This document shows, piece after piece, positions 1 through 64,000 of a stretch of 64,000 bases of DNA. Position numbers and translations under genes: made by a program. This DNA comes from Squalus acanthias (lineage: Eukaryota), in the NCBI GenBank assembly GCA_030390025.1, contig CM059432.1, forward strand, positions 69,814,001 through 69,878,000, written 5' to 3'. Numbering within the stretch: the stretch's first letter is position 1; each line of letters starts with the position of its first letter. A model generated the notes under the pieces. It did no database searches, was not told where the DNA came from, and worked only from the letters and a program-made list of their open reading frames with translations.

Positions 1-34
1 GGTGCACTTATGTAACCTTCTTTTTATTTTATAG

Positions 35-189
35 TGAACAACTACCTTGTTGCTGTGCATACTGGTGATTGTTGGGGAGCTGAAACTTATGCTAATGTAT
101 TTGTTACACTGCATGGGGAAAGAGGAGACACTGGAATTAGGAGGCTGGAAAAATCTTTAGTACTTGGAGAAAAGTTTCAACAAAACAAG
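35..189 (+). CDS. Internal exon A of a multi-PLAT/LH2-domain protein (LOXHD1-like or long PLAT-containing RP1 form); N-half of a PLAT domain
   Basis: Polypyrimidine tract + AG at 33-34 and GT donor at 190. Translates (x)NNYLVAVHTGDCWGAETYANVFVTLHGERGDTGIRRLEKSLVLGEKFQQNK, which has the PLAT motif Y-x-V-x-V-x-TGD..GA.T.A.V...L.GE.GD.G. Confidence 0.92.
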
Positions 190-341
190 GTACTGTACAT
201 TTATTGAACAGTTAAATCTGTTTTTAAGAAATTAAAATCAGTTGATGGAAATGGAAACAAAATGGGAATCATAAAGCCCAGAGCAGCTGATCATATAATT
301 AAATTTACTTGCACTTACAACATTTTCATCATAACTTACAG

Positions 342-555
342 ATTGACTCATTTTTGGTGAAGGCAGTATCTTTAGGCCAAGTGTCAAAGGTGATCATAGG
401 TCACGATGGAGAGGGCTATGGTTCTGGAATGTATCTGAAGATGATAATAGTACGCGAATCAAAGGCTTCAAACACAGAATGGGTGTTCCCATGCTGGAGC
501 TGGCTGGATAGCCACATTGGAAATAAACAAACTGTTCGCGAACTTACTTTGTTAG
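342..555 (+). CDS. Internal exon B, C-half of PLAT domain
   Basis: CAG acceptor ending at 341 and GTAAG donor at 556; in phase with exon A. IDSFLVKAVSLGQVSKVIIGHDGEGYGSGMYLKMIIV...WVFPCWSWLD matches the PLAT motif D.F...LG.L....IGHD..G.....L...V...F.C..WL. Confidence 0.92.
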
Positions 556-1934
556 GTAAGCTTTGTATCTATAGTGACGCTTCAAATTATGAATGCATGA
601 CTCCACATCTGTAATCATCGAAGTCCTTGCTTAATTCTCCTTATAACGCTTATACAAGTTAATTCACTTAACAGCAAGCTCAATCCATGTACATTTTTAT
701 TTTTCTACAGTGCTAAATTGCAAATGCCTGTACAAACAACCCATTTATTTTTCAACAAGTAATCTATTTCTTTTAATTCGAAGTTGCTTTCATTTTTTTG
801 CAAGCAAAAATGCCTCTGTGTTGTTTTATTTAAATTGCTTAACTCAAAATACTGAATAGTTTGAATTTCTTTCAAGCAGAAAACAACTTTGAATTAGCCT
901 GTCATTTGTATTTTTGGGGTTAAAATTCTGTTCCTGTCCACTGGCAGTACAAGTGCACACAGGTCACAGAGGAGGCGAGAAACATGGGGCACAGGCCTTG
1001 CACCCAATTAGTGTTTGCCCTGGGCTTTCTGGAGGTGCAGGAAACTTACACTGTTCTCTCGTGCGAGCCTGTTATGGGGCACTAATTCTACAGATTTGGG
1101 TGCAGTATTGCTGCCTCAGAAATTTCAGCGTGTGATCTTATAACGCTGTGCCTGCAGAAATTGCAATTGTGCACCCACCAGAGGTACCCTTAAAGCAGCC
1201 TTGCCTCACCTTCTGCAGTCATTTAAAAGGGAATTTCCTTGGGGCTTCTCCCGCTCCACCACAGTAATTCTGATGTAAGTTCAGCAGCTCCTCGGGGCCC
1301 CACAAAAATACTGCGGGTCACGGCTGTCTCGGGCTCGCCAGCCCTGGGCCTGGTCTTATAGAATCATAGAAATTTACGGCAAAGAAGGAGGCCATTCTTT
1401 CCCCCCTCCACCCCACCCCTCTCCCCCAGGACCTATCTGCAGCTACCACCGGTATCCCAGCTGCCAACATTCCTGTGGCACAAAACCAGTGAGCTGCCAG
1501 GGGATGCCCGTGTGGCGTCCACAGCTCGTGGGTCAGACTTAAACAAGGGCCGAGCTTCAAAATCGTGGCGACCGCTTCGCCGCCGGAGTGGGTGACTGGC
1601 CAGTGTGCTCTGCTGGTCAGCCACCCATAAGTTAACATTGCCCGATTCTCTCACCAGAGACTCTTCTGAGCTTTGCCTTCTATACTTTCCCCTCCTCTTG
1701 CCCAGGAATGGGAGGAGCCACAGCTCCATCTCACACAGCCCAGTCCCTCAGCATTGTTACAGCTTTATAGAGAAGTTAATTTAAAGAGGCTTGTAAGAAG
1801 ATTGTTTGCAAAATTTTTGGGCTATTTCTCAACTATTTTCCTGTTGTAATTTAGATGTTAAGATGCCTTTATGACAATTGCTGTGCAGGTGCAGCCTTTT
1901 TTCACAACAGCTTACAATAACGCCACTATGTGAG

Positions 1935-2255
1935 CCCATGGGACTCTACTTTAATCAATATTTTTTGGAGGAACAAGAGGAGACTAACAGAGTGATGCTG
2001 GCCAGGTCAGGTTGTACCAGAGGCATTCTGCACCCATCCACCAGTACCCTGCACCAGAACCTACAAACACAGATGCACAAGCCTCCACTTTTAAGCGGAG
2101 CAGTGGCTGCGGAACTTCAGTTTGCAAGGCATTGCCAGTGGCTGCCAAGGTCACAGCTTTGAGGCTTTGGGTTCATTCTAGGTTACTACTGGTGACATCA
2201 CCAATATGAGCCAAACAGCTACCCATTGATGTATAAAGCATGTGACAGATACCTT
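1935..2255 (+). mobile_element. Old, decayed Harbinger transposase remnant, interrupted by the element at 2256
   Basis: ALPVAAKVTAL peptide matches [12 protein letters not shown] of the other transposases here. CIKHVTDT resumes as LFVQANN after 3478. Confidence 0.55.
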
Positions 2256-3478
2256 GGCCTAGAAATTCGATTGAGCCCGAAAACGGGCCAAGGTTAACGG
2301 CCGCCTGCAAAAAGAGCACAGGCAGCGCTGGTATTTTGGTGCTGCCTGCTGATTTAAATGATTGGAGCGCAAAACCTACTGTGTAACGGGCAGTAGTCTC
2401 AGCAGGAGGCCCAATGTAGCGTGGTCGTAGCATCCCTGGAGTGAGGCAGCTTTGTCTTAAAGCTAGCCTGTCATTTTAGAAAGCAGCGTCAAGTCCTTAA
2501 AGAGAAACTGCCTCCTAAAACAAAAAAAATTATTTAAAAATGGGCAGTCTTTAGCCCTTAGAGCTCAACTGCCTTCTGAAAAATAAAATATTAAAAATAA
2601 TTCCGTAATGGCAGTCTTCACCTCTTAAACCTGAACTGCATTCTGCACGTAAATTTTTTTTATAAGCGCTTCAGCACTACCACGAATGGCTCAACAAGCC
2701 AGGGAAAGGGCACTCAGGGTTTTGCAGGCAGCACTCCAGCTTTGTGCAGGGGGGTCAACATTGTAAGAGAGGTCCTCTACCCACAGGGGCCAGGAGGCCC
2801 TCCAGAAAGAATGATGTGGGACCAGATCAACGAGGACGTCACTGCTAGTAGTGTCAGCCCCATGACCTGGCTCCAGTGCCCAAAGAAGTTTCATGACCTC
2901 AGACCAGTGGTCAAGGTCAGTGAATACATCTTCAAAAGCCGTCTCCTACCAACTGCACCACTAGCCTCACACATTGCGCAATCTAAAATAAAAGCAGAAA
3001 ATGCTGGAAATACTCATCAGGTCAGGCAGCATCTCGACCTGAAACGTTAACTCTGTTTCTCTCTCCACAGATGCTGCCTGACCTGCTGAGTATTTCCAGC
3101 ATTTTCTGTCTTCTCAGAGGCCTTCCTTTACCATCCAAAGCCTGAAAGATGTGCGTGTCCTTTTAAGAAGCTCTGACAGCATCTCTGCAGGGCTGCTTCA
3201 CGCACGCTTTTCTGTGCATATTCAGGACACAGCATTATGGAGAGTGAGAATGTCTAAATTAGTAGTCGGGGTGTCAAATCATGCATTGCACGCCGATTGA
3301 CGTCACGATCTGCTTATTTAAATTTGTGAGAGCAGCGCTGTCAACGGCAGCGCTATGGCCCTTACCAAAATGGCGACCGCCCTGTCCCGCACCAGAAGCG
3401 GGCAGAAGCGAGGCAGCCACCATTTTATCTACAAAACTGGCCTTAACAGCCGGTGTTACAGCATCGAATTTCTAGACT
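2256..3478 (+). mobile_element. Non-autonomous PIF/Harbinger element retaining Myb/SANT exon 1 and a Penelope-type hairpin
   Basis: Termini GGCCTAGAAATTCGA / TCGAATTTCTAGACT; flanks CTT/CTC (imperfect 3-bp TSD). Myb-like exon about 2686-2915 (REVLYP...MWDQI..DV.A.S...TWLQC.KKFHDL..VVK|GT). Confidence 0.8.
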
Positions 3479-3782
3479 CTCTTTGTTCAAGCAAACAATT
3501 CACCTCCATTTTATTGAAAACTGACAGCAACTTGAGAGAGAAGTACACACTTAGAGTTGATGGATTCCTGAAGATCCTGAGAGTTATAGATCAGACTAAC
3601 ATGATGCTATGTGCTGCCTAACAATGCCACTACCAACATGAATGAGATAGGATTCCACTCGTGCAATGTATAGCTCACCTGTAGTCATCAGCACTACATT
3701 ACTCATGTGAATGCTGATGTATAATGTGGTGCTGATGGCTGCAGCTGAGCTGTACATTCAGTGGGGTTAATTTTAACCTAAT

Positions 3783-3917
3783 TTCTGACGAAGGGTCATT
3801 GACCTGAAACGTTAACTCTGTTTCTCTCTCCACAGATGCTGCCTGACCTGCTGAGTATTTCCAGCATTTTCTGTTTTTATTTCAGATTTCCAGCATCCGC
3901 AGTATTTTGCTTTTGTA
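3783..3917 (+). mobile_element. Short Penelope-like (pLTR-derived) element with minimal hammerhead core, family 1
   Basis: 16-bp direct repeat TTAATTTTAACCTAAT at 3767-3782 and 3918-3933. Core CTGACGA-A-GGGTC.ATT.GACCT-GAAA-CG-TT-AACT at 3785-3817. Confidence 0.8.
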
Positions 3918-4346
3918 TTAATTTTAACCTAATCCCCCCGGCTGGAAACTGCCATCAGATTGGCCACCTGTTTTACACACAGCCTTTTGAATGACAGATC
4001 TCAGAAAATGATCTGCTGCATGTCTCAAGCTTCATTTAAAACATCAGCTTCCTTCTTTTAGTGCATGATGTTTATAAAAATCAATCCTATCGCTGACTAT
4101 ATAGAGAGCCCTATATATTTTTTTATGAATCATCTCCCTGTCTTTCAGGAAACTGTATGTTTGTTTTTAATTAAACTCAACAAACAAACTGTACACCGTA
4201 CATGGGAATTAGGACTATATGATTATATTATCATGCAGGTAAATTATAGCTGGGATTTTCCACTGGAGTTACGCTGGATTCCCAGGGGTGGAAAATCAAC
4301 AGAGAACCATTGTGCCAGCTCCCTGTGGGACTTGCCACCAAAAATA

Positions 4347-4862
4347 ACATAAGAACATCAGAAATAGGAGCAGGAGTAAGACCTTCAGCCCTTCAAGACT
4401 ACACTGCCATTCAATAAGATCATGGCTGAACTTCTACCTCAACTCCACCTTCCCACACTATCCCCAAATCCCTTGATTCCCTTAATATCCAAAAATCTTA
4501 TCGATCTCTGTCTAGAATATACTCAATGACTGAGCATCCACAGCTCTTTGGGGTAGAGAATTTCAAAGATTCACAATCCTTTGAGTGAAGAAATTTCTCC
4601 TCATCTCAGTCCTAAATGGCCGACCCCTTATTCTGAGACTGTGACCCTTAGTTCCAGACTCCCCAGCCAGGGGAAACATACTTCCAGCATCTACCCTCAA
4701 GAATTTTATATGTTTCAATGAAATCACCTCTCATTCTTCTAAATTCTAGGAAATATAGGCCTAATCTTCTCAGTCTCTTCCCATAGGGCAATCCCCCTAT
4801 CCCAGGAACCTCTGCTGCACTCCCTCTAAGGCAAGTATATCCTTCCTTAGGTAAGGAGACCA
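4347..4862 (-). mobile_element. CR1 LINE 3' fragment
   Basis: Reverse complement of the 3' end of the CR1 at about 12130-12680, including the TTCTTATG-type tail. Confidence 0.85.
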
Positions 4863-4863
4863 G

Positions 4864-7788
4864 GGCCCAGAAATTGGGCTACTTACCGCCATCCGTTTGT
4901 GCCACAATCCTGAAAAAAATGGTGGCCGGCACTCTACCGCCTGCCTCTGGTGTGGGACTCGGCGGCCGCCATTTTGGTGAAGGCCTTAGTGTTGCCAATA
5001 GCAGCACTGGCCCTGGATATGCAAATATGGAATGTGTGACGTCACGCCAACTTAATGTCACACAGTGTGAACATGGAGCTTTGCGCTGAGTTTAGCGCTT
5101 GCTCTTAAAAGCGAGCTTGCAACAGACTTACAGAGATGCTGTCAGCACTTCTTAAAGGGACACACACATCTTTCAGGTAAGTTTGCATTTAATATTTTGC
5201 ACTGGATTTTTTTGATTTTATTGAAGTAGTGGCTTGCTGCAATAGATGTCAAAAGTTTTTAAAGTGTGCATGGAATGCTGCTGGACACTTGCAAGACCTC
5301 GGATGGTAAAGGAAGGCCTCTCAGAAGACAGAAATTTCTGGAAATACTCAGCAGGTCAGGCAGCATCCGTGGAGAGAGAAACAGAGTACACGTCTCAGGT
5401 CGAGATGCTGCCTGACCTGATGAGTATTTCCAGCATTTTCTGCTTTTATTTCAGATTTACAGCATCCGCTCGCAGAGGGAAGAGGAAGACGCAGAAGAGG
5501 AAGATGCAGGAGAGGAAGATGCAGAAGAGGAGGAAGAAGAAGTGGAGGAAGCAGAAGAGGAGGCAGCAGAAGGAAGAATACAATCCCAGAGAGCCACTTT
5601 GTGGCTGGGATATCCGGGACGGAATGATCCGTCTGCAGTCCCAGTGACCAAAACCCCAATTCCCCTTTCAACCTTTGTCCCATACCTTACCTCCCTCTGG
5701 TACTGACCATCACAGCATCCTCTTGGCCACAATGCTGAAATAAAAGATACCACAAAGCAAACTTTCCAATCCAACTTTGTACATCTATCACAAGGGAATG
5801 ATAGCATGGTGCTTATGTCACTGGACTAGTAATCCAAAGGCCTGGACTAATGATCCGGGGATATCAGTTCAAATCCCACCGCTAGCAGTAGGGAAATTTA
5901 AATTTATTTAATTAAATAAAAACTACTGGATTGTTGTATAAAACCCATCTGGTTCACTAATGTCCTTTAGGGAAGGAAACGTGACTCCAGACCCTCAGCA
6001 ATGTGGTTTACTCTTAACTGCCCTCTAAAATGGCCTAGCAAGCCACATCAAACCGCTAGGAAAACCTTCACCTCACAGACTGCAGCAGTTGAAGAAGGTG
6101 GCTCACCACCACCTTTTCAAGGGCAATTAGGGATGAACAATAAATGTTTTCCTTGCCAGTGACACCCACATCTCATGAACCAATAACAGAAAAATCTATC
6201 CATCCAATATAACACCAAGAAATTAACTCATCACCCGTATGCATTCTCTTAGTGACTGTCTTGTTTGTGCCTTTGCCTATCCTACTGATATCATGCAGTG
6301 CTACCACAGTTGCTGCAGCATGGCTGATGGAAGGCTGCTGACTTTCAGTGGGGGACACCAAAAATGCCCTTACTGGTTGACCTTGAGGAACTGGTGGCTG
6401 GCAGTGTGAAATCGAGTGACAGTGTTTCTTCTTCACTCTCCTCTCCCTCTTCTTGGTTAACCTGGGCTGGGCAGGTTGCGTTTCTTGGGTGTGTGAAATG
6501 AGGAAGGCACACGGGTAGAGTTGTGGTGAGGGGAGGGTGGGAAAGCAAGAGGTGCATGCGAGAAGCAGTATAACGTATGAAGATACCGGCATCTTGTATT
6601 CTTCCAGCCCCGCCGCTGGCCAAGGGCTCAGCCATGCCCCTCCATGAATGGCCTGCACCCTCTCCTCCAAGGGGGTCAGCTGAAGCTAGGAATGAGAGAT
6701 GTGCCTCATGATTGGTACAGATTGTTGGTAGGTGAGTGATTTGGGCCGGGGGTGGCGGGGGGGAAGTTGTGCATTGAGAAGTGTGTGAGGCTAGTGATGC
6801 AATTGGTAGGAGACAGCTTTTGAAGATGCATTCACTGGTCTGAGGTCATGAAGCTTCTTTGGGCACTGGAGCCAGATGGTGGGGGCGATACTGGTGGTGG
6901 CAGTGATGGCCTCAGTGATGTGGTCCCACATCATTCTTTCTGGAGGGCCTCCTGGCCCCTGTGGGTAGAGGACCTCTCTTGCAGTGTTGACCACCTGCAC
7001 AAAGCTGAAGTGCTGCATGTGAGACCCTGGGTGCCCCTTCCCTGGCTTGCTGAGCCTTTTGTGTTAGTGCTGAAGCACTTCTCCCATTTTTTGAGGTGTG
7101 GAAGGGAATTCAGCTTTAAGAGCTGAAGACTCCCATTCAGGAATGTTTTTTCAAATGTTAATTTTTTTTAAAAAGACAGTAGCGCTGTAAGGGCTGAAAA
7201 CTACAATTTTTACTTCATTTTTATTTTTAGCAGTTCAGAAGGCATTGCCCTTTTAAGCAAACGACATGCATTGCCCTTTTAATATCCTGCAATGCCTTGC
7301 GAACTCATAGCCTCACTTTCAGAGGCTGTTGGAAGATGCAACGCTGATTCTGGACACCACATTCGGCACTGATGCCTGCACTAACGCCACCAGGAGGGTG
7401 TTACACGGTCAGTTTAGTGCTGTGCTACAAATCTTTAGTCCCCAGCGTGAATTTTTTTCTCCTTAGTGATGTAGTGTCGCAGTCCAGTTTCTATGCCTGT
7501 GAGTCTGCTGAACGCTGGGTTTTCATGGCGAGCTTAGGACCCAGCGCTGAACTCAGCACTAAGGTCCAAGTTTGCCGTGGTGACATTAGTCGGCGTTGCA
7601 CACCGACTGACGTCACCTCTCCCTAATTTGAATTTCTAGTGCCATCGCTCTTACCGGCAGTGCTGCCGGCCCTCGTAAAATGGCGGACACTGCGGGACCT
7701 GCCACCCGCTGGCGAAAGAATGGCGGCGCCGTCTTTTCACTAAATTTTGACGGTAACGGGTGGCATAAAGCACCCGAATTTTTAGCTC
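4864..7788. mobile_element. Internally deleted PIF/Harbinger element, inverted relative to 2256-3478
   Basis: Termini GGCCCAGAAATTG / GAATTTTTAGCTC. Acidic transposase C-terminus (+) at about 5465-5647; Myb gene remnants (-) at about 7055-6250. Contains a Penelope hairpin (about 5325-5468) and a SINE (5794-6195). Confidence 0.75.
5794..6195 (+). mobile_element. tRNA-headed SINE-like internal-deletion derivative of the LINE-like element at 33378
   Basis: About 5794-6060 aligns with 33378-33720, and about 6065-6185 aligns with 36525-36645. A-box-like TAGCATGGTGC and B-box-like GTTCAAATCC are present. Confidence 0.85.
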
Positions 7789-7850
7789 ATGTTTCAAAAA
7801 AATTGTCATTGGAAAAAATGCCTGGTAATTGAATTTGAATTTGCCTGTAG

Positions 7851-8035
7851 GTGAAAGACTTGTTGTCAGCCCCAACAGTTTATTGCAACAATCGTCAGAT
7901 GTATGGATGATGAACATCTCAAGCTCAGATGTGAAAAGTAATCCCAGTCTGGTGCAGATAATAATTACTATTTATGGGAAAGATGGCCAGAGGAAGTTCG
8001 CAGTTGGAATTGTAGATGAAACAACACAAGTAAAG
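7851..8035 (+). CDS. Internal exon C, linker plus N-half of a degenerate PLAT domain
   Basis: TGTAG acceptor ending at 7850; phase 1 matches exon B. Reads (G)ERLVVSPNSLLQQSSDVWMMNISSSD...IIITIYGKDGQRKF...TTQVK. Donor GTAAA at 8036; an alternative in-frame GT lies at 8030. Confidence 0.8.
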
Positions 8036-8109
8036 GTAAAATACATATTTTTTCTCTCTTATGTTTTCTTCCCATGTTCCTCTCCTGAGGCTGTTGGCTC
8101 CTTGCTGGG

Positions 8110-8468
8110 CTACATATCCACAGTCACAGGTTGGTTGTCCAGCAATACCTGGCACAAGTTGCTGTTACTCATGTGTGAAACTCGGCAGTGAGTGTTAGCA
8201 GGATATTCAGCCATAAGAGCTATACACATCCTGCCCTCAGCTGATGCCAGCACACAAGCAGGGGGTACTCTATAACAATCAAGATCAAGAACTCTGGTTG
8301 ACTCCTTCCCTCCCTAATCCAGAGGCACTGACGACAAATGCAGAGTCCTTACCACCACCTAAGCTGAGATCAACAAATTCAATGTGGGCCAGAGATTAAA
8401 CCTGGGATCTTCCTGGTCTGTATGGCTCAGCTATTGCTGATAAACTTGCTGAGCCAAAGGGGGAGCCC
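8110..8468 (-). mobile_element. Ancient tRNA-derived SINE (AmnSINE2-like); further partial copies at about 14040-14225 (-) and 40830-40910 (-)
   Basis: Minus strand reads GGGCTCCCCC..GGCTCAG...CTGAGCCATACAGACCAGGAAGATCCCAGGTTT...TGATCTCAGC, matching the AmnSINE2 consensus as I recall it (not searched). Confidence 0.65.
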
Positions 8469-8567
8469 ATTCTCTCTATTTATAAGGTATTTATGTGTTC
8501 CCATTGCTTGATATTAATTCACGTTGATTTTATAAAAAATTGAATTTATTACTCTTTTATCTTGTAG

Positions 8568-8778
8568 GCTGAATTGGCAGGTGTGGGGTTAGTTTACAAG
8601 CTTCGTGTCACTCCCAAACCTAATGGCCAGAGGCAGTCATGGAAATTAGATTCTATCAATATGAAGTGCACAGCTAACAAGGAGGAGTTATGGTTTGCTT
8701 TTAATTGGTGGTTTAAACCCAATGACATTCAGGGCAGGGAACTCCCTGCACTAAATCCTTTGAAAGATCCTCTTCCTG
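8568..8778 (+). CDS. Internal exon D, C-half of degenerate PLAT domain
   Basis: TGTAG acceptor ending at 8567 and GTAAG donor at 8779. Reads AELAGVGLVYKLRV...SWKLDSINMK...LWFAFNWWFKPND...RELPAL..DPLP. Confidence 0.87.
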
Positions 8779-9372
8779 GTAAGCAAGATCAATCTAACTT
8801 TTTGTCCGATTATATTATTAGCAGTCTATAACTTTATCGGGTTTTATTTGATGAACTCATTGTTATCTTTTAGCAGCAGTATTTCATACACAGTTATCTT
8901 CCACAATCACTATTTCTACGCTTCCTGTAAAACCACTGTTATTGAAACAGTCATTAACCAGCAGTGAGCCATGTTTCTTTGGCAGACAGTTGAGCTAATT
9001 GTCTGTCTGTGACAAGTGCTGACTGCCAAATGGGAAGCCTGGATGTTAACATTCTTTATTTAGATTGCATATATATGAAATGTAGCAATCAAAATTATGT
9101 CAGTTTTTCCCAAGTGTAACCTTTTCCCACCAACTGGGTGACTTGCACAGAAAGCAGTTAAAAATAAGCTTCTCATATATTTTGGAGTCTAGTAAACATT
9201 TCATATATTTTTCCTTGTTCATACAGCCTGCATGTATAATACACATTATGAACACTCTTGCTGAAACACATGTTGCTTTTTTTTGTACCTCAGTATCAGT
9301 CCATTCAAGCTTACCTTGGATGAACCCTCCTGGTCAGTTCACCTTTGTCAATCACACCAGCCCTTTTTAGAG

Positions 9373-9608
9373 GTAAAAACAGAAAATGCTGGAAATACTC
9401 AGCAGGTCAGGCAGCATCGGTGAAGAGAGAAACAGAGTAAACGTTTCAGGTCGATGACCTTTCGTCAGAACTGGAAGATGTTAGAGATGTAACAGGTTTT
9501 AAGCAAAGGAAGGTCTGTGATAGGGTGGAAGGCAAGAGTGCTTAAATGACAAAAGGGATGATGGTGAGAGCAAAAGGGGGTGGCAATGGAACAAGTAAAG
9601 AAACAAAT
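9373..9608 (-). mobile_element. Penelope-like short element with hammerhead core, family 1
   Basis: Flanks CCCTTTTTAGAG (9361-9372) / CCCTTTTTACAG (9609-9620). Minus strand AGTT-CTGACGA-A-AGGTC.ATC.GACCT-GAAA-CG-TT-TACT at about 9472-9436. Confidence 0.8.
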
Positions 9609-9739
9609 CCCTTTTTACAGTGTCAGTTTAATGTCACAGAATCTGCCCAGTGATTGTTCCAAATTCAGCAAGAATGACTTATCATGACTGTCTGATCTGG
9701 TGGGAATCTACTGTACTGATGATACTCCCTAAACTCAAT

Positions 9740-10441
9740 GGCCCGGATATTCCGATCCCTACGGGTGGGTACGCTCTGTGTACCCACCCGTAGGGACATC
9801 GGAAATGCCGGTTTCAGGCATGCACAGCGCACACAGATCGGACACCTGCCCTAGAGAAGGGCCTCTGTGGTGGATAGTTCCGCTTTCTGGAGACCCTCCG
9901 CCCGCAGAAAACCTTTAGAATTCTTACACCTGGTAAAAGCAGGCGTAAGGCCTGCTTTTACCAGGATAAGAGTTGAAAAAGTTAAAAAAAAAATTCAGTC
10001 ATTTATCATTTAAAAATACTTTAAAAAAAAGTTAAGTTTATTTTTAGCCCTGTAAAAAACTTCAATTATTTTTTTCAAAAAATTTAATTTTTGTTTAAAA
10101 TATTAAATTTATTGTAATTTCAACTAATTTTAAAAATGTGATTTTTTTTAAAATGTATTTAATGTTTTGAAGTGTTTTTGGGGTGATCTCCATTCATATA
10201 TTTGACAGGTCTATCTGTCAAGTGTATGAAGGGAGATTCCCTTCTTCGACTGGCTCCCCATGGCCCACGTGATCCCAAGGACGCTTGCGAACCCTTGGGA
10301 TACGTAGACCCTGCACACTTGGAGTTTGAGAGGCCCAGCATCAAACTATACCCACCTCGGGAGCCCTCAGGTAAATGCGTAGATTTTTTCCAGATCGGAG
10401 GCTTCTGCATGCGGGAAGCCTCCGATCTGAAAATACGGCCC
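9740..10441. mobile_element. Harbinger-type MITE (about 700 bp, AT-rich core)
   Basis: Degenerate TIRs GGCCCGGATATTCCGATC / GATCTGAAAATACGGCCC; flanks AAT/AGT. Homologous to 16208-16936 and 52027-52729. Confidence 0.75.
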
Positions 10442-10698
10442 AGTGCTTCCGGGCCTGGGGCTGGATTATCTTCCTCTTGGCAGGTTAGAGGTTGAGTGAA
10501 GCAACACCTGCTCATGTGACTCTGTCACTAACCTGCTGAAGTTTCCTCCCAGTGCTCGTGCTTGCTATTCAGGGTTGGTTTGAAGCAGTAAAACCTCTAC
10601 TCATAGAGTTACCACTGCTAGGAGGGGAGGAAAATCAGTGCTGGTGCAGCCTTTAAAAGGGAGACATTAATTTTGGAGCAATGGGGAGTGAAAAATGT

Positions 10699-10830
10699 CT
10701 GATGGAGCAGCAGCCTGAGGGGTTCAGCAGCAGAAGGGGTCCCAGATTGTCTGATGCATCCATGGAGGTGTTGCTGGATGAAGTAACGGCAAATAAGGAT
10801 GGACTGTTGCCAGTCCAAATCCTCTACCAC
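10699..10830 (+). mobile_element. Decayed Harbinger Myb/SANT exon-1 remnant
   Basis: MEQQ...RRGPRLSDASMEVLLDEVTANKDGL resembles the R.PRF.D..LE.LV..V motif of the other Myb exons here. Confidence 0.5.
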
Positions 10831-10961
10831 AGATACGTCTTTCAGTCACTGGCCACAGATGTTACTACTTCCCTGGAGAGTAGCAATCAGCCTGTGTTCT
10901 TAAAGCCCCATTTAATACCTGCACATGAGGGAGTTTCAGATATGGACCAAGAACCCCTTGA

Positions 10962-12681
10962 CACTGGGGAAGACACAAAAAACCTCCCAGAAATACGATA
11001 AAACCAAGGGTGTGGCGAGAATGAGGAACGTAAAGAAATGATTATTAGTAAAAAAACAGTACTAGCAAAATTAATGGGACTAAAAGTGGACAAATCCCAA
11101 GGACCGGATGACCTACATCCTAGGGTTTTGAAAGAGGTGGCCATTGGGATAGTGGACGCATTGGTTGTCATCTTCCAAAATTCTATAGATTCTGGAATGG
11201 TTCCTGCAGATTGGAGGATAGCAAATGTAACTCCGCTATTTAAGAAAGGAGGGAGAGAGAAAACGAGGAACTACAGACCTATTAGCCTCACATCAGTAGT
11301 TGGGAAAATGCTGGAATCTATTATAAAGGATGCAATAACTGGGCACTTAGAAACTAATAGTAAGATTGGCCAGAGTCAACATGGATTTATGAAAGGGGAA
11401 TCCTGTTTAACAAACCTATTGGAGTTCTTTGAGGATGTAACTAGTGGAGTAGACAATGGGGAACCGGTAGATGTGGTGTATTTGGATTTTCAGAAGGCCT
11501 TCGATAAGGTCCCACACAAGAGGTTGGTGAACAAAATTAGGGCACATGGAATTGGGGGTAATATACTAGCATGGATTGAGAATTGGTTAACAGACAGAAA
11601 ACAAAGAGTAGGGATAAATGGGTCTTTTTCAGGATGGCAGGCTGTGACTCGTGGGGTACCGCAAGGATCGGTGCTTGGGCCCGAGCTATTCACAATCTAT
11701 ATCAATGATTTGGATGAGGAGACTAAAGGAAAAAATTCCAAATTTGCTGATGATACAAAGCTAGGTGGCAGTGTCAGTTGCGAAGAGGATGTGAAGAGGC
11801 TTCAAGGGGATCTCGACAGGTTCAGTGAGTGGGCGAGAACATGGCTGATGGAATATAATGTGGATAAATGTGAAGTTATCCACTTTGGTAGAAAAAACAT
11901 AAAGGCAGAGTATTTCCTAAATGGTGAAAGATTGGGGAATGCAGATGCTCAAAGGGACCTGGGTGTCCTTGTACATGAGTCACTGAAAGTGAATGTGCAG
12001 GTGCAGCAAGCCATTAGGAAGGCAAATGGTATGCTGGCCTTCATTACAAGAGGATTTGAGTACAGGAGTAAAGAAGTCTTACTCCAATTATATGGGGCCT
12101 TGGTGAGACCACACCTGGAGTACTGTGTACAATTTTGGTCTCCTTACCTAAGGAAGGATATACTTGCCATAGAGGGAGTGCAACAAAGGTTCACGAGATT
12201 GATTCGTGGGATGACAGGACTGTCGTATGAGAAGAGATTGAGTAAACTAGGCCTGTATTCTCTTGAATTCAGAAGAATGAGAGGGGATCTCATTGAAGCA
12301 TACAAAATTATTACAGGGCTTGATAGGGTGGATGCTGGGAGAATGTTTCCCTTGGCTGGGGAGTCTAGAACCAGAGGCCACAGCCTCGGGATAAAGGGTA
12401 GGCCATTCAGGACTGAGATGAGAAGAAATTTCTTCACACAGAGGGTGGTGAATCTTTGGAATTCTTTACCCCAGAGGGCTGTGGAGGCTCAGTCATTCGG
12501 TATATTCAAAACAGAAGTCGATAGATTTCTGACTAGTAAGGGCATCAAGGGATACGGCGATAGGGCCGGTGAATGGAGTTGAGGCAGAAGATCAGCCATG
12601 ATCTCATTGAATGGCAGAGCAGGCTCGAAGGGCCGAATGGCCTACTCCTGCTCCTATTTCTTATGTTCTTATCTTCTTATG
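10962..12681 (+). mobile_element. 5'-truncated CR1 LINE with an open RT frame (11038-12582, 514 aa)
   Basis: RT motifs YLDFQKAFDKVPH, GVPQGSVLGP and FADDTKL; CR1 C-terminus RPHLEYCVQFWSP and RRMRGDLI; TTCTTATG repeat tail at about 12658-12681. Confidence 0.95.
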
Positions 12682-13344
12682 CAAGAAAAAGGTTGCTGGA
12701 AGCTGGTCAGTCTGGAACAGCTTCATCCTGAGATAAAAGTCATCTCAGGCCTCTAAGGCACAAGGGGAAATTTCCCAGCTATACATTGCTCAACCTCATT
12801 GCATTCAGGCATCACCTCATAGAAGTATCAGACTAGCAGCTTGAGCAGGCAAGGTTTCTAGCACAAAAGATAGAAACAGTGCAGATAGGATGAATGGATT
12901 TTCAAGCACTTTTTGGTGAATGTTCTGTAAAGTAAACATGGCCTGACCACATTTCTGTAAATGCTTGCAAACTTTGGGAGTTCGACAATGGCAGGAACAA
13001 TATAGATTTCTGTTGACATTGACGGACTTTGTGGGGATGTGGGGAGAGAACAGATGGGTGTGAAATGACGTTATTTGGAGAGCCAACTTTTATTTAATTG
13101 AAATCATTGCACGGTCTTTTCTTTTCTCTGGATGCTGACTTTCCTGTTCCATGTCCTCTCCTTCCTACACACCCTCCTCAGGTTGTGTGGATAGAGGTGC
13201 CACCCCTCCTCATCTTCATTATAACCCCCTTCAGCTTCTGGATTCGCTGCAATGATTCTGTTGTTGGGCTCCACTAGATGTATCCAGACACTTGTAATGA
13301 GTCTTGTGAATGCCTATAGCCTGTTCTATGACATTTCTTGTACT

Positions 13345-13492
13345 AAATTGAGAGGTCGCACAACACCAGGTTATAGTCCAACAGTTTTATTTTAAATCAC
13401 AAGCTTTCGGAGTTACGACTCCTTCATCGGGTGAAGTGAGGAGATACAGAATCGTCAAAGCATATATAGATCCAACACCGGCATCTCTGCAT
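13345..13492 (-). mobile_element. Penelope-like short element with hammerhead core, family 2
   Basis: 13-bp direct repeat CATTTCTTGTACT at 13332-13344 and 13493-13505. Minus strand TCAC-CCGATGA-A-GGAGT.CGTA.ACTCC-GAAA-GC-TT-GTGA at 13434-13397, followed by AATAAA. Confidence 0.75.
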
Positions 13493-13723
13493 CATTTCTT
13501 GTACTGGCATGGACCTCATTATATCTGCTGTCTTCTTCTGTCTGTGGAAGCCTTACTAGCATCATAAGCATGGCTGCAGGAGATAGCCCTGATTGCCAAT
13601 CAAACATCTTGATATATTGTTCAGAATCACCAAAGCTGGTGTGGTAGATTGTTGCACGACCACTTCCTGGGTATGGGGCATTCACGTGCTTTCCGTGGCG
13701 GATGTGTTCCATCAATGTACATA

Positions 13724-13944
13724 TTGCTGCAGTGCATCTTGTAGATGGTACACACTGCAGTCACGGTACGCCGGTGGTGGAGGGAGTGAATGTTTAAGGT
13801 GGTGGATGGGGTGCCAATCAAGCGGGCTGCTTTGTCCTGGATGATGTCGAGCTTCTTGAGTGTTGTTGGAGCTGCACTCGTCCAGGCAAGTGGAGAGTAT
13901 TTCATCACACTTCTTACTTGTGCCTTGTAGATGGTGGAAAGGCT
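13724..13944 (-). mobile_element. Fragment of the tRNA-headed LINE family; more pieces at about 18795-19130 (-), 19213-19460 (+) and 49645-49702 (-)
   Basis: Peptide YSPLAW..AAPTTLKKLD.IQDKAARLIG is shared with the element at 33378-36654. Confidence 0.85.
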
Positions 13945-16207
13945 AGATTGTGGGTGGTAGAGTTTTGGACAAGTTGGAGTTTATGTGGGGTGGAACTCAG
14001 GAGGCTGACGGCAAGACATTGAGTTGAGGCTGTTGGTGTAAATGAACACTCAGTGGTGATGGGGGTGAGGTAATCCCCATCTCTAATCCCTGGGTGTTGA
14101 AATCTATTATAGCACCCCTGCTGCTACCCTAGTTGAGATCAGCCAATCACATACTGTGAGTGAAACCTGGGACCCTCCTGGCCTGTATGGCTCAGCTGCT
14201 AAACTCATTGAGCTATCTCAGAGCTATAGATATAGGCCCAAAAATTCGTGAGGAAGCCTTCGTGCGAGGGTAAGGCCTCCCCGCGATCTCTCACTGCGCG
14301 TTGGCTTTTTCAGTTCCAGCTCGCACGAACTTGATGTTCTGGACAGCTGCTGTGCTGGGCTTGCGTATCCCACCGGCGTAGTTAATTCGTGCGAGCTGTG
14401 GGATCACGTGATTCAGTTAGAGCCAATGGCAGCACACCATCTTCCATTCATAACTTTCACATAAGTGCTGTGAAAGCTATGAATACTATAGCCCCCCAAA
14501 AGAACCGCTAAACCTCAATTAAATTTTTTTTAAAAACCATCACATTAATAAAATAAGTATAGTTAAATAAATTAACCATTTTAAATAAAAAATTAAATTT
14601 TTGAAGTGTATTTGAGCAATCTGAACTCAGTTTTTAGTGCTTTGGTTCCACAACATGAAACAATGATAATTTGGTAACATTTGCACAAAATTAGCCATCA
14701 CACTCAGAAATGTTGATAAGGATAGCTGATGTGGAAAATGGAAAAAAAACACTTGTAGTAAAGAATGTTCCTTTGAGGGTGGTGTTTAAAAGAAGAATAG
14801 AGACAGTGTTACACAGCATTTGGCTGCACTATATCTAATCTTCCATTAACAATGCCTCAAATGGCAGTAATATGTCTGAGCTTTTGTACTAAACTAACTC
14901 CAGCTCAATAAACATAACAGAATAACAGCCATTCAATTGCCTTGTGAAAATGGTGAAAGCAACACATCAACCATTGTACATATTGTTGTCATTGGAGAGT
15001 TTGAATTCAGGAAATGAAATGCTACTCCTTGAGTGGTTGTATATGCCACTATGGTATCTAAGTGGTCCTTCACTCTGACAGTGAGTCTAAAGGTCTAGAT
15101 TTAGTAGAAAGCCCATGATGAATTGTAGCAGGATTTGGAATCTGAATTGTTTCCATACACTTTCATGAAAATAATTGAATTCAAGTTGTATACAGCAGTT
15201 TTGCCCATGAATCAAGTTAATTCATCAAGTCAGATACATTAATAAAAAGAGAAGACAGTCACACCTACTTCTCTTAAATTTAGTGCTGGGAAGAGAAAAC
15301 AGAATTATAGTTTTATAATACTATTCTGGGTGATGTTGATTATTTATATGTGACATACTGGCCTAGAAATTGACTGCACAGCGCCCGGTTTTCACGTATT
15401 AAACAGCCTCCTAAGCTTCCAATATGGTGGCAGGAAGCACAAGCTTCTCCCAATCCGCCCGCAATATTGGTTTAGGCAATTCCGTTTGGCTTCAAGAGCA
15501 TCTGTTGGAATTATGTAAAGAGCTGAAGAGGATATTTAAATTGGACTCCTGCGCTTCTTACATATTTATCTCCAAGTGCAGGCAAGTACCATGGTCATGG
15601 GGACACCTGGATAACTGTAGAGAAAGCTCATTCAAACTGTTGCCTCAGATAGCCTCTAGGTAAGCCAACAATAACTTTAATGCAATCCATATCTACAGTC
15701 CTGCACCCGAAAACATGCTTCCAGACATGAGTAACCCAAATAATTGTTAATTCTTACACCACAGCAAGCCAAGGATAAACCTGTTTGCAGCCTCCCGCCA
15801 GTTTAAACACCTGCCTGAAAATTGAATTAAGCAAACAAATGGGTGTCCAGGGTGCCCATCAGATTTTCCTCTGCTGGTTGCCCGTTTTACAGGCAAGAAG
15901 TGGGCGGCTGGCAATTGAAAATTCCCCTCAAAGTATCACAAGCTACGACCACCATCCCTTATTACATAAGATATCTCAAACTACCCCAGAAGGAATAAAA
16001 AAGGGTCAGAAATTTGCAATTTCTTGGTGCATTTAATATTAAGGAAAATGAGTAGGGTACTGAATATCGTGGGAGTTGTTTCCTGCTCATATAAATTTAT
16101 GTGTTCCAGAGAGCTCTAGAAAACAAAAAAAATGAATGTTAGAAATTCTAAGAGGGGAAGAAAAAGAGTAATAAATATATAAAAAGGAAATACTCTATTA
16201 TATTATA

Positions 16208-16936
16208 GGCCCAGAAATTCGGGTCGGAGGCTTCCCACGGGTGCAAGCATAGCAGGTGGTGCACCTACATAGCGCGCCTGCCGTTGTGCTGTGGGCCCGT
16301 GTGGGATTCGGATCCTGGGCCTCCTCCAGCTGCTGGTGTGCAGTGCTCGCGTATCCCAGGGGCACAACTAGTTCGCAACGTCCCCTGGGATCACGTGATC
16401 CATGGGGAAGACCTGTCAAATCTATGAATAGAGATCGGCCCCAAAACCTAAGTAAAACTTCAAATAATTTTTTTTAAAAACATCACATTTTTAAAATAAC
16501 TATAAATTACATAAATTAACTATTTTCAACAAAAATTTAAATTTTTGAAAAAATTTATTAAAGTTTTTAACGGGGCTAAAAATAAACTTATCTTTCTTTA
16601 AAGTATTTAAAAATGATAAACCTGTGGAAAAAATGTTTCAATTTTACTTAATTCACCTCTTACCTTGTTAAAAGCAGGCCTTGCGCCTGCTTTTTCCACG
16701 CGCAGCTGCTAGGGACTTACCCGCATGGAGAAACCTGTAAAAAAAAAAGCGGAAGTTCGATGCGTACGCGTTGTCTCTCCCGCGCACGCGGTTGACCCGC
16801 GAACCCCTTCCTTCAAGAGACCGGAAGTTCCGGTTTCCCGTGCATGCGCAGTGCATGCGCGAAACCGGCACTTCCGGTGGCCCTACGCGTGAGTACACAG
16901 CGCGTACTCACCCGTGGGGACCCGAATTTCTGGGCC
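16208..16936. mobile_element. Harbinger-type MITE
   Basis: Perfect 18-bp TIR GGCCCAGAAATTCGGGTC. Inserted in a TA-rich tract with TATA on both sides, so TSD length is ambiguous. A partial related copy lies at about 14235-14605. Confidence 0.85.
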
Positions 16937-17692
16937 TATATGTTAATCCTCTCCCAGTTTTCTAGCATTAACAAATTGCAGAACGTTTTATCTCCACAAT
17001 GATTTATATTTTGTTGCTAACAAATACCTGGTACATACAGGCAAATTGGTTCAAATATTGATTTACTGTTTTGAATATAGCAATCAAGATGACAAACTGA
17101 AATAAGAATCCATAGGATTCATTAATTGTAATCATGCACACACAATCAAAATTGTTCCTCATACATGGCAACCCATAAAGTAGAAATGGCGAATATCAGA
17201 CATTAGCCATTTTACCTTTGGATGATTCACTTGGTTGATTTTTTTATTGAGTGGGAGTTTACCTTTTAGCCTCATCAGCCTGCATTTTATACTGACTAGT
17301 TGACTTGCCATGGTGCCTTTCCACTGCATTTTTACCCAGCAGTAGAAATTAAATTATTTGTATTGATCTCTTTGAGTAGTGAAATATTTCTTGTGGTACA
17401 CAGTTGATTGCATATTATGCAATCGAGCCAATTTTTCAATTTCACACTGCTGGCGGGAGCCTCGCCTTGTAGCGAGGGAATTCAGGAAATTATAGGCACA
17501 TTGCTTTCGATATTCTGTTCAGTAAAATGAATGGATGGAAAATCATGGGGAGTGTACCTTCACTCTCTCAATATGAATGGGTCAGTGAACAAGACTCTCT
17601 GTCGGTAGTGAAAACTCAGAAAATTAACCCAAATGTAACATCTGTTTGACTGGAACTATTTTTCCAAGTGCATCCCCAGCCTCATTCCAGAT

Positions 17693-18140
17693 GAAAGAAA
17701 GAAAGACTGGCATTTATATAGTGCCTTTCATGACACAGCCAATGAATTACTTTTTGAAGTGTAGTCACTGTTTTAATGTGGGAAATGCAGCAGGCAATTT
17801 GCGCACAGCAAGGTCCCACAAACTGCAATGTGATAATGACCAGATAATCTGTTTTTGTTATGTTGGTTGAGGGATAAATATTGGCCAGGACACTGGAGAT
17901 AACTCCCCTGCTCTTCTTTGAAATAGTGCCATGGGATCTTTTATGTCCACCTGAGAGGGCAGACGGGGCCTCAGTTTAGCATCTCATCTGAAAGACAGCA
18001 CCTCCGACAGTGCAGCACTCCCTCAGCACTGCACTGGAGTGTCAGCCTAGATTTATGTGCTCAAGTCCCTGGAGTGGGACTATGAACCCACAACCTTCTG
18101 ACTCAGAGACAAGTGTGCTACCAACTGAGCCACAGCTGAC
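17693..18140 (-). mobile_element. Deu-domain SINE (SacSINE1-like); partial copies at about 40517-40730 (+) and 54235-54410 (-)
   Basis: Minus strand has a tRNA head (TGGCTCAGTTGG A box, GGTTCA B box), then GCACTGTCGGAGGTGCTGTCTTTCAGATGAGA (Deu core as recalled), then a (TTTC)n tail. Confidence 0.8.
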
Positions 18141-18369
18141 ACAACTACCAAAATACATTTTTTCTCTCCTAAACATTTTTTAAATTTTTAAACAGTGCAT
18201 AGGAAAAAAGGAAAATTGGTGCAAAGATGGCCCTCCTGCACATCTGTAAATAGGTAGTTACATAAATAACAACTTTAGAGAAACTTACAGAGAAATATTC
18301 AGAAGCACATCAGAAGCAGGAACAGGCGCTGCGAGAAAGTTAGAAGTTTGAGGAAAAATAAGTGATGTT

Positions 18370-18780
18370 GCAGCTGAAGAAATCAATTTTGAAGAGGCTT
18401 CTGAAGACATAGAGAGATTTAGGAAGGTGTAGAGACTTAGGAAGAGAATTTCAGAGTGGAAGGGTGTAATGGTGGAAGGTCCACCACTGATGGTGCAACA
18501 GAGGGAGGGGAGATCAGAAGCATGAGGGTATGACCTGGAATATAGGACTGGAGGAAGTTGCAGAGATAGGGGGAAGCAGGAGCATGGAAGGATTTGTAAA
18601 TGAAGATGAGGATTTTGAAATCAATGTTCTTGGGGATGGGAAGCTGGCAGAGCTCTGAATGACTGAGTTTTTAAAGGATGAAGTTTGGGAAACCAGTGAA
18701 GAGAGAGTTGAAGAAGCTGAGCCTGAAGGGGATGGAGGCACGAATGAGGACTTCAGCAGTGGTGGGAACAGAAGTAGGTG
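18370..18780 (-). mobile_element. Decayed L2-type LINE 3' fragment
   Basis: Minus strand translates IDFKILIFIYKSFH, like the L2 C-terminal RI.FKIL...YK.LH motif. Confidence 0.55.
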
Positions 18781-20617
18781 AGAAGGTTATGGTGTGCCTT
18801 CTTTTTGAACCACTGCAGTGCATATGGTGAAGGTGCTCCTACAAGACTGTTAAGTAGGGAGTTTGAGAATTTTGACCAGTGACAATGAAGGAACGGCGAT
18901 ATATGTCCAAATCAAAATGGTATGTGACCTGGAGGGGAATGTCAAGGTGATGGTATTCCCGTGCACCTGCTGTCCTTATCTTTCTAGGGGGTGGAGGTAG
19001 CGGGTTTGAGAGGTGCTGCCGAAGAAGCCTTGGCAAATTGTTGCAGTGTACCCTGTAGATTGTACACACGGTACACTGATGGTGGAGGGAGTGAATGTTT
19101 AAGCCAGTGGGTGGGGTGCTGATCAAGGCAGCATTTGACTGTGTGTGGCACCAAGGAACCCTAATAAAACTGAAGCCAGTGGGAAGCGGGGGTGAATCTC
19201 TCCAGTGTTTGGAGTTTTACTTGGCACAAAGGTAGATAGTTGTAATTATTGAAGGCAATCATCTCAGCCCCAGAACATCGCTGCAGGAGTTCCTCAGGCA
19301 GCGTCCGAGGCCCAACCATCGTCAGCTGCTTTATCAATGACCATCCCTCCATCATAAGGTCAGAATTTGAATTGTTTGCTGATAATTGCAGTGTTCAACT
19401 CCATTCGCAATTCCTCAGATAATGAAGCAGTCCATGTCCGCATGCAGCAAGACCTGGACAATGTTTCAGGTTAGGAGAAATGTTAGCTCTCTTTCTCTCG
19501 CCACAGACGCTACACCTGCCGAGTATTTCCAGCTTTTTAAGTGTTTATTTCAGATTTCCAGCATCCGCAGTATTTTATTTTTGTATGGAAGTAAATAAAT
19601 TATTTTTGCTTTCCTGTGTGACCAGAAGGAGCAGGAGAGCTGCTCCAGGCCCCACAAGGAAAGCTTAGGCTTCCCCTGCTGTGATCTTGCCCCGTCCCGA
19701 TCGTCGGGAACCCCGCAAGACAGCTCAGCAGCCAATCCCACCACTTACCTCAGTCGCAGTGGGTGGTCTCTGGGCCAGAGTGGGTGGCCCCACTAAAGTA
19801 CCTATGGATCTTCCCTTGCCGATGGGAAACCCTCAAGGAGCCCGCCCTGCATAAATAATGATCCCCGATCCAGCAGAATCGGTGTAAGGGTAAAATTCAG
19901 GTGAATCGCTTCTACATATTCAACAGTTCTATTACAAAAACTGGACTAACAATTCGGGGCTTTAGCGCCACCCGTTACCGCCAGATTCAGTGGAAAAGGC
20001 GGCAGTGCTGCCGATATCCGCGCTCGTGAAATTTATGCAGATCATGACATCAGTGAGTGTGCAACACTCACTTGATGTCCGATCAACCATTTTCAACTTC
20101 GCCGCTCCACTTACCGGCATGCGTTAAGTGCTGAGCAAGCATTGACATGCAGGAAGGAGGCTCCAGCAGGGATCATCAGCCACAACTTGCAGCTGACGTG
20201 TTTCTGCAGTTTGACTAGCTTTGTACAACTTCCTGCAACTCCAGTAGCTTTATAAATTTCTTACAAAGTCCTAAAGTAACAGGGAGTGTTGGGCCAAGTG
20301 GAGAACACCTTCATTCTTAGTTAAAAACTTCTGCTCACTCCACTTGCTCACAGTCATGGGGGCTCTACTTGCAGACCCCCTCATGCTCGAGTATCTTTGG
20401 GAGAGGAAATGGAGGCAGTGAAGAAGATGAGAAGATGTACGCAGAGGGAGGAGGAGGAGGGCCAGGATGGCTCTGAACAGGAGGCCTTACCTGCCTTACC
20501 CACCTAGCTTCAGAGAGCTATTCTCTTATATCCACTTAAGCAAGGAGCAGTGTATTAGGAGGCTCCGCATCACCAAGGAGGTGGTCACAGAACTCTGCCA
20601 CCTCCTGCAACCAGACC

Positions 20618-22532
20618 TGCAGAGATTATGCCAATTAGTAGCTTATCTCTAGTCTTTCAAATAATCAGGATCGACTGCAAACCAATATGGTGGGTATATT
20701 GTGTTTAATCAGAGTTTAAGATGGAATATAACATGCTAGTTATACAGCAAAAACATACGACCATGACAAGTAGCTGGTACCAGTCCTGATCGGACAGACG
20801 GCTGGCGTGCGTGAACAGTTCTCTGGCTTCCGGCCTCTCTCTCTCTCTCTCTAGGGCTTTCGATGGTGAGTGTGGGATCACTCTCAAAAGAGCGTTCGAC
20901 CAGCCCAACTTCTCTTTGGCTCTCCCCTCCATCGTCTGTGTGGCCAAGTACTCGGGGTGTCACTTTTATTCTCTTTGTCTGAGGCCAAGTTATTGACAAG
21001 ACCATTTAACCTATAGAGGTTCCTCTAAAACCTCATCACCCAATGACACCTCAAGTTCTTTGTCTTGGTTCTTGGAAGAATAACCTTCCGTAAAAGGGGG
21101 TCTCATTACTTCATCCAATTTGTCTTATTGTTTAATCTTTCTGAAGGTTCTTCCTTTGGAATTCGTGTCTTATCTCTCTTGTCTCTATCCTCCCTAGTTT
21201 GGAGTCGGACATGCCATTCTTGGCCATCAGATGTTCGTAACTGCTTGTTATCAGTTATTTATGTTCATGCTGTTTATGCAGCTTTAGCTATGCAAAACTA
21301 ACTATTTCATTATCAGACGATTGTACCATGGAATGAATCATTAAATTCCCAAGGATATCTTCTATTCTATTTTCATACACTGGTTAACTTACGCATTTTA
21401 AAGCAGTTTTGTTAAACAAAGTCAAAATCCTAACTTAGCATTATAATATGGTTATTAGCAGTAATGGAAGAAATATAACGTTGGCCCTTGGTTGTTCAAA
21501 TTAGAGAAACATAAACAAGGTGAAATCTTAACTTGAAAACAAGATTATTTATGACCGTCACACTGCAGAATGCTATAACATCCGCAGTGAATCAAAACAC
21601 AGGCAGATTCTATGGGCTGGATTTTGTCTTGGGGTCGGGTTGGGGTCGTGTAATCCGCATTTCGGGCTGTATTTTAATTGACCCATGGAGTCGGGTTTGG
21701 AGGTGTGTGGGGGGTTAAATTTGCGGGGTCGGGGTTTCCGACCCCATCCCGACTCCATCCCGCCTCCACGCAATTTTGACAAAATCAGTCGCGGGGTTCC
21801 TGACTCCGTCCCGCCTCCAAGAGGCGGGAGAGGCCATTAAAGCCCTTAACAAGCCCTAAATTGGCTCTGTAATGCCATTTTGAAACGTTTTAGCTAGTTT
21901 AACCCTCTTCCGACGTGAAGCACGCCTGGTGTGAAACACTCCAGTGAAACCTGGCGGGAGCACAAGTGGATAGCTGACTATCAGCTGCAGGTCCACTATT
22001 ACAACGGAGTTGTGATGGGTAGTAGTATTAGGTGTGAAAGTCACCTCTGATGCTGCTGCCTTGAATGGCTTCAGAGACTGCATGGCCTTTGCTGTGAGAG
22101 CACTTGGATGCAAAAAAAATCCACTCCCCTCCCCTCTCCTCTCTCTCATATTCATATATATCCAGGTCCACTCACAGCAAAGGCCAGGCAGGTCCTCTCT
22201 CACCAACATCCAGTCAGTCTGTGAGACCAGACAGTCAGCAATGATGACATCATCAGAGGCGACTTTCAGACTGAAACCACTAATTAGTTCATGGCTTCCC
22301 ACATGCTGGAACTCAATTGCCCAATTAAGTGAAAATTGCATCATTCATCCACATTAATCTGGAGTCGGGGGGGGAACACGAAATGCGGATGACACGACCC
22401 CAACCCGACCCCAAGACAAAATCCAGCCCTTTCTGTCTCTAGTTCTAATATCATCATGTAAATACAGCATTACTCGCGTCACAGTTTTATCCGCAAAACC
22501 ATATACATTTTGAACACCCCTGATTTCTAACA
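20618..22532 (-). mobile_element. Putative solo LTR (about 1.1 kb excluding the nested MITE) inserted in the transposase
   Basis: Absent from the sister transposase (31920-31940). Ends are TGCAGAGATT...ATTTCTAACA (TG..CA, imperfect inverted repeat); AATAAA on the minus strand near 20965-20970. No clear TSD. Confidence 0.5.
21614..22429. mobile_element. Harbinger-type MITE with long TIRs, nested in the LTR-like insert
   Basis: 51-bp TIR GGGCTGGATTTTGTCTTGGGGTCGGGTTGGGGTCGTGT(A/C)ATCCGCATTTCG with one mismatch; flanks TAT/TTT. Confidence 0.85.
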
Positions 22533-24544
22533 TCTGAGAGCAGGGCAACCACGGCTCTCCCAGTGGCAGTCAAGGTCACCCTGACATTCATTTTATTTGC
22601 CAGCGGATCCTTCCAGTCTGCAGCAGGAGGCATAGCTAACATCTCACATTTCGCCATCTATCGCTACATCCAGGAGGTCACAGATGCGCTCTACACCAGG
22701 AGAAGGGACAACGTGTTTTACTCTCGGAGCAGAGAGAAGCAGGACTAGCGCGCATGTGGCTTTGCCAGGATAGCGAGCTTCCCCGTGGTGCAGGGCGCCA
22801 TTAACTGCACACACGTGGCTTTGGAGGTGCCGCATAAGAATCCTGAGATCTTCCGTAACAGCAAATGCTAGCACTCACTTAATGACCACGCCTAGTGATT
22901 CCTGATGGTCAATGCCCGCAATCCTAGCAGCAGTCTTGATGCCTTCATCCTGTGTCAGACCGTGCCAGCAATCTTCCAGCCACCACATGAAACTTGAGGG
23001 TGACTGCTCGGAGACAAGGGCTATCCGTTCTGCACCTGGCTCATGACTCCCCTCCGCAACCCCACCACTCGTGCCCAGAACTCATCAAATGAGAGCCATG
23101 CTTCCACCAGGAACATCATCGAGCAGACCATCGGCCTACTGAAGCAATGGTTCCACTGCCCTCCAGTGCTCAGCGGAGTGGCTGTCCTATTTCGTGGTGG
23201 TCTGCTGCATGCTTCACAACTTGGCCATCAAGGGCGCAGACCTTGCCAATACGGATTGCGGGACCACTTCAGGAGGAGGATGAGGGAGAGGAGGAGGAGG
23301 AGGAGGAAGAGGAAGATGAGCAAGAGAAAGAGGACGAGGAGGAAGGGAGGAGGCAGGCAGCCAATCCACCTTCCGGACGGGCTGTCCGTGAATGCCTCAT
23401 TAGACTCCTAGTCCAATGAATGAAAGCCCAGATCCCCATTGCTCAGCACATCCCCATCATACCATCCCTCCGTCATGGAATATCACAACATCCTCCTGGG
23501 CACAAAGCTGAAATGTGAGCCACCACGAAAGATTCCAAACAAGGTTATTAAATTTATCAACAATCAATTTACACATACTATATGAACAAATCACCGTTGT
23601 TCAATTCCTTGGTGTCTGTCGTTCGGGTGACCTTTCCTGATCTAGTGCTCCTACCAAGTGCTCCCCCAGTGGATGCAGCATGGCTGGTGGAAGGCTGCTG
23701 AGTTTCCATGGGGGAAACTTCAGATGGCCCTGCATGTGTTTTCGAGCAGCTCTGGACGTAGAAGGCCCGGCTGTAGACTGCACCACCTCGGCATGAGCGG
23801 CAGCAGTCTAGCCTGGCTGGCTGACAGGCAGCAGCAAGGACAATGGTGGAGTGGCAGTGGTGGAAATAGGAATGCTGTCATCCTGAGAGAAGACAGCAGA
23901 TTCCTGCTCCACTGACTCACTGCCACTCCCCCGGGGTGGCTCTTCGGCATTCCTAGCAATCTATTGGAGCACAGATTGATGGGCTGCTGCAACACCCTGC
24001 AAGCCCCGCTTGACAGTGGTAATCCCAGCCACAATGGTAGCAGTCTGAGCTTGCGTGGCAGCAAGCTGAGACTGCATGAGAGTAGTCTGCACTTCTGCTG
24101 CAGCACTAAGACGTTGGGTCACTTCCGCCTGTGCTGCAATGGCAGCAGCGACATCGCACATCACATCATGTCTGGGTCTGGGTCGACACGGCCTCTTCAG
24201 GAGTTGTTCATCATTTCCAGCCTGGAAATCCTGGGCTCCAAGCTCTGAACAAAGTCCCAGCCAATGTTGGAGGCAGACTCCGCAATGCTCCTTGACATTG
24301 CCAACAGACTATCTGGCAGGCTTGCCATTGCACCTAGCAATTTGGTGTGCATGCCCATCACCCTTCTTCTGAAGGCCGCCCCATCGAGGTCCTCATCAGA
24401 GTCCTGTGCAGCAGAACGCATGCGCAAACTTGCCCTCCGGGGAGCTGGCCCCCGAGCTACCCTTTACCCCAGGCCTTGCTGCAGCCCACTCGTGCCTGGT
24501 GACACACCCTGTGCAGATCCCACTTCTACACCAGCCTCTAAATA

Positions 24545-27500
24545 TAGAAACATAGAAAAATAGGAGCAGGAGTAGGCCATTCGGCCCTTCGAGCCTGCTC
24601 CACCATTCAATATGATCATGGCTGATCCACTATCTCAATACCATATTCCCGCTCTCTCCCCATACCCCTTGATGCCTTTTGTGCCTAGAAATCTATCTAT
24701 CTCCTTCTTAAATATATTCAGTGACTTGGCCTCCACAGCTGTCTGTGGTAGAGAATTCCACAGGTTCACCACCCTCTGAGTGAAGAAATTTCTCCTCATC
24801 TCAGTCCTAAATGTCCTACCCCTAATCCTTAGACTGTGACCCCTCGTTCTAGACCCCCAGCCAGGGGAAACATCCTCCCTGCATCCAGTCTGTCTAGCCC
24901 TGTCAGAATTTTATACGTTTCAATGAGATCCTCTCTCATTCTTCTAAACGCTAGTGAATACAGGCCTAGTCGACCCAATCTCTCCTCATACGACAGTCCT
25001 GCCATCCCAGGAATCAGTCTGGTGAACCTTCGCTGCACTCCCTCTATGGCAAATGCATCCTTTCTTAGGTAAGGAGACCAAAACTGCACACAGTACTCCA
25101 GGTGTGGTCTCACCAAGGCCCTGTGTAGTAAGACATCCTTGCTCCTGTACTCAAATCCTCTTGCAATGAAGGCCAACATACCATTTGCCTTCCTAACTGC
25201 TTGCTGCATCTGCATGTTTGCTTTCAGTGACTGGTGTACAAGGACACCCAGGTCCCTTTGTACATCAGCATTTCCCAATCTATCACCATTTAAATAATAA
25301 TCTGCCTTTCTGTTTTTCCTACCAAAGTGGATAACTTCACATTTATCCACGTTATGCTGCATCTGCCATGCATTTGCCCACTCACTCAACTTGTCTAAAT
25401 CGCCTTGAAGCCTCTTTGCATCCTCCTCACAACTCACAATCCCACCTAGTTTTGTGTTGTCAGCAAACTTGGAAATATTACATTTGGTTCCCTCATCCAA
25501 ATCCTTGATATATATTGTGAATAGCTGGGGCCCAAGCACTGATCCCTGCGGTACCCCACTAGTCACCGCCTGCCACCCCGAAAAAGACCCATTTAATCCT
25601 ACTCTCTGTTTCCTGTCTGTTAACCAATTTTCAATCCATACCAGTGAATTACCCCCAATCCCATGTGCTTTAATTTTGCACACTAACCTCTCATGTGGGA
25701 TTTTATCAAAGGCCTTGTGAAAATCCAAATACACCATATCCACTGGTTCTCCCTTATCTATTCTACCAGTTACACCCTCAAAAAAACTCCAGTAGGTTTG
25801 TCAAACACGATTTCCTTTTCATAAATCCATGTTGACTTTGTCTAATCCCGATTTCTAAGTGTCCTGTTATCACATCCTTTATAATAGACTCTAGCATTTT
25901 CCCTACTACTGATGTTAGGCTAACCGGTTTGCAGTTCCCGGTTTTCTCTCTCCCTCCTTTTTTAAATAGTGGAGTTACATTTGCCATCCTCCAATCTGCA
26001 AGAATTGTTCCATAATCTACAGAATTTTGGAAGATGACAAGCAATGCATCCATTATTTCCATGGCTACCTCTTTTAGTACTCTGGGATGCAGATTATCAG
26101 GCCCTGGGGATCTATCAGCTTTCAGTCCCATTAATTTCTCCAGCACTATTTTTTTACGAATATTAATTTCCTTTAATTCCTCCTTCTCACTAGACCCTTG
26201 GTTCCCTAGCATTTCTGGGAAGTTATTTGTGTCCTCTTCTGTGAAGACAGAACCAAAGTATTTGTTTAATTGCTCTGCCATTTCCTTGTTCCCCATTACA
26301 AATTCTCCCGTTTCTAACTGAAAGGGACCTACATTTGTCTTCACTAATTTTTTTTTTATACTTGTAGAAGCTTTTACAATCCACTTTTATGTTCCTTGCA
26401 AGTTTACTCTCATACTCTATTTTTCCCCTCTTAATCAATCTCTTGGTCCTTTTTTGCTGAATTCTAAACTGCTCCCAATCCTCAGGCTTGCTACTTTTTC
26501 TGGCAACTTTATATGACTCCTCTTTGGATCTAATACTATCCTTAATTTCTTTTGTTAGTCATGGTTGTGCCGCTTTTCCTTTTGTGTTTTTGCACCAGAA
26601 AGGAATGTATAACTGTTGCAATTCATGCATTCGTTCCTTAAATGTTAGCCATTGCCTATCCACCATCATGCCTTTTAATGAAGCTCCCCAATCTATCATA
26701 GCCAACTCACTCCTCATACCTTCATAGTTTCCTTTGTTTAGATTTAGGACCCTAGTTTCAGATTGGACTTCTTCACTTTCGATCTTAATGAAGAATTCTA
26801 TCGTATTATGGTCACTCTTCCCTAAAGGACCCCGCACATCAAGATTATTAATTAACCCCTTCTCATTGCACAATACCCAATCTAGGATAGCCTGTTCCCT
26901 AGTTGGCTCCTCAATGTACTGGTCTAAAAAACCATCTCGTATACACTCCAGGAATTCATCCTCCACAGTATTATTGCTAATTTGGTTTGGCCAGTCTATA
27001 TGTAGATTAAAGTCACCCATGATTACTGTAGTACCCTTGTTACATGCATCTCTAATTTCCTGTTTGATACCATCCCCTACATTACCACTACTGTTTAGAG
27101 GCCTATAGACAACTCCCACCAATGTTTTCTGCCCCTTGGTGCTTCTTAGCTCCACCCAGACTGATTCTACATCTTGATTTTTCTGAGCCAAGATCCTTTC
27201 TCACTATTGTTCTGATTTCATCCTTTACTAACAACGCCACCCCACCTCCTTTTCCTTTTTGCCTGTCCTTCCTAAATATCAAATATCCTTGGATATACAG
27301 CTCCCAGCCTTGGTCACCCTGCAGCCATGTCTCCGTAATCACAATTATATCGTATCCGTTTGCATCTATTTGCGCTGTTAATTCGTCTACCTTATTACGA
27401 ATGCTTCGTGCATTCAGATACAGTGCCTTTAGATTTGTCTTTTTAACATTTTTAGACATCTTAACATTTTTTTGTACTATGGCCCTATTTGTCTTACCAT

Positions 27501-28985
27501 TTTTTCTTCCCCGGACCCTATTTGTTAGTGCACTCCTTTGTTTGTACATTCTGACCCTTCCTGACACAATCTGGTTATCCTTACCCCAATCACTTTCCTG
27601 CACTGCTTCCTTGTCTTTTCTCTTTAGCATTCTAGATCTCTCTCCACCGGGACCCTCCCCCCCTTATTTAGTTTAAAGCCCTATCTACCTCCCTAGTTAT
27701 TCAATTCGCTAGAACTCTGGTCCCAGCATGTTTCAGAATTAGTCCATCCCAACGGAACAGCTCTCTCTTTCCCAGTACTGGTGCCACTGCCCCACGAATC
27801 GAAACCCACTTCTCACCACTCCAATCTTTGATCAACGCATTCATCTCCCTGATCCTATTGACCCTATGCCAATTTGCTCGTGGCTCCGGTCATAATCCAG
27901 AGATTATGACCTTTGTGGTTCTGCATTTTAATTTAGTCCCTAGCTGCTCAAACTCTCTCAGCAGAACCTCTTTCTTTGTCCTACCTATGTCGTTGGTACC
28001 TACGTGGACCACGACAACTGGATCCTCCCCCTCCCACTCCAAGTTCGTCTCCAGCCCGGAGGAGATGTCCTTTACCCTACCCTGGCACTGGGTAGGCAAC
28101 ATAGCCTTCGGGACTCACGCTCATGGCTGCAGAGAACAGTGTCTATCCCCCTAACTATATTGTCGCCTACTACAACCACCTTCCTTTTTACTCCCCCCAC
28201 TTGAATGGCTTCCTGTACCACGGTGCCGTGGTCAGTTTGCTCGTCCTCCCCGCCGTCCCCGCACTTGTCCACAAGGTTTGCAAGAACCTCAAATCTATTG
28301 GACAAGTGCAGGGACTGAGGCTCCTGCAATACTACCTCCTGGATCCCCGTACCTGCCTCACTCACAGTCACACCCTCCTGTCCCTGACCACGTGTCAATT
28401 CTAAAGTATTTAATCTAAGGGGTGTGGCTGCCTCTTGGAGCAAAAGGTCCAGGTAACTTTCTCCCTCCCTGATGTCTCGCAATGTCTGCAGCTCGGACTC
28501 CAGCTCCTCAACTCGGAGCCGAAGTTCCACTTACCGCAGATGTAGTCACCCTGGACAAAAATGTCCACAAGCTCCCACATATTGCAGCAGCAACACATCT
28601 CCTGTTCTCCCATTATTTTATATATTTAATTAATTAGTTTAGTGTTAATCAAATTATTTACCTTGTTTAGTTTATTAAATTTATTAAATTAAGTTTAGTT
28701 TTTAAAAATTTAGTTACATGTTATATGTTAACTTAAAACTTAGCCCACAGTCACTACCAATCACTTACCTGCCTTACCTGTGACGTCACACTGCCGTTTT
28801 CTCTTGTTGATGCAGGTCTGCTGCTGCTTTTATCCCCACTCTCGGGCCTCGGTCTGCTCACGCTCAGGTCCGCCGCCGTTCTGCCGAAGAAGTTAGGAAA
28901 AGCAAGCACCTCCTTCCTCCACTTCACCGAACCCCACACTTACCAAACTCCCAGTTGTTCACTCTGTGCCAAGCTGCATTCCGAT
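24545..28985 (-). mobile_element. Near full-length CR1 LINE (5' UTR; ORF1 with Cys-rich region, coiled coil and SGNH-esterase; ORF2 APE+RT), frameshifted
   Basis: ORF1 pieces CCCCNMWEL...YICGK, LRLRVEELESEL, VVVGD.IVRG and VVVHVGTNDIG. ORF2 has YLNARSIRNK, MGDFN, KSDH and GVPQGSVLGP. TTCTATGT-type tail. Host Harbinger sequence is continuous across the junctions (compare 32440-32470). Confidence 0.93.
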
Positions 28986-29489
28986 TACATGCAGTGTCAG
29001 TTTCTGAGCTGGTGTCTGCGAGTGACAGATACAGTGATGTTGTGTCTTTTTCTCCCCCCTCGCTCTCCTCCATCGCCTCAGGGACAGGCTGCTCGGGTGC
29101 TTGGTCTTGATTATCTGATAGCAGAAAGGTGCAAGAGTCGGGTTATGGTGAGGGGAGGAGGGGTGGAACACAAGATATGCATGCATACAGCATCAGCAGC
29201 TTGAAAGTGAGAAGAGACTGTGGGATGAGGGGGAAGTGGGATGTGAGAAGAAGGATTAGGAATGATCATACCATTGTTGACCCCAAGGGCTTCAACCTCG
29301 CCGGTTGTCACGGCCTCCATGACTTGCCACCCGATGATTTTCAGCACTCTCTCCTCCAGCTGGCTAAGGTCTTGCATGGCAGCTTTATGAATGTTTTATA
29401 ACTTCATTGTTAATACTATTTTTCAAGTGCAATGTTCTTAACTTATACATTTTAAGAGCTATCTAACTGTATTGTTACCCATAATTTAG

Positions 29490-29644
29490 TTGTGGAATAC
29501 AGTGTTCACATATATACTGGAGATAAAGCGAACGCAGGTGCTGTTGGAACAGTTTTCATCATCGCCCATGGGGACAAAGGAGACTCTGGAGAACAGTGGC
29601 TGACAAAATCTAATTCAGAAATTGTTACTTTTGATAAAGGGAAG
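29490..29644 (+). CDS. Internal exon E, N-half of PLAT domain
   Basis: TAG acceptor ending at 29489 and GTAAG donor at 29645; 155 nt and phase 1-0, like exon A. Reads (V)VEYSVHIYTGDKANAGAVGTVFIIAHGDKGDSGEQWLTKSNSEIVTFDKGK. Confidence 0.9.
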
Positions 29645-30402
29645 GTAAGTTTGAGTAGATGAAGTTCTTCGCATTCTGGTTATGATGATACGGGTGTTAC
29701 CTTTTTTTTGCTTGCATTAAACAAATTAATTTTTGAAAAGTTGTGCAATTTCTGCTGACACGTTCAATTTTCATCACAAGACCAACAATTATGTAATTTT
29801 CTTTCACTTTTGATTGTATTGTAAAACTTGCATGAGTATTGATTTAGCTACACATAACTAAATGCAAAAGACTGAAGTTAGTTAATAAATAGATTTTATT
29901 CAGTGTCCTTTAAAATTATGTATGCAGAATTATGAATGAACTGTAGATTCAGCCTCCTTCTTTGTAATTCTTACTAATGCTTCGGTTCTATGTAGGGTAA
30001 CTGAGCCTACTCTTCCGTCTAGAGTGGTTTCTCCCACATAATAAACATGATAAAGCATTGAAAAATGCAGTTTTACCCATGCTCCTTAGATGGAACTGCT
30101 CTGCATGTATTATTGAACAGCTTCAACTATTCTAATGAGCACACTACTGCCATTAAAGGATGAAAAACATGCTAAAGTAGTCAAGTAAAGTAACATCTAA
30201 AAATCTCTTCTCTGATTCCACAATTATGAGGAAAAATAGGACTTGAAGCAAAATTAATGGTTATGCCACACACAATTAGTTATTTTTTGATTGCAACATA
30301 TTTTACATAAATATTTTACAAAAATGTGCTGCAAATTTGCCACAGAATTCTATCGTTTCTTGCTGCAGAGTTCCATCTTTGGATCCATTGGCTTAACATT
30401 AC

Positions 30403-30593
30403 TTTTTGAGGACAATGCTCTTCAATTGCACATTTTAACAGTTAGCTAACTGTATTTAACCCATAATATAGTTGTGGAATATAGCATTCACATATATACT
30501 GGAGATATAGTGAATGCAGGTACACTTAGAAATGTTTTCATTAATATCCATGAAGACAAAGAAGTTCTTCATATAGAAAGTTCCCAAGTTTAA
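30403..30593 (+). pseudogene. Degenerate tandem duplicate of exon E with its acceptor region (pseudo-exon)
   Basis: About 30403-30560 aligns with about 29430-29580. AG retained at 30470-30471. Reads VEYSIHIYTGDIVNAGTLRNVFINIHEDK, then lacks the exon 3' end and donor; TAA at 30591-30593. Confidence 0.8.
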
Positions 30594-31168
30594 CCATTCC
30601 AACAGAGCAAAGGGCCCCATGGCGGCCAACTGCATCCTTACACGGAGGGATGTCATATTGGGGGATGGTTTACCTTTGGCCACTCAAATGACTTGGCAAG
30701 CTGAAGGGACATGGCTGTCTATGCTTTTAGCAACAGAGTATTATTGGTACAGAGAGACTTAAAGAAAGGGAGAAAAAATAAATACAAATATTTTTTTTTA
30801 AATGGAGAGGATTTGTCAAAAGGAATATAAAACAGCTTAAAAGAACTTGCTGTATTCTTCAGTGTGTTATCCCTGTATAATTTCCAAGTTTAAACCACCC
30901 CCGCAATTTTTGTCCTCTAGTATTACTGTGGATTTACTTAAAAGGTCACTTTGAATTAATTTTCCAAATTATCCATAAAAGCAAAGTTTTATCATTACAA
31001 GTGACATTTCAATTAGAGTTCTGAATGTCAATTGCATAAAATGCATATGATGCATGAATAATAAATGAATATTGTGATAAATTTGTTTTCAAAAGAAATT
31101 GATCAACTCAAATTCTATTGACTTCAGAAATGATGGGGTTAATGTAGATTTTATACATAGAAGAACAT

Positions 31169-33377
31169 GGGCTAAAAATTCTGGGGTTTAGCGCGACCCA
31201 TCATGCCAGATTCAGGGAAAAAATGGCAGCCGCCACACTTCTGCCTGCTGCTGGCGAGTACCGTGGCGGCCGCCATTTTCGGGTGGCCAACAGTGCTGCC
31301 GATGTTGGTGCTCGCCAAAATTATGTAGATGATGCAGATCATGATGTCGGTGAGTGTGCAATGCTCACTTGACGCCCGATCTGTGAGTTTCGACTTCGTC
31401 ACTCCACTTACCGGCATGCCTTAAGTGCGACCAGCTGAGCAAACATTGAGAAGCAGGAAGGAGGCTCCAGCAGCGGTATTTAAAGGGATCATCGGCAACA
31501 ACTTGCACCTGACATGTTTCTGCAGTTTGACTGGCTCTGTGCAACGTTTTGCAACTCCAGCAGCTTTATTAACATCTTTCAAGGTTCTAAGGTGACGGGA
31601 GTGTTGTTGCAAGTGGAGAACGCCTTCATTCATATTTAAAGGCTTCTGCTCACAACACTTGCTCACAGTCATGGGGGCTCTACTGGCAGCCCCCTCATGC
31701 TTGAGTATCTTACAGAAAGGGAATGGAAGCAGCGAAGGAGACGAGAAAATGCGCGCAGAGTGAGGAGGAGGAGGGCCACTAGCCTCTCAACAGGAGACCT
31801 TATCCACCTAGGGTCTTCCGAAAGCACTTCTCTTATCTCCACTTAAGCCAGGAGCAGTGTATTCGGAGGCTCCACTTCACCAAGGAGGTGGTCACAGAAC
31901 TCTGCCACCTCCTGCAACCAGACCTGCAGCCTGAGAACAGGGCGACCACAGCTCTCCCAGTGGCAGTCAAGGTCACGTGGCCCTCAATTTCTTCGCCAGC
32001 AGATCCTTCCCGTCTGCATCAGCAGACATAGCTAACATCTCCAAGTTCGCCGTCCAACGCTGCCTCCGGGAGGTCACTGAGACTCTCTCCACCAGGAAAA
32101 GGGACTACGTTTGTTTCTTTCTGAGTAGTTTCCAGCCTGGAAATCCTGGGCTCCAAGCTCTGTGCAAAGCCCCATGTAATGCTGGAGGCAGACTCCTCCA
32201 TTCTCCTTGACATTGCCAAGAGGCTCTCTGGCAGGCTTGCCATTGAAACCAGCAATTTGGTGTGTCACACTTCTTCTGAAGGCCGCCCCATTAAGGTCCT
32301 GACCTGAGTACTGTGCAGTAGAACTCGCGAGCGAACTCGCCCTCTGAGGAGCTGGCCCCTGAGCTACCCTTTTCCCCTGGCCATGCTGCAGCCCACTCGT
32401 GCCCGGTGCCTCACCCTGTGCAGATCCCACTTCTACACTAGCCTCTAAAGTACGTGCTGTGCCAGTTTCTGAGCTGGTGTCTGCGAGTGACAGAAGCAAT
32501 GATGCTGTGTCTTCTTCTTCCCACTCGCTCTCCTCCATCACCTCGAGGACGGGCTGGTGCTTGTTCTTGATTATCTGAAAGCAGAAAGGCACAAGAGGCA
32601 GGTTATGGTGTGGGGAGGGGGGAGGTAAGCTTGAAAGTGAGTAAAGATTGTGGGATGAGGGGGAAGTGGAATGTGAGAATAAGGATTAAGAATGAGCATA
32701 CCATTGTTGTCCCCATGGGCTTCAACCTCAACAGTTGCCACGACCTCCATGATCTGCTGCCCATTTATCTCCAGCAGTCTCTCCTCCAGTTAGCTGAGGT
32801 CCTGGCTGGCAGCTTGCCCCGTCTGCCACTGCTCCCTCCTGTTATGCGTGATCTTGGCCTGCAAGAGAAAGGGAAATGTGTGGTGCAATGTTTTTGGGTG
32901 ATGTGTCTTCCATAGTTGAATAGCTGTCAGGGTGTGCAAAGTGTGAGATGTGGCTGTGAGTGTTGCAGCAGTGGTAAGGTTGTGAGTGTTAAGTGAAGCT
33001 ATGATTGTGAGTTCTGAGTGGTGATAGGTAGAGATTGTTGCTAGGTGAGTGATGGGGGTGTGGTGCATTGAGCAGTGTGTGAGGCTTGTGGTGCAGATAG
33101 TCGGATATGGCATTTGCTGAAGCCTTCACTCACTTTGACCTGCCGTGTGAGGTCAATAAACTTCTTGCGGCACTGGCTCACCGACCTGGGGACCACAGTG
33201 CTGGCTGTCACATAGGCGGCTATCTCCTGCCAGAGCCTTCGAGATGTATGGGGCGCGAGCTTTGTGCCAGTCTGTAGGAAGAGCACAGCCCACCTCCTCT
33301 CCACGGCAACCACCAGTGCCTCAAGAGCCGCGTCTGAGAATTTTCAGTCTCTCTCCCTGTGCTGGAGCTCTGCCATC
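31169..33377. mobile_element. PIF/Harbinger element with a central deletion: transposase 5' half (+, 31671 to about 32127) fused to the Myb gene (-, ATG at 33376)
   Basis: TIR GGGCTAAAAATTC. Transposase peptides MGALLA and ALNFFAS.SF. Myb exon 1 MAELQHRERD*KFSDAALEALVVAVERR...WQEIAA...QCRKKF.DLTR.VK|GT; exon 2 AKITHNRREQ. Confidence 0.88.
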
Positions 33378-36300
33378 GGGAACGGTAGCATAGTGGTTAT
33401 GTTACTGGACTAGTAATCCAGAGGCCTGGACTAATGATCCAGGGACGTGAGTTGAAATCCCAACACGGCAGCTGGGGAATTTAAATTCAGTTAATTAAAT
33501 AAATCTGGAATAAAAAAGCTAGTATCAGTAATGGTGACCATGAAACTATCGGATTGTCATAAAAACCCATCTGGTTCACTAATGGCCTTTAGGGAAGGAA
33601 ATCTGCTGTCCCTACCTGGTCTGGCCTATATGTGACTCCAGACACACAACAATGTCGTTGACTCTTAACTGCCCTCTGAAATGGCCTAGCAAGCCACTCA
33701 GTTGTACACAACCGCTATGAAAAACAATAATATGAATAAAACCGAATGGACCACCCGGCATCGACCTCGGCACCAGCTTTGAACACAATGGCACACCCAG
33801 CCCAGTCAACCCTACAAAGTCCTCCTCACTAACATCTGGGGACTTGTGCCAAAATTGGGAGAGCTGTCCCACAGACTAGTCAAGCAACAGCCTCACATAG
33901 TCATATTCACGGAATCATACCTTTCAGCCAATGTCTCAGATTCCTCATCACCATCCCTGGGTATGTCCTGTTCCATCGGCAGGACAGACCCACCAGGGGT
34001 GGCAGCACAGTGGTATACAGTCGGGAGGGAGTGGCCCTGGGAGTCCTCAACATTCTACACCCCAGGAAGTCTCATGGCTTCAGGTCAAGCACGGGCAAGG
34101 AAACCTCCTGCTGACTACCATCTACCAGCCCTCCCTCAGCTGATGAATCAGTACTCCTCCATGTTGAACACCACTTGGAAGAAGCACTGAGAGTAGCAAG
34201 GGCACAGAATGTACTCTGATGTGTCATCACCAAGACTGGCTCAGTAGCACCACTACTGACCGAGCTGGCCGAGTCCTGAAGGACATAGCAGCTAGACTGG
34301 GCCTGCGGCAGGTGGTGAGAGAACCAACACGAGGGAAAAACCTACTTGACCTTGTCCTCACCAATCTACCAGTTGCAGATGCATCTGTCCATGACAGCAT
34401 TGGTAGCAGTGACCACTGCACTGTCCTTGTGGAGACGAAATCTCATCTTCACACTGAAGACACCCTCCATCGTGTTGTGTGGCACAACCACCATGCTAAA
34501 TGGGATAGATTCAGAACAGATCTAGTAGCTCAAAACTGGGCATCCATGAGGCGCTGTTGGCCATCAGCAGCAGCAGAATTGTATTCCACCACAATCTGTA
34601 ACCTCATGGCCCGGCATATCCCTCACTCTACCATTACTATCAAGCCAGGGGACCAACCCTGGTTCAATGAGGAGTGTAGAAGAGCATGCCAGGAGCAGCA
34701 CCAGGCGTACCTAAAAATGAGGCCAACATTGGGAAGCTGCAACACAGGACTACATGCATGCTAAACAGCGGAAACAGCGTGCTATAGACAGGGCAAAGCG
34801 ATCCCACAATCAACAGATCAGATCAAAGCTCTGCAGTCCTGCCACATCCAGTCGTGAATGGTAGTGGACAATTAAACAATTAACAGAAGGAGCAGGCTCC
34901 ATGAATATCCCCATCCTCAATGATGGCGGAGCCCAGCACGCGAGTGCAACAGACAAGGCTGAGGCGTTTGCAACCATTTTCAACCAGAAGTGCCGAGTGG
35001 ATGATTCATATCGGCCTCCTCCTGATGTCCCCACCATCACAGAAGCCAGTCTTCTGCCAGTTCGATTCACTCCACGTGATATCAAGCAACAGCTGAGCAC
35101 ACTAGATACAGCAAAGGCTATGGGCCCCGACAAATCCCGGCTGTTGTGCTGCAGACTTGTGCTCCAGAAGTAGCCGCGCCTCTAGCCAAGCTGTTCCAGT
35201 ACAGCGACAACACTGGCATCTACCCGACAATGTGGAAAACTGCCCAGGTATGTCCTGTCCACAAAAAACAGGACAAATCCAATCCGGCCAATTACGGCCC
35301 CATAAGTCTACTCTCAATCATCAGCAAAGTGATGGAAGGTGTCGTCGACAGTGCTATCAAGCTGCACTTACTCACCAATAACCTGCTCACCGATGTGCAG
35401 TTTGGGTTCTGCCGGGACCACTCGGCTGCACACCTCATTGCAGCCTTGGTCCAAACATGGACAAAAGAGCAGAATTCCAGAGGTGAGATCAGAGTGACTG
35501 CCCTTGACATCAAGGCAGCATTTGACCGAGTGTGGCATCAAGGAGCCGTAGTAAAATTGAAGTCAATGGGAATCAGGGGGGAAAATCTCTACTGGCTGGA
35601 GTCATACCTAAAACAAAGGAAAATGGTTGTAGTTGTTGGAGGTCAATCATCTCAGCCCCAGAACATCGCTGGAGGAGTTCCTCAGGGCAGTGTCCTGGGT
35701 CAAACCATCTTCAGCTGCTTCATCAATGACCTTCCCTCCAACAAAAGGTCAGAGGTGGGGATGTTCGCTGATGATTGCACAGTGTTCAGTTCCATTCGCA
35801 ACTCCTCAGATAATGAAGCAGTCCATGCCCGAATGCAGCAAGACTTGGACCACATTCAGACTTGGGCTGATAAGTAGCAAGTAACATTCACGCCACAGAA
35901 GTGCCAGGCAATGACTATCTCCAACAAGCGAGAGTCTAACCAACTACCCTTGACATTTAACGGCATTACCATCGCCGAATCCCCCACCATCAACATCCTG
36001 GGGGGTCACCATTGACCAGAAACTTAACTGGACCAGCCACATAAATATTGTGGCTACAAGAGCAGGTCAGAGGCTGGGTATTCTGCAGCGAGTGTCTCGC
36101 CTCCTGACTCCCCAAAGCCTTTCAACCATCTACAAGGCACAAGTCAGGAGTGTGATGGAATACTCTACACTTGCCTGGATGAATGCAGCTCCAACAACAC
36201 TCAAGAAGCTCGACACCATCCAGGACAAAGCAGCCAGCTTGATTGGCGCCCCATTCACTCCCTCCACCACCGGCACAACGTGTCTGCAGTGTGTACCATC

Positions 36301-36654
36301 TACAAGATGCACTGCAGCAACTCGCCAAGGCTTCTTCGGCAGCACCTCCCAAACCCGCGACCTCTACCACCTAGAAGGACAAGTGCAGCAGGCGCATGGG
36401 AACACCATCACCTGCAAGTTCCCCTCCAAGTTACATACCATTCCGACTTGGAAATATATCACCGTTCCTTCATCATCGCTGGGTCAAAATCCTGGAACTC
36501 CCTACCTAACAGCACTGTGGGATTACCTTCACCACAAGGACTGCACCGGTTCAAGAAGGCAGCACACCACCACCTTCTCAAGGGCAATTAGGGATGGGCA
36601 ATAAATGCTGGCCTTGCCAGCGATGCCCACATCCTGTGAACGAATAAAAAAAAA
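33378..36654 (+). mobile_element. EN-RT LINE-like element (CR1/L2/Jockey-group RT) with tRNA-derived 5' head and no visible ORF1; ORF decayed
   Basis: Head has A box TAGCATAGTGG and B box GAGTTGAAATCC. APE motifs TNIWGL, IFTESYL, EPTRG..LLDL and SDH; RT motifs LDIKAAFDRVWH, GVPQGSVLG and FADD. Ends in AATAAA and an A-run at about 36644-36654. Confidence 0.9.
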
Positions 36655-37229
36655 TCTGCTTCCACTACTGTCTGCTTCCGGGTGATGTTGGAACTGGATT
36701 GACAATGAGGTGCTGTAGCATAAATGCGTAAATGCCCTTTACGTACTGAATAAAGCCTGTGCCAAACATGACTGGGAATTAAGCTGGACTTGATATTGGG
36801 CCACCTGTTGAGCGGTAAGCCCATGAGCAATGGTTTTAGCGCTGGGATCAAGGCTATCATTATGTTAATGAGGACGTGGCACAAATTTTGCGTGCTGCCT
36901 AGACCATTTTGACCTGCCTCAGCTTAACATCATTGTGCCATGACACCACCCGTTTTAACTTTATTTTAATTGTGCAACATTTGAGAAAAATCTTTTAGGG
37001 ATGGTGCTGGTTCGTGGAACCACTCTACAGTGAAGAACTACTCAGGGAGAAATTAGCTCTCAGAGTATCTAAATTAGTACTGATGGTATTTGCGTAACAG
37101 CAGCCATCAGAATCTTGCAGTGACTTTATTTCCAACAGATACTTCAATTAACCAACTTCAACTTGTATTTTGTATAAACACACAGAATTAAAGAGTATTT
37201 ACACTGTTACTAATTTTCTGTACTTTCAG

Positions 37230-37308
37230 GTGGACACATTCAAATTCAGTGCAGTTTGCCTCGGGAAACTATACCATGTCATTATTGGATACAATAGCCA
37301 GAAAAAAG
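37230..37308 (+). CDS. Internal exon F, middle of PLAT domain
   Basis: TTTCAG acceptor ending at 37229 and GT donor at 37309. Reads VDTFKFSAVCLGKLYHVIIGYNSQKK; phase 0-1 fits both neighbours. Confidence 0.88.
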
Positions 37309-37350
37309 GTATTTCTAATCACAATCTTTTTAAGTCAGTTTGAAATCACA

Positions 37351-40300
37351 TATAGATACATAGATACATAGAAGATAGGAGCAGGAGTAGGCCATCCGGC
37401 CCTTCGAGCCTGCTCCGCCATTCAATGAGATCATGGCCGATCCTTCAATTCAGTATCCCGTCCCCGCCTTCTCTCCGTAACCCTTAACCCCTTTTGCCTG
37501 TAGAAATATATCTAATTCCCTCTTAAATATATTTAATGAGCTGGCGTACACTGCCCTCTGTGGCAATGAGTTCCACAGGTTCACCACTCTCTGAGTGAAG
37601 AAATTCCCCCTCATTTCTGTCCTAAATGGTTTAGCCCTTATCCTTAAATTATGTCCTCTAGTTCTGTTCTCACCCGCCAAGGGAAACATTCCTTCTGCAT
37701 CTAATCTGTCTAGACCTGTCAGAATTTTATACACTTCTATGAGGTCCCCTCTCAATCTTCTAAACTCCAGTGTGTACATCCCTAAACTACATAGTCTCTC
37801 CTCATAGGTCAATCCCGCCATTCCTGGTATCAGCCTGGTGAATCGCCGCTGCACCCCCTCCATGGCAAGAACATCTTTCCTCAGATGAGGCGACCAAAAC
37901 TGTACACAGTACTCGAGGTGTGGTCTCACCAGTGCCCTGTACAGCTGCAGCAAGGTATCCCTGTTCCTGTATTCCAACCCTTTTGCTATGAAGGCCAGCA
38001 TACCGTTTGCCTTCTTGACCGCCTGTTGCACCTGCATGCTCGCCTTCAGTGACTGGTGTACAAGAACACCCAGGTCTCTCTGTACTTCCCCCTCTCCCAA
38101 TTTATTGCCATTTAAATAATAATTTGCCCTCCCGTTCCTGCACCCAAGGTGGATAACTTCGCACTTGTCCACATTATAGTGCATCTGCCATTTATCCGCC
38201 CAATCACCCAGTCTGTCCAAATCGCTCTGGAGCTTCCTGGTCTCCTCCTCTGAGCCCACCCCCCCTCCTAGTTTAGTGTCGTCTGCAAATTTGGAAATGC
38301 TGCATTCGACTCCCTGATCCAGGTCATTAATATAAATTGTGAACAGCTGGGGACCCAGGACAGATCCCTGTGGTACCCCACTTGTTACTGCCTGCCATTC
38401 AGAAAATGAGCCGTTTATTCCAACTCTCTGTTTTCTATCTGACAGCCAGTTCTCTATCCACGTCAATACTTTCCCCTTTATCCCATGAGCTTCAATTTTC
38501 CATGCTAATCTTTTATGTGGGACCTTATCGAAGGCCTTTTGGAAGTCCAGGTACACCACATCTACTGGCTCTCCCCCATCTATTTTACCAGTTACTCCCT
38601 CAAAAAATTCCAATAGATTAGTCAAGCACGATTTACCCTTTGTAAATCCATGTTGACTCTGTCCTATCCTGTCCCCATTTGCTAAGTGCTCGGCTATTTC
38701 ATCCTTAATGATGGACTCCAGCATTTTGCCCACAACTGATGTAAGGCTTACAGGTCTGTAATTACCTGCTTTTTCCCTACCCCCCTTTTTGAATAGTGGG
38801 GTAACGTTAGCTACCCTCCAATCCATGGGCACTGTTCCCGAGTCTAATGAATTCTGAAAAATCATGCTTAGTGCATCCGCTATCTCTAGGGCCACCTCCT
38901 TCAGTACCCTAGGATGCATGTTATCAGGCCCTGGGGATTTGTCCGCCTTCAATCCCTTTAGCTTCCTTAACACCATATCCTTAGAGATATTGATTTGCGT
39001 CAGTTCCTCCTTTGCCAATGTCCCTATTTTTCCCGATATCCCAGGGAGGTTTTTTGTGTCTTCCTTCGTAAAGACTGACCCAAAGTATGCATTTAGTTGG
39101 TCTGCCATTTCCTTATTTCCCATTATATATTCCCCCGTATCTGACTGCAATGGACCAACTTTGGTTTTCACCAGTCTTTTCCTCTTGATATACTTATAAA
39201 AGCTTTTGGAGTTAGTTTTTATATTTTCCGCCAGCTTGCTTTCGTAAGCTATTTTGCCCTTCTTGATTAAGCCCTTTGCCCTCCTTTGCTCTATCTTAAA
39301 CTGTTCCCAATCTTCCGCTCTGGCGCGTTTTTTGGCTATTTTATACGCCCTATCTTTGGATTTTATGCTGTCTCTAATTTCCCCTGTTATCCACGGTTGA
39401 GTCACCTTTTTAGATTTCCTTTTATGCCAGATTGGTATAAACAATTTTTGCAATTTTGTCATTCTATCTTTAAATGCTTGCCATTGTTTATCTACCTCCA
39501 GTCCTCCCAGGAACGTTGTCCAATCAGACCTACTCAGTTCCCGTCTAATGGCATCATAATTCCCCTTGTTTAAATTCAGGACCTGAGTCTCTGAGTCAAT
39601 TTCTTCGCTCTCCATTTCGAGTGAGAAATCGATCATGTTATGATCGCTCTGACCCAAGGGTCCCCGTACAACAAGATTACTAATTAGTCCCTTCTCATTG
39701 CACAGTACCCAGTCCAATATAGCCTGTTCCCGAGTTGGTTCCTCGACATATTGATCCAGATAACCATCCCTTAAACACTCAAGGAATTCCTCCTCCTCAT
39801 TATTTTTACTGATTAGGCTAGTCCAATCTATATGTAAGTTAAAGTCACCTATGATGACAGCTGTGCTCTTATTGCACGCTTCTCTAATTTCCCTCGTGAT
39901 GCCCTCCCCAACCTCTATTTTACTATTTGGAGGCCTATATACCACTCCTATTAATGTTTTTCGCCCCTCGCTATTTCTTAGCTCCACCCATATAGATTCT
40001 GTATTAACTGAGTTAATATCCTTCCTTTCAATTGCATTTATCCCCTCTTTTACCAGCAATGCTACCCCTCCTCCCTTTCTTTTTTGTCGATCCTTCCTAA
40101 ATACTGAATACCCCTGTATGTTAAGCTCCCAGCCCTGCTCACCCTGCAACCATGTTTCCGTAATCCCAATTAGATCATAATTATTAACCTCTATTTCCAC
40201 AGCTAATTCATCTACCTTGTTCCTGATGCTTCTCGCATTAAGGTATAAAACCCTCAGGCTTTTTTTATGCTCACATTTTTTATGAATTAGTTTGGCCCTT

Positions 40301-40365
40301 TGTTTTTTGTTCCTCTCCTTTTTACCATTTATTTCTGTCTGCCTTTCACTTTCCTCTATTTCACT
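37351..40365 (-). mobile_element. Young CR1 LINE, 5'-truncated near the ORF1/ORF2 boundary
   Basis: TATGTATC-type repeat tail at about 37351-37372, about 40 nt downstream of exon F; uninterrupted ORF2. Confidence 0.95.
37450..40260 (-). CDS. Intact CR1 ORF2 (APE endonuclease + reverse transcriptase, >916 aa)
   Basis: The listed 916-aa ORF extends upstream in frame (SLRVLYLNARSIRNKVDELA). Motifs ITETWL, IGDFN, QSDH, YLDFQKAFD and FADD are all intact; no stops. Confidence 0.9.
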   Translation of the reverse strand, partial: SLRVLYLNARSIRNKVDELAVEIEVNNYDLIGITETWLQGEQGWELNIQGYSVFRKDRQKRKGGGVALLVKEGINAIERKDINSVNTESIWVELRNSEGRKTLIGVVYRPPNSKIEVGEGITREIREACNKSTAVIIGDFNLHIDWTSLISKNNEEEEFLECLRDGYLDQYVEEPTREQAILDWVLCNEKGLISNLVVRGPLGQSDHNMIDFSLEMESEEIDSETQVLNLNKGNYDAIRRELSRSDWTTFLGGLEVDKQWQAFKDRMTKLQKLFIPIWHKRKSKKVTQPWITGEIRDSIKSKDRAYKIAKKRARAEDWEQFKIEQRRAKGLIKKGKIAYESKLAENIKTNSKSFYKYIKRKRLVKTKVGPLQSDTGEYIMGNKEMADQLNAYFGSVFTKEDTKNLPGISGKIGTLAKEELTQINISKDMVLRKLKGLKADKSPGPDNMHPRVLKEVALEIADALSMIFQNSLDSGTVPMDWRVANVTPLFKKGGREKAGNYRPVSLTSVVGKMLESIIKDEIAEHLANGDRIGQSQHGFTKGKSCLTNLLEFFEGVTGKIDGGEPVDVVYLDFQKAFDKVPHKRLAWKIEAHGIKGKVLTWIENWLSDRKQRVGINGSFSEWQAVTSGVPQGSVLGPQLFTIYINDLDQGVECSISKFADDTKLGGGVGSEEETRKLQSDLDRLGDWADKWQMHYNVDKCEVIHLGCRNGRANYYLNGNKLGEGEVQRDLGVLVHQSLKASMQVQQAVKKANGMLAFIAKGLEYRNRDTLLQLYRALVRPHLEYCVQFWSPHLRKDVLAMEGVQRRFTRLIPGMAGLTYEERLCSLGMYTLEFRRLRGDLIEVYKILTGLDRLDAEGMFPLAGENRTRGHNLRIRAKPFRTEMRGNFFTQRVVNLWNSLPQRAVYASSLNIFKRELDIFLQAKGVKGYGEKAGTGY

Positions 40366-41839
40366 ACATGGGTTTCTAGCATTGATACAACATAGATATT
40401 ATACAATTATTTTAAGTTCTACTTTTCTGCAAGATTGTATATATCGTTTATTGCAGAATTGTAAATATGATGCTGCCATGCATTAACTGCCATACTTAGG
40501 AGTCTTTTCACTATTTGTCCTGGCCAATATTTATCCCTCAACCAACATCACTAAAACAGATTATCTGGTCGTATCACATTGCTGTTTGTGGGAGCTTGCT
40601 GTGCGCAAATTGGCTGCCACGTTTCCTACATTACAACAGTGGCTACATTTCAAAAGTACTTCATTGGCTGTAAAGCGCTTTGGGACGCCCAGAGATTGTG
40701 AAAGGCGTTATATAAATGCAAGTTCTTTCTTTGTTTATCCTTTATGCGGTAGAGCAAAATCCACCCTCAGTTTTTTCCCCATTATCCCTCCAATCAAGAT
40801 GGCACTGATTGACGTTGAGATGTGGTTCCACGGTAGATGGCAACCCTCCAGCATCTTGCCCAAGTGGCCACTCTTCATTGTGTGAGCCTATTAAGTGAAT
40901 GTCAGCAGATGACAAACACCAATATGGACTGGTTGGGCTGGACGAACTCTTTCCATGTTGTAATTTCTATGTAATTACAAAGGGTTATTGATGGTGACGG
41001 TAATTTAAAACATAATGGCTGTGTATTTTGGCAGGATTCTTCCGATTTCCCACTGTAACTTCGGCTGAAGAGCAGCTGATACCGTGGTGAAGCTGTGTAA
41101 ATGGCCATTTTTAGCCATTTATGCTGTAATCGCTGGGTATTCCACCAATCACCCGCCAGAGAACCCCTGTGGAAATTCTAGGTGAAGTTTTATTAAAAAT
41201 AGATACCATTAGTTGAATGGGTATATTTTCAGTAAAGGTACATTTGGCATTTTAAGGTTTTTGGGTAATATTTGCCTAGATATTCCAGTGAGTCATGGTA
41301 AGGATGCAAATTGGATGGAAAATTAGGGTTGAAGCAAGTTTCCACCTCATCCTTAATAGTTTTCCCCTTTCAACAGTATAGTAATATCAACAGTAAATTA
41401 AGTCAACTAACTAAGTTAAATTGAAATTGTGCAAATGAATTAGCTTAATAACTGGAAATAACCCACTTAGATTTTGTTAACAACAAAGGGGTTATTTCCA
41501 CTAATGGTAAAAAACTGAAAATGACAGGAGCAACACAGAGGGCTCGTGAGCCACATATGGCTCCAAAATCTGCCAACCCTGTTCTTGAAACCCATGCAAC
41601 TCAATGTTGTTTGCACTAATGCATGGAACTTTCAACTTTGTTGGGGGTGTAAAATTGGTTGTATCTAATCAGCCACTCATTATATACCCAACCCAATTTT
41701 CCTTTCCATCAATGGCATCTTGTTCCTACTAGGGGTTTCATTCATTTATTCTTTTACACTATTTGGACTTGGAAGGTGTGGAGACGAGTCCTACTTCCAG
41801 CAGTATCTCAGCATTTGCATGGTATCCGTGCTTTCATTT

Positions 41840-42045
41840 CCCTTGGCCAGGTTGGTGAGACCATTAAAATGTATCTGGTACTGAATAGCCTTTTGTGGGG
41901 TGGTAGAGTTGGCACTGACTACCACCTCCCTCCAGACTATCTGCACATCCTTCTTCTGAGACATGATTCCTTGTCCAATTGCCCTAATTTCTGCCAGCAT
42001 GACCTCCACCACTGCTTCTGAGAGAATCTTGGGGCCTTGGTCATT
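41840..42045 (-). mobile_element. Decayed Harbinger Myb/SANT exon-1 remnant
   Basis: QGPKILSEAVVEVMLAEI...VWREVV...S.TP....QYQIHFNGLTNLAK parallels the other Myb exon-1 copies. Confidence 0.55.
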
Positions 42046-43323
42046 ATAGGACCCCCCCCCCCCCCCCACCCCTGCACCTCTCCAAAAAAAAGGTGTACCC
42101 CTTCTACTATTCCTTTTCTGTCTTCAGGTGCAGCTCCAACTCTCTCTCTTTCTCTTTCCCCCCTTAGTCACCTGTAATGCTTCTGGCCCTTGAAATTGCA
42201 GTAGTCTTTTAACTGCTGCAACTAGCCTCGATTTCCCTCTCTCCCATCAGCAGAGACTCAGTCAAGAGTGGGATTCTTAATTAAATCATACACTACATAT
42301 CAATTTAGTCCGGCCTAAATTAGACAAGGAAAATGTGTTCAGCTGCCGGAAGGATCATGTAAGTGGTGGGAAATCCCGTCCTGCCATTTTTCAGATGATC
42401 TCAGGAAAATCGAGCCTTTTGGCCCCGATATTTACAGGCAGACTGGGAGTGAGACGGCGGGAGGGGCGAAGAACCCAGCAAGGCCGGGGATGCAGAGGTC
42501 CTGCCAGACTTAACTGTAGGACCTCATTGTCATTTTTTTCTTCTGTTTCCCACCCAGCAGCCGGCCAAATGGACAGTATAGCTGGCTGTCAGGTGGGAAA
42601 AGCAGTGGCAGGAGGCCGCAGCCGGGGACCCTTGGGGACGGTCCCTGACAAGCAGGAGGGGGGAAGGTCATTGTTCGGGGCTTGGGAGGGGAGGAATTCA
42701 GCCACGATCGTGGCATGGAGAGGTTGACGTTCGGGGCGTGGGGGGTGGGGGGCTGGGGAGAGAGGCCATTGCATGAGAATTTTTTGGTCCCAAGGGACGG
42801 AGGCTCACAAAGAACATGATCTGAGCCCATTAAAGGCGATGGCTGTGGCCGTAAATGCCTTCTGAAACCTGGGTTATATTCCATATGACGGCACGCAGAG
42901 TCCGTTCACATTTTCTACTTTCTTCTTAAAGAGGGAAATGTCTACAACCAAAGACAAGGAAATACCACTTCAGTCCCCCATGGCGAGTGCTGAAAATCAT
43001 CAGTCTGCCATCTCAAAACCTCTTGCCACTGTAGTAGGTATAGAAGGCTAAGATTAAAAGGGGGACACAAAGGTAGGCACCAAGGGGAGGTATCATGGCC
43101 TTAAATGGTAAGTTGATTGGCAGATTTGTTGTCACTGACAGGATATGGGGCAAGATGGGAGTATGCCGGTGTGACGGACTAGAAGAATGACCTCCAAATA
43201 GCAATCTTGGAAGTTGTGGAGAAGAACTACACATCAGCAAACAACTGAGTTGAATTTGTTGTCAAAAGTGGACTGTGAGGGCAGGGCTCATTTGGCAGTG
43301 GCCTAAGATCCTAGTCAGCTGAA

Positions 43324-43409
43324 GGTAGGGTTAATGTTTCAGGTTGATGACCATTTGTCAGAACCTTTCATCTGATGATAGGTCACCAACCTGAAATGTT
43401 AACCCTACC
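43324..43409. repeat. Inverted pair of decayed family-1 hammerhead cores
   Basis: GGTAGGGTTAATGTTTCAGGTTGATGACC...GGTCACCAACCTGAAATGTTAACCCTACC; CTGATGA at 43372; the ACGT palindrome has decayed at its CpG. Confidence 0.65.
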
Positions 43410-44099
43410 TGTCACACAGTTTAAATGGCTTTGGTAGCCCTGGGATGCATCTTGGACACCCCCATCAAAGTGGTCGGAAACTTTGATGAAAAATTCTGGG
43501 TCAGATGGGGTTCGGGTTCTGAAGAAAAACCTAGATGCCCCACGACCCTGTAAAAGTAGTTACCTTCAAATCTTAAAAAATAATTTTAGCTTTTTAATCT
43601 TCGGGGGTCCAGGACATGATTCTGAACTGAACCACTAGGTGGGGTCCATTAACGGCAGTTGGTTGATTGATTCGCCTGGTCTCATCAGGTCTATCAACGT
43701 TGACCATACACTGGGTCCCTGAGTAGGCCTGGGGTGCAGAAACTCCAACAATCTATAACAATTAGTTTCATTGCTGAACTACAGTCATTACAGCATGTTG
43801 CAAAATGCAAACAGAAGGTAATAATGCCTTGTTGGCTCATCAGCCAATTCCAATTGTACATTTGCCAATTATAGCACCCAAAAACTAATAGAAAAATCCA
43901 CAAATGTTTTTGTTTTAGTTTCTAAGTTGAAAGCATGGAGACGAATTTCATATCCTAACTGCCCCGTTTGCACTCAAAAACAGGGATGGAAAGAAAAACA
44001 TCTGTTTCTCCCGCCTACTTACCGCTGATTTTGCAACTGGTCTGATTTGCTGGGGGCATTAATCCTGGTAGTCAGAGCTTCCGTCTGAAATAGGGGGAG

Positions 44100-44340
44100 C
44101 ATCATAGGAACAGGAGGCCATTCAGCCACTCGAGCCTGTTCCACCATTCAATTAGATCATGGCTGATCTGTACCTTAACTCCAGCTACCTGCCTTGGCTC
44201 CACAACCCTTAATACCCTTGCCTAACAAAAATCAATCAATCTCTGAATTGAAATTTTCAATTAACCTAGCCTCAACATCTTTTTGGGGGAGAAAGTCCCA
44301 GAATTCCACTACCCTTTGTTCAGAAGTGCTTTCTGACATC
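44100..44340 (-). mobile_element. CR1 3' fragment; smaller ones at about 1357-1400 and 54575-54720
   Basis: Reverse complement of the CR1 3' UTR seen in the longer copies. Confidence 0.7.
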
Positions 44341-44511
44341 ATGAATAAATTCAAATTGGAAATAAGTGTCGCAGATGCCATTTTCCAACCTCGCTGCCTG
44401 ACTAACGCCATTTCCTGCTTCGCCCACCAACCATGGATGGTACAAGTACCCAGACAGCCATTTCAAAAGCTATTTTAAGGGATCCTACGCTGCCATCAGA
44501 TAAAGTACTGA

Positions 44512-45271
44512 GGGCTAGAAATTCAGCTGCTTTGCGCCTCCCATTAGCGCCTGCAGGGGGCGGTAACAGGGCGCTAAGGGTTACCAACTGGGCGCGGTGA
44601 ACTCAGCGACGCCCGCAAACGTCCCTGGCAGTTTTGCGCTGGCGCTAGCAGTTACCGCCGTGGTGTCTAGCGCCCCATATTCAACAAGTGTGCAGCGCCC
44701 CGTTATCACCCCGGATGTAAAATTCGCTCCCGCCCTCTGCTGCATCGCTGGGCATCAACAACGGCAGCAACAAGAGGCATTGTCACCTTGGCTGGCCGCT
44801 TGGGTAGCGATAATTAAAGGCAGTGGTGGTCAGGTAGGCCAAACTTTATTCTTCGCACCAGTTTGGTGCCTGCTGAAAGTTTTTGAAGCCTCATTGCTGC
44901 GCGATGCCTAAACCCTCCACTCTCTGAGAGTAATTGGGGCTGTAATGGAAGTCGCGCAGGTCCCCTGGCCCCACAGAGCTAAGAAGAAGAATGTTGCAAA
45001 CCATCATTGGCCCTTCCCTTTAAGCGAGGGAAGGAGCCTCTGATGCCGGTAGCACTGCACTGCACATTCTTCAGTGCTCTGCCGCTACCACCCCCCTCAC
45101 ACACTTTAGCGCCCTAAGAGAAGTGGTTAGTGCTTGACTTAGCGCTCCACTTCCCTCTTGGAGCGCTAAAGCTGAAGTTTCCGGGATCAAAAAAGGATTA
45201 TCGCCTGGCGATAATTTTCTCAGATTTCAAAAGTTATCGCCCCAAACGGGGCGCAACGGAATTTCTAGCCC
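44512..45271. mobile_element. Harbinger MITE related to the 55003-58919 element
   Basis: Perfect 13-bp TIR GGGCTAGAAATTC. Reverse complement of 45195-45271 aligns with 55003-55080. Many TAGCGC/TATCGC motifs. Flanks TGA/AAA do not match. Confidence 0.8.
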
Positions 45272-46711
45272 AAAGAGTCAAAAAAAGGATTATAAATTTA
45301 CTCACTATGAGCTCACAGTGCCTGTCTTTAACTTACTCTAGTTCTTCCGTGAGATGCTCCCCCGTGTTTCAACATGGGAGATGAGAGGCTGCTCTGACTC
45401 ATTCAAGGTCTCATGAGATGCTTATGGTCGGTGACATCATGAAGCTCAGGCCTGAGAACAGCCAACTACAGACAGTAACAACTCGGTGTCAGTTAGGGCA
45501 ATCTTGCCCAGCTGGCTTTTAGGCACCAGGACAGACATTAGTTCAGGGAGTCGTGAGGGTACAGAAGTGTTGGGCTCATGAGAGATTACATCATGTTCCA
45601 TTCCCATTGCACGACTACGCTTGTTACCAGGTTGCAGCTCAGCCCATCTATTAATCCGCAGGAGAGTAGACTCTAGGAGATCTGTGATCTAAGTGAAGCC
45701 ATAATTTATTCACTCTTTCAGCCTGCCCAAGGCCTGTCCAACCAGAGCCTGCTTTGACCCAGTATGAGCATCCCTAAGCGATGTTATTACTGATGCCACA
45801 CACACCTGCAGGGAGGGCCCAGCTGCAGTGTCCATTGAGGTGACCACAAACTTTATGGTTGACTGCCATGCATAGAACCCCACATTAGTTGGTAGTAGAC
45901 TCCTCTGCACTCTCGTCAACATGTCACCGACGCTCCCTGGCAGGCCGTCCAATGCATTCAGCAATTGCTGGTGCACTGAAATCATTTTTCCTTTAAATAC
46001 AGGGCCCTTAAAGTCTGCATCTCTGTCCTCTCCAGCAGAGCTAGTATGTGAGCTTGCCCTCCAATGAGTTCTTTCATTGACCTTCCTTGCCACTTGCACC
46101 TGCTGCTCCTCACTTGTGTTTGGTGAATCTCCCAGTGTAATCCCCTCGAATTCATCTCAGTTACTCGGGATGCTGATTTCTGTGCTGGTGCTTGGCAGGG
46201 TGAGAGCTAGTGAAAGTGCACTATCTTCAGGGTTATCCTCTACCAGCGCTAGTGATAGAGTCATCTGATTGACCTAAAAATAAAAGTAGCAGGACAATGG
46301 TTAGGATGTAGTTGCGGAGGTAAGTACTAGCAGATCCATGATGGTGAAACATACCATCAGATTGTCATGGTCAGTGTGTGAATGTGTGAGTGGAAGTGTT
46401 AAGTAGAAAGAGAAAAGACAGAAGATGCCAACACGTTGTGCTCTGCCAGGTCTCCAGCCTCAGATTCTCCAATGTTGACTGCTATGTTGTCCAATGTAAC
46501 ATTTTTCATAGGGGTGTGTGTTTGCAGTGTGGTGGGACATTCTTCTGAGCTGGTACTCTCCTTCCTGTTATGTGTTAGCTTCTCCCACAAGAAGAGTGGA
46601 AGTGGGTTAATATGTGCCCTGGGCAAGGGTTATTAACATGTATGACCCAGAGTGAGCATGTGGCCAAGAGAGGGATGTAGTTGAGGTCAGTAGCAGTTTT
46701 TGAGAGTATGA

Positions 46712-49700
46712 GGCCGGAATTTTCTGGGGTTCGGGCGGGCTTGATTGGAGGCAGGTTGGGTGGGAAATTTGAAATATCTTACAGCAGGTCAGGAACCCGC
46801 CGTCATCCCGTCCCTACGTGCCTTTCCCTCGGGCGCGTTTGCCGGCACAGCAGCGACCCGAACAGCAGAGGCGGGCGAGCTAATTTAAATCATTATTAGG
46901 TACTTCTCAGACCCTTAAGAGTCTTTTTAACCCTATCTTTCAAATTTCACTGGATGACCATGGAAATCACAGAGCTCGGGAACCACATCTGTCAACCTGA
47001 GGTGGAAGTTGAGTGGCCATTAGTGCACAGCGTGGAAAGTACAATAAAAACTCCCATCTCACAGCTGAAAGCTGTTGCTGATTGCATGGCCAGCACAGAT
47101 TTAGCTTTCTGAGGCTGCAAGTGTTTCCAGCAAAGTTGCCATCCATTGTCACCTCATTGTTAGAACCAATCACATTGGCAGATTGCTTCTGTCATCACTA
47201 CTTGGCCTGCCATCTATTCCATCAGCATGGGTGCCGTTTATACTGTCTCACCTTGGTCCTCAGAATTGGACCACAATGAGCCCCAACACCAGCAACACCA
47301 ACAACAACACCAACCTTCTCCGCAATCACCTGATGTTGCACAGGACAGAGGGCATCGCCGCAGGGCTGCAACGCGCCAGAGGTGCTACGCCCAACACAGG
47401 CCGAGGATGAGCTTCCTCATCATGACTGAGCAGCAGTGCCAAAGGAGGCTGAGACTATCGTGCTAGGTCATCGCAGATATTTCCACATTGCTGGAGAAAG
47501 ATCTGCAGCCCAGAGGAGCGGGTGGACACACCTTACCAGTGGCTGTCAAAGTCACCAGCGCCCTCAACTTCTTCGCCTCAGGCTCCTTCCAGGGATCTGC
47601 AGCAGACATTTGTGGCATCTCGCAGTCAGTCGACCACAGATGCATCACGCAGGTCACCAATGCCCTCTTTGACAAGTCAGCCAATTATGTTAACTTTGCC
47701 ACTGATGAAGCCAGTGTTACTGAGTGGGCTTTGCCACTCTGGCTGGCTTCCCATGGGTGCAGGGTGTCATCTTTCGTCCTTTGCCAGTCCACCCTCCCTC
47801 AGCTCTTCGCTCCTCCAAACAGATTTTCCAGCTGGCTGCTTGGAGACAAGGGGTATCCACTGAAGACGTGGCTCATGTCACCCTTGAGACGGCCAAGTAC
47901 TAAGGCCCAGGAGAGATATAATGAAAGCCACATTTCCACCAGATGTGTCATGGAGCAGACAATATGCATGCTGAAACTGCACATAAGATGCCTTGACAGA
48001 TCTGGAGGAGCCCTTCGGTACACACCAGCCAGGGTCTCCAGAATTATCATGGTCTACTGTGCCCTGCACAACATAGTGCAGCAGCAAGGATTAGCGCTGC
48101 TAGAGGAGCAAGGCACTGAGCGCACAGCCTCTTCAGAGAGGAGGAGGAGGAACAGGAGGAGCAATAGCTGGAAGACAAGGAGGAGGAGGAGCAGGATGAA
48201 CCTGCGGTCCAGATCCCACCAGCACCCAAGCACATTGCTGCCCAGGAGGCCAGGGATGTGCTCATTATGGCCAGATTTACTTAACTTTACGCATTACACC
48301 CATATGGCTGCCACATGCTGCACGAGGTTGGCACCAGCCCACAGCAACACCATAAAGAACCCCTACAATGACCAAGTCATCCTTTCACACTGACCACCAT
48401 TGCTGGAGGTAACGTTACGTCTCACCATTCACTCCAACTCACTAAGCCACTTCCAAAGGTGCACACAAATTTGTCCATGAGCGCAAATGGTGAAAATAAA
48501 GATTTTTACATGTGACATTACAGTAACGGAAACTTTACAGAATCATTTAACAAAACAACCAAATGGCTAACTTGTGAATCTACTTGTGTTTCATTTTTCT
48601 CTTACGTGTGCTTCTATGAGGTGCTATCCCTGTGGCTTCAGCAGAGGCAGAGGCAGCCTGCTCACTTCCCTGCTGTGACTGCGTAGACACTTTTGGCGGA
48701 CGTCCTCTGGGTTTTGGAGTCGCTGATGGCCCCGCCAAAGTCTGCTCCTCCTGCGACTGTGCAGGGGCAGACTTGGCCATCGCTATCCGAGAAGGCATCT
48801 GGGGCTCTGACTGAGGGGGTGGCAATGGGGGAGAAGTGTGAGCGCTTTAAGAGGAGCCCCTACTTGCACGTCCCCTCTCACCATCATTCCTCTCATGGGC
48901 CACCAGCACTTCCCTGCTAGCAAGGAGCTGGAGAGCACCTTGCTGCACAGCTGTTGGGCCATGAGGACCCATGTCTACGTTGACATCCCTCCTAAAGAGG
49001 AGGTCTATGAGCCTCTGCCATCTACTCTCCATAGAGACCATGTGCTCCTGTGAGTGGCGCATTAGCTGCTCCATGCAGGTGGCCATCCTATCTATGGAAG
49101 AGCCTACAGTCGCCATCGCCTGCGACACGGTGGTGCTCATGTTGAAGATGGAATCCTCCATTCTCTGCACAATTCCAGACATCGCGCTTGCAAAACCTGT
49201 CAAAGCCTCCTGCACTTCTTGTTGCACCTCCAGGAACGCCCTCTTTCTGTATGGCCCCTGAAGCTCAGCGTCTGCATGCAGCTGAGCAGAGCTGGGAGCG
49301 TCCTGTGCCCTCTGGCGAGGAGTCTCACTGCTGTCCCTGTCTCCACCATCTCCTCTTGCTCATTTGTGAGTTGAGAGACACCAGGTGACAACACTACTCT
49401 ATCTCACATGGCACCCACCGAGGTGTGTGTATCTGCGCTGGTGCTGGGTGCGCTTGTGTCTGGTGACGGTGCACCTTCAGAGACTGGAGGCTCCTCTGAG
49501 GAGTCGTCTTCCTCTTCCACCTGGACAGTGGTGAGGGGGGCTCTTGATGGACCTGTGGGAAAGTAAAAAGCTGAGTTATATATGTCATATGAAGAATGGG
49601 TATAGATACCATTATGCACAAGATGACCATTCAGTGGCTTTTTTTTATTAGTTTATGGGATGTGGGCGTCGCTGGCAAGGCCAGCATTTATTGCCCATCC

Positions 49701-50785
49701 CTAGTTGGCATCAGTCCCCATATGAGTGACTGATGTATGCCATGTAGCTGTATGATATGTAATTCTGTCTCCAGGTTGCTGAGATGTCCACCTCTCTCCG
49801 TCTCCCACCTCCAGCTGCTCGGCAACTCCAGAAATTTTCAAGGCAGCCTCCTCTGCTGATGTTAGGGTCGCCAATGATGGCGTTCCACCTCCGGTTCTCT
49901 CCCTCTCCCTCTCCCTCTTATTGTGGGCTCTCTTTTCCTGCAAGGAGAGAAAGAAGAGAAGGTTGAGTGAGAGTGATAGAATGAGTGTAAGGAATGGATG
50001 GGTTAGATCTTTAGAGGGAGGCTATGATGGAATGGGGTGGCAAAGCCAAGTGGCCTCCTTGTGTGTTGTTAGTTCGTATGATTACATTAGGATGAGAGTG
50101 AGTGTGAGGGGTGGCTAGTCAGATGGGGATGTGATAATGTAGCTGGAGAGAGAGAGATGGGTGGACGTGCAAGTTATGTTGGTGTGAGTAAGGTTGTGCA
50201 GGAGCAGGGTTGGGAAGGCAGAGTGATGGAGATGTGATGAGGGGCACAGCAGGATGAAGTTGAGTGTGGTTTTGCACTAACCTTTCCTGATCTAATGAGA
50301 TTATTGAAACATTTACGGCATTGCACCCAGGTCCTCCTGACCACATCCCTGCTGTTTACCTCCTCTGCTATTTGGAGCCAGACTCTTTTTGTCTCCTGGT
50401 GAGGTCTCTTCTGCCCATCGGAAGGGAAGAGGACCTCCCTGCATGCTCTGACTCCCTCTACGGAGTCATCGAAGGACCTGGGTGCAGCCCTCTGTCTCAG
50501 TGCAGTCATATTTGGCACTCTTTCCAGCAGTCCAATTGTGCAGTGTCTGCACACTCCTAGATGAACCCTCAAATGCAATGTGGCCATGGCTTCTTTAAAT
50601 ATCCCGGCTGGAAATGCGTCATTGATGATGTCATCAGACCCGCACCATTTAATGGGACTGGGAAACGTGCAGGGTGGCCTTAATAGGCCCCATTAACGCA
50701 AAGTCGATCTGAGGAGCAGCATGGAATCAGGAACAGGGTCGCGACCCGCCACGATGACCACCCGCACCCGACCCGCCCAGGTAAA
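46712..50785. mobile_element. Two-gene PIF/Harbinger element, distinct subfamily
   Basis: Left TIR GGCCGGAATTTTC; right end degenerate. Transposase (+) 47227-48284 with an internal deletion. Myb gene (-) exons 50509-50282, 49937 to about 49772, and 49552-48580. Confidence 0.85.
47227..48284 (+). pseudogene. HARBI1-like transposase pseudogene
   Basis: Motifs [31 protein letters not shown] and [19 protein letters not shown]...RCLD. The segment between QGVI and FVL.Q, which carries the DCTH and SHD motifs in the 58-kb copy, is deleted. Confidence 0.88.
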
Positions 50786-51539
50786 CAAAAAGGAAGCACA
50801 ATAAAGTCTTCCCTGCTGACTTGTGGTGAGTCTATGGTAAGTGGGGTCAGGAAGCATGGATATTGCTGAGGCAAAGGTATGGTCTTACAGAGCTATGCAG
50901 AAAGTATGAGAGATGTAAAGAGGAGTCTTGCCTTGGCACACCTGGTGAGATTATTGAAATTCTTTTGACACTGCAGCCAGGTCCTGAAGAAAATGCTGAT
51001 GGCATTCACATGTTGTGCCAGCTCTCGCCATGCTCATTCACCAATTTGTGATGGTATGCATTAACCATGCATGGGGATAAGAGCAGCTTTCTATTGTGGA
51101 CTTGCTCCACGAGCATCTCTATGGCTGCATCTGAAGATCTCGGGAGCCTGGTGGAGCACTTCTTGCCCATAGACATTTTCCTGCAGACCTACAGTTTTGC
51201 TTCCATTTTTCAGCCAGAAAAAATAACTCTGTTAAGGAGCTTTTAGCTACTGCATGCTTAAGCTACTGCATGCCCTTAAGAACCTGCAGTAATACCTGAT
51301 TTCCCACCTCCTAATCAGCGAGCACATTTGGAGCACATTTCATGCTGGAAGCTCACCTCAACATGCCAATAAGGGGATGGGTCATCCGCCAACTCCTCCG
51401 AGTGGCTGTTGCTCTTGCCCGGCCCACCTCCCACCTGTTTCCACTGGGAGATGAAAATCACCCCTTTATGTCTTATTCTAGCTGATGTAGATTTATTTTA
51501 CTATGGTTTGAATTATTTTTGTTTGTATTTCATAATCAG

Positions 51540-51674
51540 ATGATTGGTTCCTGGAGAAAGTTATGATAACAGAGGGGGAATTGCCTATTTCTAGATATAC
51601 GTTTATCCATAATGACTGGATTGGCAAACATAAGAAGGAAAATGAATTCTTTGAAGTAATCATCCATCTTAAAG
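51540..51674 (+). CDS. Internal exon G, end of PLAT domain
   Basis: CAG acceptor ending at 51539 after a T-rich tract, GT donor at 51675. Reads (D)DWFLEKVMITEGELPISRYTFIHNDWIGKHKKENEFFEVIIHLK, with the PLAT WFL.KV.I...F....W motif; phase 1-1. Confidence 0.87.
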
Positions 51675-52026
51675 GTATTATAAATCATTAATATATCCTA
51701 CCAAACTAATTATAATCATTAACTTTGTGCACAAAATAGTAATTAATCCTGACAGCAATTTCCACTGTCTTAGATACAAGTCCTTATAGGGAAAACCAAA
51801 AGAAGGACATTTGTATTTGTTTAATAGTCTTTCTTAAGTAAATGAGCTGTTTGTATTATTTTTATAAAACCATAATCATGTTTCTTTATAAAATAATAGT
51901 ATTTTCCATTGGATTGTCTGACAGGAAACAATTATGTGGCTTATTTTGTTATCTATTATATTCAGCTATTTCTTGAAATAAACCAAAGAAAGTGTTTTGT
52001 TTGCATGAGTTGTATATATTTATAAT

Positions 52027-52729
52027 GGCCCGGATTTTCCACGGCGTATGCAGTTGTAAGTGCCCCGCAAGTTCCGGGTTTCCGCGTGCGCTGTGCATGC
52101 ACGAAAACCCGAAACTTGCGATCTGTCAAGTTTCAGCTCGACAGATCGTACCCATGCACAGGAAATGGAGATTCGCTGGCGCAGGGTTGGGCTGCCAACT
52201 ACGCCCAGCGAATACCCACGATACTCTTACGTCTGGTAAAAGCAGGCTGAAGGCTTTCTTTTACCAGCATAAGGGTTTAAATAAATATTAAAATAAATTT
52301 TAAAAATTATTTAAACATTCAAAAACCTTTAAAATTAGTTTAGGTCATTTTTTGGCCCCTTTAAAAATGTTTACATTTATTTTTCAAAAAAATATGTTTT
52401 TGTTTTAAATGTTTAATTAAGTTGTATTTCAATTAATTTTAAACATGTGATCATTTATTTTTACTTAGTTTGTGTGAAAATGTGTTCTTTTATGTCATTC
52501 CTATTATGCTTATGGGGTTTCCGTACGTAAATGGAATCCCATAAGCATAATGGGAATCCCCCTTTTTGATTGGTTGTGCCCCTGGGATACGTGGACCTTT
52601 ACGCAGGCGTACGCTGCAGTCCCAGGACCATAAGAGTCCGACGATACGGAGGCACCAGGTAGGTGCGTACTTTTCTTGCGGATTGGAGGCATTCGCCCGC
52701 GGGAAGCCTCCGGCCGCAATTTCAGGTCC
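52027..52729. mobile_element. Harbinger-type MITE, same family as 9740 and 16208
   Basis: Termini GGCCCGGATTTTCC / GCAATTTCAGGTCC; flanks AAT/ATT; shared internal AAAAGCAGGC..GCTTT and GGAGGC..GCCTCC hairpins. Confidence 0.75.
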
Positions 52730-53051
52730 ATTATATTAAAATCTTACCTCTGTGCAAACTTCATGTTAACTTTTTCCAGAAAGGTTAATTACAACATTAC
52801 AAGTTCATTCAGACAATTTTCATAATAATTGTGGACATAGGAATATATAATTGAAAATAAATATACCGTCAGAATGTACGACTTTAAGATGTCAAATGAA
52901 TTGTGTCTGCACACTTCTGATCCAATTATCCTCCACCCTCTAACTAGTGTCACATCAGGACTAGTGTTCTTGACTCCCCGTTTGCAATGCATGGGAAATC
53001 GACTAGTATTTATTATTTTTAGAACAGCCCTGTTTCTTTGTTTTTATTCAG

Positions 53052-53245
53052 AATCTGCTGACATTTTCACTAACCCATTGAAACATGTTACAATTGCCCG
53101 CAAAGAACAATGGTACATGTGGATGCTTACGATGCCTGACAGTGGACAGTTAATACAAAAACCAGAAATTTCCATGATAGTATTTGGAACAAAGGGTAAA
53201 ACTCCTTTGCTGGAAATTGAGAATATGAAGAATCTCCCATTTGTG
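53052..53245 (+). CDS. Internal exon H, linker plus N-half of a degenerate PLAT domain
   Basis: TTTTATTCAG acceptor ending at 53051 and GTAAG donor at 53246. Reads (E)SADIFTNPLKHVTIARKEQWYMWML...ISMIVFGTKGKTPLLEIENMKNLPFV; structure parallels exon C. Confidence 0.83.
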
Positions 53246-53447
53246 GTAAGTTAATTTAAAAAAAGGAGGTGCTCAAAATATTTCAAATGTTTACCTATTT
53301 TTTCTTCTGATGATAACCTCAGCATAAAGAGCATACTATCACCCTTTTTGTACTTCAACTTTATTACTACAATACTTACCAAAAATTTTAAGCTAATCTG
53401 AGCAGTTAAGACCGTATTTTTCATATGCAGTAAAATCATTATACAAT

Positions 53448-54219
53448 GGCCCAAAATTTGCTGTCAAAATAACAGCAAGGCGAATAGCGCTCGCTATTAA
53501 TTATATGCAAATGCCACAGCAACTTTAGGCGAGGGCAGATGCGCTGTCAAACGCGTAAATTGAAAAGTTGCTGTCGGAGATGTGTCGCTCCCCCGTTAGC
53601 TTCGCGAACCAGCATCTCGCTCTCTGGCTCCCCATTCAAATGCATTGAGCGGCGTTAAATTCCTGAACTTGCACGGTAGATACGAAGTAAACTAGCCACA
53701 GTAAGTTAAGTCAAGTCATTTCAAGTCTAAGTACTACTTTAATGATATGATAAGTGTTAATTACTGCCAACCAACCTCTCTGGCACTGAAAATTATCCAT
53801 TACAAGTGTGGAGGCTCATTTCTTCAGGTTTTAATTGCCGTTTGAGATTGTTTTTTAAATTTAAAATAAAACTTTTTTTACTTTTTCTTTCTGTCTCTTT
53901 TTTCTCTCTCTCCTAATCCAATCTGTATTTCTCTTTCTGTACCTGATTTGACATTGAATTCACCCATTCTAACTTATACGTCCTTCTCAGTCCTTGTGCT
54001 GTTAATTTCACAATGCTTCAATCTGATTGGTTGAGGAAATACACAATTGCGTGCCCTGTTCACTCAGATCTCAGATGCCCTGAAGAGGGCGCTGTGCCGT
54101 TTCCATCTCGCACTTCCAGCAACTTGCAGCACAAAATATCGTTGACATTAAACAGGGCACAGGTAAATCTAACTAACAGCGGGTGTCGTTCATCGCCCTG
54201 CCACATGAAATTTTGGGCC
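53448..54219. mobile_element. Harbinger-type MITE
   Basis: Perfect 12-bp TIR GGCCCAAAATTT; exact 3-bp TSD AAT (53445-53447 and 54220-54222). Confidence 0.88.
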
Positions 54220-55324
54220 AATATTTTTGTAGAAAACAAGCGAAAGAAAAAGAGTTGTATTTGCATGGCACCTTATCATCTCAGAATCATCTCAAAGCAC
54301 TTCATATGCAAGTAATACTTGTAGCCATTTTGTGCACAGCAAGATCCCACAAATAGCAACAAGATGAAAGACCAGTTAATCAGTTTTTGGCAGTAAATGT
54401 TGAGGAAGAAATAGTGAAGAAAATGAAATCCTGGCTTATATAGAGCTTAATATGTTAGGAAAAAGTAATTTATGGAAATTAAATCACAAAATAACATCTG
54501 CTGCGTAATTGCTACTGAATTTTGACTCCTATGTGTGAGCTGCATATTCTTTGTAGGTTGCCAATTTCCAGTCTTACAGTGTAGAGTCGTGCCTGCAACA
54601 TCGTGCTCTTTGAAAGAGCTATTCAATTAGTCTCACTCCCTTGCTGTTTCCCGAAGCCCCGCAATTTTTTCCTTTTCAAACATACATCCAATTTCCTTTT
54701 GAAAGTTACTATTAAATAGATTATTAGCATAAACATTGGTTTTAATTTTTTTTTACTCTTGATTTTGTTCAGGCTTACCAATGTAGATTTCATGAGACAC
54801 GAGGGCGTAACACATATGAGGGCCAATTTCACACTACTGCACTCCAAGTGGGAACCGGAGCACATGGTGGGAAGTCATGGGTGGGCAGCTTGTAACAATC
54901 CTGCAAGCACTCGCCCCACTGGAATCATGGGAGCATAGAATCAACCCTATGGTAGCATCATATGAAGTGGATTCAAAGTAGTGGAAAATATGTAGAATCA
55001 TAGGGGGAGAAATTCGGTATTGCCCCGTTTGGGCTGCTAATTTTTGAAATCGTGAAAAATTAGTGCCAGGCGCTAATGATTCTGAGCTTCCCCTAAATTG
55101 GAAAGAACTAGAGCGCTAAATCAATGCTAATGACCTAAGTAGGGCGCTACAGGGGCGCTGCCAGCAGAGTGATAATGAATTTCAGGTGCTATGCAATTGG
55201 GAATGATCCTTCACACTGGCCCCTTCCAGCTCTTAAAGTGGAGGTTGCATTATTGTGCAGATCCTCATTATCAGCATTTTTGGCTGTGAAGGCGACCTGC
55301 TAACAACTCAATCCCCTGATCGTG

Positions 55325-57183
55325 ATGGCTGATCCCACTCCCCGAGAGAGAGCTCGTCGTTTCACGGACGAGGCATTGGAGGCATTGGTCATTGGAGTAG
55401 AGTGAAGTGCTGTTCCCGGACGCTGGAAGGAGACCATTGCCCCAGGTCTTCAGGGCAATGTGGAGGGAAGTGGCCCAGGAGGTCTCGGCCACTAGTGTGG
55501 TCGTACAAAGCCTGACACAGCGCCAGAAGAAATTCAACGACCTCACTCGGGTGGTCAAGGTGAGTACATGCTTCAACAGATCCTACGTACCAGCATCTGA
55601 ACCTCAGTCTGCACACACTGCACAAACCCCACACCCCCACCACTCACCCACCAAGCATCTGCACCTACTCAAACTCACATCCACATCTCACGCCTTGCCT
55701 ACAATCACAGCTATTCAACTACGGCAGGCATATCTCCTAAACACATAGCTGGACTCTGACTCACACACATTCGTTTCTCTTGCAGGCCAAGATGGCTCAC
55801 AATAGGAGGGAGCAGCAGAGAACAGGCGGGGGTGATGTGCAGCTCCAGCAGCTTTCAGACCTGGAGGAGCGAGTGCTGCGACTCATTCGGCAGCAGGTGG
55901 TAGGGCACTGTGGCCGTTGGCAATGTCAACCCCCTTGGGGCAACAACGGTATGTTCATCCCCTCTCCTTCTCTCATCCCACTTCCTCCTCACACCACAAG
56001 CCTTTCCCACTTTCCAGCTCCTGATACTGTCTGCATGCCTTGCTCCCTTCCTGACCCCTACCCTCACCTTAACGCGAGTCTTGTGCCTTTATGCTTTCAG
56101 AGAATGAGCAACCAGATGACCAGCCTGTCCCTGAGCCCCCCACTGAGAGGAAGGAGAAGGGGAGGAGGAGGAGCAAAGCACCGCGTCACTGCATCTCTCA
56201 GCCCCAGGCACCACCTCAGATACTGGCACTACGCGATCTTTAGAGGCAAGTTTAGTAGAGGGGTCTGCACTGGGTGATGCACCGGGGACGAGCGGGCTGC
56301 AGCAAGGCCAGGGGGAAAGGGTAACTCGGGAGCCAGCTCCCCAGAGGGGACTCAGATGAGGACCTCGATGGGGAAATGTTCACAAGAAGGGTGATGGCCA
56401 TGCACTCCGATATGATAGGTGCAATGGCAAGGGTGCCCGAGAGCCTGTCGGCAATGGTAAGGAGCGTGGAGGAATCCACCACCAACATTGCACAGAGCTC
56501 TGTGCACACCATGGAGCCCATCATTTCCACTCTGCAGAGGATGGTGGACTCCCAGAGAGACCGTGCGGATCCAGACCTCATGACGTGTATCATGGGCGAT
56601 GTGGCAGCTTCCATTGCAGCACAGGCGGAAGCGACGCAACGTCTTGGTGCTGTCATGCAGTCAATGGTTGGTGGCATCGAATCTCAGACTGCTCTCATGC
56701 AGTCTCAGCTTGATGCCACGCAAGTTCTGACTGCTGCCATCATCGCTGGGTCCACCACAGTCCACCGGAGATCTTACAGTGTCGCAGCAGGCAACCAATC
56801 TGTGCTCCAGCAAATTGGTAGGGATGCTGAGGTGCTGCCCCGGGGGAGTGACAGTGGGTCAGTGGAGCAGGAACCTCTCTCAGGATGACAGCATTCCTGA
56901 TCCCACCACTGCCACTCCGCCATTGCACTCGTCGCTGCCTGTCATCCAGCCAGCCCAGACTGCCGCCGCCCATCCTGAAGTGGTGCAGTGTACAGCCGGG
57001 CCTTCCAGGCCCAGAGCTGGTCGAGGGCGTCTTGCAAGGCCATCTGTATTCTCTGGCACCGGCACTCAGCAACCTTTCACCAGTCCTGCTGCAGCCACTG
57101 GGGAGACACTATGTAGGAGCAGTAGATTAGGGAAAGGTACTGTAAAGAGGGCAAGTAAGGGAATTTCAAGGGTGATTAGTTAA
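55325..57183 (+). pseudogene. Harbinger Myb/SANT-like DNA-binding partner gene, 3 exons (55325-55559, 55786-55948, 56101 to about 57183), frameshifted
   Basis: MADPTPRERARRFTDEALEALV...MWREVAQEVSATS....LTQRQKKFNDLTRVVK|GTGAG; TGCAG|AKMAHNRREQQRTGGG; donor GTATG at 55949; TTTCAG acceptor ending at 56100. Confidence 0.85.
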
Positions 57184-57344
57184 CGTTGTTGTTGTATATA
57201 TGTGGTTCCTGAATTTGGATAAATTTATTATTGGAATGTTGCAGATTTGGGGCTGTGTCTCATTTCAGCTTTGGGGTGTGGTATGGAATGAGAACTTGAT
57301 GGAATGATGGGGACGTGCTGAGCAACCGGGAAGTGGCCTCGAGT

Positions 57345-58467
57345 TCATTGGAACCGAAGTCTGATGAAGTGGTCATGGACCGCCCTTCCACAAGGCCAAT
57401 TGAGTAGTGGCCTCCTCCATCGCTGCTGTTCATGCTCCTGCTCCTCTTCGTCGTCTTCCTCCTCGTCCTCGTCCTTCTCTACCTCCTCCTGAGGTGGTGC
57501 GGCTATGCCTGGTGGCAATGGCTGCGCCCTCATGATAGCCAAGTTGTGCAGCATGCAGCAGACGACGACGAAAAGTGACACTAGCTCAGCCAAGTACTGG
57601 AGGCGGAACCGTTGCTTGAGCACTCCGATGGTCTGCTCAATGATGTTCCTGGTGGCAGCATGGCTCTCATTATATGAGTTCGGGGCACGAGTGTTGGGGT
57701 TGCGGAAGGGAGTCATGAGCTAGATGGAGAGCGGATAGCCCTTGTCTCCCAGCAGCCAGCTGCGAGCTTGATGTGGTGGCTGGAACAGAGCTGGCGCAGG
57801 ATGAAGGCATCATGGCTGCTGCCAGGATAGCGGGCATTGACGGTGAGGCTTCGCCTGTGTGTGGCACACCAAATGCACATTAAGTAAGTGGTAGCCTTTG
57901 CGGTTACAGAATACCTCTGGATTGTGATGCGGTGCCCGCAAAGCGACGTTGGTGCAGTCAATGGTGCCCTGCACCATGGGGAATCCCGCTATCCTGGCAA
58001 AGCCACATGCACGCTCGCGCTGCTTCTCTCTGGTCATGGGGAAGGAAATGTTGTCCCTTCTCATTCTGTAGAGAGCATCTGTGACCTTGCAGATGCAGCA
58101 ATGAACGGCGAACTGCGATATGTTAGATATGTCTCCTGTCGCACACTGGAAGGATCCGCTGGCGTAGAAATTATGAGCGACGGTGACCTTGAGAGAGCCG
58201 TGGTGCTGTTGATGTGAGGCTCGAGGTCTGGCTGCAGGTGGTGGCAGAGCTCTGTGACCACAGTTCCTGGTGAAGCGGAGCCTTCTAAGACACTGTTGCC
58301 TCAGTGAAATTGACGTAGGAGAAATGCTGCCGGAATACCCTGGGAGGGTAAGGCCTCCTGTTGAGAGCCCTGTTGGCTCTCTTCCCTCTGGCCACATTTT
58401 GCACTCTTTCTCTCTGCCTGCGACGTTGATGCCGGAGGGCGAAATCCAGTGCCAGTACAGCCCCCAT
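57345..58467 (-). pseudogene. HARBI1-like DDE transposase pseudogene (intronless)
   Basis: MGAVLAL...RRPYPPRVFR, NFYASGSFQ, GFPMVQGTIDCT, NRKGYH, PGSSHDAFILRQ, LGDKGYP and [16 protein letters not shown]; several frameshifts. Confidence 0.92.
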
Positions 58468-58922
58468 TAAAGTATGGAAATGTTACACTTTAAAATCTCA
58501 CCTAACTGAAACTGAATAATTGTTCTCAGGCAGGAGACTCCTTCAAGTGAAAAGTGCTGAAATCGCTCAAAGCGTCTGTTTGCCCATGTCAAACTGACAG
58601 GGCAGCATTCTTTGCAGACTAAAAATAAACTGGATGTTGACGCCTTTATATAGCGCTCCTCCAGTGCTCATCCAACTACATATCGCCTCCTCTACCTGTT
58701 GTTGCTTACGGCAGGCGCTCAGGCAGGGGGCGAGAGTGAAGCTCTGAGCCGGGGCGCTACCGAGGTACTGCGCAGCCAGATGATGCCACGATCTCCGGCC
58801 GCAGGAGAGCGTGGCGCTAGTGGTTACCATCGCCACAAACCTCCAATTCAAGTTTGCGGGCGTCGGTACTATTGCCACGCCCGGCCGCTAAGCCGGTAGC
58901 GCCCCAGAATTTCTCCCCCATA

Positions 58923-59456
58923 AAATTATACAGCTCAGAAGCAGGCCCTTTGGCCCATTGTGCCTGTGCCGGCTCCTTGAAAGAGCTATCCAATTAGCCC
59001 CACTCCCCTACTCTTTCCCCATAGCCCTGCGGTTTTTCCTTTTCAAGTATTTATCCAATTCCCTTTTGAAAGTTACTATTGAATCAGCTTCCACCATCCT
59101 TTCAGGCAGTGCATTCCAGATCATCACAACTTGCTGCGTAAAAAATTCTTCTGATCTCCCTCTGGTACTTTTGCCAATTCTCTTATATCTGTGTCCTCTG
59201 ATTACTGAACCCCCTGTCAGTACAAACTGTTTCTCCTTATTTACTTTATCAACACCCCTCATAATTTTGAACACCTCTATTAAATATCTCCTTAGCCTCC
59301 TCTGCTGTAAGGAGAACAATCCCAGCTTCTCTATTCTTTCCACATAAGTGAAGTCCCTCATCCCTGGTATCATTCTGGTAAATCTCCTCTGAACCCTTTC
59401 CAGGACTTTGACATCCTTCGTAAAGTGTGGTGCCCAGAATTAGACACAATACTCCA
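58923..59456 (-). mobile_element. CR1 3' fragment, continued at about 62917-62960 beyond the nested CR1
   Basis: Peptide YVERIEKLGLFSL..RRLR..LIEVFKIM. Sequence ...CAATACTCCA resumes as (T)GAGGCCTAA after 62916. Confidence 0.85.
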
Positions 59457-62400
59457 GGATGGTATGTTGCCTCCCTGGTTCCAGGGTCAATGATGTCACT
59501 GAACGGCTGCAGGGCATTTTGAGGGGGGAGGGTGAACAGCCAGAGGTCGTGGTCCATATCCGTACCAACGACATAGGTAGAAAGAGGGATGAGGTCCTGC
59601 AGGCAGAGTTTAGGGAGCTAGAAAAGAGGTTAAAAAGCAGGACCTCAAAGGTAGTAATCCGGATTACTACCAGTGCCACATGCTAGTGAGTACAGAAATA
59701 GGAAGATAGAGCAGATGAATGCGTGGCTGGAGAGATGGTGTAGGAAGGGGGCTTTAGATTCCTGAGGAATTGGAACCATTTCTGGGGGAGGTGGGACCTC
59801 TACAAGCCAGACGGGTTGCACCTCAACGGGAACGGGACCAATATCCTCGCGGGAGGGTTTGCTAGTGCTGTTGGGGAGGGTTTAAACTAGCTTGGCAGAG
59901 GGATGGGAACCTAAGTATAGAGTCAATAGGGAGGGAAGAAAAACTGGAATTGGAATACAAAAACATAGAAAGTAAATTGGAAGGACAGAGGAATCAAGGG
60001 CTAGATAGTAGTCAACAAGGAGGTTTGCCTGTACTAAATGGTATATACTTCAATGCAAGGAGTATAGCGAACAAGGCAGATGAGCTGAGGGCACAGGTAG
60101 ATGCTTGGGACTATGATATAGCTATTACAGAGACATGGCTGAAAGAGGGGCAGGTATGGCAGCTCAACATTCCTGGTTACAGGATTTACAGACGGTATAG
60201 AGAGGGAGGTAAAAAGGGAGGGGGGGTTGCGGTATTGATTAAAGAAACTATTACAGCTGTGAGGAGGGATGATATGTTGGAGGAATCATCAAACGAGGCC
60301 ATATGGGTCGAATTGAAAAACAAAAAAGGGCGATCACACTGCTGGGAGTGTACTACAGACCCCCAAATAGTGAGAGGGAGATAGAAGAACAAATATGTAG
60401 ACAAATTTCTGAGAAGTGCAAAAAAGGGCAGTAATAGTAGGGGATTTCAACTACCCCAGTATTAACTGGGATAAAATTAGTGTGAAGGGTATAGAGGGTG
60501 CAGAATTCCTAAAATGCATCCAGGAGAACTTTTTTAGCCAGTATGTAGCAAGTCTAACAAGGGAGGGGGCGGTTCTGGACTTAGTTTTAGGGAATTAAGC
60601 TGGGCAGGTAGAAGGCGTATCAGTGGGGGAGTATTTTGGTGCTAGTAACCATAATTCAGCTAGATTTAAGGTAATTATGGAAAAGGACAAGGATAGACCA
60701 GGAATAAAAATTCTAAATTGGGGAGAAGCAAATTTTGCTAAGCTCAGAGGGGATTTAGCCATAGTGGACTGGAAACAGCTACTTGAAGGTAAATCAGTGT
60801 CAGAGCAATGGGAGGCATTCAAGGAGGAGATCCGGAGGGTTCAGACCAAATATGTGTCCTTAAAGAAAAAAGGTGGGACTAACAAATCTAGAGCCCCCTG
60901 GATGTCTAGAGGCATACAGGGTAGGATAAAGAAAAAAAGTGAGGCGTATGACAGATACCGAGGGCTAAATACTCCAGAATCTTTAGAGGAGTACAGAAAG
61001 TGCAGGGGTGCAATTTGAAAGGATATTAGGAAAGCAAATAGAGAGCATGAAAAATTCTTGGTGAGTAAAATCAAGGAAAACCCAAAGATGTTTTATAAAT
61101 ATATTAAGAGTAAGAGGATAACTTAAGAAAGGGTAGGGCCTATTAGAGATCATGAGGGTAATCTGTGTGTGGAGGCGGGAGACGTTGGTAGGGTTCTTAA
61201 TGAATACTTTGCATCTGTTTTCACAAAGGAGAGGGGTGAAGCAGACATTGCTATCGGGGAGGAGGAGTGTGAAATATTAGATGAAATAAACATAGTGAGA
61301 GAGGAAGTATTAAGGGGTTTATCAGCTTTAAAAGTGGATAAGTCCCCAGGCCCAGATGAAATGTATCCCAGGCTGTTAAGCGAAGCAAAAGAGGAAATAG
61401 CAGAGGCCCTGACCATCATTTTCCAATCCTCTCTGGCTTCAGGTGTGGTGCCGGAGGACTGGAGGACTGCTAATGTGGTACCCTTGTTTAAAAAGGGAGA
61501 AAAGGATAGACTGAGTAATTACAGGCCAGTCAGCCTAACCTCGGTGGTGGGAAAATTATTGGAAAGAAGTCTGAAGGACAGAATAAATCTTAATTTAGAG
61601 AAAGACACGGATTAATCAAGGATAGTCAGCACGGATTTGTTAAGGGAAGGTCGTGTCTGACAAACTTGATTGAATTTTTTGAGGAGGTAACAAGGAGGGT
61701 AGATGAGGGTAGTGCATTTTATATAGTGTATATGGACTTTAGCAAGGCTTTTGATAAGGTTCCCCATGGCAGACTGGTCACGAAGTTAAATGCCCATGGG
61801 ATCTAGGGCAAAGTGCCAAGTTGGATTCAAAACTGGCTCGGAGGCCGGAAGCAGAGGGTAATGGTTGATGGGTGTTTTTGTGACTGGAAGGCTGTTTCCA
61901 CTGGGGTTCCGCAGGGCTCAGTACTAGGTCCCTTGCTTTTTGTGGTATATATCAATGATCTAGACTTGAATATAGCGGGTATGATTAAGAAGTTTGCAGA
62001 TGATACTAAAATCGGCTGTGTGGTTGATACTGAAGAAGGAAGCTGTAGACTGCAGGAAGATATCAATAAATTGGTCAGGTGGGCAGAACAGTGGCAAATG
62101 GAATTCAATCCGGAGAATTGTGAGGTAATGCATTTGGGGAGGGCTAACAAGGAAAGGGAATACACATTAAATGGTAGGACACTGAGTAGTGTAGAGGAAC
62201 AAAGGGACCTTGGAGTGCATGTCCACAGATCCCTGAAGGTAGCAGGCCAAGTAGATAAGGTGGTTAAGAAGGCATACAGAATGCTTGCCTTTATTAGCCG
62301 AGGCATAGAATACAAGAGCAGGGGGGTTATGCTTCAACTGTATAAAACACTAGTTAGGCCTCAGCTAGAGTACTGCGTGCAGTTCTGGTCACCACATTAC

Positions 62401-62916
62401 AGGAAAGATGTGATTGCACTAGCGAGGGTACAGAGGAGATTTACAAGGATGTTGCCGGGAGTAGAGAATCTTAGCTATGAGGAAAGACTGGATAGGCTGG
62501 GTTTGTTTTCCTTGGAACAGAGGAGGCTGAGGGGAGACCTTATTGAGGTGTATAAAATTGAGGGGCCCAGATAATGTGGATAGAAAGGACCTATTTCCCT
62601 TAGCAGAGGTGTCAAAAACCAGGGGGCACAGATTTAAAGTAATTGGTGGAAGGTTTAGAGGGGATTTGAGGGGAAATTTCTTCACCCAGAGGGTTGTGGG
62701 GGTCTGGAACTCACTGCCTGACAGGGTGGTAGAGGCAGAAACCCTAACCACATTTAAAAAGTACTTGGATGTGCACTTGGGATGCTCTAACCTGCAGGGC
62801 TATGGACCAAGAGCTGGGAAGTGGGATTAGGCTGGATAGCTCTTTGTTGGCCGGCGCGGACACGATGGGCCGAAATGGCCTCCTTCCGTGCTGTAACTTT
62901 CTATGATTCTATGATT
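59457..62916 (+). mobile_element. CR1 LINE (3' part of esterase ORF1 plus decayed ORF2) nested in an oppositely oriented CR1
   Basis: Motifs VCCLPG.RV.DV, VVVHI.TNDIG, YFNARSI.NK, VGDFN, GVPQGSVLGP and FADDTK; TTCTATGA repeat tail at 62899-62916. Confidence 0.93.
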
Positions 62917-63299
62917 GAGGCCTAATCAATGATTTATAAAGGTTTAGCATAACTTAAATCTGAGTGGTTAAGCTCTCTCTGTTCCTGCACCCCCTTTAAA
63001 ATTGCAAACGTGTTTTTTGTTGATAGTAGGTCGGGACCCTGCTGTGAACCCGTCGCCATGCGCCTTTAGCAAATGTCGGGTCTGCCAGCGCTGAGCAGAC
63101 CCGACACGCAGCAGCGGGGGAGGCAATTAAAATCATTAGTGGCTTGTTTACAGCCACTTAACAATGCTTTCTTCCCAGCTTTTTGAATTTGACAGGTCGC
63201 CCACCGGTTTCCCGCTGTGCCTAGACCTTGTCTGTGAAGCTGAGGCGGGAGGTCACTTGCCATTGTTTCAGCTGCTGAGTTGACAACTTCAAATATCAA

Positions 63300-63525
63300 G
63301 TCAAAGCTTTGATTGCTTCTTGTCCCTTGCCATAACTACTCTAAACCTAATGATATTGTGATCACTGTTATGCAGATGCTCTCCCACTGAAACATGCTCC
63401 ACTTGCCCCACTTTATTCCACAGAAGTAGATCCAGCACTGCTCCCTTCCTCATTGGGCTAGAAATATAATAATCAGGAAAGTTCTCCTGTACAAATTTCA
63501 GAAACTCCTCCCGTCTGCCATCTCT
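63300..63525 (-). mobile_element. CR1 endonuclease fragment
   Basis: EFLKFVQENF...P.R.GAVLDL...VGEHL.NSDHN matches the EN region of the neighbouring CR1. Confidence 0.75.
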
Positions 63526-63742
63526 CAGGACAACTGCAAATTCCATGCCTCCGCCTTCTCACTCAGAGCCGCACACCACTGGAATGTAGGAAATAGCACC
63601 AGGCTTTCTCAGAAGGTGTCAGAAGTGGCTTCCTACCAGGAACAATGAACCTTTTGTAGAAATAAGCAGCTAACCACCTCTTGTGATACTGACCCTCAGA
63701 TTGCATCCAAGAGAAGCACTAGAACAGGTGAAAGATAAGCAT

Positions 63743-63958
63743 TAATACAATAGCAAAATACTGCGGATGCTGGAAATCCGAAATAACAACAGAAAACGCT
63801 GGAAAAACTCAGCAGGCCAGGCAGCATCCGTGGAGAGAGAAAGAGAGTTAACGTTTCAGTCTGATGAAAGGTCATCGACCTGAAACGTTAACTCTCTTTC
63901 TCTCTCCACGGATGCTGCCTGGCCTGCTGAGTTTTTCCAGCGTTTTCTGTTGTTATTT
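63743..63958. mobile_element. Penelope-like fold-back element with hammerhead core, family 1
   Basis: 14-bp direct repeat TGAAAGATAAGCAT (63729-63742 and 63959-63972); perfect 79-bp inverted arms 63781-63859 / 63880-63958; CTGATGA-A-AGGTC.ATC.GACCT-GAAA-CG-TT at 63861-63889. Confidence 0.88.
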
Positions 63959-64000
63959 TGAAAGATAAGCATGTTTATCTACCCAAGGGAAGCACAGTGT

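Follow-up and report, generated by a model that had tools for sequence, protein, structure and literature searches.

A tRNA-headed Zenon LINE family of sharks and rays as a candidate protein-coding transcript of RNA polymerase III

A LINE family of sharks and rays carries a tRNA-derived, SINE-type head in front of its coding region throughout the family, and on balance we consider it probable that this Zenon family is transcribed over its full length by RNA polymerase III (Pol III), with translation that begins without an AUG. Judged from sequence, Pol III transcription of the element is likely: a tRNA-type promoter, a consensus free of TTTT and the lack of an in-frame start codon together point to a protein-coding element made by Pol III. 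AUG-independent initiation appears to be the best reading of the frame, at a confidence a little short of even.

The copy under study lies in a window of 64,000 nucleotides of Squalus acanthias (GCA_030390025.1, contig CM059432.1, positions 69,814,001 to 69,878,000), by which we mean the whole stretch of DNA analyzed; coordinates are positions within it (Table 1). It is a dead copy, in which frameshifts and stops interrupt the coding region and leave it scattered across several frames, and it is 94.7% identical to the family consensus. That consensus, drawn from 68 aligned rows (coverage 13 to 68, thinnest at both ends), is 3,315 nt long, opens with a tRNA-Thr-like head with intact A and B boxes, and retains an intact frame of 973 codons from stop to stop; the median identity of copies to it is 95.4%. 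It has no ORF1, as an earlier note on this DNA had claimed, and its one frame encodes the endonuclease (EN) and reverse transcriptase (RT) recognized in the window copy (Pfam PF14529, E = 7e-06, just under its cut-off; RVT_1, E = 5e-26). The ending in AATAAA and an A run was also correctly read, the second of two such signals running into A9 at 36646-36654.

The family is large: the surrounding 3.7-Gb genome gave 4,329 first-look candidates with a query across the leader-EN junction and 3,224 with an EN-only query. Because the 40 best-scoring copies of thousands were scored per search, the sample is biased to close subfamilies. A runs were read at the 3' ends of copies, some with later A-to-T changes, and target-site duplications did not exceed chance (at least 7 nt in 1 of 13 copies; null 11%). 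Built-in terminators at the 3' ends were considered and rejected, as 4 of 53 ends open with at least four T, which resembles tail decay. No relative turned up in the viral contigs searched.

Other repeats surround the insertion. Just upstream is a Myb/SANT-like frame on the minus strand (33041-33343; Pfam PF13873, E = 5e-08), presumably of a Harbinger-type transposon, with related pieces at 2873-2982 and 55518-55667. A MITE-like family of short inverted repeats has many copies in the window (2980-3136, 3783-3922, 5301-5469, 9374-9470 and 63741-63958).

Table 1. Features of the element and its relatives in the window
Feature	Position	Strand	Remarks
Full-length decayed SINE-headed Zenon LINE copy	33378..36654	+	3102/3275 aligned bases match family consensus
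tRNA-Thr(AGU)-like head, extra arm before B box	33378..33464	+	First base common to full-length copies
Pol III A box TAGCATAGTGG	33386..33396	+	
Pol III B box GAGTTGAAATCC	33449..33460	+	C>G at 33454 here; intact in family
Leader body common to short SINE form, not Deu domain	33465..33723	+	
Predicted hairpin, 7-nt anticodon-like loop CUAGCAA (33686-33692)	33676..33701	+	MFE and centroid
GCT triplet complementary to central AGC of loop, in EN-RT frame; candidate frame-setting site	33714..33716	+	
Single EN-RT reading frame	33708..36591	+	973 codons in consensus, first Met 287; broken here
APE endonuclease domain, approximate limits	33813..34440	+	Pfam PF14529, just under cut-off
Reverse transcriptase domain	35266..35868	+	Pfam RVT_1 match
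Short 3' UTR	36592..36654	+	AATAAA at 36600 and 36643, A9 tail, no internal terminator; target-site duplication absent
Short non-coding form (SINE)	5794..6197	+	Same head, leader and tail; coding region absent
Internal family fragment	13724..13944	-	
Rearranged older family fragments	18779..19459	- and +	18779-19097 minus, 19122-19459 plus

Family membership and the tRNA-derived head

By its sequence the element is an elasmobranch Zenon LINE of the CR1 group, as published by Stuart et al. (2026; PMC13343379), who report Zenon from hagfish and coelacanth as well as from sharks and rays, in every case lacking ORF1 and ending in a poly-A tail. Our family shows the same traits (no ORF1, a single APE and RT frame, a poly-A tail), and its first 400 nt are near-identical by eye to those of SquAca_Zenon-1, with lengths of 3,315 and 3,314 nt, respectively (PMC13343379). 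Lack of ORF1 and possession of an A tail are thus known Zenon traits (PMC13343379); beyond them go the head, the avoidance of T runs and the AUG-less frame. On these that paper is silent: tRNA, polymerase III and the start codon go unmentioned in its main text, as does tRNA in its supplement. No autonomous Pol III-headed LINE is described in the titles and abstracts searched, a scope that leaves subscription journals, Repbase and Dfam outside. Within the first 400 nt, compared by eye, the head opens all seven elasmobranch consensuses of Table S2 in PMC13343379 (SquAca_Zenon-1 to -3, CarCar, ScyCan, RhiTyp and HypSab; five species) and is absent from all three hagfish and coelacanth consensuses, whose 5' ends may be incomplete.

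The nearest proteins share 36 to 46% identity over the query and are mostly single EN-RT frames of about 930 to 970 aa; one comes from a sponge, according to its source's label. In a 128-row tree of unlabeled clades, the family falls apart from the CR1s of the window and groups with single-ORF proteins of invertebrates (SH-aLRT 85 to 97). The invertebrate Zenon-like LINEs (P0001-P0046) resemble it in having one EN-RT frame of about that length and group with it away from vertebrate CR1; they differ in that their database entries give the protein a Met at the EN or immediately ahead of it. Among 80 fetched relatives, none has the head by BLAST and none has an A and a B box together upstream.

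The A and B boxes that the earlier note saw in a tRNA-like head are both present. The family B box is GAGTTCAAATCC; with a G in place of the C at 33454, the window copy has a poorer promoter than the family. Alignment of the head to a host tRNA with an AGT anticodon scores 41.5, versus a maximum of 33.5 in 1,000 shuffles, whereas its score against host tRNA-Lys (31) falls below that maximum. As a whole tRNA the head is degenerate: ARAGORN calls no tRNA on it, and Rfam scores of 19 bits for the copy at 33378 and of 23 to 27 bits for 4 of the 11 further loci lie below the cut-off of 29.

Attachment of the head, seen in one copy by the earlier note, proves to be family-wide and no accident of that copy. 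All 40 scored matches of the leader-EN junction query span the junction. The EN-only query was chosen so as not to select for the head (40 scored, 30 fetched, n = 28 once the window copy and one duplicate of the first set were dropped), and the same leader lies upstream of the EN in 28/28 of these copies, 13 of which keep the B box and 9 of which start within 4 nt of the same first base. Full-length copies begin at the 5' end of the tRNA. Across both sets, 22 copies truncated beyond position 150 have no other common upstream sequence, if neighboring repeats and a single duplicated locus are set aside. Contigs from runs of four organisms (three DNA-type, one guessed to be RNA) cover the EN and share a sharp 5' boundary at 33378. 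Five runs guessed to be RNA contain 0.24 to 0.33 of the element's words, and two contigs of X16, a run guessed to be RNA, bridge the leader-EN junction.

The short form joins consensus position 345 to 3185, a junction reproduced within 5 nt in 26 of 29 fetched loci, which were selected with a junction-spanning query. This SINE with the same head and tail may be an internal-deletion form of the LINE, or a SINE may have donated its head to the LINE. Lepidopteran Zenon similarly has an internally deleted partner, Persaeus, which, as described in PMC6740152, differs from the shark short form in lacking a tRNA head or Pol III promoter. The shark element shares with published accounts of tRNA-derived SINEs (DeuSINE/SacSINE1; PMC5499810, PMC4824008) an A/B-box tRNA head, a body, a LINE-derived tail and no internal terminator. 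Those SINEs are short and non-coding, traits found here in the short form alone, whereas the full element is 3.3 kb long with a selected 973-codon frame. An early reading of the head as SacSINE1/Deu (PMC5499810) was rejected, the body having no Deu domain; with the alignment in the supplement of PMC7245038 as the Deu reference, two Deu-bearing elements of the same genome score no better than shuffles against the head, body and tail. A tRNA-headed SINE with a Deu-domain motif does occur in the window at 17692-18140 (minus strand) and at 40516-40671 and is common in fetched flanks; it is likely the SacSINE1-type element and is unrelated to the Zenon head.

Scarcity of T runs

As the earlier note reported, the sense strand of the copy (3,278 nt) holds one TTTT, at 34977-34980, which must be a later mutation, since the consensus has TCTT there. 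Expectation for this strand is 4.8 at 20.7% T, a little below the rough 5 to 6 at about 22% T first estimated, and the depletion in the copy is modest, as was then said. The family consensus contains no TTTT (P = 0.29 against a first-order Markov model). Against synonymous shuffles the zero compares with 1.9 expected and is not significant (P = 0.11), whereas runs of TTT or longer in the ORF are depleted (5 observed versus 11.4, P = 0.002), and A, C and G runs there are normal by the same shuffles. Of the findings that the note named as refuting its idea, a head confined to one copy and a consensus with normal T4 frequency were both looked for, and neither was seen.

CR1 sense strands in the window are indeed rich in TTTT (22 runs in 8,879 nt, four fragments). 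Copies of the family carry 0.24 TTTT per kb (33 in 134,917 nt) versus 2.1 to 4.6 in CR1 copies of the same genome, which were taken from the flanks of fetched loci because a CR1 DNA query of the genome matched nothing. The observed/expected ratio of TTT is 0.43 in the family versus 0.76 to 1.23 in 47 headless relatives (those of the 80 fetched with a frame of at least 500 aa), an imperfect control, as they are T-richer (22 to 37% versus 19%) and distant; they contain 5 to 49 TTTT each. Low Phe is not unique to the family, with 1.6 to 1.7% in P0005 and P0006. An older subfamily was tried as an independent test of the T runs and abandoned, as the search with an old copy of 70% identity brought up young copies for the most part. 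The tRNA-Lys genes of the host end in at least four T yet contain internal TTTT that is read through, so four T are not an absolute stop and terminate only in some contexts.

The CR1-type copies that served as T-run controls belong to at least two lineages (10968-12675, 24544-27420, 37360-40245 and 60437-62736). A pair of repeats of about 2 kb, 74% alike (22570-24545 and 56236-58192), carries 0 to 3 TTTT per strand and lacks any RT match with the protein of the family, so that low TTTT counts occur in other repeats too. The genome also holds tandem arrays of tRNA-Lys(UUU) genes at a spacing of about 1.78 kb (L304-L329; G000 C29, C1484, C2208 and others).

Reading frame, leader and start of translation

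Changes shared among copies (non-CpG, in at least a quarter of rows) comprise 33 synonymous and 17 replacement, against 435 and 1,193 among singletons (Fisher P = 1.4e-8); in the EN stretch, 7 shared changes are silent and 3 are replacements. Such purifying selection indicates that source elements needed their protein, the EN included. The first Met of the frame is residue 287, and the last EN motif is at 240, so the Met lies after the endonuclease. The earlier note had argued that either unusual translation or mobilization in trans would be required; a selected frame without Met before residue 287 makes the case for the former stronger than was then held, and the same selection disfavors mobilization only in trans. 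The ATG at 33788 that it singled out is present in the copy but is a product of decay at a CpG, ACG to ATG (T in 22 of 66 rows).

In one subfamily, 18 of 19 rows have a TAA in frame immediately ahead of the opening of the frame. At consensus positions 401, 410 and 455, subfamily changes leave the protein unaltered when read in the EN frame but alter it in the frame of the out-of-frame AUG. The silent changes at 401 and 410 point to the EN frame as the one read in the leader and, with the TAA, bracket the start to about 70 nt without an in-frame AUG. Eight AUGs precede the opening of the frame in the consensus, and none enters it without a stop. The out-of-frame AUG, which lies within these 70 nt and follows an A-rich tract, is ATA in 38 of 61 classed rows, the window copy included. 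No GT-AG joint is among the joints listed.

Upstream of the frame lies the predicted hairpin, which includes a two-codon AUG-GCC-UAG (33681-33689) in the EN-RT frame. Its loop and the GCT triplet are unchanged in the main consensuses of five species, compared by eye, and the bases around GCT vary. In 50 of our 51 copies, GCT and ORF are separated by a multiple of 3; the four published rows from species other than dogfish have, by eye, a spacing of 18 or 21 nt up to the frame, and the published dogfish rows differ from our copies by indels. The 3-nt variants sit in an AAC/AAT repeat, which slips by 3 anyway. As in PKI of the dicistrovirus IGR IRES described in PMC4132737, the 7-nt loop opens with C-U, its central triplet could pair with a downstream in-frame triplet and no AUG is involved. 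The predicted pairing here is 3+1 bp (three anticodon pairs and one adjacent), in contrast to the five pairs of the IAPV IRES, at least four of which are required (PMC4132737). Thermodynamics lend the leader structure no support, its folding being on a par with that of shuffles (z about 0), and a scan against Rfam gave no IRES match.

Two further observations concern the leader. In the helix at 33591-33618, one A-U pair of dogfish is G-U in stingray and G-C in whale shark (consensuses of Table S2 in PMC13343379, by eye; a single pair), a change that is possibly compensatory. A second, shorter SINE junction at 33703 (runs X21 and X23) skips the GCT triplet, the hairpin being followed immediately by the final ~75 nt of the tail.

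In the model that we favor, TFIIIC would bind the internal boxes, and Pol III would start at the first base of the head, read 3.3 kb and stop where the flanking DNA presents its first T run, as for SINE transcripts; these steps are jointly likely, and avoidance of T runs is proposed as what enables Pol III to read that far. The uncapped RNA would then recruit ribosomes through its leader, with initiation between 33708 and about 33775, for which our confidence is just under even. That the CUAGCAA hairpin sets the frame by pairing with the in-frame GCU, like the anticodon mimic of the dicistrovirus IGR IRES, is speculative and rather doubtful. By target-primed reverse transcription, begun at the A tail, the protein would copy the RNA that encodes it, and it would mobilize the short form as well. 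The AATAAA beside the A tail, which also fits Pol II, is a point against this model.

Competing readings and significance

A chimera of SINE and truncated LINE confined to this locus, by one-off juxtaposition or template switching, might be suspected because SINEs with the same head are abundant. Small-RNA/LINE chimeras of the U6-L1 type have a junction unique to each insertion, whereas the shark element has one junction, family-wide: every junction-query match (40/40) spans it, selection by EN alone brings up the same leader (28/28), and it recurs in five species, so that we give a one-off event practically no weight. The fusion could instead be family-wide and the coding RNA a capped Pol II transcript, begun in the head region or by host read-through, with the boxes a fossil or in the service of the short form and the scarcity of T runs a matter of composition. 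LINEs are generally Pol II units, the element has AATAAA at its 3' end, and the absence of TTTT alone reaches only P = 0.11. Lepidopteran Zenon, as described in PMC6740152, has an ordinary 5' UTR and no Pol III promoter. Nevertheless, full-length copies begin at the 5' end of the tRNA, the boxes are kept in five species and the depletion of runs is specific to T. A scanning ribosome would moreover meet eight AUGs first, none entering the frame without a stop, and the joints listed include no GT-AG. We consider a Pol II transcript unlikely.

Pol III might also make only the RNA that is copied, the headed element being a long passenger of masters with a normal start that supply the protein in trans. 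The lack of an in-frame AUG before the endonuclease would fit, as would the paucity of intact copies: the longest open frame at the RT query is 815 aa among 144 scored, and five rows of Table S3 in PMC13343379 give 0 to 3 intact copies per family. It is the changes common to headed copies, however, that bear the purifying selection, in the EN stretch as elsewhere (7 silent versus 3 replacement), and the 28 EN-selected copies offer no alternative 5' end, which makes supply in trans very improbable. Slim, too, is the chance of a start at the hairpin AUG (33681) with read-through of the UAG, or at the out-of-frame AUG with a frameshift. The hairpin AUG is in the EN frame and in good context, and the second AUG is present in six of the seven published consensuses. 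Against the former, one subfamily has a second in-frame stop downstream, the TAA, in 18 of its 19 rows, and the whale shark consensus is one base shorter between hairpin and GCT; against the latter, ATA replaces the AUG in 38 of 61 classed rows and the leader changes are silent in the EN frame only, the same two observations that weakened a programmed frameshift from this AUG when we considered it.

The Pol III reading with AUG-independent initiation thus remains our preferred one. In its fullest form, sharks and rays would possess an autonomous retrotransposon amounting to a genuine protein-coding gene of Pol III. Its uncapped RNA of 3.3 kb would have been cleared of terminators, a hairpin mimicking an anticodon would set a start that needs no Met, which would make it the first IRES of this kind outside viruses, and the abundant SINE of the genome would be its deletion form; taken as a whole, we think this unlikely.

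Textbooks separate LINEs, as coding Pol II units, from SINEs, as non-coding Pol III parasites. If our preferred reading is true, a family that combines a SINE promoter with a frame under selection, lacks an AUG and is poor in T runs, present in thousands of candidate copies and kept across sharks and rays, breaks this split. It would also be a natural case of a protein from a Pol III transcript, to our knowledge otherwise known only as an engineered case, reportedly that of Gunnery and Mathews in 1995. The family also provides a SINE and a partner LINE that share both ends, and the conservation of a SINE body would then have a testable reason.
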